NCBI GenBank assembly: GCA_045660785.1
Contig: JAZREL010000076.1
Location: forward strand, 594 to 64,593
Reading direction: 5' to 3'
Length of the DNA stretch: 64,000 nt
Source of the DNA: Eubacteriales bacterium
Lineage (GTDB): Bacteria; Bacillota; Clostridia; Oscillospirales; CAG-272
The notes beneath the pieces are model-generated. The model worked only from the letters and a program-made list of their open reading frames with translations, searched no databases and was not told where the DNA came from. The position numbers and the translations under genes were made by a program. This document shows positions 1 to 64,000 of the stretch, piece by piece (positions within the stretch are counted from its first letter, which is position 1; each line of letters starts with the position of its first letter).

Positions 1-2
1 AC

Positions 3-1211
3 CCTGAAACAGGTGAAGATGATGAACGTCATGCAAGCGATACTGAGCCATTCTCAGCACTTGCATTTAAGATTATGACAGACCCATTCGTAGGAAAGCT
101 CTGCTTCTTCCGCGTATATTCAGGTTCTGTACAAGCAGGTACAAGCGTGTATAACTCCTGCAAGGATAAGAACGAAAGATTCGGACGTATCCTCCAAATG
201 CACGCAAACGACAGAAAAGATATCGATATTTGCTACGCAGGTGATATTGCCGCAGTTGTAGGCGTTAAGAATACAACAACAGGTGATACATTCTGTGACG
301 AAAAGTATCCTATCATTCTTGAATCAATGGAATTCCCTGAGCCGGTTATCAGCGTTGCTGTTGAACCAAAGACTAAGGCAGGTCAAGAAAAGATGGGTAT
401 TGCTCTTTCTAAGCTCGCTGAGGAAGACCCAACGTTCAAGACTTACACCGACGAAGAAACCGGACAAACTATCATCGCTGGTATGGGTGAGCTTCACCTT
501 GAAATCATCGTTGACCGTTTGCTCCGTGAATTTAAGGTTGAGGCAAATGTAGGTAAGCCACAGGTTGCTTATAAGGAAACAATCCGTAGAGAAGCAAATG
601 TTGACCACAAATATGCTCGTCAGTCTGGTGGTAAGGGTCAATACGGTCACGTTAAGATCATTATGGAGCCAAACGAGCCGGGCAAGGGATACGAGTTCAT
701 CAACAAGGTTGTTGGTGGTGCTATTCCAAAGGAATACATCCCATGCGTTGATGCAGGTATTCAAGCAGCTTCACAAACAGGTGTACTTGCTGGCTACAAC
801 GTTGTAGACTTTAAGGTTACACTTTATGATGGTTCATACCACGAGGTTGACTCATCTGAAATGGCGTTCAAGATTGCCGCTTCAATGGCATTCAAGGAAG
901 CTATGAGAAAAGCAGATCCAGTTCTTACAGAGCCAATCGTTAAGGTTGTTGTTGTAACTCCTGACGATTACATGGGCGACGTAATCGGTAGCTTGAACTC
1001 ACGCCGTGGACAAATTCAATCCATGGACCCAGTAGCAGGTGCACAACAAATCACCGCTATGGTTCCTCTCGCTGAAATGTTTGGTTACGCAACAACACTT
1101 CGTTCCACAACACAAGGTAGAGGTAACTACTCAATGGAGCCAGATCACTTTGCTGAGGTTCCAAAGAACATCCAAGAGCAAATTATGGCAGCTCGCGGAA
1201 AGAACAACTAA
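3..1211 (+). CDS. fusA: Elongation factor G, C-terminal ~400 aa (5' end lies outside the window)
   Basis: The frame is open from the window edge (nt 3: [33 protein letters not shown]...). The sequence is typical of EF-G domains II-V, and tuf follows directly as in the str operon. Confidence 0.97.
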
Positions 1212-1265
1212 TTTAGTTCCCAATTAAAAAAATAAAAATAATTTAATTTTTGGAGGAAAATTCAA

Positions 1266-2468
1266 ATGGCTAAGCAGAAATTTGAAAGAACAAAACCCCA
1301 CGTAAACATTGGTACTATCGGTCACGTTGACCATGGTAAGACCACACTTACAGCTGCAATCACAAAGACACTTTCACTCAACGGCGGTGCTGAGTTCATG
1401 GACTACAGCCAAATCGACAACTGCCCAGAGGAAAGAGCAAGAGGTATCACAATCAACTCACGTCACGTTGAGTACGAGACAGCTAACCGTCACTACGCTC
1501 ACGTTGACTGCCCAGGCCACGCTGACTATGTAAAGAACATGATCACTGGTGCTGCTCAGATGGACGGCGCTATCCTCGTTGTTGCTGGTACAGACGGCCC
1601 TATGGCTCAAACTCGTGAACACATGCTTCTCGCTCGTCAGGTAGGCGTTCCTGCTCTTTGCGTATTCATCAACAAGTGTGATGACGTAGACGACCCAGAA
1701 CTTCTCGACCTCGTTGAGATGGAAATTCGTGACCTTCTTTCTGAGTATGAATTCCCAGGCGATGACATTCCGATCGTTCGTGGTTCAGCAAGAAACGCTC
1801 TTATGAGCTCAAACAACGACACATCTGCTCCTGAGTATGCTTGCATTCTCGAGCTTATGGAAGCAGTAGACAACTACATCCCAACTCCAGACAGAAAGGC
1901 TGACATGCCATTCCTTCTCCCAGTTGAGGACGTATTCTCAATCTCTGGCCGTGGTACAGTTGCTACAGGTAGAGTAGAGCGTGGTACAGTTAAGATGGCT
2001 GACGAAGTTGAAATCGTTGGTCTTGCAGACGAGTCAAGAAAGACTGTTATTACAGGTATCGAAATGTTCCATAAGCTTATGGACAGCGCTGAAGCTGGTG
2101 ATAACGTTGGTCTTCTTCTCCGTGGCGTTAACAAGAACGACATCGAAAGAGGTCAAGTTCTTTGTAAGCCAGGTTCAATCCAACCTCACACAAAGTTTGT
2201 AGGTCAAGTTTACGTTCTTACTGAAAAGGAAGGCGGCCGTTCAAAGCCATTCTTCACAAACTACAGACCTCAGTTCTATATCAGAACAACTGACGTTACA
2301 GGTATCATCAACCTTCCAGAAGACGTTGACATGGCTAAGCCTGGTGACAACGTAACTATGACTGTTGAGCTCATCACTCCTATCGCTATCGAAAAGCAAC
2401 TCCGTTTTGCTATTCGTGAGGGTGGTAGAACAGTTGGTTCAGGTACTGTATCTGAAATCCTTGCTTAA
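1266..2468 (+). CDS. tuf: Elongation factor Tu
   Basis: 400 aa with [17 protein letters not shown] and NKCD GTPase motifs. A GGAGG RBS lies upstream. Confidence 0.98.
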
Positions 2469-2489
2469 TTAGTTTACTAATTATATAAA

Positions 2490-2520
2490 AAAGAGCTTCC
2501 TCGGAAGCTCCTTTTTTCTT
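2490..2520 (+). terminator. Intrinsic terminator after tuf
   Basis: gagcttcc/ggaagctc hairpin followed by a T-run. Confidence 0.8.
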
Positions 2521-2529
2521 TTCAATTTC

Positions 2530-2558
2530 TTGACAAAAAGTGAAATTTGCAGTACAAT
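2530..2558 (+). promoter_or_regulatory. Sigma-A type promoter (TTGACA-17-TACAAT)
   Basis: Exact -35 TTGACA at 2530-2535, a 17-nt spacer, and TACAAT at 2553-2558, about 35 nt upstream of the SGNH hydrolase ATG. Confidence 0.6.
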
Positions 2559-2592
2559 TAATATGTAATTATTAATTTTAGGAAGTAAATAA

Positions 2593-3666
2593 ATGAATTA
2601 TTTTGATACCTACGTTTCTAATTCTTTGGCTCCGTCAAGCAATCAATCATACTTTTTAAGCGGAGAAAAATGCATTTCTCGCAGCTTTTATAAGGTGAAA
2701 AACGGCGGAAAATTCGAGTATTCCTTCGTTTATTCTAATGTAATTTACTCAACGTTTGCAGACGGAAGTCACTCAAAAGCAAATCTCAAATGCGATAAAT
2801 GGGCAATTTCAAGCTTAAAGGCACTCGTTGTTGACGCTAAAACACGTGATTTTTCAAACCCAAAAATTACTCGCGAATATCAGCTTACCTTTGACGGTAA
2901 AATCTCAAAGGAGATAGAAATAGAGGGTGAAATTTATACCGACGGAATAGTGATAAATGCCGAAAAGAACGATTATATCTGCCTTGAAATGGAGTTCTCG
3001 GGCGATGGGAAAATGCCGTATTTTGAGGAAATTTGGATTCCCGCCTACCGCTTTGTTGACGGAAAATGGGTAGAAAGCAACCGCACTCCGCTTTCAAATA
3101 TGATTGGTGTAAAGCGCGATGTTAAGAGAAAAATCGGCTTCCTTGGTGATTCTATTACCGAGGGAATAGGCACGCCAAAAAACTCATATGAATGGTGGAA
3201 TGCAGAAATTGCCGAGCTTTCGGGTGAGGAAAATTCTTGCTATAATTTAGGAATTGGATTTGGCAGAGCCGATGATATTGCAAGTGACGGAATTTGGCTT
3301 CAGCGCGCAAAGGGACTTGACATTGTTACCCTCTGTGCAGGCGTAAACGATATTTGCCAGGGCTATACAGCGGAAAAAATCAAGGAAAATCTCACTAAAA
3401 TAGTAAACATTCTTACAAAAAACGGCGTAAGAGTTATTCTTTTCACAGTGCCACCATTTGATTATAATGAAGAACGACGCGAAAAATGGAACGACGTTAA
3501 CAATTATATTAATAATACACTGTCAAAAACAGTCGAGGTTTTTGACACCGTTTCCATATGGGGGCAGGATGCACCAAACGAGCATTGTGCGCGCTATGGC
3601 GGACATCCAAACTCGGAAGGAAGCTTGGCTCTTGCCAAGGAGTTTATAAAGCGTGAATTTTTCTAA
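2593..3666 (+). CDS. SGNH/GDSL-family hydrolase with an N-terminal domain of unknown function
   Basis: GFLGDSITEG (block I GDS), GVNDI (block III) and a C-terminal GGHPN block. The first ~170 aa are unassigned. Confidence 0.8.
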   Translation: MNYFDTYVSNSLAPSSNQSYFLSGEKCISRSFYKVKNGGKFEYSFVYSNVIYSTFADGSHSKANLKCDKWAISSLKALVVDAKTRDFSNPKITREYQLTFDGKISKEIEIEGEIYTDGIVINAEKNDYICLEMEFSGDGKMPYFEEIWIPAYRFVDGKWVESNRTPLSNMIGVKRDVKRKIGFLGDSITEGIGTPKNSYEWWNAEIAELSGEENSCYNLGIGFGRADDIASDGIWLQRAKGLDIVTLCAGVNDICQGYTAEKIKENLTKIVNILTKNGVRVILFTVPPFDYNEERREKWNDVNNYINNTLSKTVEVFDTVSIWGQDAPNEHCARYGGHPNSEGSLALAKEFIKREFF

Positions 3667-3737
3667 TTTCATCCCGCGGTGTTTGCAATTTTTAAGCTCA
3701 CTTTATAATGTATCATGCTGACAAGCTGAAAAAGAAT

Positions 3738-3776
3738 AAAAATAGCTGATTTTATTAAAAAATCAGCTATTTTCTT
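3738..3776. terminator. Bidirectional terminator between the convergent SGNH hydrolase gene and spoIVA
   Basis: A 12-bp perfect stem atagctgatttt/aaaatcagctat, flanked by an A-run and a T-run. Confidence 0.75.
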
Positions 3777-3860
3777 ATTATTTATATATGAACGAATTAA
3801 CATATGTGCATATAATTATACAAGTTTTGGCAAAATTTGACACAAAATTTTGCTCTTAAA

Positions 3861-5327
3861 TTAAAGCAAAATGCAAATCAAACCGTTTGCCCCCTCGTTT
3901 ATCACCCGTGAGAGTGTGCTTGAAAGCTTCTTTTGTGAATCGTCTGAAATATGCTCAAGCTTTGCGTGCAAGCTGTCGTTTATTAATTCGTAAAGTGATT
4001 TTCCAAGCATATTCGATTCCCAAAGATGTCCCGGATCGTTTTCGTACTCGCTTAGCATGCTTGATACAATTTCCTCACCTTGGTCACCCGTGCCTACCAT
4101 AGGGCTTATCTCCGTATTAATCTCCGCACGTATCAGATGGATTGACGGTGCGGAGGCGCGAAGCTTCACACCGTAACCGCCCGCCTGCTTAACCATTTCG
4201 GGCTCCTTAAGCGCCATATCCTCAATTTTTGGAAGCACAATGCCGTAGCCCGTTTCGTTAACCGACTTTATTGCATCACTGTATCTTTCGTATTCCTTTT
4301 TTACCTCGGCAAGCTCCTTAATATTTAGGAACAAATCCTCGTCGTTATTTATCTCAATTTCGCAAATTTCACTCATAATTTGGTAGTAAAGCTCCGGCTT
4401 CAAGGAAATTTCAACCTCAACCTCGCCACTTCCAAGGTCGCTTTTAACACTCGGCTCACTAAGTACGTTTTCATTTTCGGAAAGCGAAAGACCAATGCTT
4501 CTTGCATCGTCAATTTTATTTGCCCCGCTTACTGCATCCCTAATGCTTGAAAGTAAGCTTGCGCGCAGCCAATGACTGTTTTCAAGTGAAGAAACGTAGC
4601 TTGGCAGCATAAATTTAATTTCATTAATATTAAACTGTCCTAATATCAAGCGGAAAATGCCCTCGAAATCCTCGTTTGATAGCTCCATCGCGTTTATCAA
4701 GGCAACGGGTGAGCCATATTTTTCCTCAAGGGAAACTGCAAGCTCGCGCGCCTCGTCGCTTTCGGGATTTTTTGAGTTTAAAACAATTACAAACGGCTTT
4801 TTAATTGACTTCAGCTCGTTTATCACTCGCTCCTCGGCAACCTCGTATGCGCTTCGCTCAATTTCACCAATTGTAGCGTCGGTTGTTAAGACAATTCCAA
4901 CCGTTGAATGGTCGCAAATTACCTTTTTTGTGCCAAGCTCCGCCGCGCGCTCAAACTCCATCGGCTTTTTGTCCCAAGGTGTTTGCACCATTCTTGGGCC
5001 GTTTTCGTCCTCACCGCCAAGGGCACCGTCAATCATATAGCCAACGCAGTCAATGAGCCGCACGCTCATTTCGGTATTTTCAATTGAAATTTTTACCGCC
5101 TCGTCGGGAATAAACTTCGGCTCAGTCGTCATTATTGTCTTGCCCGAGCCGCTTTGTGGGCTCTCATCACGTGCGCGCTCCCTGTCGTATTCCGCCTCAA
5201 TGTTGGGAATAACCATTAAGTCCATCAGCTTTTTAACAAAGGTTGATTTTCCGCTTCTCACCGGGCCAACCACACCTATGTAAATTTCATTGTTTGTTCG
5301 ACGCGCTATATCCTCGTATATATTCAT
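3861..5327 (-). CDS. spoIVA: Stage IV sporulation protein A (spore coat morphogenetic ATPase)
   Basis: 488 aa. The N-terminus MNIYEDIARRTNNEIYIGVVGPVRSGKSTFVKK carries the Walker A motif and is characteristic of SpoIVA. Confidence 0.95.
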   Translation of the reverse strand: MNIYEDIARRTNNEIYIGVVGPVRSGKSTFVKKLMDLMVIPNIEAEYDRERARDESPQSGSGKTIMTTEPKFIPDEAVKISIENTEMSVRLIDCVGYMIDGALGGEDENGPRMVQTPWDKKPMEFERAAELGTKKVICDHSTVGIVLTTDATIGEIERSAYEVAEERVINELKSIKKPFVIVLNSKNPESDEARELAVSLEEKYGSPVALINAMELSNEDFEGIFRLILGQFNINEIKFMLPSYVSSLENSHWLRASLLSSIRDAVSGANKIDDARSIGLSLSENENVLSEPSVKSDLGSGEVEVEISLKPELYYQIMSEICEIEINNDEDLFLNIKELAEVKKEYERYSDAIKSVNETGYGIVLPKIEDMALKEPEMVKQAGGYGVKLRASAPSIHLIRAEINTEISPMVGTGDQGEEIVSSMLSEYENDPGHLWESNMLGKSLYELINDSLHAKLEHISDDSQKKLSSTLSRVINEGANGLICILL

Positions 5328-5358
5328 AAACCACCCGTCCTTTAGTAAGATTTATTAA

Positions 5359-5387
5359 ACAATATTCGCATAATGCGCAAAATATGC
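5359..5387 (-). promoter_or_regulatory. Candidate SigE-type promoter for spoIVA (weak)
   Basis: The minus strand reads GCATATT-14 nt-AATATTGT. The -35 fits the kmATATT consensus, but the -10 matches CATACAmT at only 4 of 8 positions. Confidence 0.3.
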
Positions 5388-5389
5388 AA

Positions 5390-5420
5390 AAAAAGCACAC
5401 TCAAAACGAGTGTGCTGATT
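5390..5420 (-). terminator. Intrinsic terminator of the upstream membrane-protein genes
   Basis: agcacactc/gagtgtgct hairpin, with a T-run on the minus strand. Confidence 0.75.
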
Positions 5421-5433
5421 TTAATTGTACTGT

Positions 5434-5793
5434 TCATATAACTCCTAATGATAAAAGAAACAGAAAAACAAGCCCACAAACGGCTACGGCAAAGAAAGCA
5501 ATTAAAACAATCTCAATTATTAAGGCAATCATTGAGGTAATGTAGCCAACCTTGCCAAACGGTGAGCGCTCCTTGTTTCTTTTGAGGTCAAAGGAAGCGA
5601 AAATCAAGCCGATAAACGGATATAATATCGCAAATGGCATAGAAAAAGTGGCAACGTAGGACGCAAGTGAGAGAATTCCAAAAACCATTGAAACTATACC
5701 AAACGGCTTGTAATAATGCTTTTTTTCGATAATTTCTACGCCTTCCTCGCTTAAATCCACAAAATCGCCCGTATATACTGTATTGCTGTCCAT
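5434..5793 (-). CDS. Small integral membrane protein (3-4 TM), function unknown
   Basis: 119 aa. Hydrophobic segments follow a short acidic N-terminus. It is paired with a similar upstream gene. Confidence 0.6.
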   Translation of the reverse strand: MDSNTVYTGDFVDLSEEGVEIIEKKHYYKPFGIVSMVFGILSLASYVATFSMPFAILYPFIGLIFASFDLKRNKERSPFGKVGYITSMIALIIEIVLIAFFAVAVCGLVFLFLLSLGVI

Positions 5794-5801
5794 AAAATCT
5801 C

Positions 5802-6287
5802 CTAAAAATTAAGATTAATGCCGAAAATTCCTAAAAACCAGCTGATAAAGCCCTTGAATGTGCCCATAATAAAGTTGTACGGCTCGGGATTTATGTATAC
5901 TGTGTATATTCCAAAGCAGAACAAAAGAATAGAATAAACAAGCGTTACGAAAATAACGATAAAGGTTGCAAGCGTACAAACCATACCGATGAGCGAAACG
6001 CCGCGCTTGCCGTTTTTCTTTCTGTCAACTACATAAAAAATAAGACCGAGAAGAATAAAGAAAATCTGGACGGGAATTAAGCCAATGAGCGCAAATGGCA
6101 AGGAAAGTGACGTGAAAATAAGAGATAAAATCGCCAAAGCGCGCGGCTCCTTTTTCTTACGGTTACGTTTATCGCGCTTTTTTACCTCAACTATCTCACT
6201 CGGCGGCACAACGCTAAGTGCGCCACTTTCTTCAACTGAAATTGGCAAATCAGCGTCCTTTTCTTCATTTATTTTAATGTTATCCAT
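5802..6287 (-). CDS. Integral membrane protein, paralogue-like of the downstream gene
   Basis: 161 aa. A charged N-terminus with a KKRDKRNRKKK patch is followed by 4 TM segments. Confidence 0.6.
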   Translation of the reverse strand: MDNIKINEEKDADLPISVEESGALSVVPPSEIVEVKKRDKRNRKKKEPRALAILSLIFTSLSLPFALIGLIPVQIFFILLGLIFYVVDRKKNGKRGVSLIGMVCTLATFIVIFVTLVYSILLFCFGIYTVYINPEPYNFIMGTFKGFISWFLGIFGINLNF

Positions 6288-6427
6288 AATACCTCGCGAA
6301 AAATAAAATATCTATTTATATAATATCATATTTTTTAAAAAAGTCAACATAGGCGTTATGCAAAACGCAAAAAAGAATATAAAATACTCAAAAGGCGAAT
6401 AACGGCAAGACAAAAGGGCGAATTCTC

Positions 6428-6456
6428 TTGACATAGTGGCGTATATATGATATAAT
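6428..6456 (+). promoter_or_regulatory. Consensus sigma-A promoter (TTGACA-17-TATAAT)
   Basis: Both hexamers are perfect with a 17-nt spacer, located 34 nt upstream of the 6490 ATG. Confidence 0.7.
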
Positions 6457-6489
6457 AATTGAAAATATTTTTGAAAGGACATTTTTTTA

Positions 6490-7827
6490 ATGGACGCAGA
6501 CCCTAGTAATACTAATATTATTCCACTCTTTATGGCAAGCTTTGGCGCAAGGGAAATCGGCTTTATTGCCGCAATGGTGATTTTGCTTATTTTCTCCGCA
6601 TTTTTCTCATCAACCGAAACAGCATTTACTTCATTTAATAAAATAAGAATGAAGAATCTTGCACAAAACGGAAGCAAGCGTGCTAACCTCGTTACAAAAA
6701 TTGAAAGCAAATACGACAGATTTTTGACGAGCGTGCTTGTTGGAAATAATATAGTAAATATCACTCTTTCATCAATAGCAACACTTTTCTTTATAGGACT
6801 CTTTACTGACGTGGTTGAAGACCCAAGCAGCTTAGGTTCAACGGTTGCAACAGTTGTTATTACAGTTGCAGTATTAATTTTCGGTGAAATTACTCCGAAG
6901 GTTATTGCAAGACAAAACGCCGATAAAATGGCAATGCTTTTAGCGCCGTTTATCAATGTTGTAATCATAATTTTAATGCCACTTAGCGTAATTTTCGGCG
7001 CTTGGAGCAAGCTTCTTTCTAAAATCTTCCGCTCAAAGGAGCAGACAGCTTATACTGAAGAGGAGCTTATTACCATAGTTGACGAGGCAGAGGAGGACGG
7101 CACTCTTGAATCTGAGGAGGGTGACCTTATCCGTTCAGCCATTGAATTCAACGACGTTTGCGCAGGCGATATCCTCACACCGCGTGTCGATATTTGCGCA
7201 ATTTCCAAGGATGAATCAGTTCCAAACATCGCAAAAATATTTATTGAAAATGCATATTCCCGTCTGCCTGTTTACGACGAGGATCTTGACGATATTATCG
7301 GTATTTTGCACGAAAAGGATTTCTTTATCGCATACCATAATAACAATAAAACAATCACAAAGCACTTAAAAAAACCCGTGCACGTGTCTGAACACATCAA
7401 AATTGCAGACCTGCTTCAGGTTCTTAAATCCAAAAAATGCCATATGGCTGTCGTTGTTGACGAGTTCGGCGGCACTATGGGTATTGTCACAATGGAGGAT
7501 ATTATCGAGGAGCTTATCGGTGACGTTTTTGACGAGCACGATGAAATCTCCGAGGATTATAAGGAGCTGCCCGACGGAAGCTTTATCGTACAATGCTCAA
7601 CTGAGCTTGATAATTTCTTTGAGAAGTTTGGCATTGAGATAAACAGTGACGAGGATATGCCTCAAACACTAAACGGCTTCATTATGAAGGAGCTTGAAAC
7701 CTTCCCACACGTTGGCGACGTAATTTTCTATCAGGGCTTGCGCCTTGAAATCAAGAAAATCGGTCCAAAGCGTATTGAGAAAGCACACGTATCTAAAATA
7801 GAAGAAGAGGAAAAAGGTGCAGAATAA
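6490..7827 (+). CDS. CNNM/HlyC-CorC family transporter-associated protein (DUF21 + CBS pair + CorC_HlyC)
   Basis: 445 aa. It has an N-terminal 4-TM DUF21 domain (FFSSTETAF), a CBS pair region and a C-terminal transporter-associated domain. Confidence 0.9.
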   Translation: MDADPSNTNIIPLFMASFGAREIGFIAAMVILLIFSAFFSSTETAFTSFNKIRMKNLAQNGSKRANLVTKIESKYDRFLTSVLVGNNIVNITLSSIATLFFIGLFTDVVEDPSSLGSTVATVVITVAVLIFGEITPKVIARQNADKMAMLLAPFINVVIIILMPLSVIFGAWSKLLSKIFRSKEQTAYTEEELITIVDEAEEDGTLESEEGDLIRSAIEFNDVCAGDILTPRVDICAISKDESVPNIAKIFIENAYSRLPVYDEDLDDIIGILHEKDFFIAYHNNNKTITKHLKKPVHVSEHIKIADLLQVLKSKKCHMAVVVDEFGGTMGIVTMEDIIEELIGDVFDEHDEISEDYKELPDGSFIVQCSTELDNFFEKFGIEINSDEDMPQTLNGFIMKELETFPHVGDVIFYQGLRLEIKKIGPKRIEKAHVSKIEEEEKGAE

Positions 7828-7839
7828 GCACCTTTTTTC
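7812..7839 (+). terminator. Intrinsic terminator (stop codon lies in the loop)
   Basis: aaaaggtgc/gcacctttt hairpin plus a T-run. Confidence 0.7.
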
Positions 7840-7893
7840 AAGGAATACCACCGCAAAGCTTGAAGACGCGCGGTGAAATCAACAGGAGATAAT

Positions 7894-8466
7894 ATGAACG
7901 TTTACGATTTTGACGGCACGATTTATCACGGCGACAGCTCATTTGATTTCTTTCGCTTTTGCCTTAAAAAGTACCCAAAAACAATAAAAAACCTCCCCAG
8001 GTGTCTGTTTTTCGGTGCTTTATACGGCTTGAGAATTATCAAAAAAATCAAATTCAAGCAGAAATTTTTCCACCTCGTTACCTACATTGACGATATTGAC
8101 AGAGCAGTGGTTGAGTTTTGGGACCAAAACGAAAAAAAGATACATAAATGGTATTTGGCACAAAAGAAATCAAGCGACGTTATTATTTCTGCCTCGCCCG
8201 AGTTTTTACTTGAGCCAATTTGTACCCGTCTTGGTATAGGCACTCTTATGGCATCGAAAACCGATAAGCACACAGGCCTTTTTGATGGCAAAAATTGCCA
8301 TGGAGAAGAAAAGGTGCGCCGTTTTAGAGAGCTTTTTCCGAATGACGAGGTTGACGAGTTCTATTCCGATTTATATTGCGACACCCCAATGGCGCGCGAG
8401 GCAAAAAGCGCGTATATCGTGAAGGGGGAAAAGCTTACTCCTTGGAAGGAATCAAAGCTAAAATAG
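7894..8466 (+). CDS. HAD-IB family hydrolase
   Basis: The DFDGT motif sits at the N-terminus (MNVYDFDGTIYHGDS). I moved the start from the tracked GTG 7873 to ATG 7894, which lies just downstream of an AGGAGA RBS. Confidence 0.8.
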   Translation: MNVYDFDGTIYHGDSSFDFFRFCLKKYPKTIKNLPRCLFFGALYGLRIIKKIKFKQKFFHLVTYIDDIDRAVVEFWDQNEKKIHKWYLAQKKSSDVIISASPEFLLEPICTRLGIGTLMASKTDKHTGLFDGKNCHGEEKVRRFRELFPNDEVDEFYSDLYCDTPMAREAKSAYIVKGEKLTPWKESKLK

Positions 8467-8486
8467 ACACTCCCCGAGCAAAAAAC

Positions 8487-8518
8487 AAAAAACGGATGCA
8501 AACGCATCCGTTTTTTTT
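8487..8518. terminator. Bidirectional terminator
   Basis: cggatgc/gcatccg stem flanked by an A-run and a T8 run, between convergent genes. Confidence 0.8.
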
Positions 8519-9026
8519 ATGCAAATCTTTTCATAACCTTATAAAGCGGCTTAATCAAAAACGACATTGCGAAATTACCAATCAAGGAAAGAATATCAAA
8601 CGGTATTCCAACTAAATACCAAGTAATCATACCCTGAAAACTAAGTCCGTACAAAATCGCTTGTCCGGGTGTATATAAAAGTCCAAAGGTAATTCCGTGC
8701 AAGGAGCAGAAGACTGTTGCAAGGATAAACTTTACTTTGTTGGGCGCGTTTTTTGGAACAAGCATCATAAGCATCCACAGCGGTGTCCATACGTAAAGGT
8801 ACGGAATCCACCACGGCGCAAGTCCTGCATAAACACCCATTAAGCCAACGTAAACGTATAAGGGGATAAGCGCCTTCCACCTGTAAATCAGTGTAAACAA
8901 GGCAATAAACATAGCAATTGCGTGTATGTTTGGAAGTGCCTCCATCAAAAGGTCGGAAAGGAACATAATAGTGCCAAGCATAGCAAAAACTATTAGCTCC
9001 TTAACCATAAGCTTTGTTTTTTTCAT
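8517..9026 (-). CDS. Small polytopic membrane protein, possibly an ECF-transporter S component
   Basis: 169 aa with 5-6 TM segments and a size typical of S components. Its start codon directly abuts the ppiB stop. The substrate cannot be told from sequence. Confidence 0.45.
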   Translation of the reverse strand: MKKTKLMVKELIVFAMLGTIMFLSDLLMEALPNIHAIAMFIALFTLIYRWKALIPLYVYVGLMGVYAGLAPWWIPYLYVWTPLWMLMMLVPKNAPNKVKFILATVFCSLHGITFGLLYTPGQAILYGLSFQGMITWYLVGIPFDILSLIGNFAMSFLIKPLYKVMKRFA

Positions 9027-9497
9027 TTAGATTAAAGTAACCTTTTTCATTCTCATATCAATAACGGGTCTGTCGCGGAAATCAGTCTTAACGCCTGCAA
9101 TCTCGTCAACAACCTCAATGCCGGATACAACCTTGCCAAACGCCGCATACTGACCGTCAAGGAACTTGCCGTCCGCGTGCATAATGAAAAATTGGCTTGA
9201 TGCCGAGTTCATATTTTGGCTTCTCGCCATTGAAATAACGCCGCGTACGTGTGAAATATCGTTCTTTACGCCGTTAGCTAAGAACTCACCCTTGATGTTT
9301 TCGTCGCTTCCGCCGCAGCCGGTGGCTGTTGGGTCACCTCCCTGAATCATAAAGCCCGCAATAACTCTGTGGAAAATAAGACCGTCGTAAAATCCGCCTG
9401 CTATAAGCTTTTTGAAGTTAGCGCAGGTAATAGGCGCCTTGTCCTCGTAAAGCTCAATGTCGATAATTCCGCCGTTTTCCATTTCTATTCTTACCAT
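9027..9497 (-). CDS. ppiB: Peptidyl-prolyl cis-trans isomerase, cyclophilin type
   Basis: FHRVIAGFMIQGGDP and SMARS...SQFFI cyclophilin motifs are present. I set the start at the ATG (MVRIEM) behind a GAGGTG RBS. Confidence 0.93.
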   Translation of the reverse strand: MVRIEMENGGIIDIELYEDKAPITCANFKKLIAGGFYDGLIFHRVIAGFMIQGGDPTATGCGGSDENIKGEFLANGVKNDISHVRGVISMARSQNMNSASSQFFIMHADGKFLDGQYAAFGKVVSGIEVVDEIAGVKTDFRDRPVIDMRMKKVTLI

Positions 9498-9662
9498 AAT
9501 AGTCACCTCGAAAAAAATTTATATATTAATTGTAGCAGAGAAGCGTGCAAAAGTCAAATAAAAAAGAAAATTTTTCTTTTGTGTTTAATATTTTTCACTT
9601 TATGGAAATATAACTAAAACAGCCATACAGGTGCGGTTTAACCATATTAACGAGGTGAAGCT

Positions 9663-10742
9663 TTGGAAAAATATAAAAAAGTAACGTATATAGCCATAAG
9701 CATAGTGATATTTACACTTCTTGGCTATTTCTTTTTCAAATACGCGTTTGGCATTATTTTGCCGTTTCTTACTTCCTTTTTGGTCGTGGCGCTCTCACGC
9801 CCGATTATAAACAAAATTGCGAAAAAAACGACACTCCCCAAGCCAATTGTAAGTATTTTCGTGCTTTCGATGATGCTTCTTATCGTGGGCGCGGTGCTTG
9901 GCGGCTTGGTTGTCATAACCGCAAATCAGCTTGTAAGCATAACCGAAAAAATAATAAATAACCTCTCAGGTGACGAAAATTATGTAAGCGTCTTATTTAA
10001 TATAGTCGAAAAAATCGAGGAAAAGCTTCCGTTTGTAAATAACGTTTTTCCAAACGAGGAATCACTTTATTCGCTTGTTATAAATATGCTCCTTGACGGG
10101 GCAAAATCTCTAAGCTTAAAGCTAACCTCATTCCTTGCTGGACTTATTGCCGCACTGCCGAATATTGCCGTCACCGCTATTGCAGTTGCCCTTTCGCTTT
10201 TCTATTTTGCAAAGGATTACGACAAAATAGGCAACAAGCTGATTGAAATTTTACCGAAGCGCCTTGGTAATATCGCGCTTATTTTCAAAAATGACGTGCT
10301 CCTTGTCGTTTCAAAATATCTGAAGTCGTACGTCATTTTGCTTTTTATCACCTTTTGTGAGCTGATTGTCGGCTTCTTTATACTCGGGCTTGAAAATGCG
10401 TTTATCTTAGCCGTTATAATCGCCCTTGTCGATATGCTTCCAATCCTTGGTGCAGGCACGGTTTTGGTGCCGTGGTCGGTAATTGCGCTTGTCTTAGGCG
10501 ACTACAAAAGCGCGATAATACTGTTCATCTTGGCAGGCGTGACCTATTTTTCACGCCAAATACTCGAGCCGAAGATTTTAAGCAAGCAAATGAACCTTCA
10601 TCCGCTTCTTATGCTCATTTCAATGTATGCAGGGCTAAAGCTTGCGGGCTTTTTGGGGCTCGTTTTGGCACCTATCGTTGCCTTTATTGTTAAAATCACG
10701 ATAGACCGAATTAAAAATGAAAAAAGTGTTGAAAAACGATAA
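9663..10742 (+). CDS. AI-2E family transporter, YtvI-like sporulation integral membrane protein
   Basis: 359 aa with ~8 TM segments and AI-2E/PerM-like topology. It uses a TTG start behind a GAGGTG RBS. Confidence 0.7.
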   Translation: MEKYKKVTYIAISIVIFTLLGYFFFKYAFGIILPFLTSFLVVALSRPIINKIAKKTTLPKPIVSIFVLSMMLLIVGAVLGGLVVITANQLVSITEKIINNLSGDENYVSVLFNIVEKIEEKLPFVNNVFPNEESLYSLVINMLLDGAKSLSLKLTSFLAGLIAALPNIAVTAIAVALSLFYFAKDYDKIGNKLIEILPKRLGNIALIFKNDVLLVVSKYLKSYVILLFITFCELIVGFFILGLENAFILAVIIALVDMLPILGAGTVLVPWSVIALVLGDYKSAIILFILAGVTYFSRQILEPKILSKQMNLHPLLMLISMYAGLKLAGFLGLVLAPIVAFIVKITIDRIKNEKSVEKR

Positions 10743-10804
10743 AGCTTGTGATATTATATACTATATAATTTAACTTACTTTATTGCAAGGGGAATTTTTA
10801 TAGT

Positions 10805-11809
10805 ATGTATAACGATAAAAAGGTGGTTTTCTCAGGCGTACAGCCATCGGGAAACCTTACAATAGGAAACTATCTTGGCGCAATTAAGAATTTCAGCGCA
10901 TTTTCAGAGGAATATCATTGCTATTACTGCGTTGTTGATATGCACGCAATTACGGTAAGACAAGTGCCGGCGGAGCTCAGACGTAGAACCTACGAAACGC
11001 TCGCGCTTTATATTGCTTGCGGCCTTGACCCACAAAAGAACACGCTTTTCGTTCAAAGCCACGTGCCCGGTCACGCGGAGCTTGGTTGGATTCTTGACTG
11101 CTACACTATGTTTGGTGAGCTTTCGAGAATGACACAGTTTAAGGACAAAAGCGCCAAGAATGCAGATAATATAAATGCAGGTCTTTTTACCTACCCTGCG
11201 CTTATGGCGGCTGATATTTTACTTTACCAAACCGAGCTTGTGCCTGTCGGCTCCGACCAAAAGCAGCATCTTGAGCTTGCACGTGATATTGCAAACCGCT
11301 TCAATCAGGTGTACGGTGAAACCTTCGTTGTGCCCGACGGATATATTTCCAAGGGTGGTGCTAAAATTATGTCACTTCAAGACCCAACAAAGAAGATGAG
11401 CAAATCCGACGTAAACGAAAACGCCGTTGTCAGAATCCTTGATTCCAAGGACGATATAATCAGAAAGTTCAAAAGGGCAGTTACTGACTCGGGCAATGAA
11501 ATTTGCATAGGCGAGGGCAAGGACGGCATTGCCAACCTCTTAAGCATCTATTCCTGCTTTGCAAACAAAACCGTTGACGAAGCAATTAAGGAATTTGAGG
11601 GCAAGGGCTACGGTGAATTTAAGCTTGCCGTTGGTGAAGCGTGTGCAGACGCCTTAGCACCCGTAAGAGAGGAATTTAACCGCCTAATGGCAGATAAAGC
11701 ATACCTCGAGGAGGTTATGAAAGCGGGCGCGCAGGATGCCTACCGCCATGCAAGAAAGACCCTTTCCAAGGTTCGCCGCAAAATTGGCTTTACAGAATTA
11801 AAATTCTAA
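10805..11809 (+). CDS. trpS: Tryptophan--tRNA ligase
   Basis: 334 aa. It has a class I HIGH-like motif (GNLTIGNYLG) and KMSKS. Confidence 0.96.
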   Translation: MYNDKKVVFSGVQPSGNLTIGNYLGAIKNFSAFSEEYHCYYCVVDMHAITVRQVPAELRRRTYETLALYIACGLDPQKNTLFVQSHVPGHAELGWILDCYTMFGELSRMTQFKDKSAKNADNINAGLFTYPALMAADILLYQTELVPVGSDQKQHLELARDIANRFNQVYGETFVVPDGYISKGGAKIMSLQDPTKKMSKSDVNENAVVRILDSKDDIIRKFKRAVTDSGNEICIGEGKDGIANLLSIYSCFANKTVDEAIKEFEGKGYGEFKLAVGEACADALAPVREEFNRLMADKAYLEEVMKAGAQDAYRHARKTLSKVRRKIGFTELKF

Positions 11810-11810
11810 A

Positions 11811-11838
11811 AAAGAGAGGTCGCAAGACCTCTTTTTTA
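11811..11838 (+). terminator. Intrinsic terminator after trpS
   Basis: agaggtc/gacctct hairpin plus a T6 run. Confidence 0.85.
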
Positions 11839-11904
11839 ATAGCATAATCAAGAATTGTCATTTCGGAGCAAAACGATAGAATTTTTCAAAATGCTTCGGG
11901 AGCG

Positions 11905-11935
11905 CAAAACAAAAGGACAGGCAACCGCCTGTCCT
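11905..11935 (-). terminator. Intrinsic terminator, probably the ancestral terminator of the response-regulator gene
   Basis: A 9-bp stem aggacaggc/gcctgtcct. On the minus strand it is followed by TTTGTTTT. Confidence 0.7.
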
Positions 11936-11940
11936 AAACA

Positions 11941-12075
11941 TTAGTCATTATTTTGGAAAACCTCTTGGCTCCCTTGTGCAAAGGGAGCTCCCACGAAGGT
12001 GGGTGAGGGATTGAAAAAGAAAAGCCGTAGCAAAAGCCACGGCATAATTTATTAGTCATTATTCTGAAATACTTC
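11941..12075 (-). repeat. Duplicated regulator 3' end (~24 nt, including the stop) flanking a 99-bp hairpin-rich insertion
   Basis: TTAGTCATTATT occurs at 11941-11952 and 12052-12063. Similarity extends to ~24 nt with 20 identities. Both copies read EVFQNND-stop on the minus strand. Confidence 0.6.
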
Positions 12076-12753
12076 AAATTTGTAGCCAACGCCCCAAATT
12101 GTGCGAAGCTCCCACTTTGTTGAAACGCCCGTGAGCTTTTCGCGAAGGCGCTTAATGTGTACGTCAACCGTACGTGAGTCACCAAGGTAGTCAAATGACC
12201 AAACCTTGTTAAGAAGCTGATCTCTTGTGAAAACTCTGTTAAAGTTCTTTGCAAGGAAGTGAAGGAGCATAAATTCCTTGTTTGGCAAGTCAACGCTTTC
12301 GCCCTTTATTTTAAGCTCGTGATTTGAAAGACTGATTTCAAGATTGTCAAAGCGAAGTGTGTCCTTGTCCGCATGAAGCTCCATAGTGCTGTATCTTCTG
12401 AGCACCGCCTTAACTCTTGCCAAAAGCTCCTGCATATCAAACGGCTTTACAACAAAGTCGTCCGCGCCAAGCTCAAGTCCAAGCACCTTGTCAAAAACAC
12501 CGCCCTTAGCAGTAATCATAATCATTGGCTTGTTTGAATTAGCTCTTATCTCGCGGCAAACGTCCGTGCCGTCCTTTTTTGGAAGCATAAGATCGAGAAG
12601 AACTATATCAGGGTCGTAGGTTTTGAACATTTGCATACCGCTAACACCGTCGTTTGCAATAGCAACCTCGTAGCCCTCATTTTGAAAATAAACCTTAATA
12701 AGCTCACAGATGTTAACGTCGTCGTCTATAACAAGCATCTTTGTTCCGAGCAT
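12052..12753 (-). CDS. OmpR/PhoB-family response regulator
   Basis: A receiver domain (VIDDD...DLMLP...KP) is followed by a winged-helix domain. I set the start at ATG 12753 behind a GGAGG RBS; the tracked TTG 12765 lies inside the RBS. Confidence 0.93.
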   Translation of the reverse strand: MLGTKMLVIDDDVNICELIKVYFQNEGYEVAIANDGVSGMQMFKTYDPDIVLLDLMLPKKDGTDVCREIRANSNKPMIMITAKGGVFDKVLGLELGADDFVVKPFDMQELLARVKAVLRRYSTMELHADKDTLRFDNLEISLSNHELKIKGESVDLPNKEFMLLHFLAKNFNRVFTRDQLLNKVWSFDYLGDSRTVDVHIKRLREKLTGVSTKWELRTIWGVGYKFEVFQNND

Positions 12754-12944
12754 AATTACCTCCAAATATTAAAAAAATATGAATTCTTAGAAATTATATC
12801 ACATAAAAAGTGAATTGTAAACAACTTTTTAACAAAAAAGTTCACACACGCTTAATATTTTACATCATTAATGTGAAAATTGTGTGATAAAGCAGTGTAA
12901 TAATCATAAAAATGTGCAGTTTTTTGAATTTTTTTCCTTTTCAC

Positions 12945-12973
12945 TTGCATACGCGCGAAAAATAATGTATAAT
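12945..12973 (+). promoter_or_regulatory. Sigma-A promoter (TTGCAT-17-TATAAT) for ychF
   Basis: Hexamers and spacing were read directly from the sequence, 45 nt upstream of the ATG. Confidence 0.6.
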
Positions 12974-13017
12974 TAGTGCGATAATATAAAGAAATACGAC
13001 TTTTACGAGGTAAAAAT

Positions 13018-14109
13018 ATGAAACTTGGTATCGTTGGACTTCCTAACGTAGGAAAAAGCACACTTTTTAATGCACTTACAAATGCAGGCGCACAAAGCGC
13101 AAACTACCCATTCTGCACGATTGAGCCAAACGTTGGCGTTGTTGCCGTGCCTGATTCACGCCTTGATACGCTTGCAAAAATGTATAATCCCGAGCTATAT
13201 ACTCCCGCAGTTATCGAATTTGTTGATATTGCAGGTCTTGTTAAGGGTGCAAGCCGCGGTGAGGGTCTTGGCAATAAGTTCCTTTCACACATAAGAGAGG
13301 TTGATGCGATAGTTCACGTTGTACGTTGCTTTGAAAACAACGATATTATTCACGTTGACGGCTCAATTGACCCAATTCGTGACCTTGAAACTATAAACTT
13401 AGAGCTTATCTTTTCCGATATGGAAATTCTTGAAAGAAGAATAGATAACGTTAAAAAGGCAATGAAGGGTGACAAAACTCTTGCGCCAAAGCTCGACCTT
13501 TATGAGCGCGTTATGAAAACTCTCGAGGACGGAAAAAGCGCACGCTCACTCGACTATACCGAGGAGGAGTCCGCTTGGATTAGCGAGGTTGCACTCCTAA
13601 CAATCAAGCCCGTTATCTATGCGGCAAACATTAGCGAAACCGACCTTGCAAACCTCGAAGCAAACAGCTTCCTTAAAAGAGTTACCGACTTTGCAAAGAG
13701 CGAAAAGAGCGAGGTTATCCCCGTTTGCGCGGAAATCGAGGCAGAAATTGCAGAGCTTGAGGGTGAGGACAAGGAAATGTTCCTTTCAGACCTTGGAATC
13801 AGCGAAAGCGGCCTTGACCGCCTTATCAAGGCAAGCTATTCACTCCTTGGACTTATCAGCTATCTTACAGCAGGACCAAAGGAGGTTCGCGCTTGGACAA
13901 TCACTAAGGGCACAAAAGCACCTGGGGCTGCCGGCAAGATTCACTCCGACTTTGAGCGTGGCTTCATCCGCGCCGAAATCGTTTCCTTTGATGACCTTGT
14001 TGCTTGCGGCTCAATGAACGTTGCCAAGGAAAAGGGCCTTGTTCGCTCCGAGGGTAAGGAATACGTAATCAACGACGGAGATATAGTTCTTTTCAGATTC
14101 AACGTGTAA
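13018..14109 (+). CDS. ychF: Redox-regulated ribosome-binding ATPase YchF
   Basis: 363 aa. [10 protein letters not shown]-loop and a C-terminal TGS-like domain ([19 protein letters not shown]). Confidence 0.96.
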
Positions 14110-14151
14110 TAAAGCGTACGCTTTCAAAAAATCAATTAAGCGGAGGACTTT

Positions 14152-14625
14152 ATGCGGCTTTTATTCGAACAACGACTTTTTTCGTGGTTTGACAGCTACG
14201 ATATATATGATGAAGAAGGCAATACCGTTTATACAGTTAAAGGAGAGCTTGCGTGGGGGCACCTTTTGCGCATTTATGATGCACAGGGTAACGAAATCGG
14301 ATGTGTGAGAGAAAAAATTCTCAGCTGGCTTCCAAAATTTGAAATGTATTGTGACGATACCTACATAGGCTGCATAAAAAAGGAGCTATCCTTATTCAAG
14401 CCTAAATTCAGCATTGATTATAACGGTTGGCAGGTTGAGGGCGACTTCTTCGAATGGGACTATTCAATTAAAAGCGAAAGCGGCGCACTTGTCGCTACCG
14501 TTTCCAAGGATGTTTGGAGACTGAGAGATACGTACGTGATTGATGTATGGAATCAAAACGATGCAATTTATTCTCTGATGCTTGTTCTTGCAATAGATGC
14601 GGAGAAGTGTTCAAGAAAGAATTAA
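14152..14625 (+). CDS. LURP-one-related (DUF567, tubby-like fold) protein
   Basis: 157 aa. FSWFDSYDIYDEEGN and LVLAIDAEKC are characteristic of the bacterial LURP1-like family. Confidence 0.8.
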   Translation: MRLLFEQRLFSWFDSYDIYDEEGNTVYTVKGELAWGHLLRIYDAQGNEIGCVREKILSWLPKFEMYCDDTYIGCIKKELSLFKPKFSIDYNGWQVEGDFFEWDYSIKSESGALVATVSKDVWRLRDTYVIDVWNQNDAIYSLMLVLAIDAEKCSRKN

Positions 14626-14650
14626 AATAGGGCAAAAACCCGACATACTT

Positions 14651-14676
14651 GTAGGGCGGGGGCTTGCTCCCGCCGC
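14651..14676 (+). repeat. GTAG-headed GC-rich palindrome (REP-like element)
   Basis: GTAG is followed by a ggcggg...cccgcc hairpin. It lies in the leader of the histidine-kinase gene. Confidence 0.55.
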
Positions 14677-14716
14677 TATTATTTGTGCGGCGCCTAGCAC
14701 GAAAGGAGGAGAGAAA

Positions 14717-16384
14717 GTGAAGCGTTACTTAAAAAGTATTCACACAAGGTATATGCTTACCTTTATGACGATAATGATTTTAACGATTTTGATTCTCGGT
14801 ATCATTATCACAAATATCATAACGAACTTTACCCTTGACTTAAAGCTAAAGGAAATGTATGAGTCAAACGTCACTCTCTCCTCGTATTTTAAGGTGGAGG
14901 AAGAGGATGGCGTTTTGCCCGAAATTACGGGTGAGGACGGAAAAATTAACGAGGGATTAAACGACGTATTAAAAACTCTGTTTTTAATTTCTCCTCAAAC
15001 GGGCGTTTTGGTCTTTGACGGTGAGGGAAAAATGATGCTCCATGCAAGCAAGGACGAAAACGGCGAAATTGCCTTGTCGTATGCGCACAAGGATGGCGTG
15101 CCCGAAATTATCTCAAGGGAAACCTTGCCCGAGGGCTTCCTTAGCCGTATTATGCAAAACAAAGCGGTATCGCTAAACGATAGCTGTGACGGATATTTCG
15201 ACACAGAGGTTTATTTTTATGCAAGGGCGATGACAACAATGGTAGAGCTTCCCAATGAGCCAAATGAAGATGGCGAAGAGGACGGGCAAAAGACAAAATC
15301 CGCGGGCTCAAGCTCCGTTGATTCCTCTAATCAAGAGGGCGCAGACAGTGACGAAAGCTTAGAGCAATTGCCCGTAATGCAGGAAAAGCTCCTTGGTGTT
15401 GTAATTTGCTACGACGCGGGTAACACGGAGCAGGACAGAATGTTAAAGGGCATGATGGGTGCAATTATTTCAACGCTTGTTTGGATTATGGTTGCCTCAC
15501 TCGTTGCAATTTACGGCGTTAGCTACTATTCGATGAAGCCGCTTCGCCAAATCGGTCAAGCCGCAAAGAGCTTCTCGCGCGGAAAGTTCAACGTGCGCGT
15601 TAAGGTGCGCGGAAATGACGAGCTTGCCGAGCTTGCAGAATCGTTCAACCAAATGGCAAGCGCAATTGAATCAAAGGACGAAATGCAAAAGAACTTCCTT
15701 AGTAACGTTTCCCACGACCTGAAAACACCGATGACCACAATTGCGGGCTTCGTTGACGGCATTTTGGACGGCGCAATTCCGCCTGAAAAGCAGGAATATT
15801 ACCTGAATATTATAAAAAATGAGGTTAAGCGACTCAGCCGCTTGGTTACCTCACTTCTTGACATTTCACGCCTTCAATCAGGCGAAAGAAAGTTTGAATT
15901 TAAGCAGTTTAATATCTGTGAGCTTACGCGCCAAACCGTGCTTTCCTTTGAAAATCAGCTCGAGGAAAAGAAGCTGAACGTTGAGTTTGACACGGATGAC
16001 TTCGATATGATGGCATACGGAGACACTGACGCTATAAACCAAGTTATTTATAACCTTTGCCACAATGCCGTTAAATTCTCGTATAACGAGGGATTATATA
16101 GAGTTAGCATAAAATACGATACTAACGATAGCGTGCGCTTTACAATGTATAACGAGGGCGTAGGAATAGCTAAGGACGATTTACCTTACGTCTTTGATAG
16201 ATTTTATAAGAGCGACAAGAGCCGCGGCCTTGACAAAACGGGCACGGGCTTGGGTCTGTTCATTACAAAGACGATAGTAGAAGCACACGGACAAAAAATA
16301 ACAGTTGAGAGTGAATATGAAAAGTGGTGCGAATTTTCGTTCACCCTTCCGAAAACTCCAAAAAGCTTACCAAAAGGAGAGTAA
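14717..16384 (+). CDS. Sensor histidine kinase (2 TM, HAMP, HisKA, HATPase_c)
   Basis: H-box SHDLKTPMT, an N-box (NLCHNAVKF) and a G-box (GTGLGL). I set the start at GTG 14717 behind an AGGAGG RBS. The tracked 14597 start would read through the REP-like element and overlap the LURP gene. Confidence 0.9.
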   Translation: MKRYLKSIHTRYMLTFMTIMILTILILGIIITNIITNFTLDLKLKEMYESNVTLSSYFKVEEEDGVLPEITGEDGKINEGLNDVLKTLFLISPQTGVLVFDGEGKMMLHASKDENGEIALSYAHKDGVPEIISRETLPEGFLSRIMQNKAVSLNDSCDGYFDTEVYFYARAMTTMVELPNEPNEDGEEDGQKTKSAGSSSVDSSNQEGADSDESLEQLPVMQEKLLGVVICYDAGNTEQDRMLKGMMGAIISTLVWIMVASLVAIYGVSYYSMKPLRQIGQAAKSFSRGKFNVRVKVRGNDELAELAESFNQMASAIESKDEMQKNFLSNVSHDLKTPMTTIAGFVDGILDGAIPPEKQEYYLNIIKNEVKRLSRLVTSLLDISRLQSGERKFEFKQFNICELTRQTVLSFENQLEEKKLNVEFDTDDFDMMAYGDTDAINQVIYNLCHNAVKFSYNEGLYRVSIKYDTNDSVRFTMYNEGVGIAKDDLPYVFDRFYKSDKSRGLDKTGTGLGLFITKTIVEAHGQKITVESEYEKWCEFSFTLPKTPKSLPKGE

Positions 16385-16390
16385 TTAACA

Positions 16391-17506
16391 ATGGAATACG
16401 TTGCAACCTGCCTTTTCGGGCTTGAGGGACTTCTCGGTGAGGAAATCGACGCCCTTGGCTATCGCCGCACCGAAACAATGGATGGCAGAATCAGCTTTGT
16501 AGGCGACGAAAGCGCGCTTGCAAGAGCAAGCATTATGCTTCGCTTTGCCGAAAGAATTTATATCAAAATCGGCGAGTTTAACGCCACCACCTTTGACGAG
16601 CTTTTTGAGGGCACAAAAGCACTCAATTGGCATGAGTGGATAGGACAGAGGGATGTTTTCCCCGTGCGCGGACATTCGATAAAAAGCACACTCTTTTCCG
16701 TGCCCGACTGTCAAAAAATCATAAAAAAAGCTATCGTTTCCCGTCTTTCAAGGGAGTATGGCATTTCTTGGTTCGAGGAAACGGGAGTTAAATACCAAAT
16801 TGACTTTTTCATCTTCAAAAACCGCTGCACCTTAATGCTTGATACCTCAGGAACACCGCTTCACAAAAGGGGATACCGCCCAAAATCAAACGATGCCCCA
16901 ATCAGAGAAACGCTCGGCGCGGCGCTTGCTAAGCTTTCTCGCCCACGCGAGGACGTGCTGCTTTGGGATCCGTTTTGCGGCTCAGGCACTATTGCCATTG
17001 AGGGCGCTATGCAAATACTTAATATTGCCCCGGGAATAAACCGCTCATTTGCGGCAGAAAGCTTCCCACAGCTTGATAAATCGATTTGGCAAAATGCAAG
17101 AGAGGAAGCCAAGGATTTAGAGAAAAGAGACAGCAAATTTGAAGCATACGCCTCTGACATCGACCCCGAATGTATTGAAATTGCAACCGAAAACGCAAAA
17201 AACGCAGGGGTTTTGAGCCACGTGAAAATCTTTAAGCAGGATGCCCTCACCATTAAAACCGAGGGACGCCGCGGCACAATCGTTTGCAACCCACCGTACG
17301 GTGAGCGCCTCTTTACAATGAAGCAAACAGAGGAGCTATATAGAAAAATGGGCAAGCACTTTGCTACGCTTGACAGATGGCAGCAGTACGTTATGACAAG
17401 CCACGAGGGTTTCCAAAACCTCTTTGGCAGACGTGCAGATAAGGTAAGAAAGCTTTATAACGGTATGATCCCGTGCTATTTTTACCAATTTTTTAAGAAT
17501 AAATGA
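16391..17506 (+). CDS. THUMP-domain class I SAM-dependent RNA methyltransferase (RlmK/L-like)
   Basis: 371 aa. An N-terminal THUMP domain, DPFCGSGT SAM-binding motif and NPPYG catalytic motif. Confidence 0.88.
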   Translation: MEYVATCLFGLEGLLGEEIDALGYRRTETMDGRISFVGDESALARASIMLRFAERIYIKIGEFNATTFDELFEGTKALNWHEWIGQRDVFPVRGHSIKSTLFSVPDCQKIIKKAIVSRLSREYGISWFEETGVKYQIDFFIFKNRCTLMLDTSGTPLHKRGYRPKSNDAPIRETLGAALAKLSRPREDVLLWDPFCGSGTIAIEGAMQILNIAPGINRSFAAESFPQLDKSIWQNAREEAKDLEKRDSKFEAYASDIDPECIEIATENAKNAGVLSHVKIFKQDALTIKTEGRRGTIVCNPPYGERLFTMKQTEELYRKMGKHFATLDRWQQYVMTSHEGFQNLFGRRADKVRKLYNGMIPCYFYQFFKNK

Positions 17507-17519
17507 TTAAATAAATAAT

Positions 17520-17560
17520 CTCCGTAAATACTACTAAAAAAGTATCTACGGAGGTTTTTT
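17520..17560 (+). terminator. Terminator-like hairpin that contains the SD of the next gene
   Basis: A 12-bp stem with one mismatch (ctccgta-atact / agtat-tacggag), then G + T6, then the ATG at 17561. The GGAGG SD forms the 3' arm. Confidence 0.6.
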
Positions 17561-18970
17561 ATGCTTAAAATGACCTTGGATTTTGAAGAAAATATAAGAA
17601 TAATAGACAACCGTCTTCGCCCGAAGGAGAGCTTTGATATAATCAAGCGCGAAATGGAGATAAACGGCGAAAAGGTAGTTATGTACTACGTTGACGGCTT
17701 CGTGACAAGCGCGCTTATGCAAAAGCTTATTATGCACCTTACAACCGTGAAGGATTTTGGAAACGGTGAAAAGGGCGCGTGCGAAAAATTTGCAAAAACC
17801 GTGCCAAGCGTCGAGGTTGATACCGCATACGACGTTGAAGCTATTGTAACGGCAGTGCTATCGGGCTGCTCGGCAATTTTGGCAGGCGGCTTCGGTGACG
17901 GCGCAATTATAGTTGACGCGCGCTCATACCCCGCAAGAAGCACTGACGAGCCCGAAAACGACAGAGTAATGCGCGGCGCACGTGATGGCTTTGTCGAAAC
18001 GCTTATTTTTAATACCGCAATGATAAGGCGCAGAATCCGCGCGCCCGAGCTGACCGTAAAATATATGTGTGTGGGTGAGCTTTCAAAACCCGACCTTGCC
18101 GTTGTTTATCTTGACAAACAAGCCGACCCTGTCTTCGTAAATAGCATAATTAAGAAAATAGAGAATATAAAAACAGACGCCTTGCCTATGGGACACCAAA
18201 GTCTTGTCGAGTGCTTAATAAAAAAGCGCTCCCTAAACCCATTTCCAAGGGTCAGATGCACAGAAAGACCCGATTGTGCCTGCGCCTCTATATTAGAGGG
18301 CAGCGTTATAATTCTTTGCGACACCTCTCCTGAGGCGATAATTTTGCCAACCTCAATTTTTGACTTTTTGCAGGACACCGACGATTATTATTACACACCC
18401 GTAACGGGCACTTATTTGCGCCTTGTCCGTCAGCTTGTTTTTTGGAGCGCGGTGGTTCTGACACCAATATGGTATTACCTTGCAACCAACCCGAGAATAG
18501 TGCCCGAGTGGCTCTATTTCGTCGTGCCCGAGGAAACGGGTGCCGTGCCTATTTTAATTCAGCTTTTGCTTGTTGAATTTGTCGTTGACGGCTTGAAGCT
18601 TGCTTCCTTAAACACCCCAAGCGTAATGTCAAATTCCTTTGGCGTTATCGGCGGACTTTTGCTTGGTGACTTTGCCGTCGAGGTCGGTTGGCTCAGCCCC
18701 GACGTCATTTTCTATATGGCAATTGTGTCAATGGCAAGCTTCACACAGTCAAACTACGAGCTTGGCTACGCCTTAAAATTCGTAAGAATAATAACGCTTA
18801 TCTTGGTTGCCTTCCTTGGCGTGTGGGGACTTCTCCTTGGCGCACTTGTCGGCATTTTCTTAATTGTCACAACCAAAACGCTCAACCATAAGCGCTCGTA
18901 CCTTTACCCCTTGTTTCCCTTCAACCCATGGGCGCTTTCCCGCCTCGTCTTTCGCCGCCACAAGCAGTGA
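17561..18970 (+). CDS. Spore germination protein, GerA/SpoVAF family (A subunit), orphan
   Basis: 469 aa with GerA-family architecture: a soluble N-terminal domain plus a C-terminal 4-5 TM region. No GerB or GerC partners are adjacent. Confidence 0.85.
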   Translation: MLKMTLDFEENIRIIDNRLRPKESFDIIKREMEINGEKVVMYYVDGFVTSALMQKLIMHLTTVKDFGNGEKGACEKFAKTVPSVEVDTAYDVEAIVTAVLSGCSAILAGGFGDGAIIVDARSYPARSTDEPENDRVMRGARDGFVETLIFNTAMIRRRIRAPELTVKYMCVGELSKPDLAVVYLDKQADPVFVNSIIKKIENIKTDALPMGHQSLVECLIKKRSLNPFPRVRCTERPDCACASILEGSVIILCDTSPEAIILPTSIFDFLQDTDDYYYTPVTGTYLRLVRQLVFWSAVVLTPIWYYLATNPRIVPEWLYFVVPEETGAVPILIQLLLVEFVVDGLKLASLNTPSVMSNSFGVIGGLLLGDFAVEVGWLSPDVIFYMAIVSMASFTQSNYELGYALKFVRIITLILVAFLGVWGLLLGALVGIFLIVTTKTLNHKRSYLYPLFPFNPWALSRLVFRRHKQ

Positions 18971-19037
18971 ACCCCCCAAGCTCAATGCTTCGCTTCGGGG
19001 AACCCCTTGACGTGAACCCCCAAAGCTCAATGCTTCG
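18967..19037 (+). repeat. Two copies of a 26-nt direct repeat, 45 nt apart
   Basis: GTGAACCCCCCAAGCTCAATGCTTCG at 18967-18992 and GTGAACCCCCAAAGCTCAATGCTTCG at 19012-19037, with 25 of 26 positions identical. Copy 1 overlaps the stop codon. Confidence 0.8.
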
Positions 19038-19057
19038 GAAAATCTCGAATAAAAAGA

Positions 19058-19085
19058 GAAGTGCAAGCCGAAAAGCTTGCACTTC
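19058..19085. terminator. Bidirectional terminator
   Basis: An 11-bp perfect stem gaagtgcaagc/gcttgcacttc between convergent genes. Confidence 0.8.
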
Positions 19086-19102
19086 CTATTATTTTATTAA
19101 AA

Positions 19103-21319
19103 TTAAAGCTGATCAGGGTCAATGTAGTCAGGGTTGGTTGCAAAGATTTCGTATTCTGAAATCTTGTGTGTTCTTGCATCGTTAGTCCACTTAAGTGACA
19201 AAACTGTGATAACAATCTTTTGCACCTTAATGGGCTGTTGATCCTCAATTGCTTCGAAAACTACAATCTGCTCGCCCTCGGGCTGTCCTGACGTATTGGC
19301 AACAAAGTCTTCGTTTCTGAATACCTCATTTCCGTCAGCGTCGTAGAATACGTGGGATGAGATTGTCCAGTTACCCATTGCGTAACCGTAAACAAGCTGA
19401 ACTTCCATTTCTTCATTAAGTATAATTGTTAAGGATTGACCTTCTGTTGCGAACCATTCGCCCTTATTGTCGCTGTAAATACCGCCTGTTTTCTTAACAC
19501 CGTCAAATAGCGCAGTGGCATATTCCGATCTTTCCGTTGCATAAACCTCGGAAATATTATCAAGTGTTACAAGCTTAGTTGGCTCGTTGTCACCAACTGC
19601 CCATCTTGCATAAACGGTAATATCGCCCGAAAGACCGTCAGTTGTCTTAATTCTTTCTGTCTTCGCCTCGTCCTTGTACCAAGCGATAACGGAGTATTCA
19701 CCTGCATAAGCAGTAACAAACTCAACAGGGTTTACAATGTCGTAGTAAGTTGGGTTGTTGTTTGCAACTACGTAGTTTTCAACCAAATCACCGTAAACGT
19801 AGTTGATTGTGTAGTTTGCAAGTGTAAACTTAGCGTAAGCAACAATGTCTGAAGGATTTTCAGGGTCAATTACTATCTCTGAAATTGGATTTTCCCAAAG
19901 TCCTTCGTAAGGATGGCTTGTGAACCAACCGCCAAATTCGTAGCCGAACTTTGAAAGGGTAGGAAGCACGTATGTGCCTCTGTCGTTAATTGTGTATGAT
20001 GTGATAGCGTCAGATGGCATTGACTCGCCCTCTGTTGCGTATGTAATCTTGTATATAATAAGTGTTGTACGTGCTTCAAGAGTAAGTGAACCCTCGTTTT
20101 CACCTGGAACAAGTGCCTCAAGCTTTGTGTCTGTGCCTTTGATGTACCAACCTGTAAATGCGTAGCCCGTTGTTGAAACGGTAGGAGCAATAAAGGTAAA
20201 TTCTGTTTCAACGGTGTATTCAGAGATGTTGTCATCGCTGTTTGTAAGACCGATAGGCAATTCATAAGTAATCTTGAATGGCAAAATCTTAAATGAGGCA
20301 TAAACTGTAACGTCTTCCTCTGTGCCAAGTGGAATCTTTTCAAAAGGAACTGTAAGCTCCTCGTCCATAAACCAACCAAGGAAGTCGTAGCCGTCGCGTA
20401 TAGGTGTGGAAAGGACTACCTCATCCTCAACGTTAAAGCTTGTTGGGTTGTTGTTTGTGGCATTTCCCATATTAACGTAATTGATGTTGTATCTTACAAG
20501 CTCAAAGTTAGCAACAAGAGTAATGTCACCGAGTAAATTCTTTGTGCTTTCAATCTTTTCGCCGTTAACTGTCCATCCCTCAAAGGTGTAGCCCTCTTTG
20601 GATGGGTCAGCAAATGTCACAACTGACTCAATAGTGTAGGAGTCGGGGTTGGTCTCTGCGTTTGTGCCGCCGTTCAACTCATAGGTGATGGAGTAGTTGG
20701 CAGGAGCCCAAACCGCGTAAAGAGAATTGTACTTGTTAATTCCCATTGTAAAGTCAGCGCCGTCAGCGTAAACCACCTCGCCGCCCATCTTTGTTGCCCA
20801 ACCAAGAAAATCGTAGCCCGTTTTAACGAGTGTGCAAGCGTTAAGCGCTACTGTTGTGTCAGAAGGGATAACAACGGGGTCCATTGTGTTTTCCGCACCG
20901 TTTGGAATGAATGCAAGATTGTTGTTGTTTGGCTTCCAATCAGCAACTATTGTCATATCTGTTGTAATCGCACCGGGTACCCATGATTTGCCCTCGCAAA
21001 GCCAGCCCTTGAATTCGTAACCTGTTTTTGCAGGATTACGTGGGATTCTTCTTACAACGTCGTTGTATTTAACAACCTCGATTACGTCCTCTGTGCCGTT
21101 ATTAAGAACGAAAACAACAGTACACTCCGTTGGTGTAACCGGTTTTTGGTCCTCTGTATCTGTGCTTGTGTCAGAGCTTGTGTCTGTATTTGTGCTTGTG
21201 TCTGCGTTTGTATTTGTGTTGGTGCTTGTGTCGGTATTATCGCCGCCGCAGGAAACAACAAAAATCGCTACAAGAACAAGAAGCACGCAAACAAGCACGC
21301 TTAATAATTTTTTGTTCAT
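19103..21319 (-). CDS. Cell-surface lipoprotein with Listeria-Bacteroides (Flg_new) repeats and a C-terminal beta-sandwich (discoidin-like) domain
   Basis: Signal peptide plus lipobox (VVSCGG), a T/D/N/S-rich linker, at least 5 repeats bearing GY(E/D/T/A)F.GW, and 738 aa in total. Confidence 0.8.
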   Translation of the reverse strand: MNKKLLSVLVCVLLVLVAIFVVSCGGDNTDTSTNTNTNADTSTNTDTSSDTSTDTEDQKPVTPTECTVVFVLNNGTEDVIEVVKYNDVVRRIPRNPAKTGYEFKGWLCEGKSWVPGAITTDMTIVADWKPNNNNLAFIPNGAENTMDPVVIPSDTTVALNACTLVKTGYDFLGWATKMGGEVVYADGADFTMGINKYNSLYAVWAPANYSITYELNGGTNAETNPDSYTIESVVTFADPSKEGYTFEGWTVNGEKIESTKNLLGDITLVANFELVRYNINYVNMGNATNNNPTSFNVEDEVVLSTPIRDGYDFLGWFMDEELTVPFEKIPLGTEEDVTVYASFKILPFKITYELPIGLTNSDDNISEYTVETEFTFIAPTVSTTGYAFTGWYIKGTDTKLEALVPGENEGSLTLEARTTLIIYKITYATEGESMPSDAITSYTINDRGTYVLPTLSKFGYEFGGWFTSHPYEGLWENPISEIVIDPENPSDIVAYAKFTLANYTINYVYGDLVENYVVANNNPTYYDIVNPVEFVTAYAGEYSVIAWYKDEAKTERIKTTDGLSGDITVYARWAVGDNEPTKLVTLDNISEVYATERSEYATALFDGVKKTGGIYSDNKGEWFATEGQSLTIILNEEMEVQLVYGYAMGNWTISSHVFYDADGNEVFRNEDFVANTSGQPEGEQIVVFEAIEDQQPIKVQKIVITVLSLKWTNDARTHKISEYEIFATNPDYIDPDQL

Positions 21320-21353
21320 TTTTGTCCTCCAAAAGATAATAATTTATAATTAT

Positions 21354-21382
21354 ATTATATATTCGCGCCCGCAGTTTGTCAA
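21354..21382 (-). promoter_or_regulatory. Consensus sigma-A promoter (TTGACA-17-TATAAT) for the surface lipoprotein gene
   Basis: Both hexamers are perfect on the minus strand with a 17-nt spacer, about 35 nt upstream of the ATG. Confidence 0.7.
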
Positions 21383-21424
21383 GCAATAATAGAAAATACG
21401 ATAAATTACACATAATAACGTGGG

Positions 21425-21653
21425 GAAATTTGTGCAAAATGCACAATACAAGCGGTGCTTGTAAATGAATTGCGCAAACGCATGAATTGAAGCAGAGCTT
21501 CATGAATTGTCACAAAGCGACATGAATTGCGCCTTTGGTGCATAAATTGAGGCAATACCGCATTGAAGCATCATATGGCGTAGCCAATTCATAATGTGTT
21601 AACGTCAATTTATTAAAATACAGTTTTCAATTTATGTGATTTATCACAATTCA
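21425..21653. repeat. Micro-hairpin array, family 1, locus A (about 11 units; orientation flips at ~21570)
   Basis: CATGAATTG or CATAAATTG recurs at 21481, 21501, 21521 and 21541, an exact 20-nt period. CAATTCAT or CAATTTAT (the reverse complement) recurs at 21585, 21606, 21628 and 21647. The spacers are short palindromes closed by TG...CA. Confidence 0.85.
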
Positions 21654-21654
21654 G

Positions 21655-21686
21655 TAAAAAAGAGCCCACCCCGTGAGCTCTTTTTA
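21655..21686. terminator. Terminator after ruvB (bidirectional shape)
   Basis: agagc-cac/gtg-gctct hairpin flanked by A6 and T5 runs. Confidence 0.65.
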
Positions 21687-21690
21687 CTAT

Positions 21691-22740
21691 TTATCCCTCA
21701 ATTTTCATTTGAGTTGCGCCGCCTTGAAAGGGAAGGCCAAGGTGGTCGTAAGCCAAGCGCGTTACACATCTGCCCTTAGGGGTGCGGCTAAGGAAGCCGA
21801 TTTGCATAAGATACGGCTCGTAAACGTCCTCAATTGTGATTGCTTCCTCGCCGATTGTTGCCGCCAAGGTTTCAAGTCCGACAGGGCCGCCGCCGTAAAA
21901 TTTGATAATGGTTTCAAGAATTTTTCTGTCAATGTTGTCAAGTCCAAGGTCGTCAATTTCAAGTGCCGAAAGTGCCATTTTTGCAATTTCAAGCGTAATT
22001 TTGCCGTCGCCCTTTACCTGCGCGTAGTCGCGTACACGCTTAAGGAGACGGTTTGCAATACGAGGGGTTCCGCGTGAGCGTGAGGCAATTTCCTTTGCGC
22101 CCTCGCTGTCAATTCCAACCTCTAAAAGAGAAGCACTGCGCGTAATAATGGTTGCAAGCTCGTCCGCGTTATAAAGCTCCAAGCGCAAAAGCACGCCAAA
22201 GCGGTCGCGAAGCGGAGTGGTGAGCTGTCCTGCACGTGTCGTTGCACCCACTAAGGTGAAGCGAGGAAGCGGCACACGTACGCTTCTTGCCGCAGGACCC
22301 TTGCCTATAATAATATCAAGCACGTAGTCCTCCATTGCAGGGTAAAGAATTTCCTCAATAGAGCGTGAAAGACGGTGAATTTCGTCGATAAATAAAACGT
22401 CCCCGGGGGCAAGATTGGTTAAAATCGCCGCCAAATCACCCGGCTTTTCAATTGCAGGGCCCGACGTTACTCTGAAATTAACGCCCATTTCGTTTGCAAT
22501 AATGCCCGAAAGCGTTGTCTTACCAAGACCGGGAGGGCCGTAGAGAAGCACGTGGTCAAGCGCGTCGCCTCTGCCCTTAGCCGCGTCAATATAAACCTTA
22601 AGCATTTCCTTGACCTTTTCCTGACCGATGTAGTCCTCAAATGCCTTTGGGCGCAAGCTGACCTCAACCTCGGTGTCCTCGCCCGTCATTTCGGTTGAAA
22701 CTATTCGGTTTTCAAAGTCAAATTCTGTTTCCTCAATCAT
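21691..22740 (-). CDS. ruvB: Holliday junction branch migration helicase RuvB
   Basis: 349 aa. GPPGLGKTT Walker A, DEIHR Walker B, and RuvB-specific C-terminal domains. Confidence 0.97.
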
Positions 22741-22754
22741 TGCTTACTCCCTCC

Positions 22755-23363
22755 TTATCTCATCAGCTTGGCAAGTGCCAGCGGAATAATTTTTGAAACG
22801 TCCAATTTCGGGTCAATGCCTCCAAGCGCCCTTTGTGCATCGCTTCTTGAATAGCCAAGCACCACAAGTGCCTCAAGCGCCTCGGAAAGGTTAGAGCCCT
22901 TTGTTACCGCTACGCTCGGTGCGCCGACTGATACGTCACTCTCACCGCCAAACGGAAGCTTAACAATCTTGTCCTTAAGCTCTAAAACAACACGCGCCGC
23001 GGTCTTTGGTCCAATGCCTGATGCCTTTGCGATAGCTTTTGTGTCCTCGCTTGAAATAGCCATAGACAAGCGGTCGGGGGTTAAAAGAGAGAGAATAGCC
23101 ATTGCCGCCTTAGGGCCAACGCCCGAAACGGTGATAAGAAGCTTGAATGCGCTAAGCTCCTCGCTCGTCTTAAAGCCAAAGAGGTCAACGCCGTCCTCAC
23201 TTACCTTTAGGTAAGTTAAAAGCTTCATTTTTTGTCCGATGTGAGATACAACCGCGCTATACGTGTTGTCACTGACTATAAGCTTATAGCCAACGCCCAT
23301 ACAGTCGATAACGCAAAAGCCGCTCTCGCAGTATTCAAGTGTTCCGTTAACGTGATAAATCAT
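22755..23363 (-). CDS. ruvA: Holliday junction DNA-binding protein RuvA
   Basis: 202 aa. Tandem HhH motifs (VSGVGPKAA, ASGIGPKTA) and a C-terminal domain III. Confidence 0.95.
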   Translation of the reverse strand: MIYHVNGTLEYCESGFCVIDCMGVGYKLIVSDNTYSAVVSHIGQKMKLLTYLKVSEDGVDLFGFKTSEELSAFKLLITVSGVGPKAAMAILSLLTPDRLSMAISSEDTKAIAKASGIGPKTAARVVLELKDKIVKLPFGGESDVSVGAPSVAVTKGSNLSEALEALVVLGYSRSDAQRALGGIDPKLDVSKIIPLALAKLMR

Positions 23364-25792
23364 ATAATTTCGCCCTTTCTGTTCCTTTTACGGCGTAAAT
23401 TTACTATAAATTCTAAAACAACAAGCAGTGAAAAAATCAAACATCCAAGCCCTGTTATAGAAAGCCCGATATACCATTGCATCGGTACGTATTTCATTTC
23501 AATCGTATGCTCGCCCGCTTCAATATCGAAGGCAACGGTTGCATCAAGACATTTGTAGGTTTGGGTGCGCTCCCCGTCCACGTAAACCTGCCACATTTTA
23601 TCATAGGGCAGAGTGGTAAAGACGATTTGTCCCTCCTTAGCTGTCAACGTGCCGCTGATTTTTGTGTCGGTGACGCTTGAATTTTTAAGCGCGCCCTCCA
23701 TAAAGAGAGGATAAATTCTTTCAAGCTTTTTCTCCGTTACGTTTGAGCCAAGGTCCTGATCAAGCATAAGGTCGGCAATATAGAGTGTAAAATTCTGCGC
23801 ACTCATTTGGCGCGTCATATCCGCCTCTAAAATTTTTTCGCTCACCGCATACATAATGGGAAGAGCATACTTGTTTTCATATACGGTATATTTTCCGTCA
23901 AGCACCGCTATTTCCTTGTATATATTGCTTTTTACTATTTCGTCGGGCTTGTCGTTTATAAGCTCGTCGGAAATAACGTATTTAATTCCCAAAAGGGAAT
24001 CGGCAAGCTCGTTTGAAAACCTATATAGCGCGCTTTGGTCCTGCGTTTTGTAGCCAAGCTTTTTAAGAAGGTCCTTCGCGCCCTTATTGTAGGTAGAGGT
24101 AAACTCGGAAACTCCGTTTATGTTAAGCACGAGGTTGTCGTTTGACTTTCTTGAGAAAAGACGCTCGGCTCTGAAAAAGCCGTCGATTTCCCTTTCTTCT
24201 AAAAACTCGGAAATTACGTCTTGTGAGTTCTTGAAGCTGTCGTAATTTGCTTTTGTGGAAAGCCCCGCGTCGTCAAACTGTCCAACCCATGAAAGGCAGG
24301 AGCCGACAAGCGCCTCGGTGCAAACGAATGCACAAAGAATAATCGACAAAGCACGTGTTTTTGATTTTTTGCTTTTGAGTAGGTATAAAATAATTAAGTA
24401 AATTCCAAGGAGCAAGGCGGTAAGCCAAACGGCGGTTAAGCCGATATTATATTCAGTTGCCTTATCTCCGTCGTATCTTGTTAGGTCCGCGGTTTTTTGT
24501 GCGACAAACAAAATTCCCATAAGCACACCGGACACTATGGCAAAATACTTAAATTTAACCTCGCTTATTCTTTCGTAAGCGCGGTACGCCATAATAAGAA
24601 TAATGAACGAGAAAATAAAGCTGTATCTGTAATTTAACCAAACGGGTACGCTAAAGCCGTGCCAAGCAAGATTGAACGTATTAACCGTGAAGCTTGCCAA
24701 AAATACGGTCACAAGCACGCCGTAGCCAATCTTTTCACGAAGCTTGATTTTTTTTGACATAAAGAAAAGAGGAAGCAAAAGCAGTGTAAGAGTGCCTGCA
24801 TAAATATGCGGCTTGCCCTCGGGCCTAAACGTGTCAAACGTGCCGATAAACATCTTTGCAATTATATCAATAAAATCAATGTTGACAGTAAATGCAAGCT
24901 TTGTTGGGTCAATGCCGTCGCTCTTTCCAAAGCTAAGAGAGTAAACTGCGCAAAGAAGCACGCCTGCCGCCATTAAAAGCATAAGGCAGGTATATAAGAA
25001 AAATCTTAACGATGATTTAAGCAAATGAAGCTTAACTCCGTTTGGGTTTCTTTCGTCCCTTGAATGTGAGGCAAGGAAAAACACAAAATAGAGTGCGGCA
25101 AAAATGCAAAGCATATAGCCGATATAGTAGTTAGACCAAATCCCAACGGAGAGGGAAATAACAAAAAGCTTGAATTTTCCTTCTCTTATAAGCGCCCTTA
25201 TGCCAAGCGCAATCATAGGAAGCCAAATAAGCGCGTCCATCCACATAATGTTCGTTTGGTACGCGGTTGCATAAGCGCAAAATGCGTAAAGCACGGAAAA
25301 GGTGCTAAAGCCAATTGAGTTTACGGGTCTTGTTTTATAAAGAAAAATACAGAAAGAGAGGGAAGCAAGCGCGCTTTTAAGCACCATCATAACGCCGATT
25401 GCTTCAACAATCATTGTATCGGGGAAAAGCACCACGATAAAGGAAAGGGGTGAGGCGAGATAATAGGTGTAGTAGCCGAAGAATTCTCCGCCCAAGGAGC
25501 GCTCAAGAGTATAGAAAAAGGACTCCTTGCCCGTTAAAACGTCACGTAGCTGCTCGAAAAAATAAACGTACTGCGCGTTCATATCAAGTGCCAAATAGCT
25601 TGTCTTTCCAAAAAACATTCCCGTAAAAAGGAACGTAAGAAGCATAACTAAAATAGGCGTAAAGAACGCAAAGAGCATATATTTTTTCGTTAAAACCTTC
25701 GTTTTTAAAAAGCTTTCAAAAAAGCGAAGCAGCTTCTTTGGAAACGAGGTCTTATTTTCGATAATTGCAAGTTCGTTATTGCTCATTTTCAT
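23360..25792 (-). CDS. YfhO-family polytopic membrane protein (putative glycosyltransferase)
   Basis: 810 aa with about 13 TM segments followed by an extracytoplasmic C-terminal domain and a final TM. It overlaps ruvA by 4 nt and DUF951 by 17 nt. Confidence 0.8.
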   Translation of the reverse strand: MKMSNNELAIIENKTSFPKKLLRFFESFLKTKVLTKKYMLFAFFTPILVMLLTFLFTGMFFGKTSYLALDMNAQYVYFFEQLRDVLTGKESFFYTLERSLGGEFFGYYTYYLASPLSFIVVLFPDTMIVEAIGVMMVLKSALASLSFCIFLYKTRPVNSIGFSTFSVLYAFCAYATAYQTNIMWMDALIWLPMIALGIRALIREGKFKLFVISLSVGIWSNYYIGYMLCIFAALYFVFFLASHSRDERNPNGVKLHLLKSSLRFFLYTCLMLLMAAGVLLCAVYSLSFGKSDGIDPTKLAFTVNIDFIDIIAKMFIGTFDTFRPEGKPHIYAGTLTLLLLPLFFMSKKIKLREKIGYGVLVTVFLASFTVNTFNLAWHGFSVPVWLNYRYSFIFSFIILIMAYRAYERISEVKFKYFAIVSGVLMGILFVAQKTADLTRYDGDKATEYNIGLTAVWLTALLLGIYLIILYLLKSKKSKTRALSIILCAFVCTEALVGSCLSWVGQFDDAGLSTKANYDSFKNSQDVISEFLEEREIDGFFRAERLFSRKSNDNLVLNINGVSEFTSTYNKGAKDLLKKLGYKTQDQSALYRFSNELADSLLGIKYVISDELINDKPDEIVKSNIYKEIAVLDGKYTVYENKYALPIMYAVSEKILEADMTRQMSAQNFTLYIADLMLDQDLGSNVTEKKLERIYPLFMEGALKNSSVTDTKISGTLTAKEGQIVFTTLPYDKMWQVYVDGERTQTYKCLDATVAFDIEAGEHTIEMKYVPMQWYIGLSITGLGCLIFSLLVVLEFIVNLRRKRNRKGEII

Positions 25793-25982
25793 TACCTAAG
25801 TGAATTTTTTTAATCATTTTTTCAATTTTCAAGCGGTCAAGCGTTAGCGCCCTGCCGCATTCAAGACAGGAAATTTTTATATCGGCACCGACGCGCAAAA
25901 CCTTAAAAAGCTTGCCACCGCAGGGGTGCTGCTTCTTCATTTCGAGTATGTCGCCAACGTTTATTTGTGGAAAAGCACTCAT
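25776..25982 (-). CDS. DUF951 family protein
   Basis: 68 aa. VGDILEMKKQHPCGG...CLECGR is the typical DUF951 zinc-ribbon-like pattern. Confidence 0.8.
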   Translation of the reverse strand: MSAFPQINVGDILEMKKQHPCGGKLFKVLRVGADIKISCLECGRALTLDRLKIEKMIKKIHLGNENEQ

Positions 25983-26089
25983 GGAAAATTTCCTTTCTCG
26001 TTTAGTTAATCACAACCATTTTACCATATATAAAGTAAAATTTCAACATTAATTTATTTAATATTTTTCGCATTAATTTTATAATATAT

Positions 26090-26118
26090 TTGACATCGGG
26101 GAAAAAATGTGATAAAAT
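26090..26118 (+). promoter_or_regulatory. Sigma-A promoter (TTGACA-17-TAAAAT with extended -10 TG) for ruvC
   Basis: Hexamers and spacing were read directly from the sequence. Confidence 0.6.
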
Positions 26119-26163
26119 AATCTATAACGAATTTTTGAAAATCCTTGAAGGGGGAGTGCTTTT

Positions 26164-26661
26164 ATGGTCATTTTGGGGATAGACCCGGGCTTTGCCATTG
26201 TCGGTTGGGGTGTTTTGGAAAGCGTCAAGGGCAAATTCCGCGTGCTTGGCTACGGCTCCATTCAAACCAAGGCAGGCACACCAATTGAGGAGCGCCTTTC
26301 ACAGATTTTCGACGGTATGAACACAATAATCGATAAATATAAGCCCGATGCTATGGCAATTGAGGAGCTTTTTTGGAACACGAACCAAAAAACGGGTATC
26401 TGTGTTGCCGAGGCGCGCGGCACGATTTTAGTTGCGGCACATAAAAAGGGTCTTCAAATCGCGGAATATACACCGCTTCAGGTTAAGCAGTCTGTCGTTG
26501 GCTACGGCAGGGCGGAGAAAAAGCAGGTTATAACAATGGTTACAACGCTTCTTAACTTACCTAAGCCACCAAAGCCCGACGATACAGCCGATGCACTTGC
26601 ACTTGCAATTTGTCACGGCCACGCAAGCTCAAACGTACTTGGAAAATACTTTAAAATGTGA
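26164..26661 (+). CDS. ruvC: Crossover junction endodeoxyribonuclease RuvC
   Basis: 165 aa. The ILGIDPG catalytic Asp, the EE..W motif and a C-terminal DDTADALALAICH motif are present. Confidence 0.95.
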   Translation: MVILGIDPGFAIVGWGVLESVKGKFRVLGYGSIQTKAGTPIEERLSQIFDGMNTIIDKYKPDAMAIEELFWNTNQKTGICVAEARGTILVAAHKKGLQIAEYTPLQVKQSVVGYGRAEKKQVITMVTTLLNLPKPPKPDDTADALALAICHGHASSNVLGKYFKM

Positions 26662-26668
26662 GGAAATT

Positions 26669-27547
26669 ATGTATTTAGCTAATGATTGGAAGGATTACGA
26701 GCTTCTTGACACCTCAGACGGTGAGCGTCTTGAGCGTTGGGGAAAATATATTCTTATTCGTCCCGACCCACAGGTAATTTGGAAGGGAAAAAGGGAGCAT
26801 AAGCTTTGGAGCCGTGCTGACGGAATTTACCGCCGTTCAAAGAGTGGCGGTGGCGCGTGGATTAAAAACGACGTGCCCGAAAAATGGACAATCACCTACA
26901 AGGATATGGTCTTTAACCTAAAGCCGATGGGCTTTAAGCACACAGGTCTTTTCCCTGAGCAGGCGGCAAACTGGGATTGGTTTAGCGAGCTTATTAAGGA
27001 AAGACGTGCCCAAGGTAAAGAGGTTAAGGTTCTAAACCTTTTTGCATACACGGGTGGCGCGACGGTTGCCGCAGCTAAAGCAGGCGCTTCGGTTGTGCAC
27101 GTTGACGCTTCAAAGGGTATGGTTCAATGCGCGAAGGAGAATATGGCATCAAGCGGACTTGAAAACGCACCTGTGCGCTACATAGTTGACGATTGCCGCA
27201 AGTTTGTTGAGCGCGAAATCCGCCGTGGAAACAAATACGACGGAATTATTATGGACCCGCCGTCCTACGGCAGGGGCCCGGGTGGCGAGGTTTGGAAGCT
27301 TGAGGATGCAGTTTGCGACTTTGTAAATCTTTGCGAAAAGCTCATCTCAGATGACCCACTTTTTATGCTTATAAATTCATATACAACAGGTCTTAGCGCG
27401 CTTACAATGGGCTACGTATTAAACGTAGAGGTTGTTAAAAAGCACGGCGGCAGGGCAGAAACTGCCGAGGTTGCCTTGCCTGTTACCGAAACCAAGGGCT
27501 TTTTGCCCTGCGGCGCGAGTGCGCGTTGGGTTGCGGACAAGAAATAA
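26669..27547 (+). CDS. Class I SAM-dependent methyltransferase (RlmI C-terminal-domain-like)
   Basis: 292 aa. LNLFAYTGGATVAAA SAM-binding motif and a DPPSYGRG motif. I set the start at ATG 26669 behind a GAGGA RBS; the tracked 26591 start overlaps ruvC. Confidence 0.85.
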   Translation: MYLANDWKDYELLDTSDGERLERWGKYILIRPDPQVIWKGKREHKLWSRADGIYRRSKSGGGAWIKNDVPEKWTITYKDMVFNLKPMGFKHTGLFPEQAANWDWFSELIKERRAQGKEVKVLNLFAYTGGATVAAAKAGASVVHVDASKGMVQCAKENMASSGLENAPVRYIVDDCRKFVEREIRRGNKYDGIIMDPPSYGRGPGGEVWKLEDAVCDFVNLCEKLISDDPLFMLINSYTTGLSALTMGYVLNVEVVKKHGGRAETAEVALPVTETKGFLPCGASARWVADKK

Positions 27548-27689
27548 GCACCTTGCGGTGCGTGAATTGATGCGACGCATCATAAATTGCAACTCTGTTG
27601 CATGAATTGTTTCTGTGAAACATGAATTGTGCTCCGCACATAAATTGCAACCTTGTTGCATGAATTGTCCTTTGGACATTTTATAATTG
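27548..27689 (+). repeat. Micro-hairpin array, family 1, locus B (7 units, all the same orientation)
   Basis: (C/G)(A/G)T(G/A)AATTG recurs at 27561, 27581, 27601, 27621, 27639 and 27659. Every spacer is a 3-4-bp palindrome with a 3-nt loop, closed by TG...CA. Confidence 0.9.
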
Positions 27690-27700
27690 TAGGAGAAAAA

Positions 27701-28564
27701 ATGAATCCATTAATTAAACTTGAAAACGTTTCCTATAAATATCCCGATAATGACAACGTTGAAAATCGCTTTGCGCTTGAAAACCTTTCGCTTGAAATAA
27801 ACGAGGGAGAGTTTGTTGCGCTTCTCGGTCACAACGGCTCGGGAAAATCAACTGCGGCAAAGCTTATAAATATGATTCTTTCGCCCGACAGTGGCAATAT
27901 TTATATTGACGGAAGGTTGATTTCCGACAAGAAAATGAAGGAAAGCGATATTTACGAAATAAGAAAAAACGTTGGTATGGTTTTCCAAAATCCCGACAAC
28001 CAAATTGTTGCAACCGTTGTCGAGGAGGACGTTGCCTTCGGCCCTGAAAACCTTGGGCTTGACCCCGAGGAAATAAGAAAAAGAGTAGATGAGGCGCTTG
28101 AAATCGTCGGTATGCAATCATATGCGCGCCACGCGCCGCACCGTCTTTCGGGCGGACAAAAGCAAAGGGTTGCAATTGCTGGAATTATCGCAATGAAGCC
28201 GCGTTGCATCATCTTTGACGAATCAACCGCTATGCTTGACCCTCTTGGCAGAAAAGAGGTAATGAACACAATTTTAAAGCTCAATAAGGAAGAAAAAATC
28301 ACCGTTGTCTTAATTACTCACTATATGAACGAGGCAATAGAGGCAGACAGAGTTGTGGTTATGCGAAATGGCGAAAAGTACCTTGAGGGCACACCGTCCG
28401 AGGTCTTTTCAAAGCCCGAAAAGCTCACACGTGCGGGGCTTGAGGTGCCGCAGTCAATTGAGCTTATAAATGCTCTGAATAAGGAGCTTGGCACAAAAAT
28501 CCCCTTAGGAGTGTACGATTTAGACACCTGTGCCGACCTTGTTAGCAGGGAACTTTTGAAATAA
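27701..28564 (+). CDS. ecfA: Energy-coupling factor transporter ATPase (EcfA1)
   Basis: GHNGSGKST Walker A, LSGGQKQR signature and IFDEST Walker B. I set the start at ATG 27701 behind an AGGAG RBS. Confidence 0.93.
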   Translation: MNPLIKLENVSYKYPDNDNVENRFALENLSLEINEGEFVALLGHNGSGKSTAAKLINMILSPDSGNIYIDGRLISDKKMKESDIYEIRKNVGMVFQNPDNQIVATVVEEDVAFGPENLGLDPEEIRKRVDEALEIVGMQSYARHAPHRLSGGQKQRVAIAGIIAMKPRCIIFDESTAMLDPLGRKEVMNTILKLNKEEKITVVLITHYMNEAIEADRVVVMRNGEKYLEGTPSEVFSKPEKLTRAGLEVPQSIELINALNKELGTKIPLGVYDLDTCADLVSRELLK

Positions 28565-28609
28565 ATTTAGAGAACCGACCGAATTTGAAAATCCGAGAAA
28601 GGAGTTAAA

Positions 28610-29494
28610 ATGTCGATAATAGAGCTAAAGGACGTGTCCTTCGTTTACGGCAAGAAAACGCCGTACGAAATAAACGCACTTGATAACGTTTCCCTTGAAT
28701 TTGAAGAGAATTTAATAACGGGCTTAATAGGCCACACGGGCTCGGGTAAATCAACCCTTGTTCAAATGCTAAACGGCATTTTAAGGCCGACTCACGGCAC
28801 TGTTATTGTTGACGGCGAGGATATTTGGAAAAAGCCAAAGAAAATCGCAAGCGTCAGATTTAAGGTCGGTATGGTTATGCAATACCCCGAGTATCAGCTT
28901 TTTGCCGACACGGTAAAGGACGATATTGCATACGGGCCGAAAAATATGAAGCTTCCACCCGAGGAAATCGAAGCAAGAGTTTTGGAAAGCGCCGCCTTCT
29001 GCGGAATTGACGCTCAAACCTTGAAAAAATCCCCGTTTGATTTGTCGGGCGGACAAAAGCGCCGTGTTGCACTTGCAGGCGTTATGGCAATGAAGCCGAA
29101 GATTTTGGTGCTTGATGAGCCAGCGGCAGGGCTTGACCCACGCGGCAGACGCGAAATTCTCGGTGGAATTAAAGAATTTCAAGCCAAAAGCGGCACAACC
29201 GTAATCATAGTCAGCCACAGTATGGAGGATATGGCTATGTATTGCGACAGAGTTGTCGTTATGGCAAACGGCAAAATGCTGAAAAGCGGCACTTGCGCCG
29301 AGGTCTTTTCCGAAAGCGCACTTCTTACCGAAAACGGTCTTGACGTGCCCGAGATTACAAGCATTGTTGCAAAGCTTTCTGAGCGCGGAGTTGATATTCC
29401 AAAGAGCATTTATACGGTTGACGGCGCAATTAATGCAATAGTTGACCGATATAAATCATCCTCCCAAGAAAAGGAGGCAGAAAATGGCATTTGA
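28610..29494 (+). CDS. ecfA: Energy-coupling factor transporter ATPase (EcfA2)
   Basis: GHTGSGKST, LSGGQKRR and LDEPAAGLD motifs. It is second in the ecfA-ecfA-ecfT order. Confidence 0.93.
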   Translation: MSIIELKDVSFVYGKKTPYEINALDNVSLEFEENLITGLIGHTGSGKSTLVQMLNGILRPTHGTVIVDGEDIWKKPKKIASVRFKVGMVMQYPEYQLFADTVKDDIAYGPKNMKLPPEEIEARVLESAAFCGIDAQTLKKSPFDLSGGQKRRVALAGVMAMKPKILVLDEPAAGLDPRGRREILGGIKEFQAKSGTTVIIVSHSMEDMAMYCDRVVVMANGKMLKSGTCAEVFSESALLTENGLDVPEITSIVAKLSERGVDIPKSIYTVDGAINAIVDRYKSSSQEKEAENGI

Positions 29495-30311
29495 CGTTTC
29501 ACTCGGACAGTATTACGAGGGAAAATCGCTTATCCACAAGCTTGACCCAAGAACCAAGCTTTTCCTTGTAATTACCTTTATGGTTGCTACTTTTGTAGCA
29601 AAAAGCATTTATTCCTTTGCGTTTTTATTCGTTGTCGTGCTTGCTTCGATAATAATAAGCCGTGTGCCGCTCGGCACTATTTTAAAGGGGCTTAAGCCGC
29701 TTATTCTTATCGTTATTTTCACCGCAATTTTAAATATTTTTTGGACAAAGGACGGCAACCTTTTATTCAGCTGGAAATTTATCGAAATTTACGACAAGGG
29801 CTTGCTAAACGCCGCGCTTTTGGCGCTTCGCATCGTTATGCTTCTTGCCGAAACAACGCTGCTCCTTTCATATACCACAACGCCTATTGAGCTGACTGAC
29901 GGTATTGAAACAGCACTCTCACCGCTTAAAAAAATCAAGCTTCCCGTGCACGAGTTTGCAATGCTGATGACTATTGCGCTTCGCTTTATTCCAACGCTAA
30001 CGGACGAAACGGGAAAGATTATGAACGCGCAAAAATCAAGAGGCGCGGACTTTTCAAGCGGTGGCTTAATCAAGCGTGCAAAGGCACTTATCCCAATTAT
30101 CATTCCGCTTTTCGTTTCCTCATTCAGACGCGCGGACGAGCTTGCAACGGCAATGGAATGCCGTCTTTACCGCGGCGGCGAGGGAAGGACGAGAATGAAA
30201 AAGCTAAAATTTAAGGTAAAGGACGTTTTCGGCTTGCTTTTTGCACTTGTGCTTTTTGCGGGTGTAATTCTTATAAACATCTTCCTTAGCAAGTACGGCC
30301 CTACGATTTAA
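29484..30311 (+). CDS. ecfT: Energy-coupling factor transporter transmembrane protein EcfT
   Basis: Polytopic, with the conserved ARG-type coupling helices (KSRGADF). The start ATG 29484 lies behind an AAGGAGG RBS and overlaps ecfA2 by 11 nt. Confidence 0.9.
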   Translation: MAFDVSLGQYYEGKSLIHKLDPRTKLFLVITFMVATFVAKSIYSFAFLFVVVLASIIISRVPLGTILKGLKPLILIVIFTAILNIFWTKDGNLLFSWKFIEIYDKGLLNAALLALRIVMLLAETTLLLSYTTTPIELTDGIETALSPLKKIKLPVHEFAMLMTIALRFIPTLTDETGKIMNAQKSRGADFSSGGLIKRAKALIPIIIPLFVSSFRRADELATAMECRLYRGGEGRTRMKKLKFKVKDVFGLLFALVLFAGVILINIFLSKYGPTI

Positions 30312-30312
30312 G

Positions 30313-31077
30313 ATGAAAAAGGTTTTACTAACAGTCGCATATAACGGCCACGCCTACTGCGGCTATCAGCTCCAACCAAATAAGCCAACGGTTGCGCTTG
30401 AAATGAACAGGGCGGCTACGTCATCATTCGGCTTTGAATGTAAGGTGACGGGGTGCAGCCGCACGGACAGCGGTGTGCACGCGCTCGGCTTTGCATTAAC
30501 GGTTGAGCCAAAAAACGACGGCGACGAAATCACCGTTCCGCTTGACAAAATTCCTATCGCGATGAACATAAAGCTCCCAAACGATATATCCGTTTTGAGC
30601 GCAAGGGAAGTGCCGCTTGACTTTCACCCAAGGTACTCCGCGCACAAAAAGCAATACGTTTATAAAATTCACGCAAGCAAGATAAGAAATCCGTTTTACG
30701 AGAATTTGGCTTTTGAATACGGCAGGGAAATAAGCGACGAAGAGCTTGAAAAAATGAACCAAGCGGCGAAGCAGTTTATCGGCACGCATCATTTTGACGC
30801 ATTTATGGCGGTTGGCTCAAAGGTTGAGGACACGGAGCGCACGGTTTTTGAAAGCTACGTAAAAAGAAACGGAGAGCTCGTTGAATTTACCGTATGCGCC
30901 GACGGATTTTTATACAATATGGTCAGAATAATGGTTGGCACGCTACTTTCGGTGCGCGAGGGACGAATTGACCCTTTGGCAATTTCTGACATAATTAAGT
31001 CAAAAAAGCGCGAAAATGCGGGCTTTACCGCAAAACCCGAGGGACTTTACCTCGAAAAAATATTTTATAACAGTTGA
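30313..31077 (+). CDS. truA: tRNA pseudouridine(38-40) synthase TruA
   Basis: 254 aa with the GCSRTDSGVHA catalytic Asp motif. This is the usual position, downstream of the ecf module. Confidence 0.94.
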   Translation: MKKVLLTVAYNGHAYCGYQLQPNKPTVALEMNRAATSSFGFECKVTGCSRTDSGVHALGFALTVEPKNDGDEITVPLDKIPIAMNIKLPNDISVLSAREVPLDFHPRYSAHKKQYVYKIHASKIRNPFYENLAFEYGREISDEELEKMNQAAKQFIGTHHFDAFMAVGSKVEDTERTVFESYVKRNGELVEFTVCADGFLYNMVRIMVGTLLSVREGRIDPLAISDIIKSKKRENAGFTAKPEGLYLEKIFYNS

Positions 31078-31102
31078 CAAATTTTAAAAAACAGTTTATA
31101 CT
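31074..31102 (+). promoter_or_regulatory. Sigma-A promoter (TTGACA-17-TATACT)
   Basis: The -35 overlaps the truA stop codon, and the spacer is 17 nt. Confidence 0.55.
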
Positions 31103-31147
31103 ATAAAAGTAACTAATCCTTGCGTATATTTTATAAAGGAGGCAAAA

Positions 31148-31930
31148 ATGGATTCTACACAAATTATCGGCTTGATATTTGACATCGTTTTTCTCGGACT
31201 TATCGTATTTTTGATTGTACGAAACTGTATTCGCGGCTTTCTTGATTCGCTCGTTACGCTTGTGAAAATCGTGGTTGCACCCGTTTTTGCCGTTGTTTTT
31301 AACCTTCCACTTGCAAGATTTATTGCAAAAATTTTCTTCAACGGAATTTCGACAAGTTGGGTGAACAAGCTTCTTCTCACCACCGAAACAACAACCGAGT
31401 TGGGTCAAATTCTATACGACGTTGACTCTATATTCGAGGGCATTCCCGACAAGATTGTCCGCTTCGTTTTGCGTGCGGGCGAGGAATGGGAAAACAAGGA
31501 AATGATAGACAAGTTCTTTATCGGTGACGGCACAGTTGGACCTCAGCTTGCAACGTCGGACGAGCTTGGGCTTATCTCCGAGGTTATCGGCTCCCGTATC
31601 GCGCTCGGCATTTCGATTGTTTTATCGTTCATTCTTATATTCGTTTTCGTTGAGGTGTTCATTCTCATTCTCAGCAAGCTTCTCAACAAGCTTATAGAGA
31701 AGGCAACCGTTGCTAAGGTCTTTAACGTTATCTTCGGCGGCGTTATCGGTGCTATTCTTGGCTTGCTTATCACTTGGGTGATTTGCTGCGTTATCGGCAA
31801 CCTCTTTGAGTTCGGTCAGCACTATTATCCCGAATTCTTCCTTGATTCCTATTGGAATAAAACGATAATAGTTAAATTCTTTATTGAGCACGACTTGCTC
31901 GATTTAATAAGTAAAATAGCGATACACTAA
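31148..31930 (+). CDS. CvpA-family membrane protein
   Basis: 260 aa. The N-terminal pattern (IDIVFLGLIVFLIVRNCIRGF) and 4 TM segments fit the family. Confidence 0.7.
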   Translation: MDSTQIIGLIFDIVFLGLIVFLIVRNCIRGFLDSLVTLVKIVVAPVFAVVFNLPLARFIAKIFFNGISTSWVNKLLLTTETTTELGQILYDVDSIFEGIPDKIVRFVLRAGEEWENKEMIDKFFIGDGTVGPQLATSDELGLISEVIGSRIALGISIVLSFILIFVFVEVFILILSKLLNKLIEKATVAKVFNVIFGGVIGAILGLLITWVICCVIGNLFEFGQHYYPEFFLDSYWNKTIIVKFFIEHDLLDLISKIAIH

Positions 31931-31996
31931 AAAGCTGAAGGACTGTAAATCATTAAGTGCAGTCCTTCTAATTTATTAATAATTTAAGGAGAAAAA

Positions 31997-32737
31997 ATGA
32001 GCGTAGGACTTGTAATTGACCTTTGCCTTCTTATAGTGGCAGCATATATTATCATAAAGTTCACCGTTAAGGGCTTTGTGCAAAGCATTTTAGATGCCTG
32101 CAAGCTCATTCTTTCCGTTGTTATTGCATTTATTGTAAGAGTGCCCGTTGCTAAATTCTTCTGTTCACTTTTTATGGACAGAATTATGATAAGCGCACTT
32201 GAAAAATCGCTTAACGCGTACATCGAAAGCGATACCGCAAAAATTGCAATCGACATCACCGCACTTGCAGAAAACACCCCCGAGTTTTTTGAAAAGCTAC
32301 TCACACGCTTCGACCTTGATTACGCTAAATTTACTGCCGACCTTGAGGTGCTTATTTCAAAGAAAAGCCCCGAGGTTGTAGTGCCGCTTGCCGAAAACGT
32401 CGGCGGTGCTTGCGCGTTTCTTATCTCGGTTGCAATAGCTCTCGTTGCCGTTTTCGTTATCGCCTTTGCCGCGCTTTCTTTAATTGCCAAGCTCCTTTCC
32501 AAAATTACGGAGTTTGACGGGGTGAAAAGTGCAAACAAATGGCTCGGCGCGTTAATTGGAGTTGTACTTTCGGTTATAATAATGTGGGGAGTGACACAAG
32601 GGCTCTTGGCACTTACTGCGTTTGTAGGACCGCTTTCAGGCGGAAAAATAGAAGAGATAATAAACGGCTCAATGGTCGTTGGAATATTTGAAAAATTCAG
32701 CATTATTGAAATAATTAAGAATAAAATTTACGGATAA
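31997..32737 (+). CDS. CvpA-family membrane protein (tandem paralogue)
   Basis: 246 aa. It has the same N-terminal pattern (IDLCLLIVAAYIIIKFTVKGF) and the same topology. Confidence 0.7.
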   Translation: MSVGLVIDLCLLIVAAYIIIKFTVKGFVQSILDACKLILSVVIAFIVRVPVAKFFCSLFMDRIMISALEKSLNAYIESDTAKIAIDITALAENTPEFFEKLLTRFDLDYAKFTADLEVLISKKSPEVVVPLAENVGGACAFLISVAIALVAVFVIAFAALSLIAKLLSKITEFDGVKSANKWLGALIGVVLSVIIMWGVTQGLLALTAFVGPLSGGKIEEIINGSMVVGIFEKFSIIEIIKNKIYG

Positions 32738-32754
32738 TAAGCAGGAAAAATACT

Positions 32755-35025
32755 ATGGAAATGTGTACCAGATGCAAAAAAAGACCGGCAACGGTTTATA
32801 TTATGAAGCTCGAAAACAACGTGCAAAAGCAAGAGGGACTTTGCCTCGTTTGCGCTAAGGAGCTCGGCATTAAGCCCGTCAACGATATGATGACAAAGAT
32901 GGGCATTACCGAGGAGGAGCTTGAAAATATGGAAAAGATGTTCGCTGATATGCTTCCCGTTGCAAATGACGGCGAGGACGGCGACGAGGACTCTCCCACA
33001 ATTGATTTTTCCAAAATAATGAAAAATATGGGAATGGGCGCAGGTGAACAAAAGGACGCAAAGGATAAGGACAAGGGCAAGAAAAAGGACAACCGCAAGC
33101 ACCTTTCCACCTTCTGCACAAACCTCAATCAGCGCGCACTAAACGGCAAGCTTGACAGAATTGTAGGTAGATCACGTGAGCTTGAAAGAGTAATTCAAAT
33201 TCTAAGCCGCCGCCAAAAGAACAACCCCTGCTTAATAGGTGAGCCGGGCGTTGGTAAAACCGCAATTGCCGAGGCACTCGCACAAAGAATTGTCGAGGGC
33301 AACGTGCCACATAAGCTTAAAAAATGCGAAATATACTTGGTTGACTTAACCGCACTTGTTGCAGGCACTCAGTTCAGAGGTCAGTTTGAGGCAAGAATTA
33401 ACGGACTTCTTAAGGAGGTTAAGGAGGCAGGCAATATTATTCTCGTTATCGACGAAATCCACAATATTGTCGGCACAGGCAACTCCGCGGGCAGTATGAA
33501 CGCCGCAAATATTTTAAAGCCCGCACTTTCACGCGGCGAAATTCAGGTTATCGGCGCAACAACCTTGAAGGAATACCGCAAATATATTGAGAAGGATGCC
33601 GCACTTGAGCGCCGCTTCCAGCCCGTTAAGGTTGAGGAGCCGTGTATTGACGAGTGTATCGAAATGATAAAGGGCATCAGGCACTACTACGAAATTTATC
33701 ACGGCGTTAAAATCTCCGATGAAATGGCAAAAAGCGCAGTTGTAATGAGTGAGCGCTATATCACCGACAGATTTTTGCCCGACAAGGCAATCGACTTAAT
33801 CGACGAGGCGTGCTCGCACATTGTTTTGCACGCGCCACACATAAACGAGCGCCACAGAGTTATCGAGCGCTTGGCAGAGGTTGACACAAAAACCGAGGCG
33901 CTGAATGCAAAAATTGCAGAGGGCGGCAAGGAGCCAAGCGAAAACGAATATAAGCAGCTTGCCGAGCTTAAGGCGGAGCGTTCAATGCTTCTTATAGACA
34001 AGGAAAAGCTTGACAAGGAATGTGAAAATACCGTTATGACCAAGCAGGACCTTGCAGGCGTTATCGAAATTTGGACGGGCATCCCCGCAAGCAATATTTC
34101 CGAGGTTGAATTTGAAATGCTTGCTGCGCTTGAGGACAAGATAAAATCTCGTATTGTCGGTCAGGACGAGGCGGTAAAATCGCTCTCTGCGGCAATCAGA
34201 AGAAACCGTGCAGGCGTCAGCATTAAAAAACGTCCCGCATCCTTCATTTTCGCAGGTCCGACGGGCGTTGGTAAAACCGAGCTTGTTAAAACGCTCGCAA
34301 ATGAGCTTTTCAATACTCCCGATTCGCTTATTCGCCTTGATATGACAGAGTTTATGGAGAAGCACTCCGTGTCTAAAATCATCGGCTCTCCTCCCGGCTA
34401 CGTTGGCTACGACGAGGCAGGACAGCTCACCGAAAAGATAAGACGCTCACCGTACTCCGTTGTGCTCTTCGACGAAATAGAGAAGGCGCATCCCGACGTA
34501 TTAAACATTCTTCTTCAAATTCTTGACGAGGGTAAAATTTCCGACTCTCAGGGAAGAACGATAAATTTTGAAAACACGGTTATTATAATGACGACTAACG
34601 CGGGCGCAACCTTAACCTCATCCCAGGCGGGCTTCGGCTCAAGCTCACACGAGGTTGCCAAGGATAAAACAGAGAAGGCGCTTTCCTCGTTCCTTCGTCC
34701 CGAGTTTATCAACCGTATCGCCGAAATTATCACCTTCCGCTCACTTGAAGAAAGCGACTTTGTAAAGATTGCCAAGATTATGCTTAGCGATATGCAAACA
34801 GCACTTGGTGAAAGAAGCATCCGCTTCACCTTTACTGACGAGGTGTGCGAGTTTATTGCAAAGGAATCCTTCAGCAAAAAATTCGGTGCAAGAAATATGC
34901 GCAGATATATTCAAACTCAAATCGAGGATAAGCTTGCCCACGCAATTATCTTTGAGATAAAGGGCAACATCATCGGCGCAAGCGTTGACGTAAAGGACGG
35001 GGCACTCGTTGTTGACTGCATTTAG
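32755..35025 (+). CDS. Clp/Hsp100 two-AAA+ ATPase with an N-terminal CxxC...CxxC zinc ribbon (ClpE-like)
   Basis: 756 aa. CTRCKK...CLVCAKELG at the N-terminus, two Walker A boxes ([18 protein letters not shown]), and no Clp_N repeat domain. Confidence 0.88.
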
Positions 35026-35120
35026 CACGTCAACACGTGAATGAATTGCAACCATAAGGTTTCATGAAGCAGCACTATGTAATGAAATTACAATTCATGG
35101 TTTGCAAGCATCAATTCATT
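35026..35120. repeat. Micro-hairpin array, family 1, locus C (shorter, partly degenerate, orientation flips)
   Basis: AATGAATTG at 35040, degenerate CATGAAGC at 35063 and AATGAAATT at 35081, then CAATTCATG at 35091 and CAATTCATT at 35112. The cacgt-caac-acgtg and TGcaacc-ataa-ggtttCA hairpins are visible. Confidence 0.7.
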
Positions 35121-35128
35121 AAAAATTT

Positions 35129-35170
35129 GAGCAAGGACAGGGGAATTTAACCCTTTTCCTTGCTCTTTTT
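35129..35170 (+). terminator. Intrinsic terminator after the ClpE-like gene and array C
   Basis: A long gagcaagga...tccttgctc hairpin plus a T5 run. Confidence 0.8.
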
Positions 35171-35244
35171 ACTTACGACAACGGGCGGGCTTCTCGTTTT
35201 GCCTCAAATTTTTAAAATTTTTTTACTTTAGTTTGATAAAGTAC

Positions 35245-35273
35245 TTGAAATTATATTTTTCGTGTGATATTAT
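35245..35273 (+). promoter_or_regulatory. Sigma-A promoter (TTGAAA-17-TATTAT, extended -10 TG) for proS
   Basis: Read directly from the sequence. No T-box leader lies between it and the ATG. Confidence 0.6.
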
Positions 35274-35328
35274 AATCGTATATTATTTTTACAACTAAAT
35301 TTTACTATGATACTTTATGAGGTTAAAA

Positions 35329-36765
35329 ATGGCTAACGATAAGAAAATGGTAGAGCAAATTACGTCAATGGACGTAGATTTTGCAAAATGGTACACCGAC
35401 GTAGTTAAAAAGGCAGACTTAATTGACTATTCAAGCGTAAAGGGCTGTATGATTATCCGTCCTTACGGTTATGCAATTTGGGAAAATATTCAAAAGCTTC
35501 TCGATGCAAGATTTAAAAAAACAGGCGTAGAAAACATCTATATGCCTATGTTCATTCCCGAGTCACTTCTTCAAAAGGAAAAGGACCACGTTGAGGGCTT
35601 TGCACCCGAGGTTGCTTGGGTTACACACGGCGGCACTGAGCCACTTACTGAGCGTCTTTGTGTTCGTCCAACGTCAGAAACTCTTTTCTGTGAGCATTAT
35701 GCAAACATCATTCGCTCATACAGAGATTTGCCAAAGCTTTACAACCAATGGTGCAGCGTTGTAAGATGGGAAAAAACAACCCGTCCGTTCCTCCGCTCAC
35801 GTGAGTTCCTTTGGCAAGAGGGTCACACAATGCACGCAACAGCAGAGGATGCAGAAAACGAAACGCTTCAAATGCTTAACGTATATGCAGACTTCTTTGA
35901 AAAGGATCTCGGCATCCCTGTTTTGAAGGGTAGAAAGACCGACAAGGAAAAGTTTGCAGGCGCAAATGCAACCTACACCGTTGAAGCTCTTATGCACGAC
36001 GGTAAGGCACTTCAGGGCGGCACAAGCCATAACTTCGGTGACGGCTTCGCTAAAGCGTTCGATATTCAGTATCTTGATAAGGACAATACCTTGAAATACT
36101 GTCACCAAACCTCTTGGGGCGTGTCAACAAGAATTATCGGTGCGATAATTATGACCCACGGCGATGATAACGGTCTTGTTTTACCGCCAAGCGTTGCTCC
36201 AATTCAGGTTGTTGTTATTCCTTGTGCTCAGCATAAGCCGGGCGTAATCGAAAAGGCAACGGAGGTTATGGAAAGAGTAAACAATTTTGCAAGAGCTAAG
36301 ATTGATATTTCCGATAACTCACCGGGATGGAAGTACGCCGAGTATGAAATGAAGGGCGTTCCGCTCCGTCTTGAAATCGGCCCACGCGACATTGAAAATA
36401 ACCAATGCGTTTTGGTTCGCCGTGACTCAAGAGAAAAGATTTTCGTTTCTCTTGACGAGCTTGAAACAAAAATCCCCGAAATTCTTTCCGACATCACCGC
36501 AGGACTTTACAACAAAGCCGCTGAAAACAGAAAAAATCGCACCTATACGGAAACCGAGCTTGACAGCTTTATCAAGACAGCTTCCGAAAAGTCGGGCTAC
36601 ATCAAGGCACATTGGTGCGGAGAGCTTGAATGTGAGCTTAAGCTTAAGGAGCTTGCAGACGTTACCTCACGTTGTATGCCGCTTGACGAGCAGGGCACAA
36701 AGGGCAAATGCGTATGCTGCGGCAAGGAAACCGACAAGCTCGTATACTGGGGCAAGGCATATTAA
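35329..36765 (+). CDS. proS: Proline--tRNA ligase (archaeal/eukaryote-like type without an editing insertion)
   Basis: 478 aa with class II motifs and a C-terminal zinc-binding-type extension (CxxC...YWGKAY). The start ATG 35329 lies behind a GAGG RBS. Confidence 0.94.
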
Positions 36766-36822
36766 TCCGCTTTAGCCGCAAATTACTTAATTTAGTTTAT
36801 ATTATTTTGGAGGAAACCAATT

Positions 36823-38172
36823 ATGTTTAAAAATCAATATCTTAATGAGCTCATGGAAAGAGTAGTAAAAAGAAACCAAAATGAGCCCGAATTTCACCAA
36901 ACAGTAGAAGAGGTTCTTGCTTCAATCGAGCCCGTTATCGAAGCTCGTCCCGAGTACATCACAAGCGGTGTTCTTGAAAGAATGGTAGAGCCCGAAAGAA
37001 TTATCAAGTTCAGAGTTCCGTGGGTTGACGACAGCGGCAAGGTTCAAGTTAACCGTGGCTTCAGAATTCAGTTCAACAGCGCAATAGGCCCATACAAGGG
37101 AGGACTTCGCTTCCACCCATCAGTTTACGAGGGAATTATTAAGTTCCTCGGCTTCGAGCAAACCTTTAAGAACAGCTTGACCTCGCTCCCAATGGGCGGC
37201 GGTAAGGGCGGCTCCGACTTTGACCCACAGGGCAAGAGCGATGCAGAGGTTATGCGCTTCTGCCAAAGCTTTATGACAGAGCTTTCACGTCACATCGGCG
37301 CAGACCTTGACGTTCCTGCAGGCGATATCGGCGTTGGCGCAAGAGAGGTTGGCTATATGTTCGGTCAATACAAGAGACTCCGTAACGAGTTTACAGGCGT
37401 TTTGACAGGTAAGGGCATCTCCTACGGCGGCTCACTTATCCGTCCTGAGGCAACCGGCTACGGCGCAGTTTACTACACAGACAATATGCTTAACTACTTC
37501 AAGGATTCAATCGCTGGCAAGACCTTCGTTGTTTCCGGCTTCGGTAACGTTGCTTGGGGCGCAGTTAAGAAGATTAACGAGCTTGGCGGTAAGGTTGTTA
37601 CAATCTCAGGTCCTGACGGATATATCTACGACGAAAACGGCATCTCAACCGAGGAAAAAATCAACTTTATGCTCGAAATGCGTGCTTCCTGCCGCAATAA
37701 GGTTCAAGATTATGCTGACAAGTTCGGCGTTCCTTTCTTCGCAGGAAAGAAGCCATGGGGCGTAAAGGCAGACATTTTAATGCCTTGTGCAACACAAAAC
37801 GAGGTTGGCATCAAGGAAGCTGAAGAAATCGTAGCAAACGGCGTTAAGTACTACGTTGAGGTTTCAAATATGCCAACTACAAACGAGGCAGTTGCATACC
37901 TCAAATCAAACGGCGTAATAGTTGCTCCTTCAAAGGCAGTTAACGCAGGCGGCGTTGCAGTTTCAGGCCTTGAAATGTCACAAAACTCAATGCGTTACAG
38001 CTGGAGCGCTGAGGAGGTTGACCAAAAGCTCAAGGGTATTATGAAGAATATTTTTGAAAACTCAATCAAGGCAGCAAACAAGTACGGTCTTGGTGATGCC
38101 CTCGTTGCAGGTGCAAACATCGCGGGCTTTATCAAGGTTGCTGTCGCTATGCTCGCTCAAGGCGTGGTATAA
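36823..38172 (+). CDS. gdhA: NADP-specific glutamate dehydrogenase
   Basis: 449 aa. The LPMGGGKGG active-site motif and the GFGNVAWG dinucleotide fold are present. Confidence 0.96.
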   Translation: MFKNQYLNELMERVVKRNQNEPEFHQTVEEVLASIEPVIEARPEYITSGVLERMVEPERIIKFRVPWVDDSGKVQVNRGFRIQFNSAIGPYKGGLRFHPSVYEGIIKFLGFEQTFKNSLTSLPMGGGKGGSDFDPQGKSDAEVMRFCQSFMTELSRHIGADLDVPAGDIGVGAREVGYMFGQYKRLRNEFTGVLTGKGISYGGSLIRPEATGYGAVYYTDNMLNYFKDSIAGKTFVVSGFGNVAWGAVKKINELGGKVVTISGPDGYIYDENGISTEEKINFMLEMRASCRNKVQDYADKFGVPFFAGKKPWGVKADILMPCATQNEVGIKEAEEIVANGVKYYVEVSNMPTTNEAVAYLKSNGVIVAPSKAVNAGGVAVSGLEMSQNSMRYSWSAEEVDQKLKGIMKNIFENSIKAANKYGLGDALVAGANIAGFIKVAVAMLAQGVV

Positions 38173-38182
38173 TAACAATACT

Positions 38183-38228
38183 AAAAATGCAAAAAAATGC
38201 GACCCTGTGTCGCATTTTTGCATTTTTT
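38183..38228 (+). terminator. Intrinsic terminator after gdhA
   Basis: A long nested hairpin (atgcaaaaa-atgcgac / gtcgcat-ttttgcat) plus a T-run. Confidence 0.8.
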
Positions 38229-38326
38229 GGGGTAAAAAACGCGCACAAAAAATGGAGCTTGTGGAAACGTTAACCGAAAATTCACACACATATTATAAAT
38301 ATATACAAAATTTTCTCAATATTATA

Positions 38327-38355
38327 TTGATTTTTGTGCAAGCGTATGATATAAT
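38327..38355 (+). promoter_or_regulatory. Sigma-A promoter (TTGATT-17-TATAAT, extended -10 TG)
   Basis: Read directly from the sequence, upstream of the solute-binding protein gene. Confidence 0.6.
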
Positions 38356-38393
38356 ATTTCCAGCGAATAATGTATTCTTATAGGAGGTAAGTA

Positions 38394-40034
38394 ATGAAAA
38401 AGAAGATTTTCGCATTATTGCTTGCGGTTTTAATGCTCGTTCCTTTTGTAGTTGCTTGCGGTGGTGACACAAACACAAACACCGAAACAAATACAAATTC
38501 TGAAACGAACACAGACACCGGTTCAGGTGACACAAATGATACTGAGACCGGCGATACAACAACCGATACAAGCATACCTACCGACACTTCAACAGGCGGA
38601 ACAACCGTTGAAAAGGTAGACACAGAAAAAGACAAATCCCAAAAGTGGAGCGGTCAAACTCTTGACTGTATCGCAGGCGGCTGGGGCGGCGACGCTTACG
38701 GCAAGGCAGGCGCGTGGTCACAACCTGAGCTTTACGTAAAGGAAGCATATCAGGAGGGTAACCTCGGTCAAATTGTTAACACAGCAGTTTGGGCAAGACA
38801 AAACCAAATCAAGAGCATTTACGGTGTAACAATGGTATGGCACCAAGCAAAGAGCAATACAACTATGCAAAACGAGCTTCAAACAGGTCTTGAGGCAGGT
38901 GCTGCAAAGTTCCATATTGCTACTCCACGTGCATACGAAACACAGTCACTTATCGCTGCAGAAACAGTTTATGACCTTGCAAACAGCAAGTACATTGACT
39001 TAACAAAGTCATACTACAACCAAGCGGCAGTAGATTCATTCTCAGTTTACGGTCACACATTCTTCGTTGCAGGTGACTTCAGCTACCTTGACGAATACAC
39101 ATCATTCGTTATGTTCTACAACCAAGCTATTTCTGCAAAGTTCCCAACCTTTGGTAACCTCTATAACACAGTTAGAAATGGTAGATGGACTCTTGCTGAG
39201 CTTTCAAAGAAGGGCGCACTCGTTGGCTCTGACGATAACGGCGAAACCGGCTATCAAGATACAGATACATACGGCTTTGGTACAACAGGTATGGCTGGCT
39301 TCTTCCAAGCAAGCGGCATCAACCAGGTTTCTGTTGATAAGTCCTCAGGCGACCCAAGCCAATACAAGTATCACATCACACTTAACGATCCTAACGTTGC
39401 TGACCTTGTTACACAGCTTGCAAACATCAAGTCCTCTACATGGGCAAGAACAAGCTGGGACGGCGGATACGGCGCAATGCTCCAATCCTTCACAGGCGGC
39501 AAGCTTCTTTTCTATGAAGAAGTAGTACAAAAGATTTTCGAGTTCCCTGAGCAGTCTGAAACCTTCAAGGTTGCTGTTCTTCCTTTGCCTAAGCAAAACA
39601 CAGACCAAGAAAGCTATTACACACCATTCGCTTCACAAGCAACTGTAATGTGCATTCCTAAGGCATCACTCGACAGAGAAATGTCTGAATACTTCTTCGA
39701 CGTTCTTTCATGGACAGGTCAAAAATTCGTTATGGCTGCATTCTATGAAGAAATGGAATCACGTCTTTACGATGACGGCAACACATCAAGAGAGGATGCT
39801 CTTGAAATGCTCACAGACTACGTGCTTAAGAGCCTTACATATGACCAAGGTTATATGCACGAGGCAATGGGTATGAAGTTTATGTCATACGTACAAAGCG
39901 AAACAATCGCAGGTGCAACAGCTTCCTCATCACCTTTCACAACCCTTTACTCTGAGGCGTTTAACGATGCAAACAAGATGTTGAACGATGAAAAGACAGG
40001 TTGGAACACCAACGCAAAGAATTATAGGGACTAA
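38394..40034 (+). CDS. Extracellular solute-binding lipoprotein (large carbohydrate ABC SBP type), orphan
   Basis: 546 aa. Lipobox VVACGG, a T/N/D-rich linker, then an SBP-like body. No permease genes are adjacent. Confidence 0.75.
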   Translation: MKKKIFALLLAVLMLVPFVVACGGDTNTNTETNTNSETNTDTGSGDTNDTETGDTTTDTSIPTDTSTGGTTVEKVDTEKDKSQKWSGQTLDCIAGGWGGDAYGKAGAWSQPELYVKEAYQEGNLGQIVNTAVWARQNQIKSIYGVTMVWHQAKSNTTMQNELQTGLEAGAAKFHIATPRAYETQSLIAAETVYDLANSKYIDLTKSYYNQAAVDSFSVYGHTFFVAGDFSYLDEYTSFVMFYNQAISAKFPTFGNLYNTVRNGRWTLAELSKKGALVGSDDNGETGYQDTDTYGFGTTGMAGFFQASGINQVSVDKSSGDPSQYKYHITLNDPNVADLVTQLANIKSSTWARTSWDGGYGAMLQSFTGGKLLFYEEVVQKIFEFPEQSETFKVAVLPLPKQNTDQESYYTPFASQATVMCIPKASLDREMSEYFFDVLSWTGQKFVMAAFYEEMESRLYDDGNTSREDALEMLTDYVLKSLTYDQGYMHEAMGMKFMSYVQSETIAGATASSSPFTTLYSEAFNDANKMLNDEKTGWNTNAKNYRD

Positions 40035-40048
40035 TTTCCCATATCTAT

Positions 40049-40080
40049 AAAAGACAGCACCTCGGTGCTGTCTTTTTCTT
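40049..40080 (+). terminator. Intrinsic terminator
   Basis: A 9-bp stem agacagcac/gtgctgtct plus a T-run. Confidence 0.85.
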
Positions 40081-40157
40081 TAAAATAAAACTTCTTTGTT
40101 GAAAAATCTCTACTTATATGTTATACTTTATATATACAAAATACAGTGAGGAATATT

Positions 40158-42341
40158 ATGGCAATTTTAGTAAACGGTGATAAAATTTTCACCATAAATA
40201 CCAAAAACACTACGTACCAGATGCACGTGGATGAAAATGGCATTCTTTTGCACTCATATTACGGCACAAAAATGGAGTACAGCGACCTTTCCTACGCAGG
40301 ATATAAGAAGGGATGGGGCGCATCCTTTTCGGGAAACATCCGCGATACAAGCTATTCGCACAACCATAGTAATGAGGAGCTTTCCGTTTTCGGCTTGGGC
40401 GATTTCCGCTTAACTGCCTTAGCGCTTGTAAATCACGATGGCTCAACGGGATGTGAGCCGATTTATCATAGCCACAAAATAGTCAAAGGAAAGTATGGAA
40501 TTAAGGGCTTGCCCGCGTTTTACGGCGACGAGGGCGAAACACTTGTAATCACCTTGAAGGACAAGGCATACGATATTTATTTCCATATGTACTACGGCGT
40601 TTTGCCCGAATACGACCTTATTACCAAGGCACTCGTTATAGAAAACAAAACTGAGGCGCAAATTAAGCTGAAAAAGGCACTTTCATTAACTCTTGATATG
40701 CCAACGGGCACTTACGATATGCTTCACTTTTACGGTGCGCATATGCGTGAAAGACAGCTTGAAAGGACGAGAATTTCACACCTTGCCTCAAGCGTGACAA
40801 GCGTGCGCGGCGCGTCAGGCCATACACAAAACCCATTCGTTATAGTTTGCGATAAGGATGCGGGCGAAACACACGGTAGGGCTTACGGCATTGCACTTGT
40901 GTATAGCGGAAACTTCGTTATTTCCTGCGAGGTTGAACAGCACGAAAGAACAAGAGTAGTGGCAGGCATCAACCCTGAGGGATTTGAATATACGCTTGAT
41001 GCGGGCGATACCTTTGAAACACCCGAGGTTGCACTCGTTTACAGTGGCGAGGGCTTCGGCAAAATTTCAAACAACTTTCACGATGCAATAAGAAATAACC
41101 TTTGCCGCGGCAAATTCAAAAACGCGCGCCGCCCCGTGCTTATCAACAACTGGGAAGCAACGTATTTCGATTTTAATGCGGATAAATTGGTTGCAATGGC
41201 AAAGGATGCCGCCGCTATCGGCGTTGAGCTTCTCGTTATGGACGACGGATGGTTCGGACACAGAGATGATGACAAAACCTCACTCGGCGATTGGTTTGTA
41301 AATGAGAAAAAGCTCCAAGGCACACTGCCCGAGCTTGTTAAGCGTGTAAACGATGAGGGTCTTAAATTCGGCATTTGGTTCGAGCCCGAGTGCATTTCCG
41401 AGGACAGTGAGCTGTTTAGAAGCCACCCCGACTACCGCTTTGCAATTCCAAACCGTGACCCGCAGCTCTCACGTAACCAATTCGTGCTTGATATGACCCG
41501 CAAAGAGGTGCGCGACAATATTTACGACCAAATGGTGAAGGTTCTAAATAGTGCCAATATCGCATACGTAAAGTGGGATTTCAATAGACACTTGAGCGAT
41601 TTATACAGTGCCGCAATACCAAGTGAGCGCCAAGGCGAAATATATCATAGATATATGCTCGGCGTTTACGAGCTTCTTGAAAGAGTGACAAGCACGTTCC
41701 CCGATATTTTATTTGAAAGCTGCTCAGGCGGTGGCGGACGCTTCGACTGCGGTATGCTTTACTATATGCCACAGGTTTGGACAAGCGATAACTCCGATGC
41801 TATCGACCGATTAAAAATTCAATACGGCACGTCCTTTGCATACCCTGTAAGAACAATGGGCGCACACGTTTCAGTATGCCCGAACCACGGTAATGCAAGA
41901 GTAACTCCGCTAAGTACCCGTGGAAACGTTGCATATTTCGGCACCTACGGCTTAGAGCTTGATATTACAAAGATGACAGACGAAGAGAAGCTTGAAATTA
42001 AGCGCCAAATCGTTGAATTTAAGAAGTATTATGACTTAATTCAGTTCGGTGATTATTATAGACTTATCTCACCGTTCACCCCTGAGGAAAGCCGCTACTG
42101 CGCTTGGCAGGTTGTTTCCAAGGACGGAAATGAAGCACTTGCTTGCACCGTTGCATATGAATCAAAATGCACCGTCGCACCTGAGCTTTTGCGCCTTCGC
42201 GGTCTGAACCCCGAAAAGCTTTATAGAGTAAACGGAAGCGAGGAAACCTACCTCGGCGCAGCGCTTATGAACATCGGCTTCTGGCTCGATTACGACCACG
42301 TTTCGTATCCGTCAAGATTGTATCACATCACACTCGCATAA
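40158..42341 (+). CDS. Alpha-galactosidase, GH36
   Basis: 727 aa. LLVMDDGWF and KWDFNR motifs plus the CSGGGGRFD catalytic region. The start ATG 40158 lies behind a GAGG RBS. Confidence 0.93.
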   Translation: MAILVNGDKIFTINTKNTTYQMHVDENGILLHSYYGTKMEYSDLSYAGYKKGWGASFSGNIRDTSYSHNHSNEELSVFGLGDFRLTALALVNHDGSTGCEPIYHSHKIVKGKYGIKGLPAFYGDEGETLVITLKDKAYDIYFHMYYGVLPEYDLITKALVIENKTEAQIKLKKALSLTLDMPTGTYDMLHFYGAHMRERQLERTRISHLASSVTSVRGASGHTQNPFVIVCDKDAGETHGRAYGIALVYSGNFVISCEVEQHERTRVVAGINPEGFEYTLDAGDTFETPEVALVYSGEGFGKISNNFHDAIRNNLCRGKFKNARRPVLINNWEATYFDFNADKLVAMAKDAAAIGVELLVMDDGWFGHRDDDKTSLGDWFVNEKKLQGTLPELVKRVNDEGLKFGIWFEPECISEDSELFRSHPDYRFAIPNRDPQLSRNQFVLDMTRKEVRDNIYDQMVKVLNSANIAYVKWDFNRHLSDLYSAAIPSERQGEIYHRYMLGVYELLERVTSTFPDILFESCSGGGGRFDCGMLYYMPQVWTSDNSDAIDRLKIQYGTSFAYPVRTMGAHVSVCPNHGNARVTPLSTRGNVAYFGTYGLELDITKMTDEEKLEIKRQIVEFKKYYDLIQFGDYYRLISPFTPEESRYCAWQVVSKDGNEALACTVAYESKCTVAPELLRLRGLNPEKLYRVNGSEETYLGAALMNIGFWLDYDHVSYPSRLYHITLA

Positions 42342-42362
42342 AAAGAACATACTAACATAAAG

Positions 42363-42390
42363 AAAATGCCAACCTTCGTTGGCATTTTTT
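42363..42390 (+). terminator. Intrinsic terminator
   Basis: aaaatgccaac/gttggcatttt hairpin plus a T-run. Confidence 0.85.
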
Positions 42391-42489
42391 AATGGGGGTG
42401 TGCAACAAGTAACACGGGCGTTGCAAGAACTTAAATTTGTTGCGTAACTTGGCTATACTATATTCAACAACAAAATTGGTGGTGTAGCT

Positions 42490-42723
42490 ATGAATAAGTA
42501 TGGAACAATCAATATTAAGCTAAAGCAACTCTTAGAAGAAAAAGGTCTTAGCAAAAACAAATTAAGCCATAGGGCTGAAATGGAGCGCACACAAATAAAC
42601 AATTACTGCAACAACAAAATCACCCGTCTTGACACGGATGTTTTGGCGCGCCTTTGCACAGCGCTCGAATGTGACCTTTCTGACCTTTTGGAATTTATTC
42701 CACCTAAAAAGGATGAGGAATAA
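42490..42723 (+). CDS. XRE-family helix-turn-helix transcriptional regulator
   Basis: 77 aa with the typical Cro/C1 HTH (LLEEKGLSKNKLSHRAEMERTQINNY). Confidence 0.88.
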   Translation: MNKYGTINIKLKQLLEEKGLSKNKLSHRAEMERTQINNYCNNKITRLDTDVLARLCTALECDLSDLLEFIPPKKDEE

Positions 42724-42724
42724 C

Positions 42725-42754
42725 AAAAAAGAGTGTTGAAAAACACTCTTTTTA
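42725..42754. terminator. Bidirectional terminator
   Basis: gagtgtt/aacactc stem flanked by A- and T-runs, between convergent genes. Confidence 0.8.
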
Positions 42755-42764
42755 AGTATAAGAT

Positions 42765-43700
42765 TTACTTATATATTTCTTCAAGTCTTTTATTAAATTC
42801 CTCTGCGGTATTGTAGCCCATTCTTTTTTGGCGCGCATTCATTGCCGCGATTTCAAGAACAACAGAGAGGTTTCTACCGGGGCAAACGGGAATTGTCATA
42901 GCAGGAATATCAATGCCGAGGATTGTAAAGGTTTCGTTGTCAAGACCCATACGGTCGTACGCCTTGCCCTCAATCCAATGCTCGAGCTTAACAACAAGCT
43001 GAATTTTTTCCGTTTCCTTTACCGCACCCATACCGAAAATACGGCGAATATCGACAATGCCGATGCCGCGAAGCTCGGAATAGTGTCTGATGATTTCAGG
43101 CGCCTTGCCGACCAAGGTTTTTTCTGAAACCTTGCTTATTTCAACGGCGTCGTCCGCAATCAAGCGGTGGCCTCTTTTGATAAGCTCAATTGCCGTTTCA
43201 CTCTTACCGATGCCGCTGTCACCGAGGATTAAAACACCCTCGCCGTAAACCTCAACCAAAACGCCGTGGCGTGTGATTGTGGGGGCAAGCTCAACGTTCA
43301 AGGTTGAAATAATGTTTGAAACAAAGCTGTTTGTCGCAACTGTCGTGCGAAGAAGCGGAATTGAAAATTCCTTTGACATTTCAACCATTTCTTGAAACGG
43401 CTCAATATCTCTTGCAAGCACGATGCAAACAGGAAGCTTTTCCATAAGCGCGCGAATTCTTTCGTAGCGAACGCTTGGCTCAAGCTGAGAAAGATATGCG
43501 GTTTCAACAAGACCGATAATTTGCATTCTCAGTGGGTCAAAATGGTCGAAAAATCCCGTAAGCGGTAATGCAGGACGGTGAATTTCCGCACGCGTAAGAA
43601 GAATTGAATCTATGTTTTCGGGCGCGTATATCGTTTCAAGGTTGAAATTTTTTATAATTTTAGTAAGTAAAACAGTTCTTAGTGAAGTGGTAGAATCCAT
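42765..43700 (-). CDS. hprK: HPr kinase/phosphorylase
   Basis: 311 aa. GDSGIGKSE P-loop and the LRGIGIVDIRRIFG signature. Confidence 0.96.
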   Translation of the reverse strand: MDSTTSLRTVLLTKIIKNFNLETIYAPENIDSILLTRAEIHRPALPLTGFFDHFDPLRMQIIGLVETAYLSQLEPSVRYERIRALMEKLPVCIVLARDIEPFQEMVEMSKEFSIPLLRTTVATNSFVSNIISTLNVELAPTITRHGVLVEVYGEGVLILGDSGIGKSETAIELIKRGHRLIADDAVEISKVSEKTLVGKAPEIIRHYSELRGIGIVDIRRIFGMGAVKETEKIQLVVKLEHWIEGKAYDRMGLDNETFTILGIDIPAMTIPVCPGRNLSVVLEIAAMNARQKRMGYNTAEEFNKRLEEIYK

Positions 43701-43778
43701 GTTACTCTCCTTTTTAGATATTATAAAATTATTTTAACATATCACACTCAAAAAAGCAATAAAGGAAAATAAAATAAT

Positions 43779-44639
43779 ATGAAAATCATTAAAAGAGAAG
43801 GACAAGGAAAAAGCGCCACTCTTTACGGCAACAAATTGAATATGCGCCGACACCTTGCTGCCAACGTGGATGCAGAAGAAAGCATGCAAGAGTTAAGCCG
43901 CAGAAAAATCTTAAGCGTTGAGCTTATAAGAATGGAAATGCCACACCCTGTGGACGTAATTGCGACAACCTACGAGGAAAAAAGCATAGTGTCAAGGGAG
44001 TATAAGGAGCTTTTTTCGCTAAGAACCGAAAACGAGCGCAAAAGAGACGAAAGGATTTTCAAAACCCTTGAAAAAATCCTAAACAAAAGAGATGTAAAAA
44101 CGTTAAAAGCAAGCTCTTTTATTACTGAAATTATAAAGCGGTTAACAAACGATGCAAGATATGCGTATAAGCAATTTCACAAGGCAAGCTCTGAAAACAC
44201 CGCGCACAGTGTCTATATTTACACGGTTTTGGCAATAGTTGTCGCAACCGTGTCAGCAATAAATGATATTGATTTTCATTCACCCGTGTCCGTTTCGATG
44301 ACGAAGGAGGGAAGGGTTTCAACGCTTATTTTCAAGGTTAACACGAAACGTCAAGATACGTTAAGAAAACGTCAAGACCTTATAAAAATTCCAAATCTTG
44401 AATCCAAGCTTGCGTATTTGTCCTCACTTTGCCGCGAGGATGAAATAAAAAGCACGGTAAAGTCAATTGGCACATCGGTAACCTTTGAATATAAAATCAA
44501 GGAAGCCCCGCCCGAAGCGCCTCGCGTTTACGCCAAGGAGGACGAAGAAAAGCTTATCTTTAATGAGCTTCTAAACGCATTTAATCCACCGTTATCGCCT
44601 GAGCTTGACGTGAATTTTGAAAATGAAAATTTCGACTGA
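43779..44639 (+). CDS. Hypothetical protein
   Basis: 286 aa with coding-like composition and no motif I can name. The C-terminal half has a faint alpha/beta look, which is not enough to assign a family. Confidence 0.5.
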   Translation: MKIIKREGQGKSATLYGNKLNMRRHLAANVDAEESMQELSRRKILSVELIRMEMPHPVDVIATTYEEKSIVSREYKELFSLRTENERKRDERIFKTLEKILNKRDVKTLKASSFITEIIKRLTNDARYAYKQFHKASSENTAHSVYIYTVLAIVVATVSAINDIDFHSPVSVSMTKEGRVSTLIFKVNTKRQDTLRKRQDLIKIPNLESKLAYLSSLCREDEIKSTVKSIGTSVTFEYKIKEAPPEAPRVYAKEDEEKLIFNELLNAFNPPLSPELDVNFENENFD

Positions 44640-44647
44640 TAATCAAC

Positions 44648-45274
44648 TCAAGAATATAAAAGCAGTAACGCCAAGGGCAAAAGCGCGCCCTTGGCGTCGC
44701 TTTTTCCATCTGCCAAAATAAGTATTATCACGGCAAGGAGCAAAAAGTCCTCGCCTTGAATTCCCTTCAAAATCTTATCTAAAAGCGTGCCAAGCTCACC
44801 CTTAAAATCCGCACCCTTTTCCTTTTTTTGCTCGGATTTTATTAAAGCTTCATTTTCTGTCGTTTTCTCAAAGGAATTCTTATGCGTGTAGCTGTCAGAC
44901 ATCTCGTTTTCTTTTTCTTCGTTGCAGGATTCGCAACCAAAATCAGAAAAATCCCCACGCTCGCTCGGTGCTTGCACGCTTGATTCGTATGAAAGCTCGT
45001 TTCCCTCTAAGGGGAAGCTATTATTTTTCTCTAAATAGCCGCCGTTAAAGTCAAGCTCTGCTTCAACGTCGTCAAGCTCCTGTTCATCTCGGCTGCTTAT
45101 TGTGCCTCTTTGAAGCTGTGCGCTTCTAAACGTGGGAGAAACGGAGGTTTTTGTGCTTGTGTAGGAAGGTGTGGGCTTGTGCGTTTTCATCTCCGTTGGC
45201 GGTGGGGAAAAATCGCGGAACCTAACGCCGCTGTAATTTTCGGGAATTTCCGTGCCCCTGTATCGTGTAAACAT
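44648..45274 (-). CDS. Hypothetical protein (acidic, disordered, with a C-terminal hydrophobic tail)
   Basis: 208 aa. N-terminal IPENYSG motif and a C-terminal LLLAVIILILADG...LLPLALLLLYS. It is third in a three-gene operon. Confidence 0.55.
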   Translation of the reverse strand: MFTRYRGTEIPENYSGVRFRDFSPPPTEMKTHKPTPSYTSTKTSVSPTFRSAQLQRGTISSRDEQELDDVEAELDFNGGYLEKNNSFPLEGNELSYESSVQAPSERGDFSDFGCESCNEEKENEMSDSYTHKNSFEKTTENEALIKSEQKKEKGADFKGELGTLLDKILKGIQGEDFLLLAVIILILADGKSDAKGALLPLALLLLYS

Positions 45275-45288
45275 ATTTCACCTCACAC

Positions 45289-45801
45289 TCATTTTGCCAA
45301 GCTCACTATGCTTGCAAGCTTTGAAATTTTGATTATACTGTCAATAAGGTCGCACCGTTTCTTACTCAAATACGGCTTTAAGGCAATCAAAAGGGCGGAA
45401 TTTTCACATATGCTCTTAGAAAACAGCGGCAAAAGCCCACTAAGAAGCGTGCTTGCCTCGCCTACTCGTTCATTATCTTTTATGCCGTCGCCCTTACGTA
45501 TGCGCTCGTTTTCCTTTGCTTCACCGCTTTGCCTACTGTCGTCTTGCAAACTGTCAAATAAGTCTTTTAAATCAACCTCGTCTGCTTCGCTCTCAAAGCG
45601 CTCCTCATTTTTTTCTAAGGGTGATTCCTTGCTTAATGCATCATCTGCCGAATCTGACGAGCTTTTACCGCCCAAAAGAGAGGAAACCTCACTTAAAATA
45701 CTTTCAAAATCGCCGCTTTCCTTTATTTTTTGCGCCATTTGTGCAATTTCTTTGTTAGAGGCAAGCGCGTAAATAATATCCGAAAGATTATTTTCGCTCA
45801 T
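45289..45801 (-). CDS. Hypothetical protein (acidic, low complexity, conserved-looking C-terminal helix pair)
   Basis: 170 aa. The C-terminus reads ALLIALKPYLSKKRCDLIDSIIKISKLASI. It overlaps the upstream gene by 14 nt. Confidence 0.55.
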   Translation of the reverse strand: MSENNLSDIIYALASNKEIAQMAQKIKESGDFESILSEVSSLLGGKSSSDSADDALSKESPLEKNEERFESEADEVDLKDLFDSLQDDSRQSGEAKENERIRKGDGIKDNERVGEASTLLSGLLPLFSKSICENSALLIALKPYLSKKRCDLIDSIIKISKLASIVSLAK

Positions 45802-46012
45802 TTTTTCTCTCCTTCATTACTTTCATTGCGGCTTCAATCTCGGAATCGGTAAGGGAAGCAAGCGCCCCGCGAATTTTTGACATATCACTCGGCTTTTCCA
45901 TTGACGAAAGCTCCGTTTGTCCGCTTTTCTTACCTACGTACTGAATAACGCGCCAAAGCTGATCGTCGTTCATTTTTAGTACCTTGTCGATGGTGTTTTT
46001 GTCAATCTTCAT
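45788..46012 (-). CDS. Hypothetical small protein
   Basis: 74 aa counted from the ATG behind an AAGGAG RBS (MKIDKNTIDKV...). The N-terminal extension in the tracked ORF has no RBS. Confidence 0.5.
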   Translation of the reverse strand: MKIDKNTIDKVLKMNDDQLWRVIQYVGKKSGQTELSSMEKPSDMSKIRGALASLTDSEIEAAMKVMKERKNERK

Positions 46013-46107
46013 AAAAAACTCCTTAAAAAATCTTTGCAAAAAAGCTACTAATATGATATGATAAATAATGAAGCTTGACACAAAATCTGCTTTTGAAAGG
46101 GTAGGGG

Positions 46108-46596
46108 ATGAAAATGAAAATCCTTGTTTTTTCCGATTCGCACGGGCGAAGCGAAAATATAATCAAAGCATTGAAAATCCACGGGGGAGTGTGCGATTTT
46201 GCCGTTTTTTTAGGCGACGGACTGAAGGACGTTGACTACGTGCGCCAAAAGCTTCCGTCTGTTCCCTTCGTTGCGGTTAAGGGCAACTGTGACACGTTTT
46301 TAAGCGATGCCACACGCGACGAGTGCGTGCTTGACCTTGACGGCGTGCGCGTCTTGGTTACACACGGCCACAAATACAATGCCAAATACGGCTATGGCAA
46401 CCTAATATATAGGGCGATGGAGCTTGATGCGGACGCCGTTTTCTTCGGTCACACCCATATTCCACTTGATATACAGGAGTATTTTGGCGAAAAAAGAATT
46501 CACCTTTTTAACCCCGGCTCAATAGGTATGGGCGCCACTTACGGTATAATAAACACAAGCGGTGGTGTTTTAGTTGCCTCACACGGAAAAATTTAG
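46108..46596 (+). CDS. YfcE/MJ0936-family metallophosphoesterase
   Basis: FSDSHG, GDG, GNCD and THGH/GHTH metallophosphoesterase motifs. The start could instead be ATG 46114. Confidence 0.88.
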   Translation: MKMKILVFSDSHGRSENIIKALKIHGGVCDFAVFLGDGLKDVDYVRQKLPSVPFVAVKGNCDTFLSDATRDECVLDLDGVRVLVTHGHKYNAKYGYGNLIYRAMELDADAVFFGHTHIPLDIQEYFGEKRIHLFNPGSIGMGATYGIINTSGGVLVASHGKI

Positions 46597-46694
46597 TTAA
46601 AAATGCCAAAAAAACATTAATAAATGCTTGAAAGTTTAAATATTATATGATATACTTTCAATAGTATTATTATATTTGTTCGGAGGAATAAATT

Positions 46695-47783
46695 ATGGAA
46701 AAGAAAGTAAGAATTGGTATCATCGGTTGCGGTGGTATCGCAAACGGCAAGCACATGCCATCACTCAAAACTGTTAAGGAAGCTGAAATGGTTGCTTTCT
46801 GTGACATTATTGAGGAAAGAGCAATTGATGCAGCAAAGAAGTACGGCTGTGAGGGCGCAAAGACCTACACCGACTATAAGGAGCTTTTGAAGGACGAAAC
46901 AATTGACGTTGTTCACGTTTGCACACCTAACAGAAGCCACAGCTTCATCACAGTTGACGCTCTTGAAGCAGGCAAGCACGTTATGTGCGAAAAGCCAATG
47001 GCTATCAATGCTGAAGAAGCAAAGAAGATGGTTGATGCCGCAAATAGAACAGGCAAGATGCTCACAATCGGCTACCAAAACAGACAAAGAAAGGACGCTA
47101 TCTACTTAAAGAAGGAAGCAGATGAAGGCGTTTTCGGCGATATTTACTATGCAAAGGCAACCGCGCTTCGTAGAAGAGCTGTTCCTACATGGGGCGTATT
47201 TATTAACGAGTATGAGCAAGGCGGCGGTCCACTTATCGATATCGGAACACACGCACTCGACTTAACTCTTTGGACAATGAACAACTACAAGCCAAAGTAC
47301 TGTGTTGGTACTACATACCACAAGCTCAACGACCAAAAGGAATCCGCTAACGTATTCGGTCAGTGGAAGCCGGAGGAATTCACAGTTGAGGACAGCGCAT
47401 TCGGCTTTATCGTTATGGAAAACGGCGCAACAATCGTGCTTGAATCCTCTTGGGCTATCAATATGACAGAAACCAAGGAAGCTTGCACAACAATCTGCGG
47501 TACAAAGGCAGGCGCTAAGATGGTTGACCAGGGTATTCTTGAAATCAACGGCGTTAAGCACAACCAAATGTATGAAACAAGACCTAACCTCGACGGCAAG
47601 GGTGTTGCATTCTACGATGCAGGCGGATATAACGCAGGCGCAGTTGAAGCTAAGCAATGGATTGACGCGGTTATCAACGGCACACAGCCAACCGTTCTTC
47701 CTGAGCAAGCATATTGCGTAACACAAATTCTTGAGGGTATTTACGAGTCAGCTAAGACTGGTAAACCTTACTATTTCAATTAA
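46695..47783 (+). CDS. Gfo/Idh/MocA-family oxidoreductase
   Basis: 362 aa. An N-terminal Rossmann fold (IGIIGCGGIA) and the EKP motif. Confidence 0.9.
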   Translation: MEKKVRIGIIGCGGIANGKHMPSLKTVKEAEMVAFCDIIEERAIDAAKKYGCEGAKTYTDYKELLKDETIDVVHVCTPNRSHSFITVDALEAGKHVMCEKPMAINAEEAKKMVDAANRTGKMLTIGYQNRQRKDAIYLKKEADEGVFGDIYYAKATALRRRAVPTWGVFINEYEQGGGPLIDIGTHALDLTLWTMNNYKPKYCVGTTYHKLNDQKESANVFGQWKPEEFTVEDSAFGFIVMENGATIVLESSWAINMTETKEACTTICGTKAGAKMVDQGILEINGVKHNQMYETRPNLDGKGVAFYDAGGYNAGAVEAKQWIDAVINGTQPTVLPEQAYCVTQILEGIYESAKTGKPYYFN

Positions 47784-47799
47784 TCGGTAACCGACAAAC

Positions 47800-47825
47800 G
47801 GGATGTCGAGGACGCCATCCCCTAC
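47800..47825 (-). repeat. GTAG-headed REP-like palindrome
   Basis: The minus strand reads GTAGGGGATGGCGTCCTCGACATCCC, with a gggatg...catccc stem. Its 5' half closely matches the element at 59087. Confidence 0.6.
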
Positions 47826-47835
47826 AATAAATAAA

Positions 47836-47863
47836 TTCGGGCAATTTTTCGAAATTGCCCGAA
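47836..47863 (+). other. Perfect 12-bp intercistronic hairpin with a TTCG loop
   Basis: ttcgggcaattt-ttcg-aaattgcccgaa with no following T-run, located between the oxidoreductase and isomerase genes. Confidence 0.8.
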
Positions 47864-47913
47864 ACTTAAATATAAAGAAAGCAAGTCGCATCCTTGCGAC
47901 AAAGGAGAAAAAT

Positions 47914-48882
47914 ATGAAGCTTAGTGTTTTAGCTAACCTCTACGGCTCAAAATCGCTTGACGAGGCACTTAAAATCATTTCATCTCTCGGCGTTCACTCC
48001 GTTGAAATCGGTGCGGGCGGATATCCGGGAAAGGATCACTGCGACCCTGAAAAGTTACTTAACGACGAGAAGGCGCTTGAAGAATTCAAGGCAACCTTCA
48101 AAAAATACGACGTTGAAATTTGCGCACTTGCAACACACGGCAACCCTGTGCATCCAAACAAGGAAATCGCAAGTGCTTTTGACAAGGATATGAGAAATAC
48201 AATTCTTCTTGCTGAAAAGCTTGGAATTGATACAATTATCACGTTCTCTGGCTGTCCCGGCTCTGACCCTGATGCAAAATTGCCATCTTGGGTTACTTGC
48301 CCTTGGCCTGATGACTTCCTTGAAACACTTAACTATCAATGGAACGACGTTATGATTCCTTATTGGAAGGAAGCAACACAGTTTGCAAAAGCACACGGTG
48401 TAACCAAAATCGCACTTGAAATGCACCCCGGCTTCTGTGTTTATAACCCCGAAACACTTCTTAAGCTCCGCGCGGCAGTTGGTGACGTAATCGGTGCAAA
48501 CCTTGACCCATCACACTTGATTTGGCAAGGCATCGACCCTGTAATGGCAATCAGAGCTTTAGAGGGCGCAATTTATCACGTACACGCTAAGGACACTAAG
48601 GTTGACGCGTATAACACCGCAGTTAACGGTGTTCTTGATACAAAGCACTACGGTGACGAAATCCACCGTTCTTGGATCTTCCGCACAGTTGGCTATGGCA
48701 ACAATGAGGAATTTTGGAGAGCATTCGTTTCAAATCTTCGTCTCTGTGGCTACGACAAGGTGCTTTCAATTGAGCACGAGGATAGCTTAATGACTATCGA
48801 CGAGGGCTTAAAGAAGGCAGTTGAATTCCTTGATAAGGTTATGATCAAGGAAGCAAAGCCAACAGGCATGCGCTGGGCTTGA
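47914..48882 (+). CDS. Sugar phosphate isomerase/epimerase (xylose isomerase-like TIM barrel)
   Basis: 322 aa counted from ATG 47914 behind an AAAGGAG RBS. The tracked 47803 start reads through the REP-like element. Confidence 0.85.
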   Translation: MKLSVLANLYGSKSLDEALKIISSLGVHSVEIGAGGYPGKDHCDPEKLLNDEKALEEFKATFKKYDVEICALATHGNPVHPNKEIASAFDKDMRNTILLAEKLGIDTIITFSGCPGSDPDAKLPSWVTCPWPDDFLETLNYQWNDVMIPYWKEATQFAKAHGVTKIALEMHPGFCVYNPETLLKLRAAVGDVIGANLDPSHLIWQGIDPVMAIRALEGAIYHVHAKDTKVDAYNTAVNGVLDTKHYGDEIHRSWIFRTVGYGNNEEFWRAFVSNLRLCGYDKVLSIEHEDSLMTIDEGLKKAVEFLDKVMIKEAKPTGMRWA

Positions 48883-48965
48883 GCATCATTTAGCGCAAAT
48901 ATGCTCCGTTTTCCTTGCTACCGTACGCCAAACGCAAGAAAAACAATTCTAAACTACTATAAAAC

Positions 48966-48994
48966 AAAAAACGGACACCCTGTGTCCTTTTTTT
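48966..48994. terminator. Bidirectional terminator
   Basis: ggacac/gtgtcc stem flanked by A- and T-runs. Confidence 0.75.
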
Positions 48995-49003
48995 GCATTT
49001 TAG

Positions 49004-49660
49004 TTACTTGTTTTCACTTTGAGTATTGCTGCTTGTACCGTTTTCGGAGTTGATGTTTTCATCCGGCTTAGGGCTTGGAATTGGCAAATGCTCCTTTGGG
49101 TCAATGTGCTTGCCGTTAATCTTCATTTCGTAGTGAAGGTGTGGCTCCTCGGCAAGGTCGTTCAGGGCACTTTCGGCAACTGCGCCGGTGGTGCCGCCTT
49201 GTTTAACGCTTGCACCGATAACAATTCCCTCGCTAATTTCGGGGGCGAGGTTCTTATAAATGCTCACCGCATTTCCCGAATGCTCAATTGAAACCGACGT
49301 GCCCATAAACGGATCGTTCCAAACGTTAGTCACAACGCCGTCCGCAACTGCAGAAACGGGTGTGCCAAGCTGTGCGGAAATATCAACGCCGAGGTGCGTG
49401 CGGTAATCGTTCATCGTTTGTGAAAAAACGGGCACGCTATCGCTGTAATCAATGGCAATATCACCGCCGACCGGCATTGAAAAGTCGGGGAGAGTGTCTG
49501 AATTTGCACCTGCATTAATGTCATCACCGTTTCCGAGCGGTGGGTTAGTGCTGCTTCTGTTTGCCAATGATGCTGCGATAATAACTACTGAAATAATTGC
49601 TAAGGAAATTGCAAAAACTAAATACAAAACCTTAGGATTTTTCTTTTCATTTTCTTCCAT
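49004..49660 (-). CDS. M23/LytM-family metallopeptidase with an N-terminal TM anchor (SpoIIQ-like architecture)
   Basis: 218 aa. One TM segment, an HLGVDI (HxxxD) motif and an HLHYE (HxH) motif. Confidence 0.8.
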   Translation of the reverse strand: MEENEKKNPKVLYLVFAISLAIISVVIIAASLANRSSTNPPLGNGDDINAGANSDTLPDFSMPVGGDIAIDYSDSVPVFSQTMNDYRTHLGVDISAQLGTPVSAVADGVVTNVWNDPFMGTSVSIEHSGNAVSIYKNLAPEISEGIVIGASVKQGGTTGAVAESALNDLAEEPHLHYEMKINGKHIDPKEHLPIPSPKPDENINSENGTSSNTQSENK

Positions 49661-49743
49661 TTGTGTGTTCCTTTCAAATTTACTGCAACACTATTATTTA
49701 CCACATCAGGGTGAATTATTCGTAAACCTTGACAAACTTTTGA

Positions 49744-49772
49744 TTGACACTTACCGTTTTATATGTTATTAT
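49744..49772 (+). promoter_or_regulatory. Sigma-A promoter (TTGACA-17-TATTAT)
   Basis: Read directly from the sequence. A second TTGACA lies 15 nt upstream. Confidence 0.55.
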
Positions 49773-49806
49773 ATAAATAACTAATGAAAACCCCTTGGAG
49801 GATTTT

Positions 49807-50433
49807 ATGATTAAAATTGAGCGCGTTTCCGTTATGAATTTTGAAAATGCAATTAGAGGCGCAAGAAACCCGATGAATTCGTGGGATAGAATGGATAGCT
49901 ATTATAACGAGGACGGTGAGTACGTCCTTGGCGAAAATGACCTAAATTTGGCCAAAAAGCTTGCAAAAGCGGGCTCCGACCATAGAAAATATCTTCGTCA
50001 AATCTTCGTTTCAATGGATATTACCGCGCCGCTTTATTGGTGGAAGGAGTTTGACACTTATAAGGTTGCAACCGTTGCCAACTCGACCTCCACAATGCAC
50101 AAAATCCAAGCAAAGAAGTTTGAGCGCGACGATTTCAGCCACGACAGAATGAGCGAGGGTGCACTCAAGGTGCTTGATATAACCATCGATTACCTCGAAG
50201 AGGTACGTCTTAAGTTTATTGAAACGAAGGAAAAAGCGTATTGGCACGATATGATTCAGCTTCTTCCGTCAAGCTACAACCAAATGCGCACAGTTACAAT
50301 GAACTACGAAACGCTTATCAATATTTATTATGCAAGAAGGACGCACAAGCTTCAAGAATGGCACACTCTTTGCGACCTTATTATGTCCTTGCCGTATGCA
50401 AAGGATATTATTGCTGTAAAGGAAGAAAACTAA
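49807..50433 (+). CDS. ThyX-fold (Thy1-like) protein lacking the canonical ThyX catalytic motif
   Basis: 208 aa that aligns by eye to ThyX. TAPLYWWKEFDTYKVATVANSTSTMH occupies the place of [25 protein letters not shown]. The start ATG 49807 lies behind a GGAGG RBS. Confidence 0.6.
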   Translation: MIKIERVSVMNFENAIRGARNPMNSWDRMDSYYNEDGEYVLGENDLNLAKKLAKAGSDHRKYLRQIFVSMDITAPLYWWKEFDTYKVATVANSTSTMHKIQAKKFERDDFSHDRMSEGALKVLDITIDYLEEVRLKFIETKEKAYWHDMIQLLPSSYNQMRTVTMNYETLINIYYARRTHKLQEWHTLCDLIMSLPYAKDIIAVKEEN

Positions 50434-50437
50434 TTAT

Positions 50438-51631
50438 ATGTTAAACAAAATCATAAAAGATTATAATTGCCCGCAGAAGCCCGAGGTCCGCATAAGAGTT
50501 GGGCGCTTTGCGGGCTTTATAGGTATTTTTTCAAACCTATTTTTATTTGCGGTAAAGCTCATTATCGGCTTAATTACAATGTCCGTGTCGGTAATTGCCG
50601 ACTCACTTAATAACCTCTCCGACTGTGGCTCAAACGTACTAACCGTAGTTGGCTACACAATCTCGGGTAAGCCCGCTGATAAGGACCACCCGTACGGCCA
50701 CGCGAGAATGGAATATCTTTCCTCGCTCTTTATCGCGATGATAATTTCGTTCCTCGGCTTTGAAATGCTTGTTTCCTCGGCTGAAAAGCTAATTGCAAAC
50801 GATGCAAACGAAGCTTACAGCTTGCCGCTTATTATAATTATGGCAAGCACTATAATTGTGAAAATTGTAATCGCACTCTTTTACCGCAAGCTCGGCAAGC
50901 ATATAAGCTCCGACACCTTGAAGGCGTCATTTGTTGACAGCATAGGTGACGTTATTGCCACAAGCGCAGTTGTCGGCGGTATGGTGCTTGCAAAATACGT
51001 TTCCTTGCCGTTTAACGTTGACGGTGTTGTAGGTATTTTAGTGGCAATTTACATTATAATTATGGGCGTTAAGCTTGTTATTGAGTCCTCAAGCACGCTT
51101 ATCGGCAAAGCACCCGATGACGAATTTATTTCAAGCGTAGTCGAAAAAATCAAAAGCTACGAGGGTGTTTTGGGCATACACGACCTTGTTGTCCACTCAT
51201 ATGGCGCTAATAGATATTTTGCAACCGTGCACGTTGAAATAGATGCTGAGGCGGACGTTATGCACAGCCACGACTTAATGGATATTATCGAGGCGGACTT
51301 TTTGAAGGACGGCATAAATTTGGTAATTCATATGGACCCGATTTCCGTTTCCGACCCCGAAACAAACGAGCTTCGCGAGAAATGCACCAAAATTATTGAA
51401 AGCTTTTCATGCGAGCATTCCTCACACGCCTCAATGCACGATTTTCGCGTGGTTAAGGGCGTTACTCACACAAATATTATCTTCGATATAAGCATCGGTA
51501 ACGATTTTCCGCTTGCAAATAAGCAAATCTCACACGAAATCACACAAAGAATTAAGGAAATTAACCCGCTTTTCAACCTCGTTTTGACAATAGATAGAGA
51601 TTATTTTTCGGAAAGATACGGTGAGAGCTAA
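50438..51631 (+). CDS. Cation diffusion facilitator family transporter
   Basis: 397 aa with 6 TM segments, the DSLNNLSD and HxxxD-type metal sites, and a C-terminal cytoplasmic domain. Confidence 0.9.
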   Translation: MLNKIIKDYNCPQKPEVRIRVGRFAGFIGIFSNLFLFAVKLIIGLITMSVSVIADSLNNLSDCGSNVLTVVGYTISGKPADKDHPYGHARMEYLSSLFIAMIISFLGFEMLVSSAEKLIANDANEAYSLPLIIIMASTIIVKIVIALFYRKLGKHISSDTLKASFVDSIGDVIATSAVVGGMVLAKYVSLPFNVDGVVGILVAIYIIIMGVKLVIESSSTLIGKAPDDEFISSVVEKIKSYEGVLGIHDLVVHSYGANRYFATVHVEIDAEADVMHSHDLMDIIEADFLKDGINLVIHMDPISVSDPETNELREKCTKIIESFSCEHSSHASMHDFRVVKGVTHTNIIFDISIGNDFPLANKQISHEITQRIKEINPLFNLVLTIDRDYFSERYGES

Positions 51632-53607
51632 TGAAAAAAGCGATATTTTTCGTTTCATTTGTTGCTTTGTTGCTTTTCCTTTGCGTATTTGCTTATGCTG
51701 CCGACGTTTCCGTTGTTGACGCCTACGGGCAAGAATACAACCACGCAAGCTATACCTTTTATTTGCCGTCGCACATTTCGCCAAGCGCCGTTACCATTAA
51801 GCTTTCGGACGGTGTTGAGCTTTCTTACAGCGACCAATCGGGCGAATATCACGAAATAAACAGCGGAGATACGCTTGATGTAACGCCGTATAAAACTGTT
51901 TTCGCAGATGCAACGGCATATACCTTGCTCTCAAAATATAACGGTGTTGATTACTTTTTGATTTTTCGCTTTGCAAGCTCCTTGCCGAGCGTGAATATTC
52001 AAACAACGCTCCCTGTTAAAAATATTTTAGCAAACGGCGCAAAGGATGAGGGCGTAAAGACTACCGTCGTTGACGAAGACGGCGAAATTGTTCACGCCGA
52101 CGGTGTCTTTGGGGGCGAATTAAAGGTGCGCGGAAACGCCACCGCCGCATACGCGAAAAAGCCGTTTCAATTAAAGCTTACACACAAGGCAAACCTTTTC
52201 GGTATGGGAAGTGACAAAACGTGGCTCCTTCTTGCAAACTACGATGACCAATCGCTTATCAGAAACAGTATTATGTACACCCTTGGCAAGTTCCTCGGTA
52301 TGCAAACAACCGAGTTTATAAGCGTTGACCTCTTTATAAACGGTGAATACTACGGCGTTTATCTGCTTTGCGAAAAGGTTCAAATCGACTCAGGTCGCCT
52401 TGAAATTTTCGACCTTGAAAAGGAAAACGATTTACTAAACGAGCAGTACCGTCAGTATGCAACCGTTGTTACCACAGGTGCCCTTATTGACTCAACCTGC
52501 CTTACCGAGTATAGATACGTTGACGGAGTTACAAATCCAAGCGATATAAGCGGCGGCTACCTCGTTGAGCTTGACAATAACTATTATAAGGATGAGCTTT
52601 GCTATTTTACCACGGAGTACGGAAGCCATTACGTTATAAAATCACCCGAATATGCCTCGCAAAAAGAGGTAGAATATATCGCTAAGCTCTTTGCAGATAT
52701 GGAGGAGGCGATAATGTCAAGCGACGGCTACAACCGTCACGGCAAGCATTATACCGAATACGTTGATATTGATTCGCTCGCCTCGGCGTATATTATGCAG
52801 GAGTTTGGCAGAAATTACGATGCGGGCTCGTCAAGCATGTATTTTTACAAGGACAAGGACGAAAACGGCGAGCAAGCCAAGATTTTCAAGGGCCCACTTT
52901 GGGACTGTGACAACACCCTTGGAAACATCCACAAAAACGGCGCGTCAAATACGGCGGGCTATTGGGCAAAGGACAGAAGCATTTGGGCAGGGCTGACAAA
53001 AAAGCAGGAGTTTAACGACCTTGTTACCGAAAAATTCACCCTTGCTTACGATTTTATCTTTGATATGATTGACAGCGGCGGCTTCGTCGATGACGAAATT
53101 GCATTTATCGGTGACTCAATTCATATGGAAATTAAGCGTTGGGGCAGCGATAACTATAATAAATGGCCGCTTTACTATGACGGCACACACTACGATAGAT
53201 GGCAAAGCGCACCCGTATTTAATTTTAAGCCCGTATATTCAAGCGGACTTAACGAGGATGACTCAACCGTTATCGGCTACCTTCTTGAGCATATTGAAGC
53301 GCGCGCAAATTGGTTAGCAAGCGAATGGGACTGCGACGTTATCAAAAGAGAAAGAAAAGCTGAAGCGTTACCCGAAAAAAATCCAAGCCCCGAAATTCCA
53401 AACGATGGAAGCGGTGAGGGCAATACTCCGACTGACACCCCACCAAGCTACGGCGAAATACCGCCAAGCGGCGAAATAGGCGGTGGCGAAGAAAAGCCGC
53501 CAATTGCAACCGATGAAAAGAATGGCTTTTTTGATTTTCTTATATCACTTTTTATGCAAATTGTCAGCTATTTTGTGGATTTTATAAAATCCTTGCTTAA
53601 TAAATAA
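51631..53607 (+). CDS. CotH-family (spore coat protein H-like kinase) protein, secreted and anchored
   Basis: 658 aa. Signal peptide, a CotH core (KKPFQLKL, YGVYLLCEKVQ, YLVELD, LWDCDNTLG), a P/E/G-rich linker and a C-terminal TM. Its ATG overlaps the CDF stop codon. Confidence 0.85.
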   Translation: MKKAIFFVSFVALLLFLCVFAYAADVSVVDAYGQEYNHASYTFYLPSHISPSAVTIKLSDGVELSYSDQSGEYHEINSGDTLDVTPYKTVFADATAYTLLSKYNGVDYFLIFRFASSLPSVNIQTTLPVKNILANGAKDEGVKTTVVDEDGEIVHADGVFGGELKVRGNATAAYAKKPFQLKLTHKANLFGMGSDKTWLLLANYDDQSLIRNSIMYTLGKFLGMQTTEFISVDLFINGEYYGVYLLCEKVQIDSGRLEIFDLEKENDLLNEQYRQYATVVTTGALIDSTCLTEYRYVDGVTNPSDISGGYLVELDNNYYKDELCYFTTEYGSHYVIKSPEYASQKEVEYIAKLFADMEEAIMSSDGYNRHGKHYTEYVDIDSLASAYIMQEFGRNYDAGSSSMYFYKDKDENGEQAKIFKGPLWDCDNTLGNIHKNGASNTAGYWAKDRSIWAGLTKKQEFNDLVTEKFTLAYDFIFDMIDSGGFVDDEIAFIGDSIHMEIKRWGSDNYNKWPLYYDGTHYDRWQSAPVFNFKPVYSSGLNEDDSTVIGYLLEHIEARANWLASEWDCDVIKRERKAEALPEKNPSPEIPNDGSGEGNTPTDTPPSYGEIPPSGEIGGGEEKPPIATDEKNGFFDFLISLFMQIVSYFVDFIKSLLNK

Positions 53608-53611
53608 TTAG

Positions 53612-53645
53612 AAAAAGGGCTCTTGAAAGCCCTTTTCTTTTTTTA
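53612..53645 (+). terminator. Intrinsic terminator
   Basis: gggct/agccc hairpin plus a T-run. Confidence 0.75.
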
Positions 53646-53747
53646 TATACATATGAACGAATTCACATATGAACAAAACATAATATATAAAACAGCGAGT
53701 AAAAAGCAAAAATACGGGAATAATAACCAAAAACCAAGGAGAGAACA

Positions 53748-54230
53748 ATGGACGCGGTAATAATGGATGCATCAAGCGATGCAAGGGAGATAATTGAGCT
53801 TACCTCACTTCTTTACAGTGAGGGCTTTGGAAATATAATAATTTTTTCGCACCTTGGCGAAAAGGACTTTTTCTTTATGCAAATTTCCCTTTTTGAAAGC
53901 TGTGTGCCTGCCATAGTGCTAAAATGCAATAAAGGTGAAAGCTCACGGGACTTGCTTAAATCAATAAAGGGCAGCTTGACGGGCAGCTTTTTTGTGGTTT
54001 ATTCACCAAGCATCAGTGGCTACGATATTGAGCTTGCGCGCAAGGAGCATAGAAAAAGCGGAAAGGGCGCAACGTTGCTCCAATCAAGCTCGCGCCTCTC
54101 GGGCGTTTATTTTGAAAGCGAAATTTTTGATTATCTTGAAATTACCACCGACCTTGAAAGAGAAGCCATTTCCCGAATTATAGAGGATGATGAGTGCGCG
54201 GTATATAATCTTTCATCTTATGATTTCTAA
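53748..54230 (+). CDS. Hypothetical protein, degenerate nucleotidyltransferase-like N-terminus
   Basis: 160 aa. AVIMDASSDAREIIELT sits where sugar nucleotidyltransferases have AVIMAGGxGxRLxPLT, and the glycine signature is lost. Confidence 0.45.
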   Translation: MDAVIMDASSDAREIIELTSLLYSEGFGNIIIFSHLGEKDFFFMQISLFESCVPAIVLKCNKGESSRDLLKSIKGSLTGSFFVVYSPSISGYDIELARKEHRKSGKGATLLQSSSRLSGVYFESEIFDYLEITTDLEREAISRIIEDDECAVYNLSSYDF

Positions 54231-54244
54231 CGAAAATTTTCATA

Positions 54245-54282
54245 AAAAACGAGCGAACCATTTCGGTTCGCTCATTGTTTTT
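54245..54282. terminator. Bidirectional terminator
   Basis: A 9-bp stem gagcgaacc/ggttcgctc flanked by A- and T-runs. Confidence 0.8.
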
Positions 54283-54318
54283 GTGGGATGTGTTTATGCC
54301 TTAATGTGGCGCTCTTTT

Positions 54319-56289
54319 TTATTCAAGTTCAAAGGCACCTGTATAAAGCTGATAATACTTGCCCTTCTCGGCAATCAAGCTCTCGTGTGAGCCACGCTCG
54401 ATAATTCTGCCTTGCTCAAGCACCATAATCACGTCGGAGTTTTGAATGGTTGAGAGGCGGTGGGCGATAACGAATACCGTTCTGCCCTTCATAAGAGAGT
54501 CCATACCTGCTTGAACAATTGCTTCGGTTCTTGTGTCGATAGAGGAGGTTGCCTCGTCCATAATCATAACAGGCGGGTCAGCAACTGCCGCACGTGCAAT
54601 TGAAATAAGCTGTCTTTGTCCCTGTGATAGGCCGCTCCCGTCACCCTTTATCATAGTGTTATAGCCGTCGGGAAGCATTTCAATAAACGAATGTGCATTT
54701 GCAAGCTTAGCAGCAGCTATACATTCCTCGTCGGTTGCATCAAGCTTGCCGTAACGGATGTTGTCCATAACTGTGCCTGTAAAGAGGTTTACGTCCTGTA
54801 AAATCACGCCAAGGGAGCGGCGCAGGTCGTCCTTTTTGATTTTGTTGATGTTAATGCCGTCGTATCTGATTTTGCCATCAGCAATATCGTAAAAACGGTT
54901 GATTAGGTTGGTAATGGTAGTTTTACCTGCGCCCGTTGCACCAACGAATGCGATTTTTTGTCCCGGCTCGGCATAAATTGAAACGTCGTGAAGAACAATT
55001 TTCTCAGGCACGTAGCCAAAATCAACACCGTTTAAGCGCACGTCACCGCGCACACGCACGTAAGTAATTGTGCCATCACTGTGCGGATGCTTCCAAGCCC
55101 AAATGCCTGTGTGGTGGTCTGCTTCGCAAAGCTCGCCATTTTCGTCGATTTGAGCATCAACCAAGGTAACGTAGCCGTTGTCAACCTCACACTCGGTATC
55201 AAGCATTTCAAAGATACGCTCAGCACCTGCAAGCGCCATTGTAATCGCGTTTGCCTGCTGTGAAAGCTGTGAAACGTTGTTTGTAAATTGCTTTGAAAGA
55301 CCAAGGAAGGCAACTGCAGTACCGATTGAGAAAACAGGGTCCTCAATGCCTAAAAACGTAGCAAACGAGGGGTTATATTTACCAACGAGCATAGTGCCGA
55401 CGAAAACAAGGCATACGTACAAAACGTGACCGATATTATTCATAATAGGCATAAGAGTATTAGCTCTTGTGTTTGCCTTTGTCGCGTGTGTGCAAAGCTT
55501 TTCGTTCAGCTCGTCAAAGCGCTTTTTGCTCTTTTCCTCGTAGTTAAATACCTTAACAACCTTTTGTCCGTTAATCATTTCCTCAACGAAGCCCTCTGCC
55601 TCACCTAAGGAAATTTGTTGCTTTCTGAAGTGCTTAGCGCCTGAGCCGCCGATTGTCTTTGCCACAAAGGACATAACAAGCATACCGCCAAGGACAACAA
55701 ATGCCATCCAAAAGCTCATTGAGAACATAAAAATTGTAACGGTGGTAAGAATAATTACAGTGGAAATAAGCTGTGGAAGTGACTGCGAAATAAGCTGTCT
55801 TAACGAGTCAATATCGTTTGTGTAGTGCGACATAATATCGCCGCGCGGATGAGTGTCAAAATATTTGATTGGAAGCTTTTGCATCTTGCCAAACATAAGT
55901 GTTCTTAATTTATGCAAGCTGCCCTGTGTAACCGTTGCCATCGTTCTTGTCTGTGTGAAGTTTGAGATAAGACCTATCACGTAAATTAAAGCGAGAACTG
56001 AAAGGGAAATGGCAATAGTAGGGAAGTATTGAGCCATAGCTTCCGAGGTTAAAAGCCCTGAACGGATCGCGTTTATCGCCTCCGACGAGGTGTCAATAAC
56101 CTTACGCTGGAACATAGATGGGGAAGCCGCCGCAAGTGCGCTTAAGCAAATGCAAACGAAAACGAGAATAAAGCGCACGGGATAAAATTTAAGAAGCAGC
56201 TTGAGAAGACGCCAAAACGTACCCTTTTTAACCTTCTTTAGCGGTCTGCCCATTACGGGCTGACGGGGTGGTCTCACTGTTTTATTCAT
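54319..56289 (-). CDS. ABC exporter, fused permease-ATPase (type I exporter half-transporter)
   Basis: 656 aa. 6 TM segments plus an NBD with GATGAGKTT, LSQGQRQ and MIMDEATS motifs. Confidence 0.92.
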   Translation of the reverse strand: MNKTVRPPRQPVMGRPLKKVKKGTFWRLLKLLLKFYPVRFILVFVCICLSALAAASPSMFQRKVIDTSSEAINAIRSGLLTSEAMAQYFPTIAISLSVLALIYVIGLISNFTQTRTMATVTQGSLHKLRTLMFGKMQKLPIKYFDTHPRGDIMSHYTNDIDSLRQLISQSLPQLISTVIILTTVTIFMFSMSFWMAFVVLGGMLVMSFVAKTIGGSGAKHFRKQQISLGEAEGFVEEMINGQKVVKVFNYEEKSKKRFDELNEKLCTHATKANTRANTLMPIMNNIGHVLYVCLVFVGTMLVGKYNPSFATFLGIEDPVFSIGTAVAFLGLSKQFTNNVSQLSQQANAITMALAGAERIFEMLDTECEVDNGYVTLVDAQIDENGELCEADHHTGIWAWKHPHSDGTITYVRVRGDVRLNGVDFGYVPEKIVLHDVSIYAEPGQKIAFVGATGAGKTTITNLINRFYDIADGKIRYDGININKIKKDDLRRSLGVILQDVNLFTGTVMDNIRYGKLDATDEECIAAAKLANAHSFIEMLPDGYNTMIKGDGSGLSQGQRQLISIARAAVADPPVMIMDEATSSIDTRTEAIVQAGMDSLMKGRTVFVIAHRLSTIQNSDVIMVLEQGRIIERGSHESLIAEKGKYYQLYTGAFELE

Positions 56290-58106
56290 TGTAAGCTCGC
56301 CCCCTTTATTTGTGATGTATATATTTCGCGGTAAATATCGTTCGACTGAAGAAGTGAGTCGTGATTTCCAACCGCATTTATCTTTCCGTCATCCAAGATT
56401 ATAATAATATCGGCATCCTGCACGCTTGAAATTCTTTGCGCGATAATAATTTTCGTCGTGTTTGGAATTTCCTCACGCATTGCTTTTCTGATAAGCGCGT
56501 CGGTTTTTGTGTCAACGGCACTTGTGGAGTCGTCAAGAATGAGAATTTTCGGCTTTTTAAGAAGCGCACGCGCAATACAAAGACGCTGCTTTTGTCCGCC
56601 CGATACGTTTGCGCCGCCCTGCTCGATATATGTATCGTATTTCTCGGGGAATTTTTCAATAAATTCGTCAGCGCAGGCAAGTGTGCAAGCGTGCTTCATT
56701 TCCTCGATTGTTGCATTTTCGTTACCCCAACGAAGGTTTTCCTTGATGGTGCCAGAGAAAAGCACGTTCTTTTGTAAAACAACGCTAACGGAATCACGAA
56801 GCGTAACAAGGTCGTAGTCCTTTACGTTTACGCCGCCAACCAAAACCTCGCCGCTTGTCGCATCGTAAAGACGCGGAATTAACGAAATAAGTGTTGATTT
56901 TGCACTACCCGTACCGCCGATAACGCCAACTGTTTGACCTGATTCTATCTTCAAGGAAACACCGTCAAGTGCATTTTTCTCCGCGCGCTGTGCATATTTA
57001 AAGCATACGTTTTTAAACTCGATAGAGCCGTTTTCTACTGCCTTTATTGGATTTTCGGGATTTTTAATTGTCGTTTCCTCGTTAAGAACCTCAGTTATAC
57101 GGCGCGCGCTCTCGGTTGACATCGTAACCATAACGAAAATCATAGAAAGCATCATAAGTGACATAAGCATTTGCATACCGTAGGTAAGAAGTGTGGAGAA
57201 GTTACCAATTGCAAAGGCACTTCCGCCCGAGGAGATAAGTAAGAATGAGCCGAAAAGCAAGATTCCAACCATAAGTGAATACATACAAAGCTGCATAACG
57301 GGAGAGTTGAAGGCAAGGATTTTTTCCGCCTTCCAAAATCCGTTTCTTACGTCGTCTGAGGCCGCCTCAAACTTTTCCTTTTCGTATTCCTCACGTACGA
57401 AGGATTTAACAACGCGCATACCCTGCACGTTTTCCTGAACGGAGTTGTTAAGCTTGTCGTATTTTTTGAAAACCTTCTTGAAAATAGGCATTGCAAGGCG
57501 CGAAATCATAATAAGCGCAAAGAGCAAGATAGGCACCACAACAACGAAAATCCAAGCCATTTTTCCACCAACCCAAAACGCCATGATTATCGAGAAGATA
57601 AACATAAACGGTGAGCGCACGGCAGTTCTGATTATCATCATAAACGCCTGCTGAACGTTAGTTACGTCAGTTGTCAAGCGCGTAACCAAGCTTGAGGTTG
57701 AAAAATTGTCGATGTTTTCAAATGAAAATTCTTGGGTTTTATTAAAGGTCGCCTCGCGCAAATTCTTAGCAAAGCCGCAGGATGCGCGTGAGCAATGAAC
57801 GCCCGCAAGCGCACCGAAGGAAAGGGAGAGAAGCGCAAAGCAAATAAGAATGGAGCAGAAAACCAAAATAACCGCGGTAACGTTACTTTCACCGATTAAG
57901 GTAATTAACCACCTCGTGATTTTGATTCTTTCAAGGGACGCGCCCTCAACACCGTTTGATGCCTCGATAAAGGTTATAAGCTCGCCTGCAATGGCAGGAA
58001 TCATACATTCCATAATAACCTCAAAAAGAACAAGAAGCGGGGAAAGAATAGCGTTTTTCTTATATTCTTTAACGTACTTAAAAAGCTTTTTGAAATTTTT
58101 AAGCAA
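56286..58106 (-). CDS. ABC exporter, fused permease-ATPase (heterodimer partner)
   Basis: 606 aa. 6 TM segments plus an NBD with GGTGSAKST, VSGGQKQR and LILDDSTS motifs. It overlaps its partner gene by 4 nt. Confidence 0.92.
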   Translation of the reverse strand: MLKNFKKLFKYVKEYKKNAILSPLLVLFEVIMECMIPAIAGELITFIEASNGVEGASLERIKITRWLITLIGESNVTAVILVFCSILICFALLSLSFGALAGVHCSRASCGFAKNLREATFNKTQEFSFENIDNFSTSSLVTRLTTDVTNVQQAFMMIIRTAVRSPFMFIFSIIMAFWVGGKMAWIFVVVVPILLFALIMISRLAMPIFKKVFKKYDKLNNSVQENVQGMRVVKSFVREEYEKEKFEAASDDVRNGFWKAEKILAFNSPVMQLCMYSLMVGILLFGSFLLISSGGSAFAIGNFSTLLTYGMQMLMSLMMLSMIFVMVTMSTESARRITEVLNEETTIKNPENPIKAVENGSIEFKNVCFKYAQRAEKNALDGVSLKIESGQTVGVIGGTGSAKSTLISLIPRLYDATSGEVLVGGVNVKDYDLVTLRDSVSVVLQKNVLFSGTIKENLRWGNENATIEEMKHACTLACADEFIEKFPEKYDTYIEQGGANVSGGQKQRLCIARALLKKPKILILDDSTSAVDTKTDALIRKAMREEIPNTTKIIIAQRISSVQDADIIIILDDGKINAVGNHDSLLQSNDIYREIYTSQIKGASLQ

Positions 58107-58273
58107 AAAACCACCTCCAAAATAAAGTGAATTCTATAAATTAACACCTGATATTATATCATTTTTATATAGCAAAGTCAACTTTGATAAGAAATTTTCT
58201 TATATTTTTATGTGAAAATTTGGTGAAAGAAAAAAGAGAGCAAAAAGCTCCCTTTCTATTTGTTATTTATCAT

Positions 58274-58654
58274 TTAAGACAAGCTTAATTCGGGGTAGGC
58301 AAGGAGAAAAAGCTCCAAAATTCTTTCCTTGCTGCCACTAAGGTGTAAATAGCCGAAAATTGCTTCAAAGCCCGTTGCGGTCTTGTATTCAATAGGGCTT
58401 GCACTCTTTGGAATATTAAGATGAGAGGAGTTTTTTCCGCGGCGGAAAATTTGCGCCTCGTCATCAGTCAAAACGCTTTCTATATTTGCAAAGGCGCGCG
58501 CTTGGCTCACCGCCGTTACGTATTTTAGCGCCTCACTGTTTAGCTTAGCCGATTTTTGCGCTCCCTTTAGTATAAGTCGCTCACGAATCAACACCTCAAG
58601 CACGGAATCCCCAAGGTAGGCAAGTGCGGCTGCACTCATTTGAAAAAAGTCCAT
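58274..58654 (-). CDS. mrnC: Mini-ribonuclease 3
   Basis: The AALAYLGDSVLE RNase III signature is present. I set the start at ATG 58654 behind a GGAGG RBS, giving 126 aa. Confidence 0.88.
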   Translation of the reverse strand: MDFFQMSAAALAYLGDSVLEVLIRERLILKGAQKSAKLNSEALKYVTAVSQARAFANIESVLTDDEAQIFRRGKNSSHLNIPKSASPIEYKTATGFEAIFGYLHLSGSKERILELFLLAYPELSLS

Positions 58655-58793
58655 ATGCTCCTCCAAAAAATAACCTTGCGATAATTCTACCATAAATTCC
58701 TCATATATTTCAATAGAGCAGTACAAAAAAAGCTGAGAAAAAAGTAAAAATGAGAAAACATAATAAAATTTTGCAAAAAAATTAAAAAAACAC

Positions 58794-58822
58794 TTGCAAA
58801 GCGTTTAAAACTGTGCTACAAT
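58794..58822 (+). promoter_or_regulatory. Sigma-A promoter (TTGCAA-17-TACAAT) for tRNA-Leu
   Basis: Read directly from the sequence. The -10 ends 25 nt before the tRNA 5' end. Confidence 0.6.
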
Positions 58823-58846
58823 AATCAAGCATTAAAAATCACACAT

Positions 58847-58933
58847 GCCGGTGTGATGGAATTGGCAGACGTGCCGGACTCAAAATCCGGTGGTAGAGAT
58901 ATCGTATCGGTTCGACCCCGATCACCGGCACCA
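58847..58933 (+). tRNA. tRNA-Leu (anticodon CAA), encoded CCA
   Basis: Acceptor stem GCCGGTG/CACCGGC, anticodon loop CTCAAAA, a long variable arm, the GGTTCGA T-loop, and a 3' ACCA. Confidence 0.92.
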
Positions 58934-58967
58934 AAAAATCCGTATCCTTGTGGTACGGATTTTTTTA
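58934..58967 (+). terminator. Intrinsic terminator after tRNA-Leu
   Basis: atccgta/tacggat hairpin plus a T7 run. Confidence 0.8.
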
Positions 58968-58970
58968 TGC

Positions 58971-59082
58971 AATTCGCAAAACGCGAATTGATGATATACA
59001 CCTTTGGTGATGATATGCAAGACTACGCCTTGATGATATACACACGTTCGTGTGGCGATATACAATGCACGCATTGTATAAC
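58971..59082 (+). repeat. Micro-hairpin array, family 2 (5 units; linker (A/G)(T/C)GATAT(A/G); stems closed by CA...TG)
   Basis: GATAT(A/G)C recurs at 58993, 59012, 59035 and 59057. Between the copies lie cacc-ttt-ggtg, caag-actacgc-cttg, cacac-gttc-gtgtg and caatg-cacg-cattg. A 7-bp aattcgc/gcgaatt hairpin leads the array. Confidence 0.85.
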
Positions 59083-59086
59083 ACTC

Positions 59087-59115
59087 GTAGGGGATGACGC
59101 CCTGACGCGGACCCC
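59087..59115 (+). repeat. GTAG-headed REP-like element (start of a ~120-nt structured stretch)
   Basis: GTAGGGGATGACGCCCTGACGCGGACCCC is near-identical in its first ~18 nt to the minus-strand element at 47800-47825. Confidence 0.6.
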
Positions 59116-59225
59116 AAACCTCATATTACGCGAACCCGAAACCTCATTCTTCGGTTTGCGCGCCCCTATACGATTTGAGGCCCCCTATGGCATCCCGCAA
59201 AATAAAAGGTACGCTCAGGCAAATA

Positions 59226-59254
59226 CAAAAAAGAGACCTCGCGGTCTCTTTTAA
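59226..59254. terminator. Bidirectional terminator (serves the LRR lipoprotein gene)
   Basis: agagacc/ggtctct stem flanked by A- and T-runs. Confidence 0.8.
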
Positions 59255-59256
59255 TT

Positions 59257-60276
59257 TTATTCGTAAAAATCTGGAATTTCAACCGCGGAATATCTTGACC
59301 AACCAAGCGCAGGGCGGAAGCCCCAAATTGAATCTCTTGCTTGTCTGTTTGACTTTTCGCTCTTGTCAAAAAGCGTGAGGTTGCTTTCCCATTCAAGGAT
59401 TATCGGCAGGTCGTTTTTCATTGACGAGTCGAGCAAGCGATAGTTAATCTTGTCGCCGTTTTGAACCTCGGAATACAAGCAAACGCGAATTCCCCAACAA
59501 AGGTCAAATGCAGCCGCCTCAACCACCTTGATGCTTCTTGGAATTGCAATAGTGTAGTAGTAGCTTTCGTTTTTATATTGGCTGTTTCCAAACGCCACGC
59601 CAAAATCAGTAAACGCGTTTGTCTTAATTCCAACAACGCTCTTGCCTTGGTATTCGCGCGGCATGTAAACAATCTTCGTTGCATCAACGGGTCTTACAAA
59701 GTCAACACAGTAAAGCTCACCGTTTTCCTCTACGTAAACAAAGCCGTCAGCGTCCGTAATTGTGGTAGGCGCAGGTGGCTCCTCGTTTCCTTCGTCACCG
59801 TCGCCCTCGCCGCCGTTGTCACCGCTATTATCGCCACTGTTGTCACCGCCCTCGTTGCCTGAGCCACCTTGGTTGCCGCTTCCGCCTTGGTCGTCGTCCT
59901 CATTGTCTGAGCCACCTTGGTTCTCGTTTCCACCTTGGTCGTCGTCCTCATTGCCTGAGCCGCCTTGGTTCTCGTTTCCGCCTTGGTCGTCGTCCTCATT
60001 GCCTGAGCCACCTTGGTTCTCGTTTCCGCCTTGGTCGCTGTCCTCATTACCCGAGCCACCCTCGGTGTCAGTGTCTGTTTCGGTGTCGGTAACATCGCCT
60101 GCACCCGTGTCGGTGTCCTTATTTGTGTCGTCCGTGTCGATGTTTGTGTCTGTTTCGTCCGTTTGTGTGCCTTCGCCCGTGTCAATGTAAATGCCACCGC
60201 CCTCGCAAGCGGAGAAGCAAAGCGCCAAAAGAACGGTCAGTGCCAAAAGAATACACAAAAATATATTTCTTTTCAT
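59257..60276 (-). CDS. Lipoprotein with an acidic repeat linker and a C-terminal BspA-type leucine-rich-repeat-like domain
   Basis: Lipobox FSACEGG, a T/D-rich stretch, (GGSGNEDDDQGGNENQ)n repeats, then an IPRSIKVVEAAAF-type LRR segment. The start ATG 60276 lies behind a GAGGA RBS. Confidence 0.75.
   Translation of the reverse strand: MKRNIFLCILLALTVLLALCFSACEGGGIYIDTGEGTQTDETDTNIDTDDTNKDTDTGAGDVTDTETDTDTEGGSGNEDSDQGGNENQGGSGNEDDDQGGNENQGGSGNEDDDQGGNENQGGSDNEDDDQGGSGNQGGSGNEGGDNSGDNSGDNGGEGDGDEGNEEPPAPTTITDADGFVYVEENGELYCVDFVRPVDATKIVYMPREYQGKSVVGIKTNAFTDFGVAFGNSQYKNESYYYTIAIPRSIKVVEAAAFDLCWGIRVCLYSEVQNGDKINYRLLDSSMKNDLPIILEWESNLTLFDKSEKSNRQARDSIWGFRPALGWSRYSAVEIPDFYE
59885..60076. repeat. 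In-frame 48-bp tandem repeat, about 4 copies
   Basis: ccttggtcg(t/c)(c/t)gtcctcatt starts at 59885, 59933, 59981 and 60029, an exact 48-nt period. It encodes the 16-aa G/N/E/D/Q repeat. Confidence 0.9.
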
Positions 60277-60364
60277 AAATTCCTCTAAAAAAATGATATA
60301 TTTCGATTTTATCATAAATAGTTCATTTTTGCAATACAATAAGCAAAATTGCGAAAAATTTCTA

Positions 60365-60393
60365 TTTACATTTTATATTAAGTATGATATACT
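60365..60393 (+). promoter_or_regulatory. Sigma-A promoter (TTTACA-17-TATACT with extended -10 TG) for pcrA
   Basis: Read directly from the sequence. Confidence 0.55.
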
Positions 60394-60424
60394 TAAATGG
60401 AATATTGAGAAATGGAAAATTAAA

Positions 60425-62800
60425 ATGACAGAACAAGAAAAAAATAGATTTCTAAAATCAAAACGCGCTCTTTTTGATAAGTATTATTCGTTTCTTAACG
60501 AAAAGCAAAGAGAGGCGGTATATACAGTTAAGGGTCCTGTGCTTATTTTGGCAGGCGCAGGCAGCGGAAAAACCACCGTTTTGACAAACCGTATCGCACA
60601 TATTATAAGATACGGTGACGCCTATTTTTCAGACGAGGTGCCCGATTTTTTAACAAGTGACGATATTGAGGCAAACGAAAACGCGATAAATCTCCCCACA
60701 GAGGAGCTTGCTAAATATCTAAAGGTGTTTGCAAAATATAACTGTCCGCCGTGGGCAATTTTGGCAATTACCTTTACAAACAAAGCCGCAAACGAAATCA
60801 AGGAGCGTCTTAACAGAATTTTAGACGATGGGGCAGGCGATATTTGGGCAGGCACGTTCCACTCCGTTTGTATGCGAATTTTGCGCTCACACGGTGAGGA
60901 GGTTGGTTACCGTCCTGCGTTTGGCGTTTGTGATGCGGATGACTCCAAAAAGCTCATTTCCAAATGTATGAAGGACTTGAATATTGACGAAAAGCGCCTT
61001 TCGATAAAAGCGGTTATGAATGAGATAAGCCGCGCAAAGGATCGCTTGAAGGGTCCGTATGACTATTCCTTGGAGGTTGGCTCTGACGCGCGCTATAAGG
61101 AGGTTGCAAGGGTTTACGAGCTTTATCAAAAGCGCCTTTTGGAATCAAACCTTCTTGACTTTGACGATATTATTATGAAAACGGTTGAGCTGCTTAGCAA
61201 CAACCCCGAAACCTTAGCGTACTACCAAAATAAATTTAAGTACGTTTTGGTTGATGAGTATCAGGATACAAACCACGCGCAATTCGTGCTTGTTTCGCTC
61301 CTTGCGGGCTTTTACAGAAACATAATGGTTGTTGGCGACGATGACCAAAGTATATACAAATTCCGCGGTGCGACAATTGAAAATATTCTCTCGTTTGACA
61401 AAAAATACGAGGATGCAATGGTTGTAAAGCTTGAGCAAAACTACCGTTCAACCTCGAATATACTTAACGCGGCAAACTCGGTTATTGCAAATAATGACCA
61501 CCCACACCCGAAAAAGCTTTGGTGCCAAAACGAGGAGGGTGACAAAATCCTTGTCAAAGAGGTTTATACACAAAATGACGAATCGCGCTTTATCATTGAT
61601 AAAATAATAGAGCTTCGCGGAGAAAGAAATCTTGACTATCGCGATTTTGCAATACTTTACCGCATAAACGCGCAATCGATGAACCTTGAAACGATGTTTG
61701 CAAAGGGCGGAATTCCGTACCGTATGCTTGGCTCACTCAGGTTCTATGACCGTAAAGAGGTAAAGGACATTATTGCATATCTTTCGGTTATAAACAACCC
61801 GAGCGACAACGTGCGCCTTCGCCGTATAGTAAATGAGCCGAAGCGCAAAATCGGCGATAGCTCGTTTGATACGGCATCGAAAATGGCAGAGGAGCTTGGA
61901 ATTCCTACGCTTGAGCTGCTTAAAAACGCAACACAGTATATGGCAATTCCCAAAATGGCGGCTAACGCGATGGAAGCGTTTTACAAAATCATTGAGTCGC
62001 TAAGGGATGATTTACACACAATGACGCTCAGCGCTTTTGTGCGCGCGGTAATTAAACGCACGGGCTATGAGGCGGCGCTTGTCGCACTCGGACAAGCAGA
62101 GGCGGAGCGACTTGAAAACTTAGATTCACTTTGCGTTGCGGTAAAGGAGTATGAGGAAAACGCCGAGGAGCCCTCGCTTGTTGGCTTCCTTGAGGAGGTT
62201 GCGCTTATCTCCGATATTGACCGCTATGACGAAACTGCCGACGCGGTAACGCTTATGACAATACATAGCGCAAAGGGACTTGAATTCCCAATTGTGTTCT
62301 TGCCAGGTATGGAGGACGGTGTTTTCCCGGGACAGCAGTCAATTTCAATGCCCGGTGAAATAGAGGAGGAGCGCCGCCTTGCTTACGTTGCGATAACGAG
62401 AGCAAAGAAAACGCTTATCATCACCCACACAAGGGAAAGAATGCTTTACGGCATGACACAAAGAAATCCCGTTTCAAGGTTTGTTAAGGAAATTAACCCT
62501 ATATACCTTGATATGAAAAAGGAAAAGACAGCTTCCTTTGGCGGCTTTATCCCGACACAGTCAAAGCCGCAAAATCTCAGCGGATTTTTCGGTAAGCCGA
62601 AAACGTCCACGCCACCGCCAAAAAAGGCAACAAACCTTTTTGCAATCGGTGACCGCGTGAAGCATATGACCTTTGGAGAGGGCACGGTATTAAACGTTTC
62701 TCCAATGGGTGCTGACCATATGTACGAAATTGCTTTTGATAACGTAGGCACCAAAAAGCTTATGGCGAACTACGTTTCTAAACTAATGAATAAAATTTAA
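60425..62800 (+). CDS. pcrA: ATP-dependent DNA helicase PcrA/UvrD
   Basis: 791 aa counted from ATG 60425. AGAGSGKTT Walker A, VDEYQDTN motif and the remaining SF1 helicase motifs are present. The tracked 60191 start lies inside the opposite-strand gene. Confidence 0.95.
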   Translation: MTEQEKNRFLKSKRALFDKYYSFLNEKQREAVYTVKGPVLILAGAGSGKTTVLTNRIAHIIRYGDAYFSDEVPDFLTSDDIEANENAINLPTEELAKYLKVFAKYNCPPWAILAITFTNKAANEIKERLNRILDDGAGDIWAGTFHSVCMRILRSHGEEVGYRPAFGVCDADDSKKLISKCMKDLNIDEKRLSIKAVMNEISRAKDRLKGPYDYSLEVGSDARYKEVARVYELYQKRLLESNLLDFDDIIMKTVELLSNNPETLAYYQNKFKYVLVDEYQDTNHAQFVLVSLLAGFYRNIMVVGDDDQSIYKFRGATIENILSFDKKYEDAMVVKLEQNYRSTSNILNAANSVIANNDHPHPKKLWCQNEEGDKILVKEVYTQNDESRFIIDKIIELRGERNLDYRDFAILYRINAQSMNLETMFAKGGIPYRMLGSLRFYDRKEVKDIIAYLSVINNPSDNVRLRRIVNEPKRKIGDSSFDTASKMAEELGIPTLELLKNATQYMAIPKMAANAMEAFYKIIESLRDDLHTMTLSAFVRAVIKRTGYEAALVALGQAEAERLENLDSLCVAVKEYEENAEEPSLVGFLEEVALISDIDRYDETADAVTLMTIHSAKGLEFPIVFLPGMEDGVFPGQQSISMPGEIEEERRLAYVAITRAKKTLIITHTRERMLYGMTQRNPVSRFVKEINPIYLDMKKEKTASFGGFIPTQSKPQNLSGFFGKPKTSTPPPKKATNLFAIGDRVKHMTFGEGTVLNVSPMGADHMYEIAFDNVGTKKLMANYVSKLMNKI

Positions 62801-62811
62801 GGAGATAAATT

Positions 62812-64000
62812 ATGAACATTCCAAGACCCGAGCATCCCAATCCCCAATTTGAAAGAGAAAGCTTTATTAACTTAAACGGCGAGTGGGAGTTTGAATTCGA
62901 TTTCGGCACAAGCGGCAGAGACAGAAAGTTTTACGAAAGAGATAGCTTAAATTCAAAAATTATCGTTCCGTTTTGCCCCGAAAGCGTGCTTTCAGGCATC
63001 GGCAACACCGATTATCTTAACTGCGTTTGGTATCTTAAGAAAATCAACGTAGAGGACAACGACAAAAACGTAATCTTGCACTTCGGCGCAGTTGACTACG
63101 AAAGCTACGTATATATTAACGGCAAGCAAGCATACCACAATATCGGTGGCTACGTTGGCTTTGATATTGATATTACAAAGTACGTAAAGCGCGGCGAGGA
63201 AAATATTATCACCGTTTGCGCAATTGACGGTCATCCGGCTGGCAAGGCATCAGGCAAGCAGTCAAAGAATTACTATTCACAGGGCTGTGACTATACAAGA
63301 ACAACAGGTATTTGGCAAACCGTATGGCTTGAATACGTTGAAAAGAGCTACATAAAGAGCGTTAGATATTATACAAGCATTGAGCAAAAGAGTGTAACCA
63401 TCGAGGCAGAGGTTGTTGGAAGCGCTACGTTTGGCGCACGCGCAAGCTATGAGGGTAAGCCTATGGGCGAAATCTCCGCCACGCTTAACGAGGGCATCAC
63501 TCGCGTTACAATGCCACTTAACGAGCTTTATCTTTGGGAGGTTGGTGCAGGCCGTCTTTACGATCTTGAATTGACCTACGGAAACGATAAGGTAAAGAGC
63601 TATTTCGGTATCAGATCCACTCGCTTTGATAAGAAGTACTATCTCCTTAATAATAAGCCAACGTACCTTCGTACAGTTCTTGACCAGGGCTTCTATAAGA
63701 AGGGTATTTACACCGCTGAAACAGAGGAAGAGCTTGTACGCGATATTTATCTCTCACTTGATGCAGGCTTCAATGGCGCACGCCTTCACCAAAAGGTATT
63801 TGAGCCACGCTTCCTTTATCATTGTGACAAGCTCGGCTATATGGTATTCGGCGAAACAGGAAACTGGGGCGTTGACTGCTCAAATATGGAGCATTTGACA
63901 CCGTTTATGCTCGAATGGCAAAGAGAAATCGCAAGAGATTTCAACCATCCGTCAATCATCGGCTGGTGCCCACTTAACGAAACGTGGGATAATAACAATA
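62812..64000 (+). CDS. Glycoside hydrolase family 2 (beta-galactosidase/glucuronidase-like), 3' end outside the window
   Basis: This ORF is absent from the track because it has no stop in the window. I translated it by hand from ATG 62812 behind an AAGGAG RBS: MNIPRPEHPNPQFERESF..., HFGAVDYESYVYINGK, TTGIWQTVWLE and HPSIIGWCPLNE (acid/base Glu region). Confidence 0.85.
   Translation, partial: MNIPRPEHPNPQFERESFINLNGEWEFEFDFGTSGRDRKFYERDSLNSKIIVPFCPESVLSGIGNTDYLNCVWYLKKINVEDNDKNVILHFGAVDYESYVYINGKQAYHNIGGYVGFDIDITKYVKRGEENIITVCAIDGHPAGKASGKQSKNYYSQGCDYTRTTGIWQTVWLEYVEKSYIKSVRYYTSIEQKSVTIEAEVVGSATFGARASYEGKPMGEISATLNEGITRVTMPLNELYLWEVGAGRLYDLELTYGNDKVKSYFGIRSTRFDKKYYLLNNKPTYLRTVLDQGFYKKGIYTAETEEELVRDIYLSLDAGFNGARLHQKVFEPRFLYHCDKLGYMVFGETGNWGVDCSNMEHLTPFMLEWQREIARDFNHPSIIGWCPLNETWDNNN

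Follow-up and report, generated by a model that had tools for sequence, protein, structure and literature searches.

A mini-hairpin array downstream of ruvB in a Clostridia genome is probably a diverged solo copy of a dispersed, Gut-1-like modular repeat

Results

Location and boundaries of the array

The window (the whole stretch of 64 kb of DNA that was analysed, from an Eubacteriales bacterium) contains a dense array of short palindromes, here called locus A, in a 370-nt gap between two minus-strand genes, ruvB and a lipoprotein gene. The features of this region are:

19103-21319, minus strand: lipoprotein gene, 738 aa, with a signal peptide (...VVSCGG)
21354-21382, minus strand: lipoprotein promoter TTGACA-17-TATAAT, with 12 of 12 matches to the consensus
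21430-21446, no strand: palindrome ttgtgcaaaatgcacaa of the native flank, outside the element and conserved in the array-less relatives L132 and L134
21449-21656, sense strand plus: the whole inserted element, a diverged solo copy of a TGAATTG-type repeat, as delimited by the break in the blastn alignment with L132, an nhmmer profile and an alignment with 24 genome copies
21657-21685, minus strand: ruvB terminator hairpin (inverted repeat I3, 13 nt, 92% complementary), with T-runs on both strands
21691-22740, minus strand: ruvB, with the hairpin at 21657-21685 beyond the gene end

An earlier note on this DNA had placed the array between the ruvB terminator and the lipoprotein promoter, and both flanking signals were confirmed. 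In blastn comparisons with L132, the alignment breaks at window positions 21448 and 21657, which are only 5 nt apart in L132, leaving an insert of 208 nt that directly abuts the terminator hairpin. Its other end lies about 67 nt from the -35 box, instead of the 45 nt previously estimated. Likewise, the palindrome ttgtgca-aaa-tgcacaa (21430-21446), formerly counted as the first unit of the array, belongs to the native flank, being present as ttgtgcaagttgtacaa in L132 and as ttgtgcaaaatgcacaa in L134, neither of which contains the array.

To place the insertion among relatives, we examined loci reached through RuvB homologues, an exact look-up of the window's RuvB in the assembly index having given no match. 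By these homologues, the organism falls within uncultured Clostridia of gut or rumen (Oscillospirales-like MAGs). Relatives with 93-96% identical RuvB maintain the gene order, and most of them lack arrays. In L005-L007 the ruvB terminator runs directly into the same promoter, and in L132/L133, the closest available relative (around 86% nucleotide identity), terminator and promoter are adjacent, with no element between them; the TTGACA-17-TATAAT promoter is therefore kept in relatives without the element. The comparison that the earlier note had called for thus gave a patchy distribution, with a variable number of units and with array-less nearest relatives. As judged from these aligned sites, the insertion of the window copy is later than the divergence from the closest relative available. 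No target-site duplication was visible between the filled and the empty site, at an identity of 86% that resolves the junction to a few nucleotides, and a metagenome scan for the ruvB terminator of this strain returned 0 matches. L134 carries an unrelated insert of about 240 nt at the same post-terminator spot, indicating that this site takes foreign DNA repeatedly; the L134 insert is GC-rich and showed no relationship to anything in the 64-kb window.

Linkers and hairpins of the window copy

Locus A contains five forward linkers (TGAATTG or TAAATTG) followed by four inverted linkers (CAATTCA or CAATTTA), so that two sub-arrays face each other, as had been proposed. The T[GA]AATTG linkers start at 21466, 21483, 21503, 21523 and 21543, and the CAATT[CT]A linkers at 21585, 21606, 21628 and 21647. 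Every linker coordinate given in the earlier note was correct, and the exact 20-nt period of the four forward units was reproduced for the last four forward linkers. The 8-mer ATGAATTG occurs 13 times in the window, compared with 3.74 ± 1.83 expected copies (0 of 100 shuffles reached 13), and these are concentrated at three places, namely loci A, B (27.6 kb) and C (35.1 kb). The parts of the window copy are:

21448-21462, plus strand: P0 hairpin acaagc-ggt-gcttgt, followed by AAA and the first linker, in the place and form of the family P0 that precedes 'AA TGAATTG'
21466-21549, plus strand: forward half, with five linkers and hairpins H1-H4, aligning with H1-H4 of the family
21471-21482, 21488-21502, 21508-21522 and 21528-21542, plus strand: H1, H2, H3 and H4, with 4, 6, 4 and 5 (plus one G·T) Watson-Crick pairs, respectively
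21550-21575, plus strand: degenerate centre, where 'NGGCAATTCAATTCATG + H5' of the family is largely deleted, seen as a gap in the window row at columns 148-190 of alignment A1
21576-21653, plus strand: inverted half, with hairpins at 21576-21586, 21592-21607, 21613-21629 and 21635-21648, and four linkers

We evaluated pairing by shuffling the interiors of the segments between linkers. Locus A has 33 Watson-Crick pairs in its seven inter-linker segments, as against 15.2 ± 2.2 in shuffles, and locus B has 29, as against 13.0 ± 2.0; in neither case did any of 5000 shuffles reach the observed value. The mini-hairpin array of locus A is thus real, with pairing well beyond chance, and the question whether its palindromic spacers are better than shuffled sequence, raised earlier, is answered in the affirmative. 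Taken individually, H1-H4 gave shuffle P values of 0.005-0.07 each. Whole-element thermodynamic z-scores were weak (-1.4 for the plus-strand fold, and -2.6), and for this copy the module-level pairing test is more informative.

The region is AT-rich and each hairpin is short, as would be expected of palindromes arising by chance in intergenic DNA. However, besides the failure of shuffles to reproduce the pairing, the linker word is both enriched and clustered, and the region is homologous to the repeat family described below (E 4.7e-20). These three observations refute chance, whose probability we consider practically nil.

The count of about seven forward and four inverted units held for the inverted half only; the forward part consists of P0, four good hairpins and a broken centre. 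Thus, caagc-ggt-gcttg, previously listed as a linker-bounded unit, is the P0 hairpin of the element, and 'TGaggc-aat-accgCA' is a remnant of the degenerate centre that is unsupported as a hairpin. P0 of the window copy may itself be partly native, because L134 has 'gcttgt' at the same position. In sum, H1-H4 are intact, most of the centre and of H5 is missing, and H6 is kept: hairpin 21576-21586 (TGGC-GTA-GCCA) is the surviving GCGNAGC-type H6 of the family, whereas the last two inverted units are extra with respect to the family consensus. As the centre is largely deleted, there is no partner for TGAATTGCGCAA and the long-range helix P1 of the family (see below) is impossible in this copy. 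Its loops are mostly A/T-rich (AAA, AGA, TTT, TTTA) rather than of the GNA/GNNA type usual in the family, which is found only in GCGTAGC (21578-21584). The presence of good hairpins despite off-consensus stems could reflect continued selection or a genome-specific subfamily, rather than decay.

Locus A belongs to a dispersed repeat family

A scan with a three-linker pattern, covering one genome per species, found at least 119 stretches with the motif in species-representative genomes. Among the matches listed, nearly all of the genuine copies come from gut or rumen Clostridia MAGs, and the carriers include Acutalibacteraceae, Oscillospiraceae, Christensenellales and Ruminococcus. A dozen matches outside the Clostridia (in Bacteroidota, Collimonas and a cyanobacterium) were excluded as simple tandem repeats of identical units, which contain the word by chance. 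Only 8 stretches were found in viral contigs, with no sign of a phage origin. A literature search on the linker words retrieved only papers with miR-424 primers.

The commonest layout among the matches listed is '++++----', and the hairpins keep their order and identity from genome to genome. The intact element spans around 170 nt and comprises P0, about four forward modules, a centre and three to four inverted modules. A forward module consists of a CATGAATTG linker and a 4-6-bp hairpin with a 3-4-nt loop, and inverted modules use CAATTCATG linkers. From 24 copies plus the window, the 5' part of the consensus reads P0, AA, (TGAATTG + H1), (CA TGAATTG + H2), (H3) and (H4), and the 3' part reads AU...NGG CAATTCA ATTCATG, H5, (C/A)AAWTCATG, H6, CAATTCATG, H7 and CAATTCAT. 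Modules are duplicated in tandem in L126, L128, L120 and L102. Copies occur in dozens of unrelated contexts, including the inside of operons and 3' UTRs, and some lie just after TGnTATAAT motifs (L049, L126, L157).

An nhmmer profile built from the 24 copies gave the plus strand of the window a score of 70.6 bits (E 4.7e-20), with a match over model positions 22-192 of 196, and its minus strand one of 41.3 bits; on the same profile, scores of 120-139 bits are reached by intact copies. By this homology, locus A is to be read as a diverged copy of a defined composite element and not as a local, open-ended array.

Besides locus A, the window contains three further arrays:

27548-27678, plus strand: locus B, a P0 hairpin and six forward-only modules between a methyltransferase gene and ecfA, sense-oriented with respect to the operon
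35041-35119, plus strand: locus C, a short degenerate copy with one forward and two inverted linkers, between the stop codon of a clpC-like gene and its terminator
58970-59076, plus strand: sister-family relic, a hairpin and then four inverted modules, whose linkers are of the TGATGATATAC type, located past a tRNA gene and its terminator

The methyltransferase gene and ecfA are 3-21 nt apart in L005-L007 and 155 nt apart in the window, and the number of modules at locus B ranges from 0, through 2 (degenerate, in L132), to 6 in the window. Locus C falls below the nhmmer reporting threshold of the intact-copy profile, and is therefore only a probable member of the TGAATTG-type family. The relic at 58970-59076 corresponds in layout and position to the clade-B leaders found before four-helix-bundle genes in L041 and L160-L167 (see below), and no such gene follows it. 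A tblastn search found no four-helix-bundle gene anywhere in the 64-kb window.

Covariation, long-range helix and loops

Family-wide, 92% of 468 modules among the matches listed have at least four Watson-Crick pairs, compared with 14.6% in shuffles; loops are of 3 nt in 233 of these modules and of 4 nt in 170. In alignment A1, 88% of the cells pair, as against 72% in column shuffles and at most 46% in partner-slid controls, and compensatory changes occur at 24 of the 38 pairs (136 cells, versus 44.5 ± 5.4). By this pattern of substitutions, the stems of the family covary and its hairpins are under selection.

In a hypothetical rod of stacked four-way junctions, each forward linker would pair with an inverted one; these linkers are invariant, and beyond the local hairpins only P1 shows covariation. 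P1 is a long-range helix between the centre and the first linker plus the 5' arm of H1; it is 91.5% paired in intact copies, with compensatory changes at four pairs, and at one column its pairing is better than that of the local H1, with which it competes. When an intact leader is folded for minimum free energy, P1 likewise forms and encloses H2-H4.

When read with the linker as CAATTCA, loops among the matches listed are mainly GAA (50), GCA (47), GTCA (20), GTTA (16), GTAA (12), GTA (12) and GCAA (10). They are thus strongly biased to GNA/GNNA, including GCGAAGC hairpins; GCGAAGC is a classic, very stable DNA mini-hairpin. The bias tracks the orientation of the linker and not the sense strand, so that forward modules carry the complements on the sense strand. 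On the sense strand, the family has more G·U than A·C (13 to 3). The earlier suggestion that a G-T pair points to the plus strand of locus A as the RNA strand is in line with this ratio and with the higher profile score of the plus strand.

The earlier note had also kept open a role of the array in DNA form that was specific to this locus. If the array modulated the nearby lipoprotein promoter, whether by curvature, by the phasing of its AATT-rich linkers or as a row of protein sites, this would fit the exact 20-nt period of four linkers and the position upstream of a consensus promoter. However, relatives keep the promoter and the gene without the array (L132/L133 and L005-L007 also keep the terminator), the distance of the insert end from the -35 box is about 67 nt, the same element occurs in dozens of unrelated contexts, and the compensatory stem changes are not explained by double-stranded DNA binding. 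The array being one copy of a dispersed repeat, its form is explained by the family and not by the locus, making a role at this promoter very improbable. The insertion is missing from relatives, and locus A should thus not be treated as a regulator of ruvB or of the lipoprotein promoter.

An independent small-RNA gene, the class to which Rfam assigns Gut-1, would be transcribed from the plus strand, from a promoter in the upstream region of the lipoprotein gene to the bidirectional ruvB terminator. The plus strand does contain TTGTCC-17-TATAAT at 21322-21350 and a hairpin with a T-run at 21657-21690, it is the sense strand of the element, and the family includes the copies next to TGnTATAAT motifs mentioned above. 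Nevertheless, this AT-rich stretch has no more promoter-like matches than chance would give (2 found, 1.9 expected), and the match at 21322-21350 lies outside the insert, being the reverse complement of the ribosome-binding-site region of the lipoprotein gene. Additionally, the window copy lacks the centre and P1, and its plus-strand fold is not unusually stable (z = -1.4). We consequently consider a small-RNA gene improbable here.

Intact elements precede genes for PF05635 four-helix-bundle proteins

All-against-all clustering of the 248 ORFs next to the listed arrays returned no recurrent enzyme that could account for mobility, and two recurrent families: a four-helix-bundle protein and a rumA-type methyltransferase. 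The former, confirmed as PF05635/TIGR02436 (Avd-like), was found at 9 loci in the clustering, or 10 adjacent cases among the matches listed when a partial gene is included. In all 10 of these adjacent cases the element is sense-oriented and ends just before the ribosome-binding site. Conversely, starting from the protein, we found a full element directly upstream and in sense orientation at 17 of 17 loci of close homologues, and the contig-internal leaders of these protein-fetched loci score 121-130 bits. The rumA-type gene lies upstream of six of the four-helix-bundle genes, and its last codons form P0 and covary with it.

One and the same 117-aa protein recurs with its leader in five or more gene contexts that are unrelated to each other, and defence-like genes are often adjacent. 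The homology shared by these cassettes extends from some 25 nt ahead of P0 to some 45 nt past the stop codon.

A second group of four-helix-bundle proteins, clade B (38-42% identity), is preceded by leaders of the same architecture, with TATATCATCA as forward and TGATGATATA as inverted linker. Clade-B leaders have a covarying P1 of their own, which reads AAGCCGACAG:CTGTCGGCTT at one locus and AAGTCGCAG:CTGCGACTT at a second. None of the 26 leaders checked combines the two linker types, and a clade-B protein goes with a different linker in the same architecture; linker and protein therefore co-vary. The window copy is not such a leader, since there is no four-helix-bundle gene within 20-30 nt or so of its last inverted linker.

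Discussion

The stretch 21449-21656 is best explained as a diverged solo copy of a dispersed modular repeat, which in its intact form is most likely the leader of four-helix-bundle mRNAs and which is probably an inert relic at this locus; we give this reading a probability of roughly 0.7. The window copy lies outside the predicted transcripts and is antisense to both neighbours, which agrees with the earlier view that the array is not part of the neighbouring mRNAs. Together with the loss of the centre and P1 and the want of an adjacent four-helix-bundle gene, this suggests that the copy is most likely inert, with no role in the expression of ruvB or of the lipoprotein gene.

The element would work as a folded single strand, and this strand is most likely RNA, as the leader of the four-helix-bundle mRNA. 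In such a leader, the repeated single-stranded linkers between hairpins could be recognised by the cognate oligomeric protein, and this recognition might serve autoregulation or assembly. Solo copies would arise from the spread of the leader alone, by a route at the DNA level, and arrays could grow and shrink by slippage between 9-nt linkers. An RNA leader recognised by its cognate protein and spread at the DNA level is favoured because gene-linked copies are sense-oriented without exception and adjoin the ribosome-binding site, because G·U pairs are in excess, and because the rumA codons covary within P0. We infer the protein-RNA recognition from a single observation, the co-variation of protein clade and linker.

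Solo copies do not share this orientation. Among the matches listed, full elements in co-directional contexts are sense in 12 cases and antisense in 6, or 6:6 when gene-linked loci are subtracted, and one-directional arrays are sense in 26 cases and antisense in 21. This lack of bias fits a mobile element acting at the DNA level better than a cis-acting mRNA element, and the complements of the loops that forward modules carry on the sense strand are left unexplained by an RNA-only model.

Single-stranded or cruciform DNA could thus be the working form instead, spread by a putative DNA enzyme such as a HUH-type nuclease/transposase or a recombinase. Here, the module would be a DNA mini-hairpin with a GNA/GNNA loop beside a CAATTCATG recognition site, and the window copy would be non-autonomous and MITE-like; RAYT, which spreads REP/BIME, provides the model. 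Such a mechanism would account for a loop bias tied to linker orientation and not to the direction of transcription, for the orientation neutrality of solo copies relative to genes, for the patchiness among close relatives with copies right after terminator T-runs, and for near-identical cassettes in five or more different contexts. It would also fit an arrangement of forward then inverted modules, which reads the same on both strands. Conversely, there is no Y1/HUH transposase near the arrays and no recurrent enzyme gene among the 248 neighbouring ORFs, the junction gives no sign of a target-site duplication, and viral contigs seldom carry the element (8 stretches); the constant sense orientation of gene-linked copies, ending at the ribosome-binding site, and the 13 to 3 ratio of G·U over A·C also argue against it. 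On balance we hold a DNA working form to be unlikely, and retain the RNA leader.

More tentatively, Gut-1-like arrays and PF05635 proteins could together form a mobile system of RNA-protein (or ssDNA-protein) cassettes in gut Clostridia. The linker would be the code by which each protein clade recognises its partner, with clade A reading TGAATTG and clade B TATATCATCA. We see this as a possibility somewhat short of even odds. If true, the four solo arrays in the window would be dispersed binding sites or relics of the cassette system, and both the orphan Gut-1 motif and Avd-like proteins outside retroelements would acquire a function.

Comparison with known systems

REP/BIME sequences (RAYT; Enterobacteria, Pseudomonas) and BOX (Streptococcus pneumoniae) are clustered extragenic palindromes present in both orientations, with a variable number of units, many copies per genome and a patchy distribution among close relatives, located behind terminators or between the genes of operons. 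The family described here appears to resemble them in its clustered, bidirectional palindromic units, their variable number, patchiness and post-terminator or intra-operon sites. However, REP units have a conserved stem sequence and a conserved 5' tetranucleotide, whereas here stems are highly variable and the linker is invariant. The associated gene also differs from RAYT in that it encodes a non-enzymatic four-helix-bundle protein, and a tblastn search with a Y1 protein found no Y1/RAYT transposase (PF01797) in the array loci, the search covering these loci and not whole genomes. In comparison with a classical, cut-and-paste-derived MITE, which has terminal inverted repeats and a target-site duplication, the element has inverted linkers, and the junction, as examined at 86% identity, displays no visible target-site duplication.

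Avd works with structured RNA and a reverse transcriptase in diversity-generating retroelements. The gene downstream of intact elements is a member of the same Avd/23S-rRNA-intervening-sequence family (PF05635, TIGR02436), but the cassettes found here have no adjacent reverse transcriptase and no template or variable repeats. Our searches of the literature on Avd, four-helix-bundle proteins and PF05635 found nothing relevant, and a leader hairpin array is not described there. By functional analogy, RNAs of the CsrB/RsmZ type also present many copies of a short single-stranded motif among hairpins, an arrangement suited to an oligomeric protein; motif, protein and taxon are all different, and we infer the likeness from this arrangement only.

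The closest parallel is the Gut-1 RNA motif (RF01706), which Weinberg et al. described in 2010 as a probable non-coding RNA, solely from human-gut metagenomes (PMC2864571). Both have tandem mini-hairpins of 4-7 bp, an invariant purine-UGA-A/U-rich linker and an origin in uncultured gut bacteria, although the linker here is AUGAAUUG and not GUGAAAU or GUGAUAU. The Rfam model of Gut-1 contains only three forward hairpins, but the published alignment displays the same full design, with GUGAAAU/GUGAUAU linkers, an equivalent of P1 and an inverted half (PMC2864571). For instance, in row BAAZ01000095 the first linker pairs with the centre, AUAUUCGCC:GGCGAAUAU, and three forward GUGAUAUUG modules are followed by inverted AAUAUCAC modules (PMC2864571).

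Rfam searches at gathering thresholds of the window and 18 loci returned only tRNAs; the window copy has no Gut-1 match at the gathering threshold in a search of the window, or at E ≤ 5 in a search of 21300-21720. No copy of the family reached the gathering score of 50 bits: the best one, L068, matched Gut-1 in its forward half with 33.7 bits (E 4.5e-5), and a GUGAAAU-linker array, found together with a TGAATTG array in the L090 contig, with 42.1 bits. In the literature searched, the 2010 paper is the only one on Gut-1, with no later one, and no function, gene association or host is given for the motif. Our results would extend Gut-1 from three hairpins to a full composite architecture with a long-range helix supported by covariation, and show the motif to behave as a dispersed, patchily distributed repeat. 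By tying it to PF05635 Avd-like genes, they make the roles of Gut-1 and of four-helix-bundle proteins outside diversity-generating retroelements one joint question.

Lipoprotein loci and a second array family

A different insert was found at the array site in the relative L134, a transposase gene was found in the relative L005, and further repeats were identified in the window:
L134 4290-4570, GC-rich insert of ~240 nt, other than a hairpin array, at the exact site of the window's array
L005 13478-13948, IS200-type Y1 transposase gene adjoining the orthologous lipoprotein gene
window 21153-21238, T/D/S-rich repeat (period 30/12 nt) in the lipoprotein gene adjoining the hairpin array
window 58970-59076, second hairpin-array family, 3' of a tRNA (58847-58930) and its terminator
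window 59850-60101, 48-nt tandem repeat (4.4 copies, 91% matches) within a minus-strand ORF (59257-60339)

The L134 insert matched neither the window nor L009. Because the L005 lipoprotein locus contains no hairpin arrays, its transposase is unrelated to them. The 48-nt repeat codes for a GGNENQGGSGNEDDDQ-type repeat of a second predicted lipoprotein; the T/D/S-rich repeat at 21153-21238 is similar to this repeat.

In the second array family, the hairpin caattcgc-aaaa-gcgaattg precedes four modules whose linkers are of the TGATGATATAC type. This is the layout of the inverted half of clade-B four-helix-bundle leaders elsewhere, likewise located after a tRNA; no four-helix-bundle gene lies downstream of the window copy.

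The 7-mer linker word also occurs within unrelated simple tandem repeats at four loci (L022, L064 from Ferruginibacter, L087 and L039), exemplified in Chitinophagaceae by (TGAATTGCCTCGGGCTTCA)n. Their units are identical and variable hairpins are absent; they are a separate phenomenon and were rejected as hairpin arrays.

Duplication and genomic context of the elements

Entire elements are also present as direct duplicates:
L157 2316-2486 and 2888-3061, one element on each side of the four-helix-bundle gene
L155 1-163 and 169-347, tandem whole elements
L126 1887-2252, tandem whole elements

Tandem duplication additionally affects single modules or three-module blocks (L102, L120, L126 and L128). 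The majority of contigs with four-helix-bundle cassette genes are shorter than 2 kb, which would fit a cassette present as a multi-copy repeat at which assemblies break. Genes typical of defence islands, encoding DUF4379, AbiTii, Fic, DUF559 and zinc-ribbon proteins, often adjoin these cassettes (L143-L147, L151, L152).

At six loci (L024, L059, L060, L068, L085 and L128), the P0 hairpin that opens the element is formed by the final ~10 codons of a rumA-type 23S rRNA methyltransferase gene, for example:
L059 1940-1997, rumA-type gene end forming P0

Where the conserved VE(S/T)V codons differ synonymously, compensating changes are seen in the 3' arm of P0 and alter the C-terminal tail of the protein (KLIRQ, QLFRQ or LLSRQ). 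This tail appears to be constrained by the hairpin.

Follow-up and report, generated by a model that had tools for sequence, protein, structure and literature searches.

The three hairpin-linker arrays of the 64-kb stretch of DNA analysed here (the window) are read, with about even confidence, as orphan members of the Gut-1 superfamily: copies of a dispersed, non-coding DNA repeat that forms a discrete element and resembles MITEs and REPINs. By sequence comparison the element is a sister of the little-studied Rfam Gut-1 motif and so not wholly new. The sequence-only reading had described three arrays organised by the 9-mer CATRAATTG, and the counts bore this out: exact matches numbered 12 in 64 kb against 2.09 expected, none of 100 shuffles reached 12, and 11 of the 12 fell inside the three named array regions (ATRAATTG, 22 matches vs 9.3 expected). 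A scan of the window found no further array of linker-plus-hairpin type, in agreement with the claim that its other intergenic regions lack them, and the contexts assigned to the three (promoter-upstream, intercistronic and 3' UTR) were all correct by flanking genes, promoter and terminators. The role of the 9-mer had to be revised. It is enriched and lies in the arrays, but the single-stranded linker is really TGAAT; the CA and TG on its two sides form the base pairs that close each hairpin. The repeat unit is TG-stem-loop-stem-CA followed by TGAAT, with stem sequences that vary. The window spacers between linkers are predicted to form hairpins of 4-7 bp that differ in sequence, none being common to the three arrays.

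Table 1. Positions of the arrays and flanking signals in the window.
Feature	Position	Strand	Basis
Promoter of Flg_new surface-protein gene, TTGACA-17-TATAAT	21354..21382	-	sigma-70, 12/12 matches
Two leader hairpins before array 1, ttgtgcaaaatgcacaa and tacaagcggtgcttgta	21430..21463	+	sequence and predicted fold
Array 1, forward half	21464..21565	+	sequence, motif search, predicted fold, comparison with family consensus
Centre of array 1 composite, between forward and reverse halves	21566..21584	.	sequence
Array 1, reverse half	21585..21655	-	motif search; convergent as in family (61 vs 4)
Terminator-like hairpin just downstream of RuvB	21657..21685	.	13-nt arms, 92% complementary
Array 2, solo forward array	27548..27689	+	sequence, motif search, predicted fold, Rfam Gut-1 match
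ecfA1 ribosome-binding site (taggag) and ATG (27701), intact right after array 2	27690..27703	+	sequence
Array 3, small degenerate composite	35026..35120	+	sequence, motif search, predicted fold
Intrinsic-terminator-like hairpin and T run downstream of ClpA/C-like gene	35129..35171	+	arms 35129-35143, 35151-35165

Array 1 lies between the RuvB terminator and the Flg_new promoter, upstream of the -35 box; this promoter is conserved in the relatives L334 and L335, both of which are without array 1. A hairpin ahead of the first linker is found in about one third of family members. The forward half has five linkers (AATGAATTG at 21464, CATGAATTG at 21481, 21501 and 21521, and CATAAATTG at 21541) separated by 4-6 bp hairpins, and ends in a truncated linker, CATTG (21561-21565); the A preceding the outermost linker and the terminal CATTR match the family consensus. 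The reverse half carries four linkers in reverse orientation (21585, 21606, 21628, 21647) and reads ACTGAATTG-h-CATAAATTG-h-AATAAATTG-h-TATGAATTG-gctacgcc-CATATG on the minus strand. Its AT-rich hairpins are partly decayed, and it directly abuts the A-tract of the RuvB terminator, whose hairpin is flanked by an A-run and a T-run and so is possibly bidirectional. Array 2, located between a SAM-methyltransferase gene and ecfA1, opens with the hairpin gcaccttgcggtgc and contains six linkers (GTGAATTG at 27562 (27561/2), then 27581, 27601, 27621, 27639 and 27659), hairpins of 5-7 bp including the TG/CA closing pairs with 3-nt loops, and a degenerate terminus, CATTTTATAATTG. Its segments starting at 27581 and 27639 are identical at 28 of the first 30 positions, suggesting that the array may carry a partial internal duplication. 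The ribosome-binding site and start of ecfA1 are the same in relatives. Array 3 consists of the hairpin cacgtcaacacgtg, AATGAATTG (35040), caacc-ataa-ggttt and CATGAAG, followed by the reverse linkers CAATTCATG (35091) and CAATTCATT (35112), and is bounded by inverted linkers; it is placed between the stop codon of the ClpA/C-like gene and the terminator, abutting the A/T tract of the latter. Arrays 2 and 3 are probably co-transcribed with their host operons, adding stable hairpins to the mRNA.

Family-wide, a canonical copy has about 80 nt and the order L1-h1-L2-h2-L3-h3-L4-h4-CATTR, where L stands for (C)ATGAATTG and h for a Watson-Crick hairpin of 4-7 bp with free sequence. Stems of at least 4 bp were present in 316 of 418 spacers compared with about 9% of shuffled spacers, and the idea of a conserved word beside hairpins conserved in shape and not in sequence was upheld. 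Exactly four linkers were counted in 118 of 143 arrays, so that arrays 1 and 2 of the window, with five to six, are atypical. The fixed architecture suggests a selected structure, more than junk. A fourth hairpin was found in 57 of 73 cases, usually followed by the truncated linker CATTR. The nucleotide before the linker is A at 65% of outer linkers and C at 98% of internal ones, and the linkers recur at intervals of 14 to 25 nt, 20 nt being the most frequent single interval and 16 nt a second peak. Paired arrays were convergent in 61 cases and divergent in 4, giving composites bounded by AATGAATTG…CAATTCATT, and in duplicated copies the identity begins at ATGAATTG and ends at CAATTCATT. The earlier proposal of a new, tandemly amplifying element holds as to a dispersed family, but not fully as to novelty, given the kinship with Gut-1, and open-ended tandem growth does not fit four linkers with defined ends.

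The stems are almost entirely Watson-Crick paired (1555 of 1585 pairs, 98%; 11 G·T and 12 A·C). Their loops show a strong strand asymmetry, being of the type C-GNA-G or C-GNNA-G on the CAATTCAT strand: 128 of 252 loops on this strand were G..A, and G..A triloops numbered 81 on it against 3 on the other. With the closing pair the commonest triloops were CGCAG (32), CGAAG (27) and CGTAG (12), while the commonest tetraloop was the non-GNRA GTCA. These loops match a stable type of DNA, the mini-hairpin with the consensus d(GCGNAGC)/d(GCGNNAGC) (PMC13037366, PMC3201870), and the commonest units of the CAATTCAT strand (GCGAAGC, GCGCAGC, GCGTAGC, GCGTCAGC, GCGTAAGC) are exact consensus. The mini-hairpin is, however, a physico-chemical motif and no genetic element, and the window units mostly have less canonical A/G-N-A loops.

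The distribution of the arrays, which the sequence-only reading had proposed to examine, proved restricted: searches gave 110 of them, spread over 84 loci that came almost entirely from Clostridia MAGs of gut or rumen, and none in 730 kb from 80 loci of more distant Clostridia. Several Clostridia families share an identical linker, and different linker families occur side by side in one genome or locus (L042, L337). In the syntenic relatives L334, L335 and L336 (EcfA1 identity 82-85%) no array was found in 3 x 20.8 kb, and all three window sites are empty. The site of array 2 is a gap of 2-16 nt in all three, and overall the gaps at the insertion sites are 2-16, about 100 and about 135 nt in relatives vs 153, 371 and 291 nt in the window. 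The window arrays thus appear, from this sequence comparison, to have been inserted recently in the lineage of the window. Copies that are almost identical and sharply delimited lie at different genomic places, and the expected gain or loss of units between strains was seen in a sister linker family, where a clean indel of 44 nt, exactly two units, separates the close strains L337 and L338. Arrays are intergenic, and all kinds of intergenic context and both orientations are represented; by crude gene calls, solo arrays were sense in 8 cases, antisense in 11 (four from one locus), between convergent genes in 8 and between divergent genes in 3, and their orientation relative to genes looks random. 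The intergenic position, lack of orientation preference, inverted pairs, empty sites and two-unit strain difference support the suggested likeness to REP/BIME elements. In the DNA examined, no HUH, Y1 or RAYT gene of the kind proposed as a partner was linked to arrays, nor was a nuclease, transposase or recombinase, and the array copies showed neither a target-site duplication nor a target consensus.

The sole linked gene encodes a PF05635 four-helix bundle; no other family recurs in the 572 ORFs of 83 array-bearing loci. The 84th locus is the window, whose 64 kb contain no such gene. The PF05635 gene was present in 8 loci and directly adjoined arrays in 7. The linked product has 115-120 aa and no known nuclease motif, and to our knowledge no catalytic activity is known for PF05635. 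One protein, P0041, is found in identical form in at least six genomic contexts, and the array-containing module upstream of it is the same in every one. One clade always goes with ATGAATTG composites and a second always with TATATCATCA/GATGATATAC composites. In these modules a consensus promoter (12/12 matches in L118, 11/12 in L108) immediately precedes the composite, and in the orthologous leader composite 9 of 37 pairs have changed in a compensatory way between species, so that at least this copy is an RNA leader, one that may act at the RNA level. PF05635 ORFs are known to ride in a selfish element with inverted repeats, the 23S rRNA IVS (PMC4990558), and the proteins resemble Avd (PMC10053308).

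On the reading of a dispersed DNA repeat, the element would propagate as DNA, the form in which it would also be recognised. Once single-stranded, the CAATTCAT strand would adopt a string of very stable mini-hairpins, and the linker of 5-8 nt would be a family-specific word read by a cognate protein. Two half-elements usually face each other to give a composite. More speculatively, the reader could be the small PF05635 (Avd-like, '23S rRNA IVS') protein, a candidate because no other gene is linked to arrays and each of its two clades has a different linker; such a pairing, if true, would parallel that of RAYT genes and their REPINs. The window copies are probably passengers.

A possible but doubtful alternative is that the arrays are a structured RNA module (a Gut-1-type ncRNA or UTR element), the dispersed copies being functional RNA modules. 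Their transcripts would fold into a row of hairpins, and in composites the AUGAAUUG and CAAUUCAU linkers would pair to give a long interrupted duplex, which could bind an Avd-like pentameric protein or, like the 23S rRNA IVS, act as a determinant of stability or RNase III cleavage. Gut-1, which shows covariation, was judged to be a likely RNA (PMC2864571), and IVS elements with PF05635 ORFs are cut by RNase III (PMC4990558). The promoters and compensatory changes of the leader composites, the position of arrays 2 and 3 inside transcription units and the architecture fixed at four linkers also agree with RNA, as does the convergent rule, by which a composite yields the same RNA in either direction of transcription. 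However, solo arrays are as often sense as antisense, array 1 has a terminator on one side and a promoter on the other, and the host genes in relatives manage without arrays. G·U makes up 0.7% of pairs, no commoner than A·C, unlike curated structured RNAs, and the loop signature is on the strand opposite the annotated Gut-1 RNA and includes the non-GNRA GNNA loops typical of DNA mini-hairpins. The RNA platform offered by the sequence-only reading is therefore disfavoured for solo arrays, given their random-looking orientation and stems without G·U excess; composites read the same either way, so that orientation independence is no argument against RNA there, and they may form such a platform.

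We consider it improbable that the arrays are cis-acting, non-selfish chromosomal signals in single-stranded DNA for a conserved host factor in replication or repair, such as primosome or single-strand-initiation-like hairpin clusters, or sites of a nucleoid protein that binds hairpins or cruciforms. Hairpins that are of the DNA mini-hairpin type on one strand, a type first noted in phage single-strand origins, the Watson-Crick-only pairing and the linker shared by several Clostridia families would suit such signals, but not their absence from the same sites in close relatives (none in 62 kb) and from the more distant Clostridia, the several linker families in one genome or locus, the near-identical copies in different contexts and the lack of bias with respect to gene direction, a proxy for replication direction. 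Least credible by far are phased double-stranded sites, one 9-mer per about 20 bp, for a transcription factor or nucleoid-type protein, or chance AT-rich clusters, or a local segmental duplication, all effectively refuted by the counts, spacer stems, distribution and variable period. Phasing would accord with 20 nt as the commonest period and with array 1 upstream of a promoter, but the spread of 14-25 nt with its second peak makes it unlikely, the spacers are perfect palindromes with asymmetric loop composition, and of the three window arrays only array 1 has a promoter nearby. The 9-mer is no mere frequent AT-rich word, as its counts exclude chance clusters and its spacers form stems, and a local duplication is contradicted by the lack of common hairpin sequences and by the family's presence in 84 loci of other genomes.

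Among known systems, IS200/IS605 subterminal hairpins and integron attC sites also combine a folded single-stranded shape with a short conserved word in a strand-specific manner (the recognition here being inferred), but no TnpA(Y1), TnpB or integron integrase lies near the arrays, and the family lacks R/L boxes and has a periodic four-hairpin architecture. The 23S rRNA IVS with a PF05635/S23p ORF (e.g. Coxiella, PMC4990558) shares the linked protein family, an ORF between inverted repeat blocks that possibly pair in RNA (L111, L032), and the status of an element regarded as selfish. In contrast to it, the present elements lie outside rRNA, their repeats are hairpin arrays, and most copies, including all three in the window, are without an ORF. 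MITEs are likewise small (80-230 nt), non-coding and multi-copy, with sharp ends from inverted terminal sequences (here AATGAATTG…CAATTCATT) and insertion polymorphism between relatives; in the window family, however, neither a target-site duplication nor a parent IS with a DDE transposase turned up, half-elements often stand alone and the interior is a periodic hairpin array. REP/BIME/REPIN elements with their RAYT (Y1 HUH) partners have in common with it short extragenic palindromes beside a conserved single-stranded word, many copies, inverted pairs and a family-specific sequence paired with a family-specific gene flanked by or adjoining repeats. They differ in their GTAG or GGAG word, in a hairpin sequence conserved between units, in one hairpin instead of four per half-element and in a linked RAYT/IS200-like gene, whose place is taken here by the four-helix-bundle gene. 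Closest is the Gut-1 RNA motif (RF01706; Weinberg et al. 2010, PMC2864571), described from metagenomes only, as a candidate stand-alone sRNA. It has the same row of short free-sequence hairpins with a conserved purine-UGA-W-AU word between them, four linkers, T/U-N-C loops on the purine-UGA-W-AU strand, a forward then a reverse block in its seed sequences, and a source in gut Clostridia-type metagenomes. Array 2 and one L040 array match its model end to end, the window match (27539-27613) scoring 28.4 bits vs a gathering threshold of 50. Unlike Gut-1, with its linker GUGAAAU or GUGAUAU (GUGAWAU), the window family has the linker AUGAAUUG, is dispersed and insertion-polymorphic without orientation preference, and bears a DNA-type hairpin signature on the opposite strand.

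The sequence-only reading had described three clusters of a 9-mer next to hairpins in three contexts: promoter-upstream, intercistronic and 3' UTR. Motif counts and reading of the sequence placed all three where it had put them, and in these contexts. The window holds 12 copies of CATRAATTG where 2.1 are expected, a count reached in none of 100 shuffles, and 11 of the 12 lie inside the three arrays; a relaxed 8-mer occurs 22 times (9.3 expected). The clusters were thus real, but the 9-mer could not be kept whole as a word beside the hairpins, since its terminal CA and TG pair with each other and belong to the hairpin stem. Each unit thus runs TG-stem-loop-stem-CA, and TGAAT or TAAAT links it to the following one. 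Rows of local hairpins were seen in MFE folds of the arrays, and a generic search of the window for perfect-hairpin runs picked out arrays 1 and 2, with no comparable run and no array of another linker family elsewhere in it. All three arrays in the 64 kb are intergenic. Array 1 has the RuvB terminator on one side and a 12/12 promoter on the other, array 2 is flanked by a methyltransferase gene and ecfA1, and array 3 follows the stop codon of a ClpA/C-like gene and precedes the terminator of that gene. Arrays 1 and 2 are atypical in linker number (5-6), and the segments of array 2 starting at 27581 and 27639 agree at 28 of the first 30 positions, which suggests a partial internal duplication.

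Hairpin-linker arrays of the window, with positions in the window
Array	Position	Strand	Structure
Array 1	21464-21549 (forward linkers); 21585-21654 (reverse linkers)		composite; five forward and four reverse linkers
Array 2	27562-27667	+	solo; six linkers, degenerate end
Array 3	35040-35120		small decayed composite with AATGAATTG and CAATTCATT as its bounds

A 10/12 promoter-like site at 21322-21350 (+) points into array 1, and a terminator at 21657-21685, possibly bidirectional, lies at the far end of the array. Array 1 could therefore be a transcription unit of its own of ~330 nt; the promoter-like site may be a chance match, and it overlaps the AT-rich 5' region of Flg_new. The 5' part of this surface-protein gene (Listeria-Bacteroides repeat), beside array 1, also holds overlapping 12/18/24/30-nt tandem repeats at 21153-21238. 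Another tandem repeat of the window, at 59850-60101 (48/96 nt, 91% matches, 4.4 copies), is coding and encodes GGNENQGGSGNEDDDQ repeats in a lipoprotein-like minus-strand ORF of 360 aa (59257-60339).

One genome per species was scanned for three spaced CAATTYAT words, which gave at least 119 stretches, and after simple perfect tandem repeats from unrelated phyla were removed at least 110 arrays in at least 84 loci were left. Among the matches listed, the sources were almost all gut and rumen MAGs with the labels Acutalibacteraceae, Oscillospiraceae, Ruminococcaceae, Christensenellales/-aceae, 'Eubacteriales' or 'Clostridia'. Of 418 spacers, 316 can form a stem of 4 bp or more, compared with ~9% of shuffled spacers. 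As a negative control, 80 metagenome loci around EcfA1 homologues of 53-60% identity (730 kb) were searched, with no array found. The distribution across related Clostridia, which the sequence-only reading had proposed to examine, is one of arrays in gut and rumen groups and none around distant EcfA1 homologues. Spread over many loci, hairpin spacers and the empty 730 kb together rule out both explanations by which that reading could have failed, a frequent AT-rich word lacking palindromes and a local segmental duplication. By a rough estimate of one per 20-60 kb, the arrays would be among the commoner non-coding features of the genomes that carry them, which are those of poorly studied gut and rumen Clostridia. 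Viral contigs gave 120 matching stretches, most of them simple AT-rich tandem repeats and many from giant-virus MAGs; carriage by phages was dropped, as true arrays were present in only about 7 loci. In two Bacteroidota MAG loci (L012 816-930 and L085) a perfect 19-nt tandem repeat, ATGAATTGCCTCGGGCTTC, adjoins an IS200-like ORF; the 8-mer within it is due to chance or convergence, and the repeat does not belong to the hairpin arrays of the linker family.

Open-ended tandem amplification, as had been proposed, was not borne out. Exactly four linkers were counted in 118 of 143 arrays, with three in 9, five in 11 and six in 5, and 57 of 73 four-linker arrays have a fourth hairpin after the last linker, usually followed by a cut-down linker CATT(A/G). 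The base before the linker is A in 65% of outermost linkers and C in 98% of internal ones. Elements end in AATGAATTG…CAATTCATT, the words at which copies begin and cease to be identical. Where one locus holds two copies (L091, L051, L080), near-identity starts at ATGAATTG, and in L091 and L051 it stops exactly at CAATTCATT, with unrelated flanks beyond. The fixed linker number and the sharp ends point to a discrete half-element of ~80 nt rather than an open-ended array. Of the at least 110 arrays 65 are paired, 61 convergently against 4 divergently, and usually two half-elements make up an inverted composite 180-230 nt long.

Syntenic relatives with EcfA1 identities of 85%, 84% and 82% (L334-L336) were recovered, with the same gene order from GerA to gdhA. 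All three array sites are empty in them, and no arrays were found in their 3 x 20.8 kb, whereas the promoter and terminator sequences flanking the sites are conserved. The methyltransferase-ecfA1 gap of array 2 measures 2-16 nt in the relatives (site at about 9985-10000) against the window's 153 nt (27548-27700), which contain six ATGAATTG linkers. The Flg_new-RuvB gap of array 1 measures ~100 against 371 nt, and the ClpC-proS gap of array 3 ~135 against 291 nt; in L336, which lacks Flg_new, 41 nt separate RuvB from the neighbouring GerA gene. A 92% relative carries ~170 nt of an unrelated hairpin-rich insert at the array 2 site (L332 1042-1214), and an 88% relative carries there 65 nt that resemble only the array's terminal CATTT..AATT..TAGGAG (L346 1273-1337). 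The site turns over quickly, and the spacer is a hot spot of turnover. The window lineage probably gained its three copies as passengers. Gain or loss of units in sister strains, which the sequence-only reading had wanted checked, was found in a third linker family, GATTACATAC, of the same hairpin-array design: two near-identical strains (L337 1700-1812, L338 1700-1770) are set apart by one clean indel of 44 nt, exactly two units long.

At gathering thresholds Rfam returned only a tRNA in the window, and no family matched an array in the window or in 20 loci. At permissive thresholds the only relevant match was Gut-1 (RF01706), which aligned to array 2 end to end (window 27539-27613, model positions 1-77) with 28.4 bits (threshold 50; E = 0.045 for the 14 kb searched). 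An array in locus L040 behaved like array 2, with 28.6 bits, also below the threshold. Gut-1 occurs in human-gut metagenomes and was described as probably a non-coding RNA, with nothing more said (PMC2864571). Its consensus has four GUGAAAU linkers with three hairpins between (Rfam RF01706), and its seed alignment includes members with GUGAUAU linkers (PMC2864571, Additional file 4) in which a reverse AAUAUCAC block comes after a forward one (PMC2864571), as in array 1. Set against the Gut-1 design of three to four short, variable hairpins with a conserved RUGAnAU linker between them, the architecture agrees in its four linkers, similar hairpin sizes and end-to-end alignment, but the linker is AUGAAUUG and not GUGAAAU or GUGAUAU. 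The window arrays are therefore treated as a sister linker variant within a Gut-1 superfamily, not as members of RF01706, and the claim of a wholly new element is given up. At least three linker families were present in the loci studied, besides the Gut-1 seed linkers. The analysis suggests that Gut-1, an orphan 'sRNA' motif of 2010, belongs as one linker variant to a wider superfamily of hairpin-array elements that are discrete and insertion-polymorphic and bear a DNA mini-hairpin signature.

The annotation of Gut-1 raises the possibility that the arrays, especially the composites, act at the RNA level. Functional RNA normally has many more G·U than A·C pairs on its own strand. Among 1585 stem pairs, 1555 were Watson-Crick, 11 G·T and 12 A·C, so that the strand test gave no asymmetry and no support for RNA. 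Solo arrays showed no orientation bias relative to flanking ORFs (8 sense and 11 antisense, four of these from one locus; 8 between convergent and 3 between divergent genes), the gene calls being crude. The loops do distinguish the strands. Of 252 loops read on the CAATTCAT strand, 128 have G as first and A as last base, in most cases with a closing C-G pair (commonest CGCAG, 32; CGAAG, 27; CGTCAG, 14; CGTAG, 12; CGTAAG, 10), and G..A triloops number 81 there against 3 on the other strand. GTCA, the commonest tetraloop, is not a GNRA loop. GCGNAGC and GCGNNAGC are the consensus of an extraordinarily stable DNA mini-hairpin (PMC13037366, PMC3201870), and the strand favoured here is the opposite of that annotated as Gut-1 RNA. 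Taken together with the position of array 1 between a terminator and a promoter, the orientation, wobble and loop data favour selection on single-stranded DNA of one strand, and these three indirect tests argue against solo arrays as strand-specific RNA.

The composites give the RNA reading more ground. By the convergent rule they read alike in both directions, and one conserved composite, the leader of PF05635 genes, lies right after consensus promoters (12/12 in L118, 11/12 in L108) and has compensatory changes at 9 of its 37 pairs in a comparison of 11 species. The promoters argue for transcription of these leader composites. On balance a role at the RNA level is rather unlikely, though it keeps a real share of the probability. 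In the leader composite (A1 alignment columns 39-48 with 127-136; e.g. L108 1952-2156, minus), the stretch TGAATTGCCT, made up of the first linker and the 5' arm of hairpin 1, has its complement in the centre, AGGCAATTCA; the predicted pairing would form a closing helix around three hairpins in a cloverleaf-like alternative fold, and being invariant it carries no covariation. Single-stranded DNA signals for host factors are a more improbable account, and phased duplex sites or chance, given the spacer stems and motif counts, a very improbable one. The reading of the arrays as a dispersed DNA element that resembles MITEs and REPINs and belongs to the Gut-1 superfamily has in our judgement about an even chance of being correct. 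Recognition of such an element would combine a word, the linker, with a shape, that of the mini-hairpins on the CAATTCAT strand.

A partner gene was sought by clustering array neighbours and then 572 ORFs from 83 array loci other than the window. The single recurrent family was PF05635 (TIGR02436, 'four helix bundle protein'; 115-120 aa, PDB relative 2RLD), present in 8 loci and directly adjoining arrays in 7; the window holds no PF05635 gene. This is a very large family with solved structures, related to the DGR accessory protein Avd, and the Avd-like protein is probably pentameric. We know of no function for it outside DGRs, and it gave no defence-system assignment. The PF05635 protein resembles Avd (PMC10053308). 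Two loci (L111, L032) have a forward array on one side of the gene and a reverse array on the other. In L108, L114 and L118 a promoter is followed by a composite, then by a ribosome-binding site and the PF05635 gene, and in L320-L330 and L337-L345 the gene likewise adjoins a composite. The first clade of these proteins has at least 6829 members, many on contigs <1 kb. A second clade, of at least 3731 members, shares 41% identity with the first and always has upstream a composite with another linker, TATATCATCA…GATGATATAC (L042, L337-L342, L343-L345). The half order of these composites is opposite to that of the ATGAATTG family, with the GNA-loop half first (L042 1815-2100, minus; L337 980-1200; L343 960-1200).

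One identical first-clade protein, P0041 (L320-L324, L329; gene ~2501-2854), was found downstream of six different genes with its upstream array module unchanged. The cargo downstream of its copies varies (DUF4379, AbiTii-like, DUF2513, DUF3791), and some copies agree in the right flank but differ in the left, a pattern suggestive of a larger mobile island or of recombination at the module. In L330 (2300-2960) one four-unit forward array is repeated on both sides of a reverse array plus PF05635 gene, an arrangement that recombination between arrays would be expected to leave. No candidate partner of the arrays other than PF05635 emerged, and we put it forward tentatively, with well under an even chance. 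If arrays and PF05635 genes do work together as a repeat-and-partner system, the long-unexplained '23S rRNA IVS protein / four helix bundle protein' family would gain a function, and the link makes a specific binding experiment possible. For annotation, the arrays break short-read assemblies, as the many PF05635 contigs <1 kb illustrate, put stable hairpins between cistrons and upstream of terminators, and could be mis-annotated as riboswitch-like or sRNA genes.

Several known systems were compared with the arrays. Type III toxin-antitoxin RNA repeats, promoter arrays or LytTR-type direct repeats, TRAP- or CsrA-like protein sponges and iterons or DnaA-box clusters were considered and dropped. 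So was a CRISPR mini-array: CRISPR has repeats of at least 23 nt, unique spacers of similar length and cas genes, whereas the conserved part here is 8-9 nt and the spacers are palindromes of 8-15 nt. Full-text literature gave only primer matches for the 8-mer and nothing relevant on tandem hairpins or REPINs in Clostridia. Like MITEs, the elements are small and non-coding, with terminal inverted repeats and sharp ends, but neither a target-site duplication nor a target consensus was visible in array flanks, and no related autonomous IS in the loci. The proposed kinship with REP/BIME elements held in part. The arrays are extragenic, present in many copies and found in inverted pairs, but the conserved imperfect palindrome of REPs, with its 5' tetranucleotide GTAG/GGAG, has no counterpart: the word is (C)ATGAATTG, and hairpin sequences vary from unit to unit. 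The IS200/IS605 tnpA or RAYT gene that had been suggested as a companion did not appear in the loci covered: tblastn with IS200, IS608 and RAYT sequences found no match in the window and, in L050, L075 and L077, matches 2.5-4.6 kb from arrays and not flanked by them, and clustering of ORFs from array-bearing loci showed no IS200/RAYT-like family and no linked transposase, so that no HUH/Y1/RAYT partner is linked to arrays in these loci. PF05635 ORFs are known to be carried by the 23S rRNA IVS, a selfish element with inverted repeats (PMC4990558); such an ORF inside inverted repeats is absent from the window and present in L111 and L032. The covariation of PF05635 clade and linker parallels that of RAYT genes and REPINs. 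By this analogy the arrays and PF05635 genes may form a new repeat-and-partner system in Firmicutes, REPIN-RAYT-like without an HUH enzyme, in which each Avd-like clade would recognise its own linker and four or five mini-hairpins, as single-stranded DNA or RNA, and drive or guard their spread; in this system, which we consider unlikely as a whole, the window arrays would be orphan copies.

Follow-up and report, generated by a model that had tools for sequence, protein, structure and literature searches.

A tandem mini-hairpin array upstream of ecfA is probably one copy of a dispersed repeat family of gut and rumen Clostridia

The hairpin array between the methyltransferase gene and ecfA

In the window, the whole 64-kb stretch of DNA that was analysed, the genes neighbouring the array were assigned by Pfam to RuvC, a SAM methyltransferase, EcfA, EcfA', EcfT and TruA. 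The SAM-dependent methyltransferase gene directly upstream of the array occupies positions 26669-27547 on the + strand (within an ORF at 26591-27547; PF10672 Methyltrans_SAM, E 2.4e-15) and ends with the stop codon TAA at 27545-27547. Downstream of the array, the ribosome-binding site AGGAG (27692-27696) and ecfA with its ATG at 27701 together cover 27692-28564 (+); the product is an ABC_tran protein according to Pfam, and its relatives align from residue 1-4 on. The sequence between the two genes, at 27548-27689, was identified by direct reading of positions 27400-27820 as seven perfect mini-hairpins with T(G/A)AAT linkers between them.

The array starts with hairpin 0, GCACC-ttgc-GGTGC (27548-27561), which together with a following G fills 27548-27562 (+) and represents a degenerate first unit without the TG..CA frame. 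It is followed on the + strand by unit 1 (27563-27582), TGAAT + TGATGC-gac-GCATCA; unit 2 (27583-27602), TAAAT + TGCAAC-tct-GTTGCA; unit 3 (27603-27622), TGAAT + TGTTTC-tgt-GAAACA; unit 4 (27623-27640, 18 nt), TGAAT + TGTGC-tcc-GCACA; unit 5 (27641-27660), TAAAT + TGCAAC-ctt-GTTGCA; and unit 6 (27661-27678, 18 nt), TGAAT + TGTCC-ttt-GGACA. The six linkers thus start at 27563, 27583, 27603, 27623, 27641 and 27661, with a spacing of 20, 20, 20, 18 and 20 nt. All variable stem pairs of units 1-6 are of the Watson-Crick type (22/22), and units 2 and 5 are near-duplicates with 93% identity. Direct reading therefore confirms the seven hairpins, the T(G/A)AAT linkers and the complete stem complementarity described by the first-pass annotation, including its units, their spacing and the extent of the array. 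Two details differ from that description: the first linker is preceded by CG instead of CA, and positions 27679-27689 (+) are a degenerate terminal, eighth linker, TTTTATAATTG, which forms the right edge of the inserted array when the 10-30 nt spacers of relatives are compared.

The pattern AATTGN{7,13}CATRAATTG matched 11 times in the 64-kb window, in comparison to a mean of 0.01 over 100 shuffles. Each strand of the array folds into seven separate hairpins with DNA parameters (z = -4.3 and -4.5), and folding with RNA parameters yielded z = -2.6 and -3.6. The RNA parameters also give an alternative pairing of unit 2 with the near-identical unit 5.

A promoter-like site is located upstream of ruvC, and neither a convincing promoter nor a real terminator was found in the gap between the methyltransferase gene and ecfA, in which unit 6 plus the T-rich tail TTTTATAATT was flagged as weakly terminator-like. 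Given this promoter-like site and a gap without a convincing promoter, the array is likely to be co-transcribed with ecfA in the TGAAT sense, as judged from the sequence. The earlier assumption that the array is probably transcribed with the ecf genes is thus plausible, also with regard to the 10-30 nt spacers in relatives. Two readings of the array as a promoter were rejected. The TTG...TAAATT spacing of the units, read from the sequence as approximately 10 nt or 30 nt, does not fit sigma-70 geometry, and TATAAT at 27683-27688 lies too near the ATG to leave room for a ribosome-binding site.

Exact-protein look-ups for EcfA and the methyltransferase gave no match, and a metagenome scan for EcfA relatives returned 80 loci with only 53-60% amino-acid identity. 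The methyltransferase gene is situated directly upstream of ecfA in 61 of these 80 relatives, and the distance from stop to start is usually 10-30 nt versus 153 nt here. A TGAAT array was found in none of the 80 related ecfA loci. Since the array is absent from relatives that keep the gene pair with short spacers, this comparison of sequences indicates that it is an insertion in the methyltransferase-ecfA junction. A few relatives carry one or two other hairpins in the spacer, among them two loci (L133 and L146) with two hairpins joined by ATGAATC. A regulator specific to ecfA is not supported: the tie to the ecf operon implied by the first-pass annotation finds no counterpart in the 80 related loci, and is further contradicted by two other arrays in the window and at least 119 stretches elsewhere, which occur in both orientations.

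Further arrays in the window and in other genomes

Clustering of the linker motif revealed two further arrays in the window, at 21.4-21.7 kb and 35.0-35.1 kb. The second array is located between ruvB and a surface-repeat gene. Its forward arm (21425-21560, +) comprises two leading hairpins and then five T(G/A)AAT units, some of them imperfect and one with a G-T pair, and its reverse arm (21585-21653, -) contains four CAATT(C/T)A linkers with degenerate hairpins and lies just downstream of a terminator-like hairpin that follows ruvB on the - strand. The third array has one forward unit, TGAAT + TGCAACC-ataa-GGTTTCA (35042-35064, +), which starts 17 nt past the stop codon of a ClpB-like gene. 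Its reverse arm (35078-35118, -) consists of two units whose linkers read ATTCA, and a terminator-like hairpin comes next.

When one genome of each GTDB species was scanned for a three-unit pattern, at least 119 stretches were detected. Almost all of them, among the matches listed, belong to metagenome-assembled genomes (MAGs) of gut and rumen Clostridia, namely Acutalibacteraceae, Oscillospiraceae, Ruminococcus, Christensenellales and Ca. Scatosoma. The few stretches assigned to other phyla differ in appearance or could be mis-binned; one of these loci (L004), for instance, is a low-diversity tandem repeat. The matches listed yielded 191 arrays with 2-11 units each, whose 481 interior units include 336 distinct hairpins; among them the TG..CA frame is present in 428 of 481 units, and units are spaced by 15-25 nt, mostly 16-22, with 16, 18, 19 and 20 as common values. 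Approximately 34 arrays beyond the seeded ones were counted in about 815 kb of other genomes, assuming about one seeded array per locus, and the window harbours three in 64 kb. By arithmetic this corresponds to approximately one array per 20-25 kb, a density extrapolated from 8-kb pieces of MAGs. A phage origin was rejected, given just six matching stretches among 2.9 million viral contigs, two of which are cysteine-rich coding repeats and thus false positives. The array upstream of ecfA is most probably one copy of an abundant, dispersed and fast-evolving repeat family of gut and rumen Clostridia.

Among the matches listed, pairing extends down to a loop of at most 5 nt in 367 of 481 units, versus 28.7 (maximum 42) with shuffled interiors. 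For a set of 127 distinct 20-nt units drawn from many genomes, the proportion of paired cells is 95.8% versus 67.5% after shuffling, the covariation score is 0.681 versus 0.151 (0 of 500 shuffles as high), and controls in which the named structure was slid along the units are paired to 16-54%. At the level of the family, pairing is kept while the stem sequences diverge, and it is well supported that selection or a mechanism acts on pairing and not on sequence. The linker is constant but unit length ranges from 16 to 22 nt, which favours a single-stranded form over a duplex operator. The genome search with shuffled controls, with self-complementarity far above the shuffles, thus bears out two proposals of the first-pass annotation, namely that structure rather than sequence is selected and that RNA or single-stranded DNA hairpins are to be preferred over a duplex-DNA operator.

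The polarity of the element is its own and independent of the context. Among the matches listed, single-orientation arrays between co-directional genes are sense in 27 and antisense in 21 cases, and convergent-gene gaps are over-represented in comparison to divergent ones (38 vs 15). The TGAAT strand has a positive GC skew in 30 of 58 loci, so that no replication-strand bias was found by this measure, and terminators adjoining 144 arrays are rare and without bias. The layouts among the matches listed include 104 single-orientation, 40 forward-then-reverse and 7 reverse-then-forward elements. Turnover is visible in a Eubacteriales MAG (locus L041) that is 81-90% identical to positions 34796-42341 of the window. 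At the site 3' of the ClpB-like gene it carries six forward units, which are a duplicated three-unit block, in place of the one forward and two reverse units of the window, and no hairpin is common to both. Arrays therefore change by duplication and replacement of unit blocks.

The family also exhibits a strand polarity within its hairpins. Where a stem has a single interior mismatch, it reads A.C or C.A in 23 and G.T or T.G in 7 cases on the TGAAT strand, an excess which means that the wobble pairs fall on the ATTCA strand. The loops of 241 distinct perfect units begin and end with T..C in 89 and with G..A in 7 cases on the TGAAT strand, and triloops (156) outnumber tetraloops (71). UUCG tetraloops were rejected as the register forbids them; in CTTCG, a C-G pair closes a triloop. 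On the ATTCA strand, the most frequent loops, written together with the pairs that close them, are C(GAA)G, C(GCA)G, C(GTA)G, C(GTTA)G and C(GTCA)G. These statistics derive from other genomes and not from the array of the window, whose own loops on the - strand (GTC, AGA, ACA, GGA, AAG and AAA) are mostly not of the GNA type.

Since the polarity is tied to the orientation of the linker and not to transcription or replication, it points to an element-intrinsic process that uses one strand, and we infer that the hairpins of the family act in a single-stranded form of the ATTCA strand. Single-stranded DNA is more likely than RNA in this role because the loops follow the C-GNA-G / C-GNNA-G mini-hairpin rule; taken by itself, the proposal that the form is DNA falls somewhat short of an even chance. 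Alternatively, the same counts would arise if RNA of the TGAAT strand favoured pyrimidine-rich loops.

Four-helix-bundle genes and candidate explanations

The 787 ORFs around the arrays were clustered all-against-all, and the only recurrent families were housekeeping proteins, RumA and a four-helix-bundle protein; an enzyme able to move or copy units, including any transposase, was not recurrent among them. The four-helix-bundle protein (PF05635/TIGR02436) is small, related to PDB 2RLD, Avd-like and of neutral pI (6.3-7.7). Its gene adjoins arrays in nine array-seeded loci and in 0 of 80 control loci, and none is present in the 64-kb window. Two protein searches returned at least about 8,000 matching proteins each. 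In the protein-first search, all distinct genomic contexts examined share one array arrangement at this gene, consisting of a promoter-like site, 2-4 forward units, a conserved centre (..GCA ATTCA ATTCA YGGAG-[GC-GNA/GNNA-GC]-CGAGA AATCATG), reverse units, the ribosome-binding site and the ATG. The arrays in these leaders are clearly transcribed, and a role at the RNA level is possible.

Downstream of rumA, the module of array plus gene is 65-87% identical between species of which the rumA 3' ends share only 52-67% identity and the downstream DNA is unrelated. In one locus (L091) the gene is located between a forward and a reverse arm, and in another (L206) the forward arm that precedes the gene recurs in a second copy after it. 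Many four-helix-bundle genes are found on contigs 0.5-2 kb long, a length that would be expected from assembly breaks at repeats. The homologues in Bacteroides are situated between araD and araA, or between the genes for an aminotransferase and DAHP synthase, and have (AATTGAC)n on their upstream and (GTCAATT)n on their downstream side, which are inverted heptads without hairpins; the core AATTG is common to these heptads and to the clostridial linker. A literature search on the function of TIGR02436 found nothing relevant.

These arrangements suggest that the gene-less arrays may be derivatives or extra sites of a four-helix-bundle cassette, although a causal tie between arrays and cassette is doubtful enough that we put it forward tentatively. 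Speculative, and on balance unlikely as a whole, is the wider proposal of an unrecognised cassette system across Clostridia and Bacteroidales formed by TGAAT arrays and PF05635/TIGR02436 genes. Its AATTG-core repeats would serve as cis-acting ends or leader (hairpins in Clostridia, bare AATTGAC heptads in Bacteroides), it would act on one strand via GNA/GNNA mini-hairpins, and its non-autonomous offspring or additional sites would comprise approximately 100 gene-less arrays per genome, that of ecfA among them.

As the most probable explanation, in which we place moderate confidence, we propose that the array is a REP-like and Gut-1-like dispersed hairpin-array repeat that was inserted in the operon and is co-transcribed with it; its effect would be that of a generic hairpin barrier at most, and it would be maintained via a strand-specific single-stranded form. 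Its repeat unit would consist of the 5-nt linker T(G/A)AAT and a variable mini-hairpin framed by TG...CA, and a copy would have been inserted between the stop codon of the methyltransferase gene and the ribosome-binding site of ecfA, to be carried passively on a ruvC-methyltransferase-ecfA-ecfA'-ecfT-truA transcript. By analogy with REP, the most likely local effect would be that a stable stack of hairpins hinders exonucleases or partly stops RNA polymerase, which would shift the expression ratio of upstream and downstream genes; a REP-type barrier is the most economical guess for what the array may do at ecfA. The gene-less arrays may be orphan or MITE-like derivatives, or extra cis sites, of an Avd-like cassette, in which a four-helix-bundle gene has a leader and flanks built of the same units. 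We counted against this explanation that neither target-site duplications nor insertion events between close strains were seen. The lack of a four-helix-bundle gene in the window, the neutral pI of the protein and the lack of a unit-moving enzyme near arrays were counted in the same way.

Several alternatives were weighed against the inserted, passively carried repeat. An independent Gut-1-type small RNA gene, self-transcribed and producing an RNA that acts through multiple sites, for instance as a sponge that sequesters a protein recognising the UGAAU linker between helices, would agree with the fact that the sole Rfam likeness is to Gut-1, a candidate small RNA (28-39 bits, TGAAT orientation). 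It would also agree with the random orientation relative to neighbours, as expected of free-standing genes, and with the promoter-like site directly before the forward arm in four-helix-bundle loci. However, the ecfA gap has no convincing promoter or real terminator of its own, terminators adjoining arrays are rare and unbiased, and a density of about one array per 20-25 kb is far above the expectation for small RNA genes. Moreover, the content of an array is wholly replaced between relatives with 81-90% identical flanks, unlike a conserved trans-acting RNA, and the polarity of wobble pairs and loops indicates the opposite strand, all of which renders this explanation improbable. There is a similarly slim chance that the array is a set of duplex-DNA sites, iterons or operators, in which a protein, possibly the four-helix-bundle protein, binds the 9-mer CATGAATTG and the palindromes are incidental spacers. 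The conservation of this 9-mer amid an otherwise variable unit, the forward and reverse arms resembling multi-site transposon ends or inverted operator arrays, and the contiguous, hairpin-less and duplex-operator-like AATTGAC heptads flanking the Bacteroides genes would all fit. Yet a spacing of 16-22 bp breaks helical phasing, incidental spacers would neither hold 96% Watson-Crick pairing with covariation nor be expected to follow a strand-specific loop code, and the four-helix-bundle proteins are not basic.

An ecf-specific cis-regulatory RNA, either a leader or an intercistronic element such as a riboswitch or attenuator acting on ecfA-ecfA'-ecfT-truA, could explain why the array fills the entire spacer to just before the ribosome-binding site in the sense of ecfA, and the ATGAATC-joined hairpins of L133 and L146 occupy an equivalent spacer. 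The distribution largely refutes it and leaves it very improbable: the 80 related ecfA loci lack the array and mostly have spacers of 10-30 nt, the identical architecture recurs after ruvB and the ClpB-like gene as well as beside unrelated genes in more than 100 genomes, and the array consists of repeated mini-hairpins only, with no conserved pocket-like structure. We likewise regard it as highly unlikely that the array is a neutral product of replication slippage, a short tandem repeat grown without selection or dedicated mechanism. Duplications of unit blocks are indeed visible, both in units 2 and 5 here and in the three-unit block of L041, and the conserved 9-nt linker offers microhomology. 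Slippage, however, copies units and cannot create 336 different stems that stay paired, and it leaves unexplained the same linker across many families of Clostridia, the excess of forward-then-reverse elements and the polarity of the loops.

If the explanation of an inserted dispersed repeat is true, structured repeats form a REP-like layer in the genomes of many uncultured Clostridia of gut and rumen, approximately one per 20-25 kb, which would break short-read assemblies, remodel operon spacers and 3' UTRs and be able to supply stop codons. Gut-1, an orphan small RNA candidate since 2010, would then be one branch of a genome-wide repeat class. The conservation of pairing, loop type and linker without stem sequence would offer a clean natural case of selection on single-strand structure, and the link to arrays would provide the first testable handle on the role that a very large four-helix-bundle family plays outside diversity-generating retroelements.

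Relation to described repeats and structured RNAs

A scan of the window against Rfam at gathering thresholds returned tRNA alone. A known riboswitch or cis-regulatory RNA was rejected, given that no Rfam family save sub-threshold Gut-1 matched and that the array occurs in 0 of 80 related ecfA loci. CRISPR arrays have repeats of 23-50 nt and unique foreign spacers of similar size, whereas the period here is 16-22 nt, 9 nt are conserved and the variable part is self-complementary. No CRISPR family was detected at Rfam gathering thresholds in the window or in 18 array-rich loci, and the only CRISPR-type match, to CRISPR-DR25 at 21624-21645, was weak (15.7 bits, threshold 36). Iteron and heptad operators have a fixed, helically phased spacing, in contrast to the variable 15-25 nt of the arrays.

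The DNA mini-hairpins of the GCGNAGC/GCGNNAGC type (Hirao and co-workers) are unusually stable, while RNA versions are much less stable (PMC13037366). The loops of the family on the ATTCA strand fit the GCGNAGC/GCGNNAGC rule, and the centres of forward-then-reverse arrays often contain GCGAAGC, GCGTAGC, GCGCAGC or GCGTTAGC itself. Unlike the arrays, such mini-hairpins are a structural motif and not a genetic element, and the natural cases reported occur singly, at origins of single-strand replication or priming (PMC13037366).

PF05635 resembles Avd (PMC10053308), and a PF05635 (S23p) ORF is also found in intervening sequences of 23S rRNA genes; that of Coxiella is described as a selfish element (PMC4990558). 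These intervening sequences share with the cassettes a small four-helix-bundle gene in a short insert bounded by inverted repeats. They differ in that the cassettes lie between protein-coding genes and not in rRNA and are bounded by arrays of short units instead of one long stem. Diversity-generating retroelements with Avd differ as well, as neither a reverse transcriptase nor template and variable repeats were found near the cassettes.

In concept, the family resembles the REP/BIME elements of Enterobacteria and Pseudomonas. Both are intergenic hairpin repeats, apparently abundant here too, that are often clustered, enriched at 3' ends and between convergent genes and variable in location between relatives; in both, a short conserved single-stranded motif lies beside the hairpin (GTAG in REP), and the associated gene is itself flanked by repeats. 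In contrast, REP stems are conserved in sequence within a genome, while here only the linker and the TG/CA frame are, with 336 distinct hairpins in 481 units among the matches listed. BIMEs alternate in orientation, whereas the arrays are arranged head-to-tail and switch orientation only between whole arms. The cognate enzyme of REP, the Y1 transposase RAYT, has no recurrent counterpart among the 787 ORFs near arrays, and the flanked gene here is PF05635, which is without known catalytic activity. Within an E. coli operon, a REP array was shown to terminate transcription partially and to stabilise the upstream mRNA (bioRxiv 10.64898/2026.03.23.713779). Literature searches on tandem hairpin arrays in Clostridia and on RAYT in Firmicutes found nothing relevant.

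The closest described structure is Gut-1 (RF01706), the one meaningful match in a permissive Rfam scan of the gap (28.4 bits at 27539-27613 on the + strand, threshold 50). The 43 reported examples of Gut-1 all derive from human-gut metagenomes and have no assigned function (PMC2864571, Weinberg et al. 2010), and the motif was filed as a free-standing small RNA with three hairpins (PMC2864571). Other arrays scored 28.3-39.4 bits against it, always in the TGAAT orientation. Membership of Gut-1 by Rfam score was rejected, since nothing reached 50 bits in the window or in the 18 array-rich loci. Both nevertheless consist of tandem short hairpins, seven in the present array, with variable covarying stems and a conserved purine-rich linker, share C(UUC)G and C(UGC)G loops and, in the flanks of the published Gut-1 alignment, show forward and then reverse units (AAUAUCAC) like the arrays described here. 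The linkers, GUGAAAU or GUGAUAU in Gut-1 versus (C)AUGAAUUG or (C)AUAAAUUG here, have only UGAAxU in common. The first-pass annotation did not recognise the architecture as a described class, which is only partly right: Gut-1 has this architecture, but its model does not capture the present linker family. The arrays further differ from Gut-1 in that they comprise 2-11 units in either orientation beside any gene, at about one per 20-25 kb, and it is this genome-wide, two-orientation nature that is new relative to the description of Gut-1.

Junctions of the array with methyltransferase genes

In at least eight species, a gene for a RumA-type methyltransferase runs directly into the array of tandem mini-hairpin units, with the TGA of the first TGAAT linker serving as its stop codon (loci L030, L038, L058, L065, L074, L087, L116 and L216 from other genomes). 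Of the seven rumA-like genes compared, five (L038, L058, L065, L074 and L216) have final codons that themselves make up a hairpin resembling a unit (e.g. TGCCGTTGGCA). Between species, the downstream module of array plus four-helix-bundle gene is more conserved than rumA itself. Two distant relatives among the 80 ecfA loci compared (L133 and L146) carry two GC-rich hairpins linked by ATGAATC in a 68-nt gap. These hairpins occupy the same methyltransferase-ecfA spacer as the array of the window (27548-27689), and could represent an independent colonisation or a remnant.

Viral-labelled contigs and other repeats

Two pattern matches on viral contigs, L201:5347-5569 and L204:7138-7702, were rejected as hairpin arrays; these false positives of the search pattern consist of 9/18-nt repeats in coding sequence with many TGC/TGT (cysteine) codons. 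The viral-labelled L200 (5128 bp), L203 and L205 are GC-rich contigs (58-60% GC) that contain the array as a forward (TGAAT) arm followed by a reverse (ATTCA) arm, and their viral label is doubtful. This arrangement occurs at three or more L200 sites with approximately 1.5-2.7 kb between them, indicating that array density can locally be very high. In L061, an array-bearing contig of a Clostridia MAG, positions 5686-5736 (-) matched the Whalefall-1 RNA motif with a score below threshold (27.1 bits vs. 37).

Two further repeats were observed in the window. The tandem repeat at 59850-60101 (period 48 nt, 4.4 copies, 91% match, super-period 96 nt) is probably a repetitive coding region. Overlapping TGT/GCT-rich tandem repeats of 12, 18, 24 and 30 nt at 21153-21238 lie in the 5' part of the gene at 19103-21319 (-), which carries Listeria-Bacteroides repeat domains.

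Four-helix-bundle genes in Clostridia and Bacteroides

Small Avd-like four-helix-bundle genes (PF05635/TIGR02436) of Clostridia were always preceded by a promoter-like site and a composite leader (L206:830-1000, L209:860-1000, L210:540-700, L214:525-700, L216:560-700, L036:5661-5813 and L091:4000-4800). This leader runs from forward TGAAT units through a conserved centre, which includes a GC-GNA-GC mini-hairpin, to reverse ATTCA units. Forward and reverse arms enclose the gene in L091, and a second occurrence of the forward arm lies 3' of it in L206. The 2RLD-like homologues of this gene in Bacteroides (L217-L219:535-1035; L220-L223:560-1060) are insertions in the gap between araD and araA or in that between the genes for an aminotransferase and a DAHP synthase. 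Inverted heptad arrays flank them, with (AATTGAC)x4-5 on the upstream side and (GTCAATT)x4 on the downstream side. The AATTG core is common to the Bacteroides heptads and the clostridial linker.

Follow-up and report, generated by a model that had tools for sequence, protein, structure and literature searches.

A short hairpin array downstream of a ClpE-like gene as a probable truncated copy of a dispersed structured repeat of gut and rumen Clostridia

The ClpE-like gene in the 64-kb stretch of DNA analysed here (the window) is followed by a short array of linkers and hairpins, array C (35026-35120), which we read with moderate confidence as a truncated and passively co-transcribed copy of a dispersed structured repeat of gut and rumen Clostridia. 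On sequence comparison, array C and two further arrays of the window, loci A and B, are pieces of one discrete, conserved element of ~160 nt that is related to the Gut-1 motif. The copy behind clpE is by itself a minor, decaying member, which helps to show that the arrays in the window are element insertions and not gene-specific regulators. No clpE-specific function of array C is indicated, and its interest lies mainly in the family.

Anatomy of the array behind clpE

The ClpE-like gene (32755-35025, + strand; ORF list, translation and Pfam) encodes a Clp ATPase of 756 aa and ends in a TAG stop codon at 35023-35025. Pfam recognises AAA_2, AAA, AAA_lid_9 and ClpB_D2-small in this ORF, and the protein combines an N-terminal CxxC...CxxC zinc-finger motif with two AAA+ modules, so that the name "ClpE-like", given in a preliminary description of this DNA, is a fair one.

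Array C is read on the + strand throughout. The stop codon is followed by a leading hairpin of 5 bp, hp0 (CACGT-CAAC-ACGTG, in RNA CACGU-CAAC-ACGUG; 35026-35039), recognised from the sequence, its folds and comparison with other elements; a hairpin directly before the first linker is a feature of most family members. The first linker, AATGAATTG (35040-35048), has exactly the canonical 5'-terminal form with which the family consensus begins. Next comes hairpin h1, (G)CAACC-AUAA-GGUUU(C) (35049-35062), which by sequence and fold has one mismatch; read with its flanks as TGCAACC-ATAA-GGTTTCA it spans 35047-35064, the single mismatch being C/T, and a GCAAC-type h1 is also present in five other family loci (L021, L048, L053, L101 and L112). 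Two degenerate forward linkers follow, CATGAAgca (35063-35071) and ATGAAaTta (35082-35090), each matching the linker at 6/9 positions, and the second of them abuts the first reverse linker. The latter, CAATTCATG (35091-35099), is exact and opens the match of covariance model R1 (described below) at 35091-35120. A 12-nt spacer, GTTTGCAAGCAT (35100-35111), separates it from the last reverse linker, CAATTCATT (35112-35120), which has exactly the canonical 3'-terminal form and pairs with 35040-35048. Both this order of hairpin, linkers, h1 and reverse linkers and the head-to-head (forward-then-reverse) layout of locus A had been described before, and the sequence and its linker order bear them out.

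Exact ATGAATTG / CAATTCAT words stand at 35041 (+), 35091 (-) and 35112 (-), in addition to the two 6/9 linkers, and linker starts are spaced by 23, 18-19, 9-10 and 21 nt; the 9-10-nt step is the place where a degenerate third forward linker adjoins the first reverse linker. Array C thereby carries the conserved linker CATRAATTG at the ~20-nt period that characterises loci A and B. It also has the marks of the full-length element: it opens with a leading hairpin, its outermost linkers have the terminal forms AATGAATTG and CAATTCATT, and its forward linkers stand before the reverse ones.

The first linker is the exact 9-bp complement of the last, and the two are paired in the minimum-free-energy fold, the fold z-score of the array being modest (-1.8). 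The unit hairpins that can fold are h1 (35049-35062) and the leading hairpin, while the other two inter-linker stretches form none. A TTGCAA-centred palindrome had been pointed out between the reverse linkers; the sequence is there, but it is loopless and cannot form a hairpin, so that this spacer is a degenerate unit and no true one. The idea that the units are eroding is borne out for the inner linkers, which are degenerate, but not for the terminal linkers, which are exact. The long-range helix that is typical of the family (see below) has only an interrupted candidate here, GCAACC with GGUUUGC: it is possible, judging from the sequence, that the GGUUUGC of the spacer pairs with the GCAACC of h1 as a remnant of that helix.

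An intrinsic terminator lies downstream of the array (35129-35170, + strand). It consists of a 37-nt stem-loop (35129-35165) followed by the T-run TTTTT (35166-35170), and its fold confirms the strong terminator that had been proposed, a GC-rich stem-loop with a T-run 3' of the gene; a simple terminator scan overlooked it because the stem has an interior loop. Array C follows the stop codon and precedes the only strong terminator, a placement that supports a position in the 3' UTR, as previously suggested. The site is presumably transcribed, the fold is a predicted one, and array C appears to have no role specific to clpE. A search of sequencing runs found none that contains the window, the share of its words being at most 0.07. 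The terminator behind locus A has ends similar to those found here (GAGC...GCTCTTTTTACT), so that the terminator of array C may have arrived with the repeat module and may be a part of it. The terminator regions at 21656-21693 and 35121-35173 have common ends, namely an A-run, a GAGC...GCTC stem base and TTTTTACT.

Further downstream, proS starts at 35317 behind its own promoter. A palindrome, TACTTTA-gtttga-TAAAGTA (35224-35243), lies just upstream of the proS -35 box and is kept in two relatives (L200 and L201), while the remaining spacer is not kept; the palindrome is a candidate operator because it is conserved while the rest of the spacer is not.

Loci A and B and other repeats of the window

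Locus A (21464-21655, + strand) is a full-length family member with five forward and four reverse linkers, identified with covariance model R2, ORFs and Pfam. Its neighbours are ruvB and a surface-protein gene; two hairpins (21430-21464) come before it, and a bidirectional terminator (21661-21690) after it. Locus B (27548-27667, + strand; same evidence) is a half array with a leading hairpin and six forward linkers, and fills the 153-nt gap between a SAM-methyltransferase gene and ecfA (27548-27700).

Three other repeats were seen in the window. Two terminator-like hairpins (38184-38226 and 48965-49001) have the same loop, CCCTGTG, and the same flanks, CAAAAAA...TTTTTGCATTTT, on different stems, and may form a second small repeat family. 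An AT-rich motif, CATATGAACGAATTNACATATG, is common to the intergenic stretches 3767-3820 and 53632-53685 (76% identity over 54 nt) and may be a common operator. A 48-nt tandem repeat at 59794-60101 (4.4 copies, 91% identity) is probably a repetitive coding segment.

Membership of array C in the family

The exact word ATGAATTG occurs 13 times on both strands of the window, five times in locus A, three times in locus B, three times in array C and twice elsewhere. For CATRAATTG, 12 occurrences were observed against 2.1 expected, and 12 was reached in 0/100 shuffles. A Poisson estimate from the two background matches puts the chance that some 95-nt stretch of the window has three exact octamers at ~3e-4; three exact octamers within 95 nt are thus far beyond chance. 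Tandem Repeats Finder, run on the window, detected locus A weakly and did not detect array C.

Two covariance models were used. For model R1 the only training sequences were the nine forward units in loci A and B, whereas model R2 (163 positions, 41 pairs) was built from 25 full elements of other genomes, without window sequence. With R1, array C has one match of 21.2 bits (35091-35120, E 0.04) and another of 12.9 bits (35036-35048). Of the other sequence not used in training, the reverse half of locus A reaches 26.5 and 16.9 bits, and elsewhere in the window, away from A, B and C, no score exceeds 11 bits. With R2, locus A scores 73.3 bits on the + strand and 62.2 bits on the - strand, locus B 54 bits, and array C 21.6 and 19.9 bits, in an alignment that covers only the 3' (reverse-linker) half with 89/163 model positions deleted. 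The next match in the window has 14.5 bits, the maximum in 95 kb of unrelated loci is 15.5 bits and that in 26 kb of syntenic relatives 13.9 bits; canonical family members score 100-174 bits. The E-values of array C are ~0.03-0.06 over the window, with rough calibration.

With both models array C (~20-22 bits) thus marginally outranks all background, by a small margin, where loci A and B score 54-73 bits. The preliminary description had assigned array C to the family of loci A and B and had named its score under a model trained on those two loci, set against background, as the test of that assignment. The assignment stands by these scores, the test itself (21.2 bits, the rest at or below 11) having been passed marginally. 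That array C is a fragmentary member of the hairpin-array family is therefore supported, but weakly.

Architecture of the full element

A search of species-representative genomes with a three-linker pattern, from which loci L001-L119 were fetched, yielded more than 119 family stretches. Nearly all are in metagenome-assembled genomes (MAGs) of uncultured Clostridia from animal guts (gut and rumen), and carriers include Christensenellales, Oscillospiraceae, Acutalibacteraceae and Ca. Scatosoma. In the full element of ~160 nt, a centre separates four forward CAUGAAUUG linkers from four reverse CAAUUCAUG linkers, '++++----' being the commonest layout, and the forward linker word of the family is (C)AUGAAUUG. 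The oriented consensus runs from a leading hairpin through AATGAATTG, three CATGAATTG, the centre CATTAAAGGCAATT and three CAATTCATG to a final CAATTCATT. Short forms with few units are common, and for this reason small size alone is no sign of age.

Every pair of linkers encloses a short hairpin of free sequence, with a period of ~20 nt. These hairpins are 87% paired, and 29/36 pairs show compensatory changes; 0/500 shuffles equalled this, and slid controls were 25-44% paired. A long-range helix joins the first linker and the 5' arm of h1 to the centre, with 95.5% of positions paired and five covarying pairs. Since the 5' arm of h1 can also pair locally, two alternative structures are possible. 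The helix corresponds to columns 3-13 with 100-110 of alignment A2 (e.g. L021, L048, L054 and L005), and its covariants include AAUUGCC/GGCAAUU, AAUUGCAAC/GUUGCAAUU and AAUUAAAUCC/GGAUUUAAUU. Nested pairing between forward and reverse linkers is 95% complementary, yet covariation is absent from it and AAAUCAUG variants are uncompensated; the association of forward G-to-A with reverse C-to-U variants is not significant (p = 0.12).

In all units of L001-L119, the forward and reverse halves consist of the same kind of unit in opposite orientation, with unrelated stems. When the linker is read as ATGAATTG, the loops are TNC in 81/176 triloops and TNNC in 53/105 tetraloops (134/281 together), against three GNA and no GNNA loops.

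In at least 10 loci a TATAAT box, often with the TG extension of an extended -10, closely precedes the leading hairpin, and terminator-like hairpins bracket many elements. Element sequence was also found in contigs of gut and bovine metatranscriptomes (L063 1784-2028 in run X25, 2033-2153 in X27 and X29), and one 245-nt metatranscriptome contig is identical to the junction of the element with its downstream PF05635 gene. These contigs are weak evidence of transcription, because they are unstranded and DNA carry-over is possible.

Dispersal and lineage specificity

The gene order clpE-proS-gdh was found in the nearest four relatives that were available for comparison, whose ClpE C-termini have 89, 84, 73 and 70% amino-acid identity. 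An array is absent from clpE-proS in all four (L200-L203), where the stop codon leads directly to the terminator and then to the conserved proS promoter. Array C is therefore lineage-specific at this site, and the description of it as an "older" copy finds no support in the four empty sites or in the small size of the array, short forms being common in the family. On these comparisons array C would have arisen by gain here or by loss elsewhere, the relatives compared being 70-89% identical in ClpE and not sister strains. One of the relatives, L215, is syntenic over the whole methyltransferase-gdh stretch and is the one that covers the site of array B; its methyltransferase-ecfA gap is 15 nt and holds a ribosome-binding site only (L215 2103-2121), so that array B too appears to be a lineage-specific insertion. 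No array was found anywhere in 26 kb of the syntenic relatives. A metagenome scan with the ClpE C-terminus returned relatives of at most 65% identity, none of them with an array downstream, and exact searches with the ClpE and ProS proteins of the window matched no contig.

Copies of 200-280 bp with 86-96% identity occur on different contigs of one MAG and across MAGs. Three copies of 280 bp (L002 610-890, L035 7696-7976 and L011 5100-5376), on different contigs of one MAG and 90-96% identical, each consist of a long hairpin, an array and a second long hairpin, and compensatory changes distinguish their flanking hairpins; their ends show no target-site duplication. Across the loci, no transposase gene, target-site duplication or defined insertion boundary was seen.

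The intergenic contexts of the arrays are co-directional in 27 cases, convergent in 12 and divergent in 13, and half arrays are sense to flanking genes in 10 cases and antisense in 11. Random contexts and orientations, multiple copies and absence from relatives are the habits of a dispersed repeat and not of a gene-specific regulator. In L052 (691-3859), four half arrays ~1 kb apart, all antisense to genes, separate small hypothetical genes upstream of cotJC-like and cotJB-like genes. A plasmid search for the element gave no match and 2.9 million viral contigs contained 10 element stretches; the element is therefore not mainly phage- or plasmid-borne.

Origin and activity of the array

In the reading that we prefer, a copy of the element would have entered the present lineage, or survived only there, between the clpE stop codon and the terminator. 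Array C would have kept the leading hairpin, the first linker, h1 and the last two reverse linkers, its inner linkers having decayed or been deleted. It would be co-transcribed passively as the clpE 3' UTR, and the terminal linkers would probably form a 9-bp helix that closes the module around the remaining hairpins, just upstream of the terminator. A local effect on the stability or termination of the clpE mRNA is possible. What, then, does the family do? Covariation in the hairpins and the long-range helix, upstream promoters, a fixed polarity relative to the downstream gene and the precedent of Gut-1 all point to RNA, and our best guess is a structured RNA whose repeated linker words are offered to a partner, either a protein or a complementary linker.

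Alternatively, the family might act as DNA, as a REP/REPIN- or MITE-like mobile element whose units are read in single-stranded DNA by an enzyme acting in trans, array C being a dead fragment and the transcripts by-products. We consider this doubtful, though several features would suit it. Unit polarity is fixed in both halves, and the TNC/TNNC loops of the ATGAATTG strand mean that the other strand reads CAATTCATG with C-GNA-G mini-hairpins, e.g. GCGAAGC; mini-hairpins of this type are very stable in DNA. Non-Watson-Crick stem positions favour the CAATTCATG strand by 20 to 9, while G.U versus A.C counts in the assigned RNA orientation (27 versus 17) leave the matter undecided. The inverted-repeat layout, the 90-96% identity of copies, presence or absence among relatives and random orientation are as expected of a mobile element, but neither its target-site duplication nor its transposase gene was seen in the loci. 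Moreover, the stems differ entirely between units, so that nothing but linker and shape would be left for a protein to read, whereas REP stems are conserved. The full element also has a fixed polarity, set by -10 boxes, a co-oriented downstream gene and terminators, and where the order rlmD - element - PF05635 gene is syntenic the hairpins are kept by compensatory changes.

It is also possible, but unlikely, that array C is a working module of the clpE 3' UTR, which protects or marks the 3' end of the mRNA or docks the RNA of locus A or of other arrays through its 9-nt linkers; clpE would then be tied to ecfA (locus B) in a linker-based RNA-RNA regulon. Forward and reverse linkers are indeed perfect 9-nt complements on separate transcription units of the same genome (A and C have both kinds, B only the forward kind), and array C lies within a transcription unit, upstream of its terminator, with exact terminal linkers retained where inner ones decayed. 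Such a role is hard to reconcile with a site that is empty in four syntenic relatives, with the equal lack of array B in L215, and with arrays that are random in orientation and context; nor does the nested linker pairing show covariation, its AAAUCAUG variants being uncompensated.

Still less probable, and in our view very unlikely, is that the linkers are double-stranded DNA sites for a regulator or nucleoid protein, set two helical turns apart in the manner of iterons or transposon ends, with incidental hairpins. The 20-21-bp period, the 4+4 inverted sites and a 9-bp word strongly conserved across species would be accounted for, but compensatory changes in 29/36 hairpin pairs, the long-range helix and the bias in loop types would be left unexplained. 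Finally, a chance resemblance of an AT-rich 3' UTR with linker-like words, for which the covariance-model E-values of just 0.03-0.06 and the fold z-score of -1.8 might speak, is highly improbable given three exact 8-mers, two of them 21 nt apart, AATGAATTG and CAATTCATT in the correct order, a leading hairpin and trailing terminator like those of locus A, and an R2 score unmatched elsewhere in the 64-kb window and in 121 kb of control sequence.

Association with PF05635 genes

Ten full-length genes of ~118 aa in the fetched loci (L020, L022, L054, L063, L066, L068, L072, L086, L108 and L111; e.g. L066 1696-2308 and L063 1596-2135) match PF05635, the 23S rRNA intervening sequence protein, and TIGR02436, a four-helix-bundle protein. 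None of the 10 is more than a few tens of bases away from an array. Eight loci have a complete element ahead of the gene, on the same strand in 8/8; in L066 the forward and reverse arms enclose the ORF, and in L086 direct repeats of the 5' end of the element flank it. The 64-kb window contains no PF05635 gene.

It is tempting, if speculative, to regard the arrays, and Gut-1 with them, as the ORF-less form of a mobile element of gut Clostridia whose full form bears a PF05635 gene after or between the linker arms. If so, rRNA intervening sequences would have free-living relatives in these arrays, which colonise intergenic DNA and UTRs, and the clpE copy would be an insertion fossil. The terminal linkers that it retains would then mark the part that is recognised or processed, for example as a stem that RNase III cleaves or to which the four-helix protein binds. 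Natural minimal copies such as array C show what persists, namely the complementary linkers at the two ends, h1 and the terminator that follows.

Comparison with known systems

At gathering score, an Rfam search of the window gives tRNA only. At E<=10, loci A and C give noise only, a Gut-1 match being absent on either, and a pooled search of six loci was empty. Searches of the literature by linker word and by topic returned nothing on the family beyond Gut-1. CRISPR arrays, the repeat RNAs of type III toxin-antitoxin systems and CtsR/CIRCE operators were considered and set aside, since their period, conservation pattern or sequence does not fit.

The REP/BIME and REPIN sequences of proteobacteria are alike in being short extragenic hairpins with a conserved flanking word, in direct and inverted clusters, multi-copy, frequently placed directly behind stop codons, and strain-variable. 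REP elements are biased to 3' ends and have conserved stems. In the hairpin-array family, by contrast, stems are free, only the linker is conserved and contexts are random, and the REP/REPIN/MITE hallmarks of a target-site duplication, conserved terminal inverted repeats and a transposase or RAYT-like gene were not found in the loci examined. The CsrB/RsmZ sponge RNAs, which bind proteins, similarly repeat a short motif on a hairpin scaffold within one small RNA, a mode of action that may apply to the arrays too, but the CsrB motif GGA is in the loops, whereas the linkers of the array family lie between the hairpins and come in two complementary forms.

The 23S rRNA intervening sequence of Coxiella burnetii has been described as a selfish element (PMC4990558): RNase III excises its RNA, and it bears an S23p-family ORF. 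Unlike rRNA intervening sequences, the arrays are not in rRNA, and their arms are interrupted by hairpins instead of forming a single long stem; unlike the ORF-bearing ones, most array copies, including all three in the window, are without an ORF.

The closest known relative is Gut-1 (RF01706), an orphan motif reported from human gut sequences (Weinberg et al. 2010, Genome Biol 11:R31, PMC2864571) and modelled as three hairpins with GUGAAAU between them. Like the hairpin-array family, it comes from gut metagenomes and combines hairpins of free sequence with a conserved purine-rich linker; the linker word differs, being GUGAAAU or GUGAUAU in Gut-1 and AUGAAUUG in the hairpin-array family. The best-scoring family member, the canonical element at L034 5488-5695, reaches 24.8 bits (E 0.006) with the Gut-1 model, which makes Gut-1 the one Rfam family with a meaningful match below threshold, and no tested member, those of the window included, reaches the gathering score of 50 bits. 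On these scores, the family is not a member of RF01706, though related to it. In the seed loci of Gut-1 (supplement 95, PMC2864571), the sequence past the end of the model contains a centre that complements the first linker and the arm of its hairpin (UUAUAUUCGCC ... GGCGAAUAUAA), and then four reverse linkers, AAUAUCAC, which gives the same full architecture as that of the hairpin-array family. RF01706 therefore appears, from these seed sequences, to model just the 5' three-hairpin half of a larger element.

The family is abundant in uncultured gut and rumen Clostridia and is represented in Rfam only by the distant, half-length Gut-1 model, an orphan since 2010. What the present comparison adds is the complete layout of the element, a second "dialect" of the linker and a candidate partner in the PF05635 protein. 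Because the Gut-1 seed loci continue into the centre and the reverse linkers, the hairpin-array family and Gut-1 can be seen as one architecture written in different linker words.
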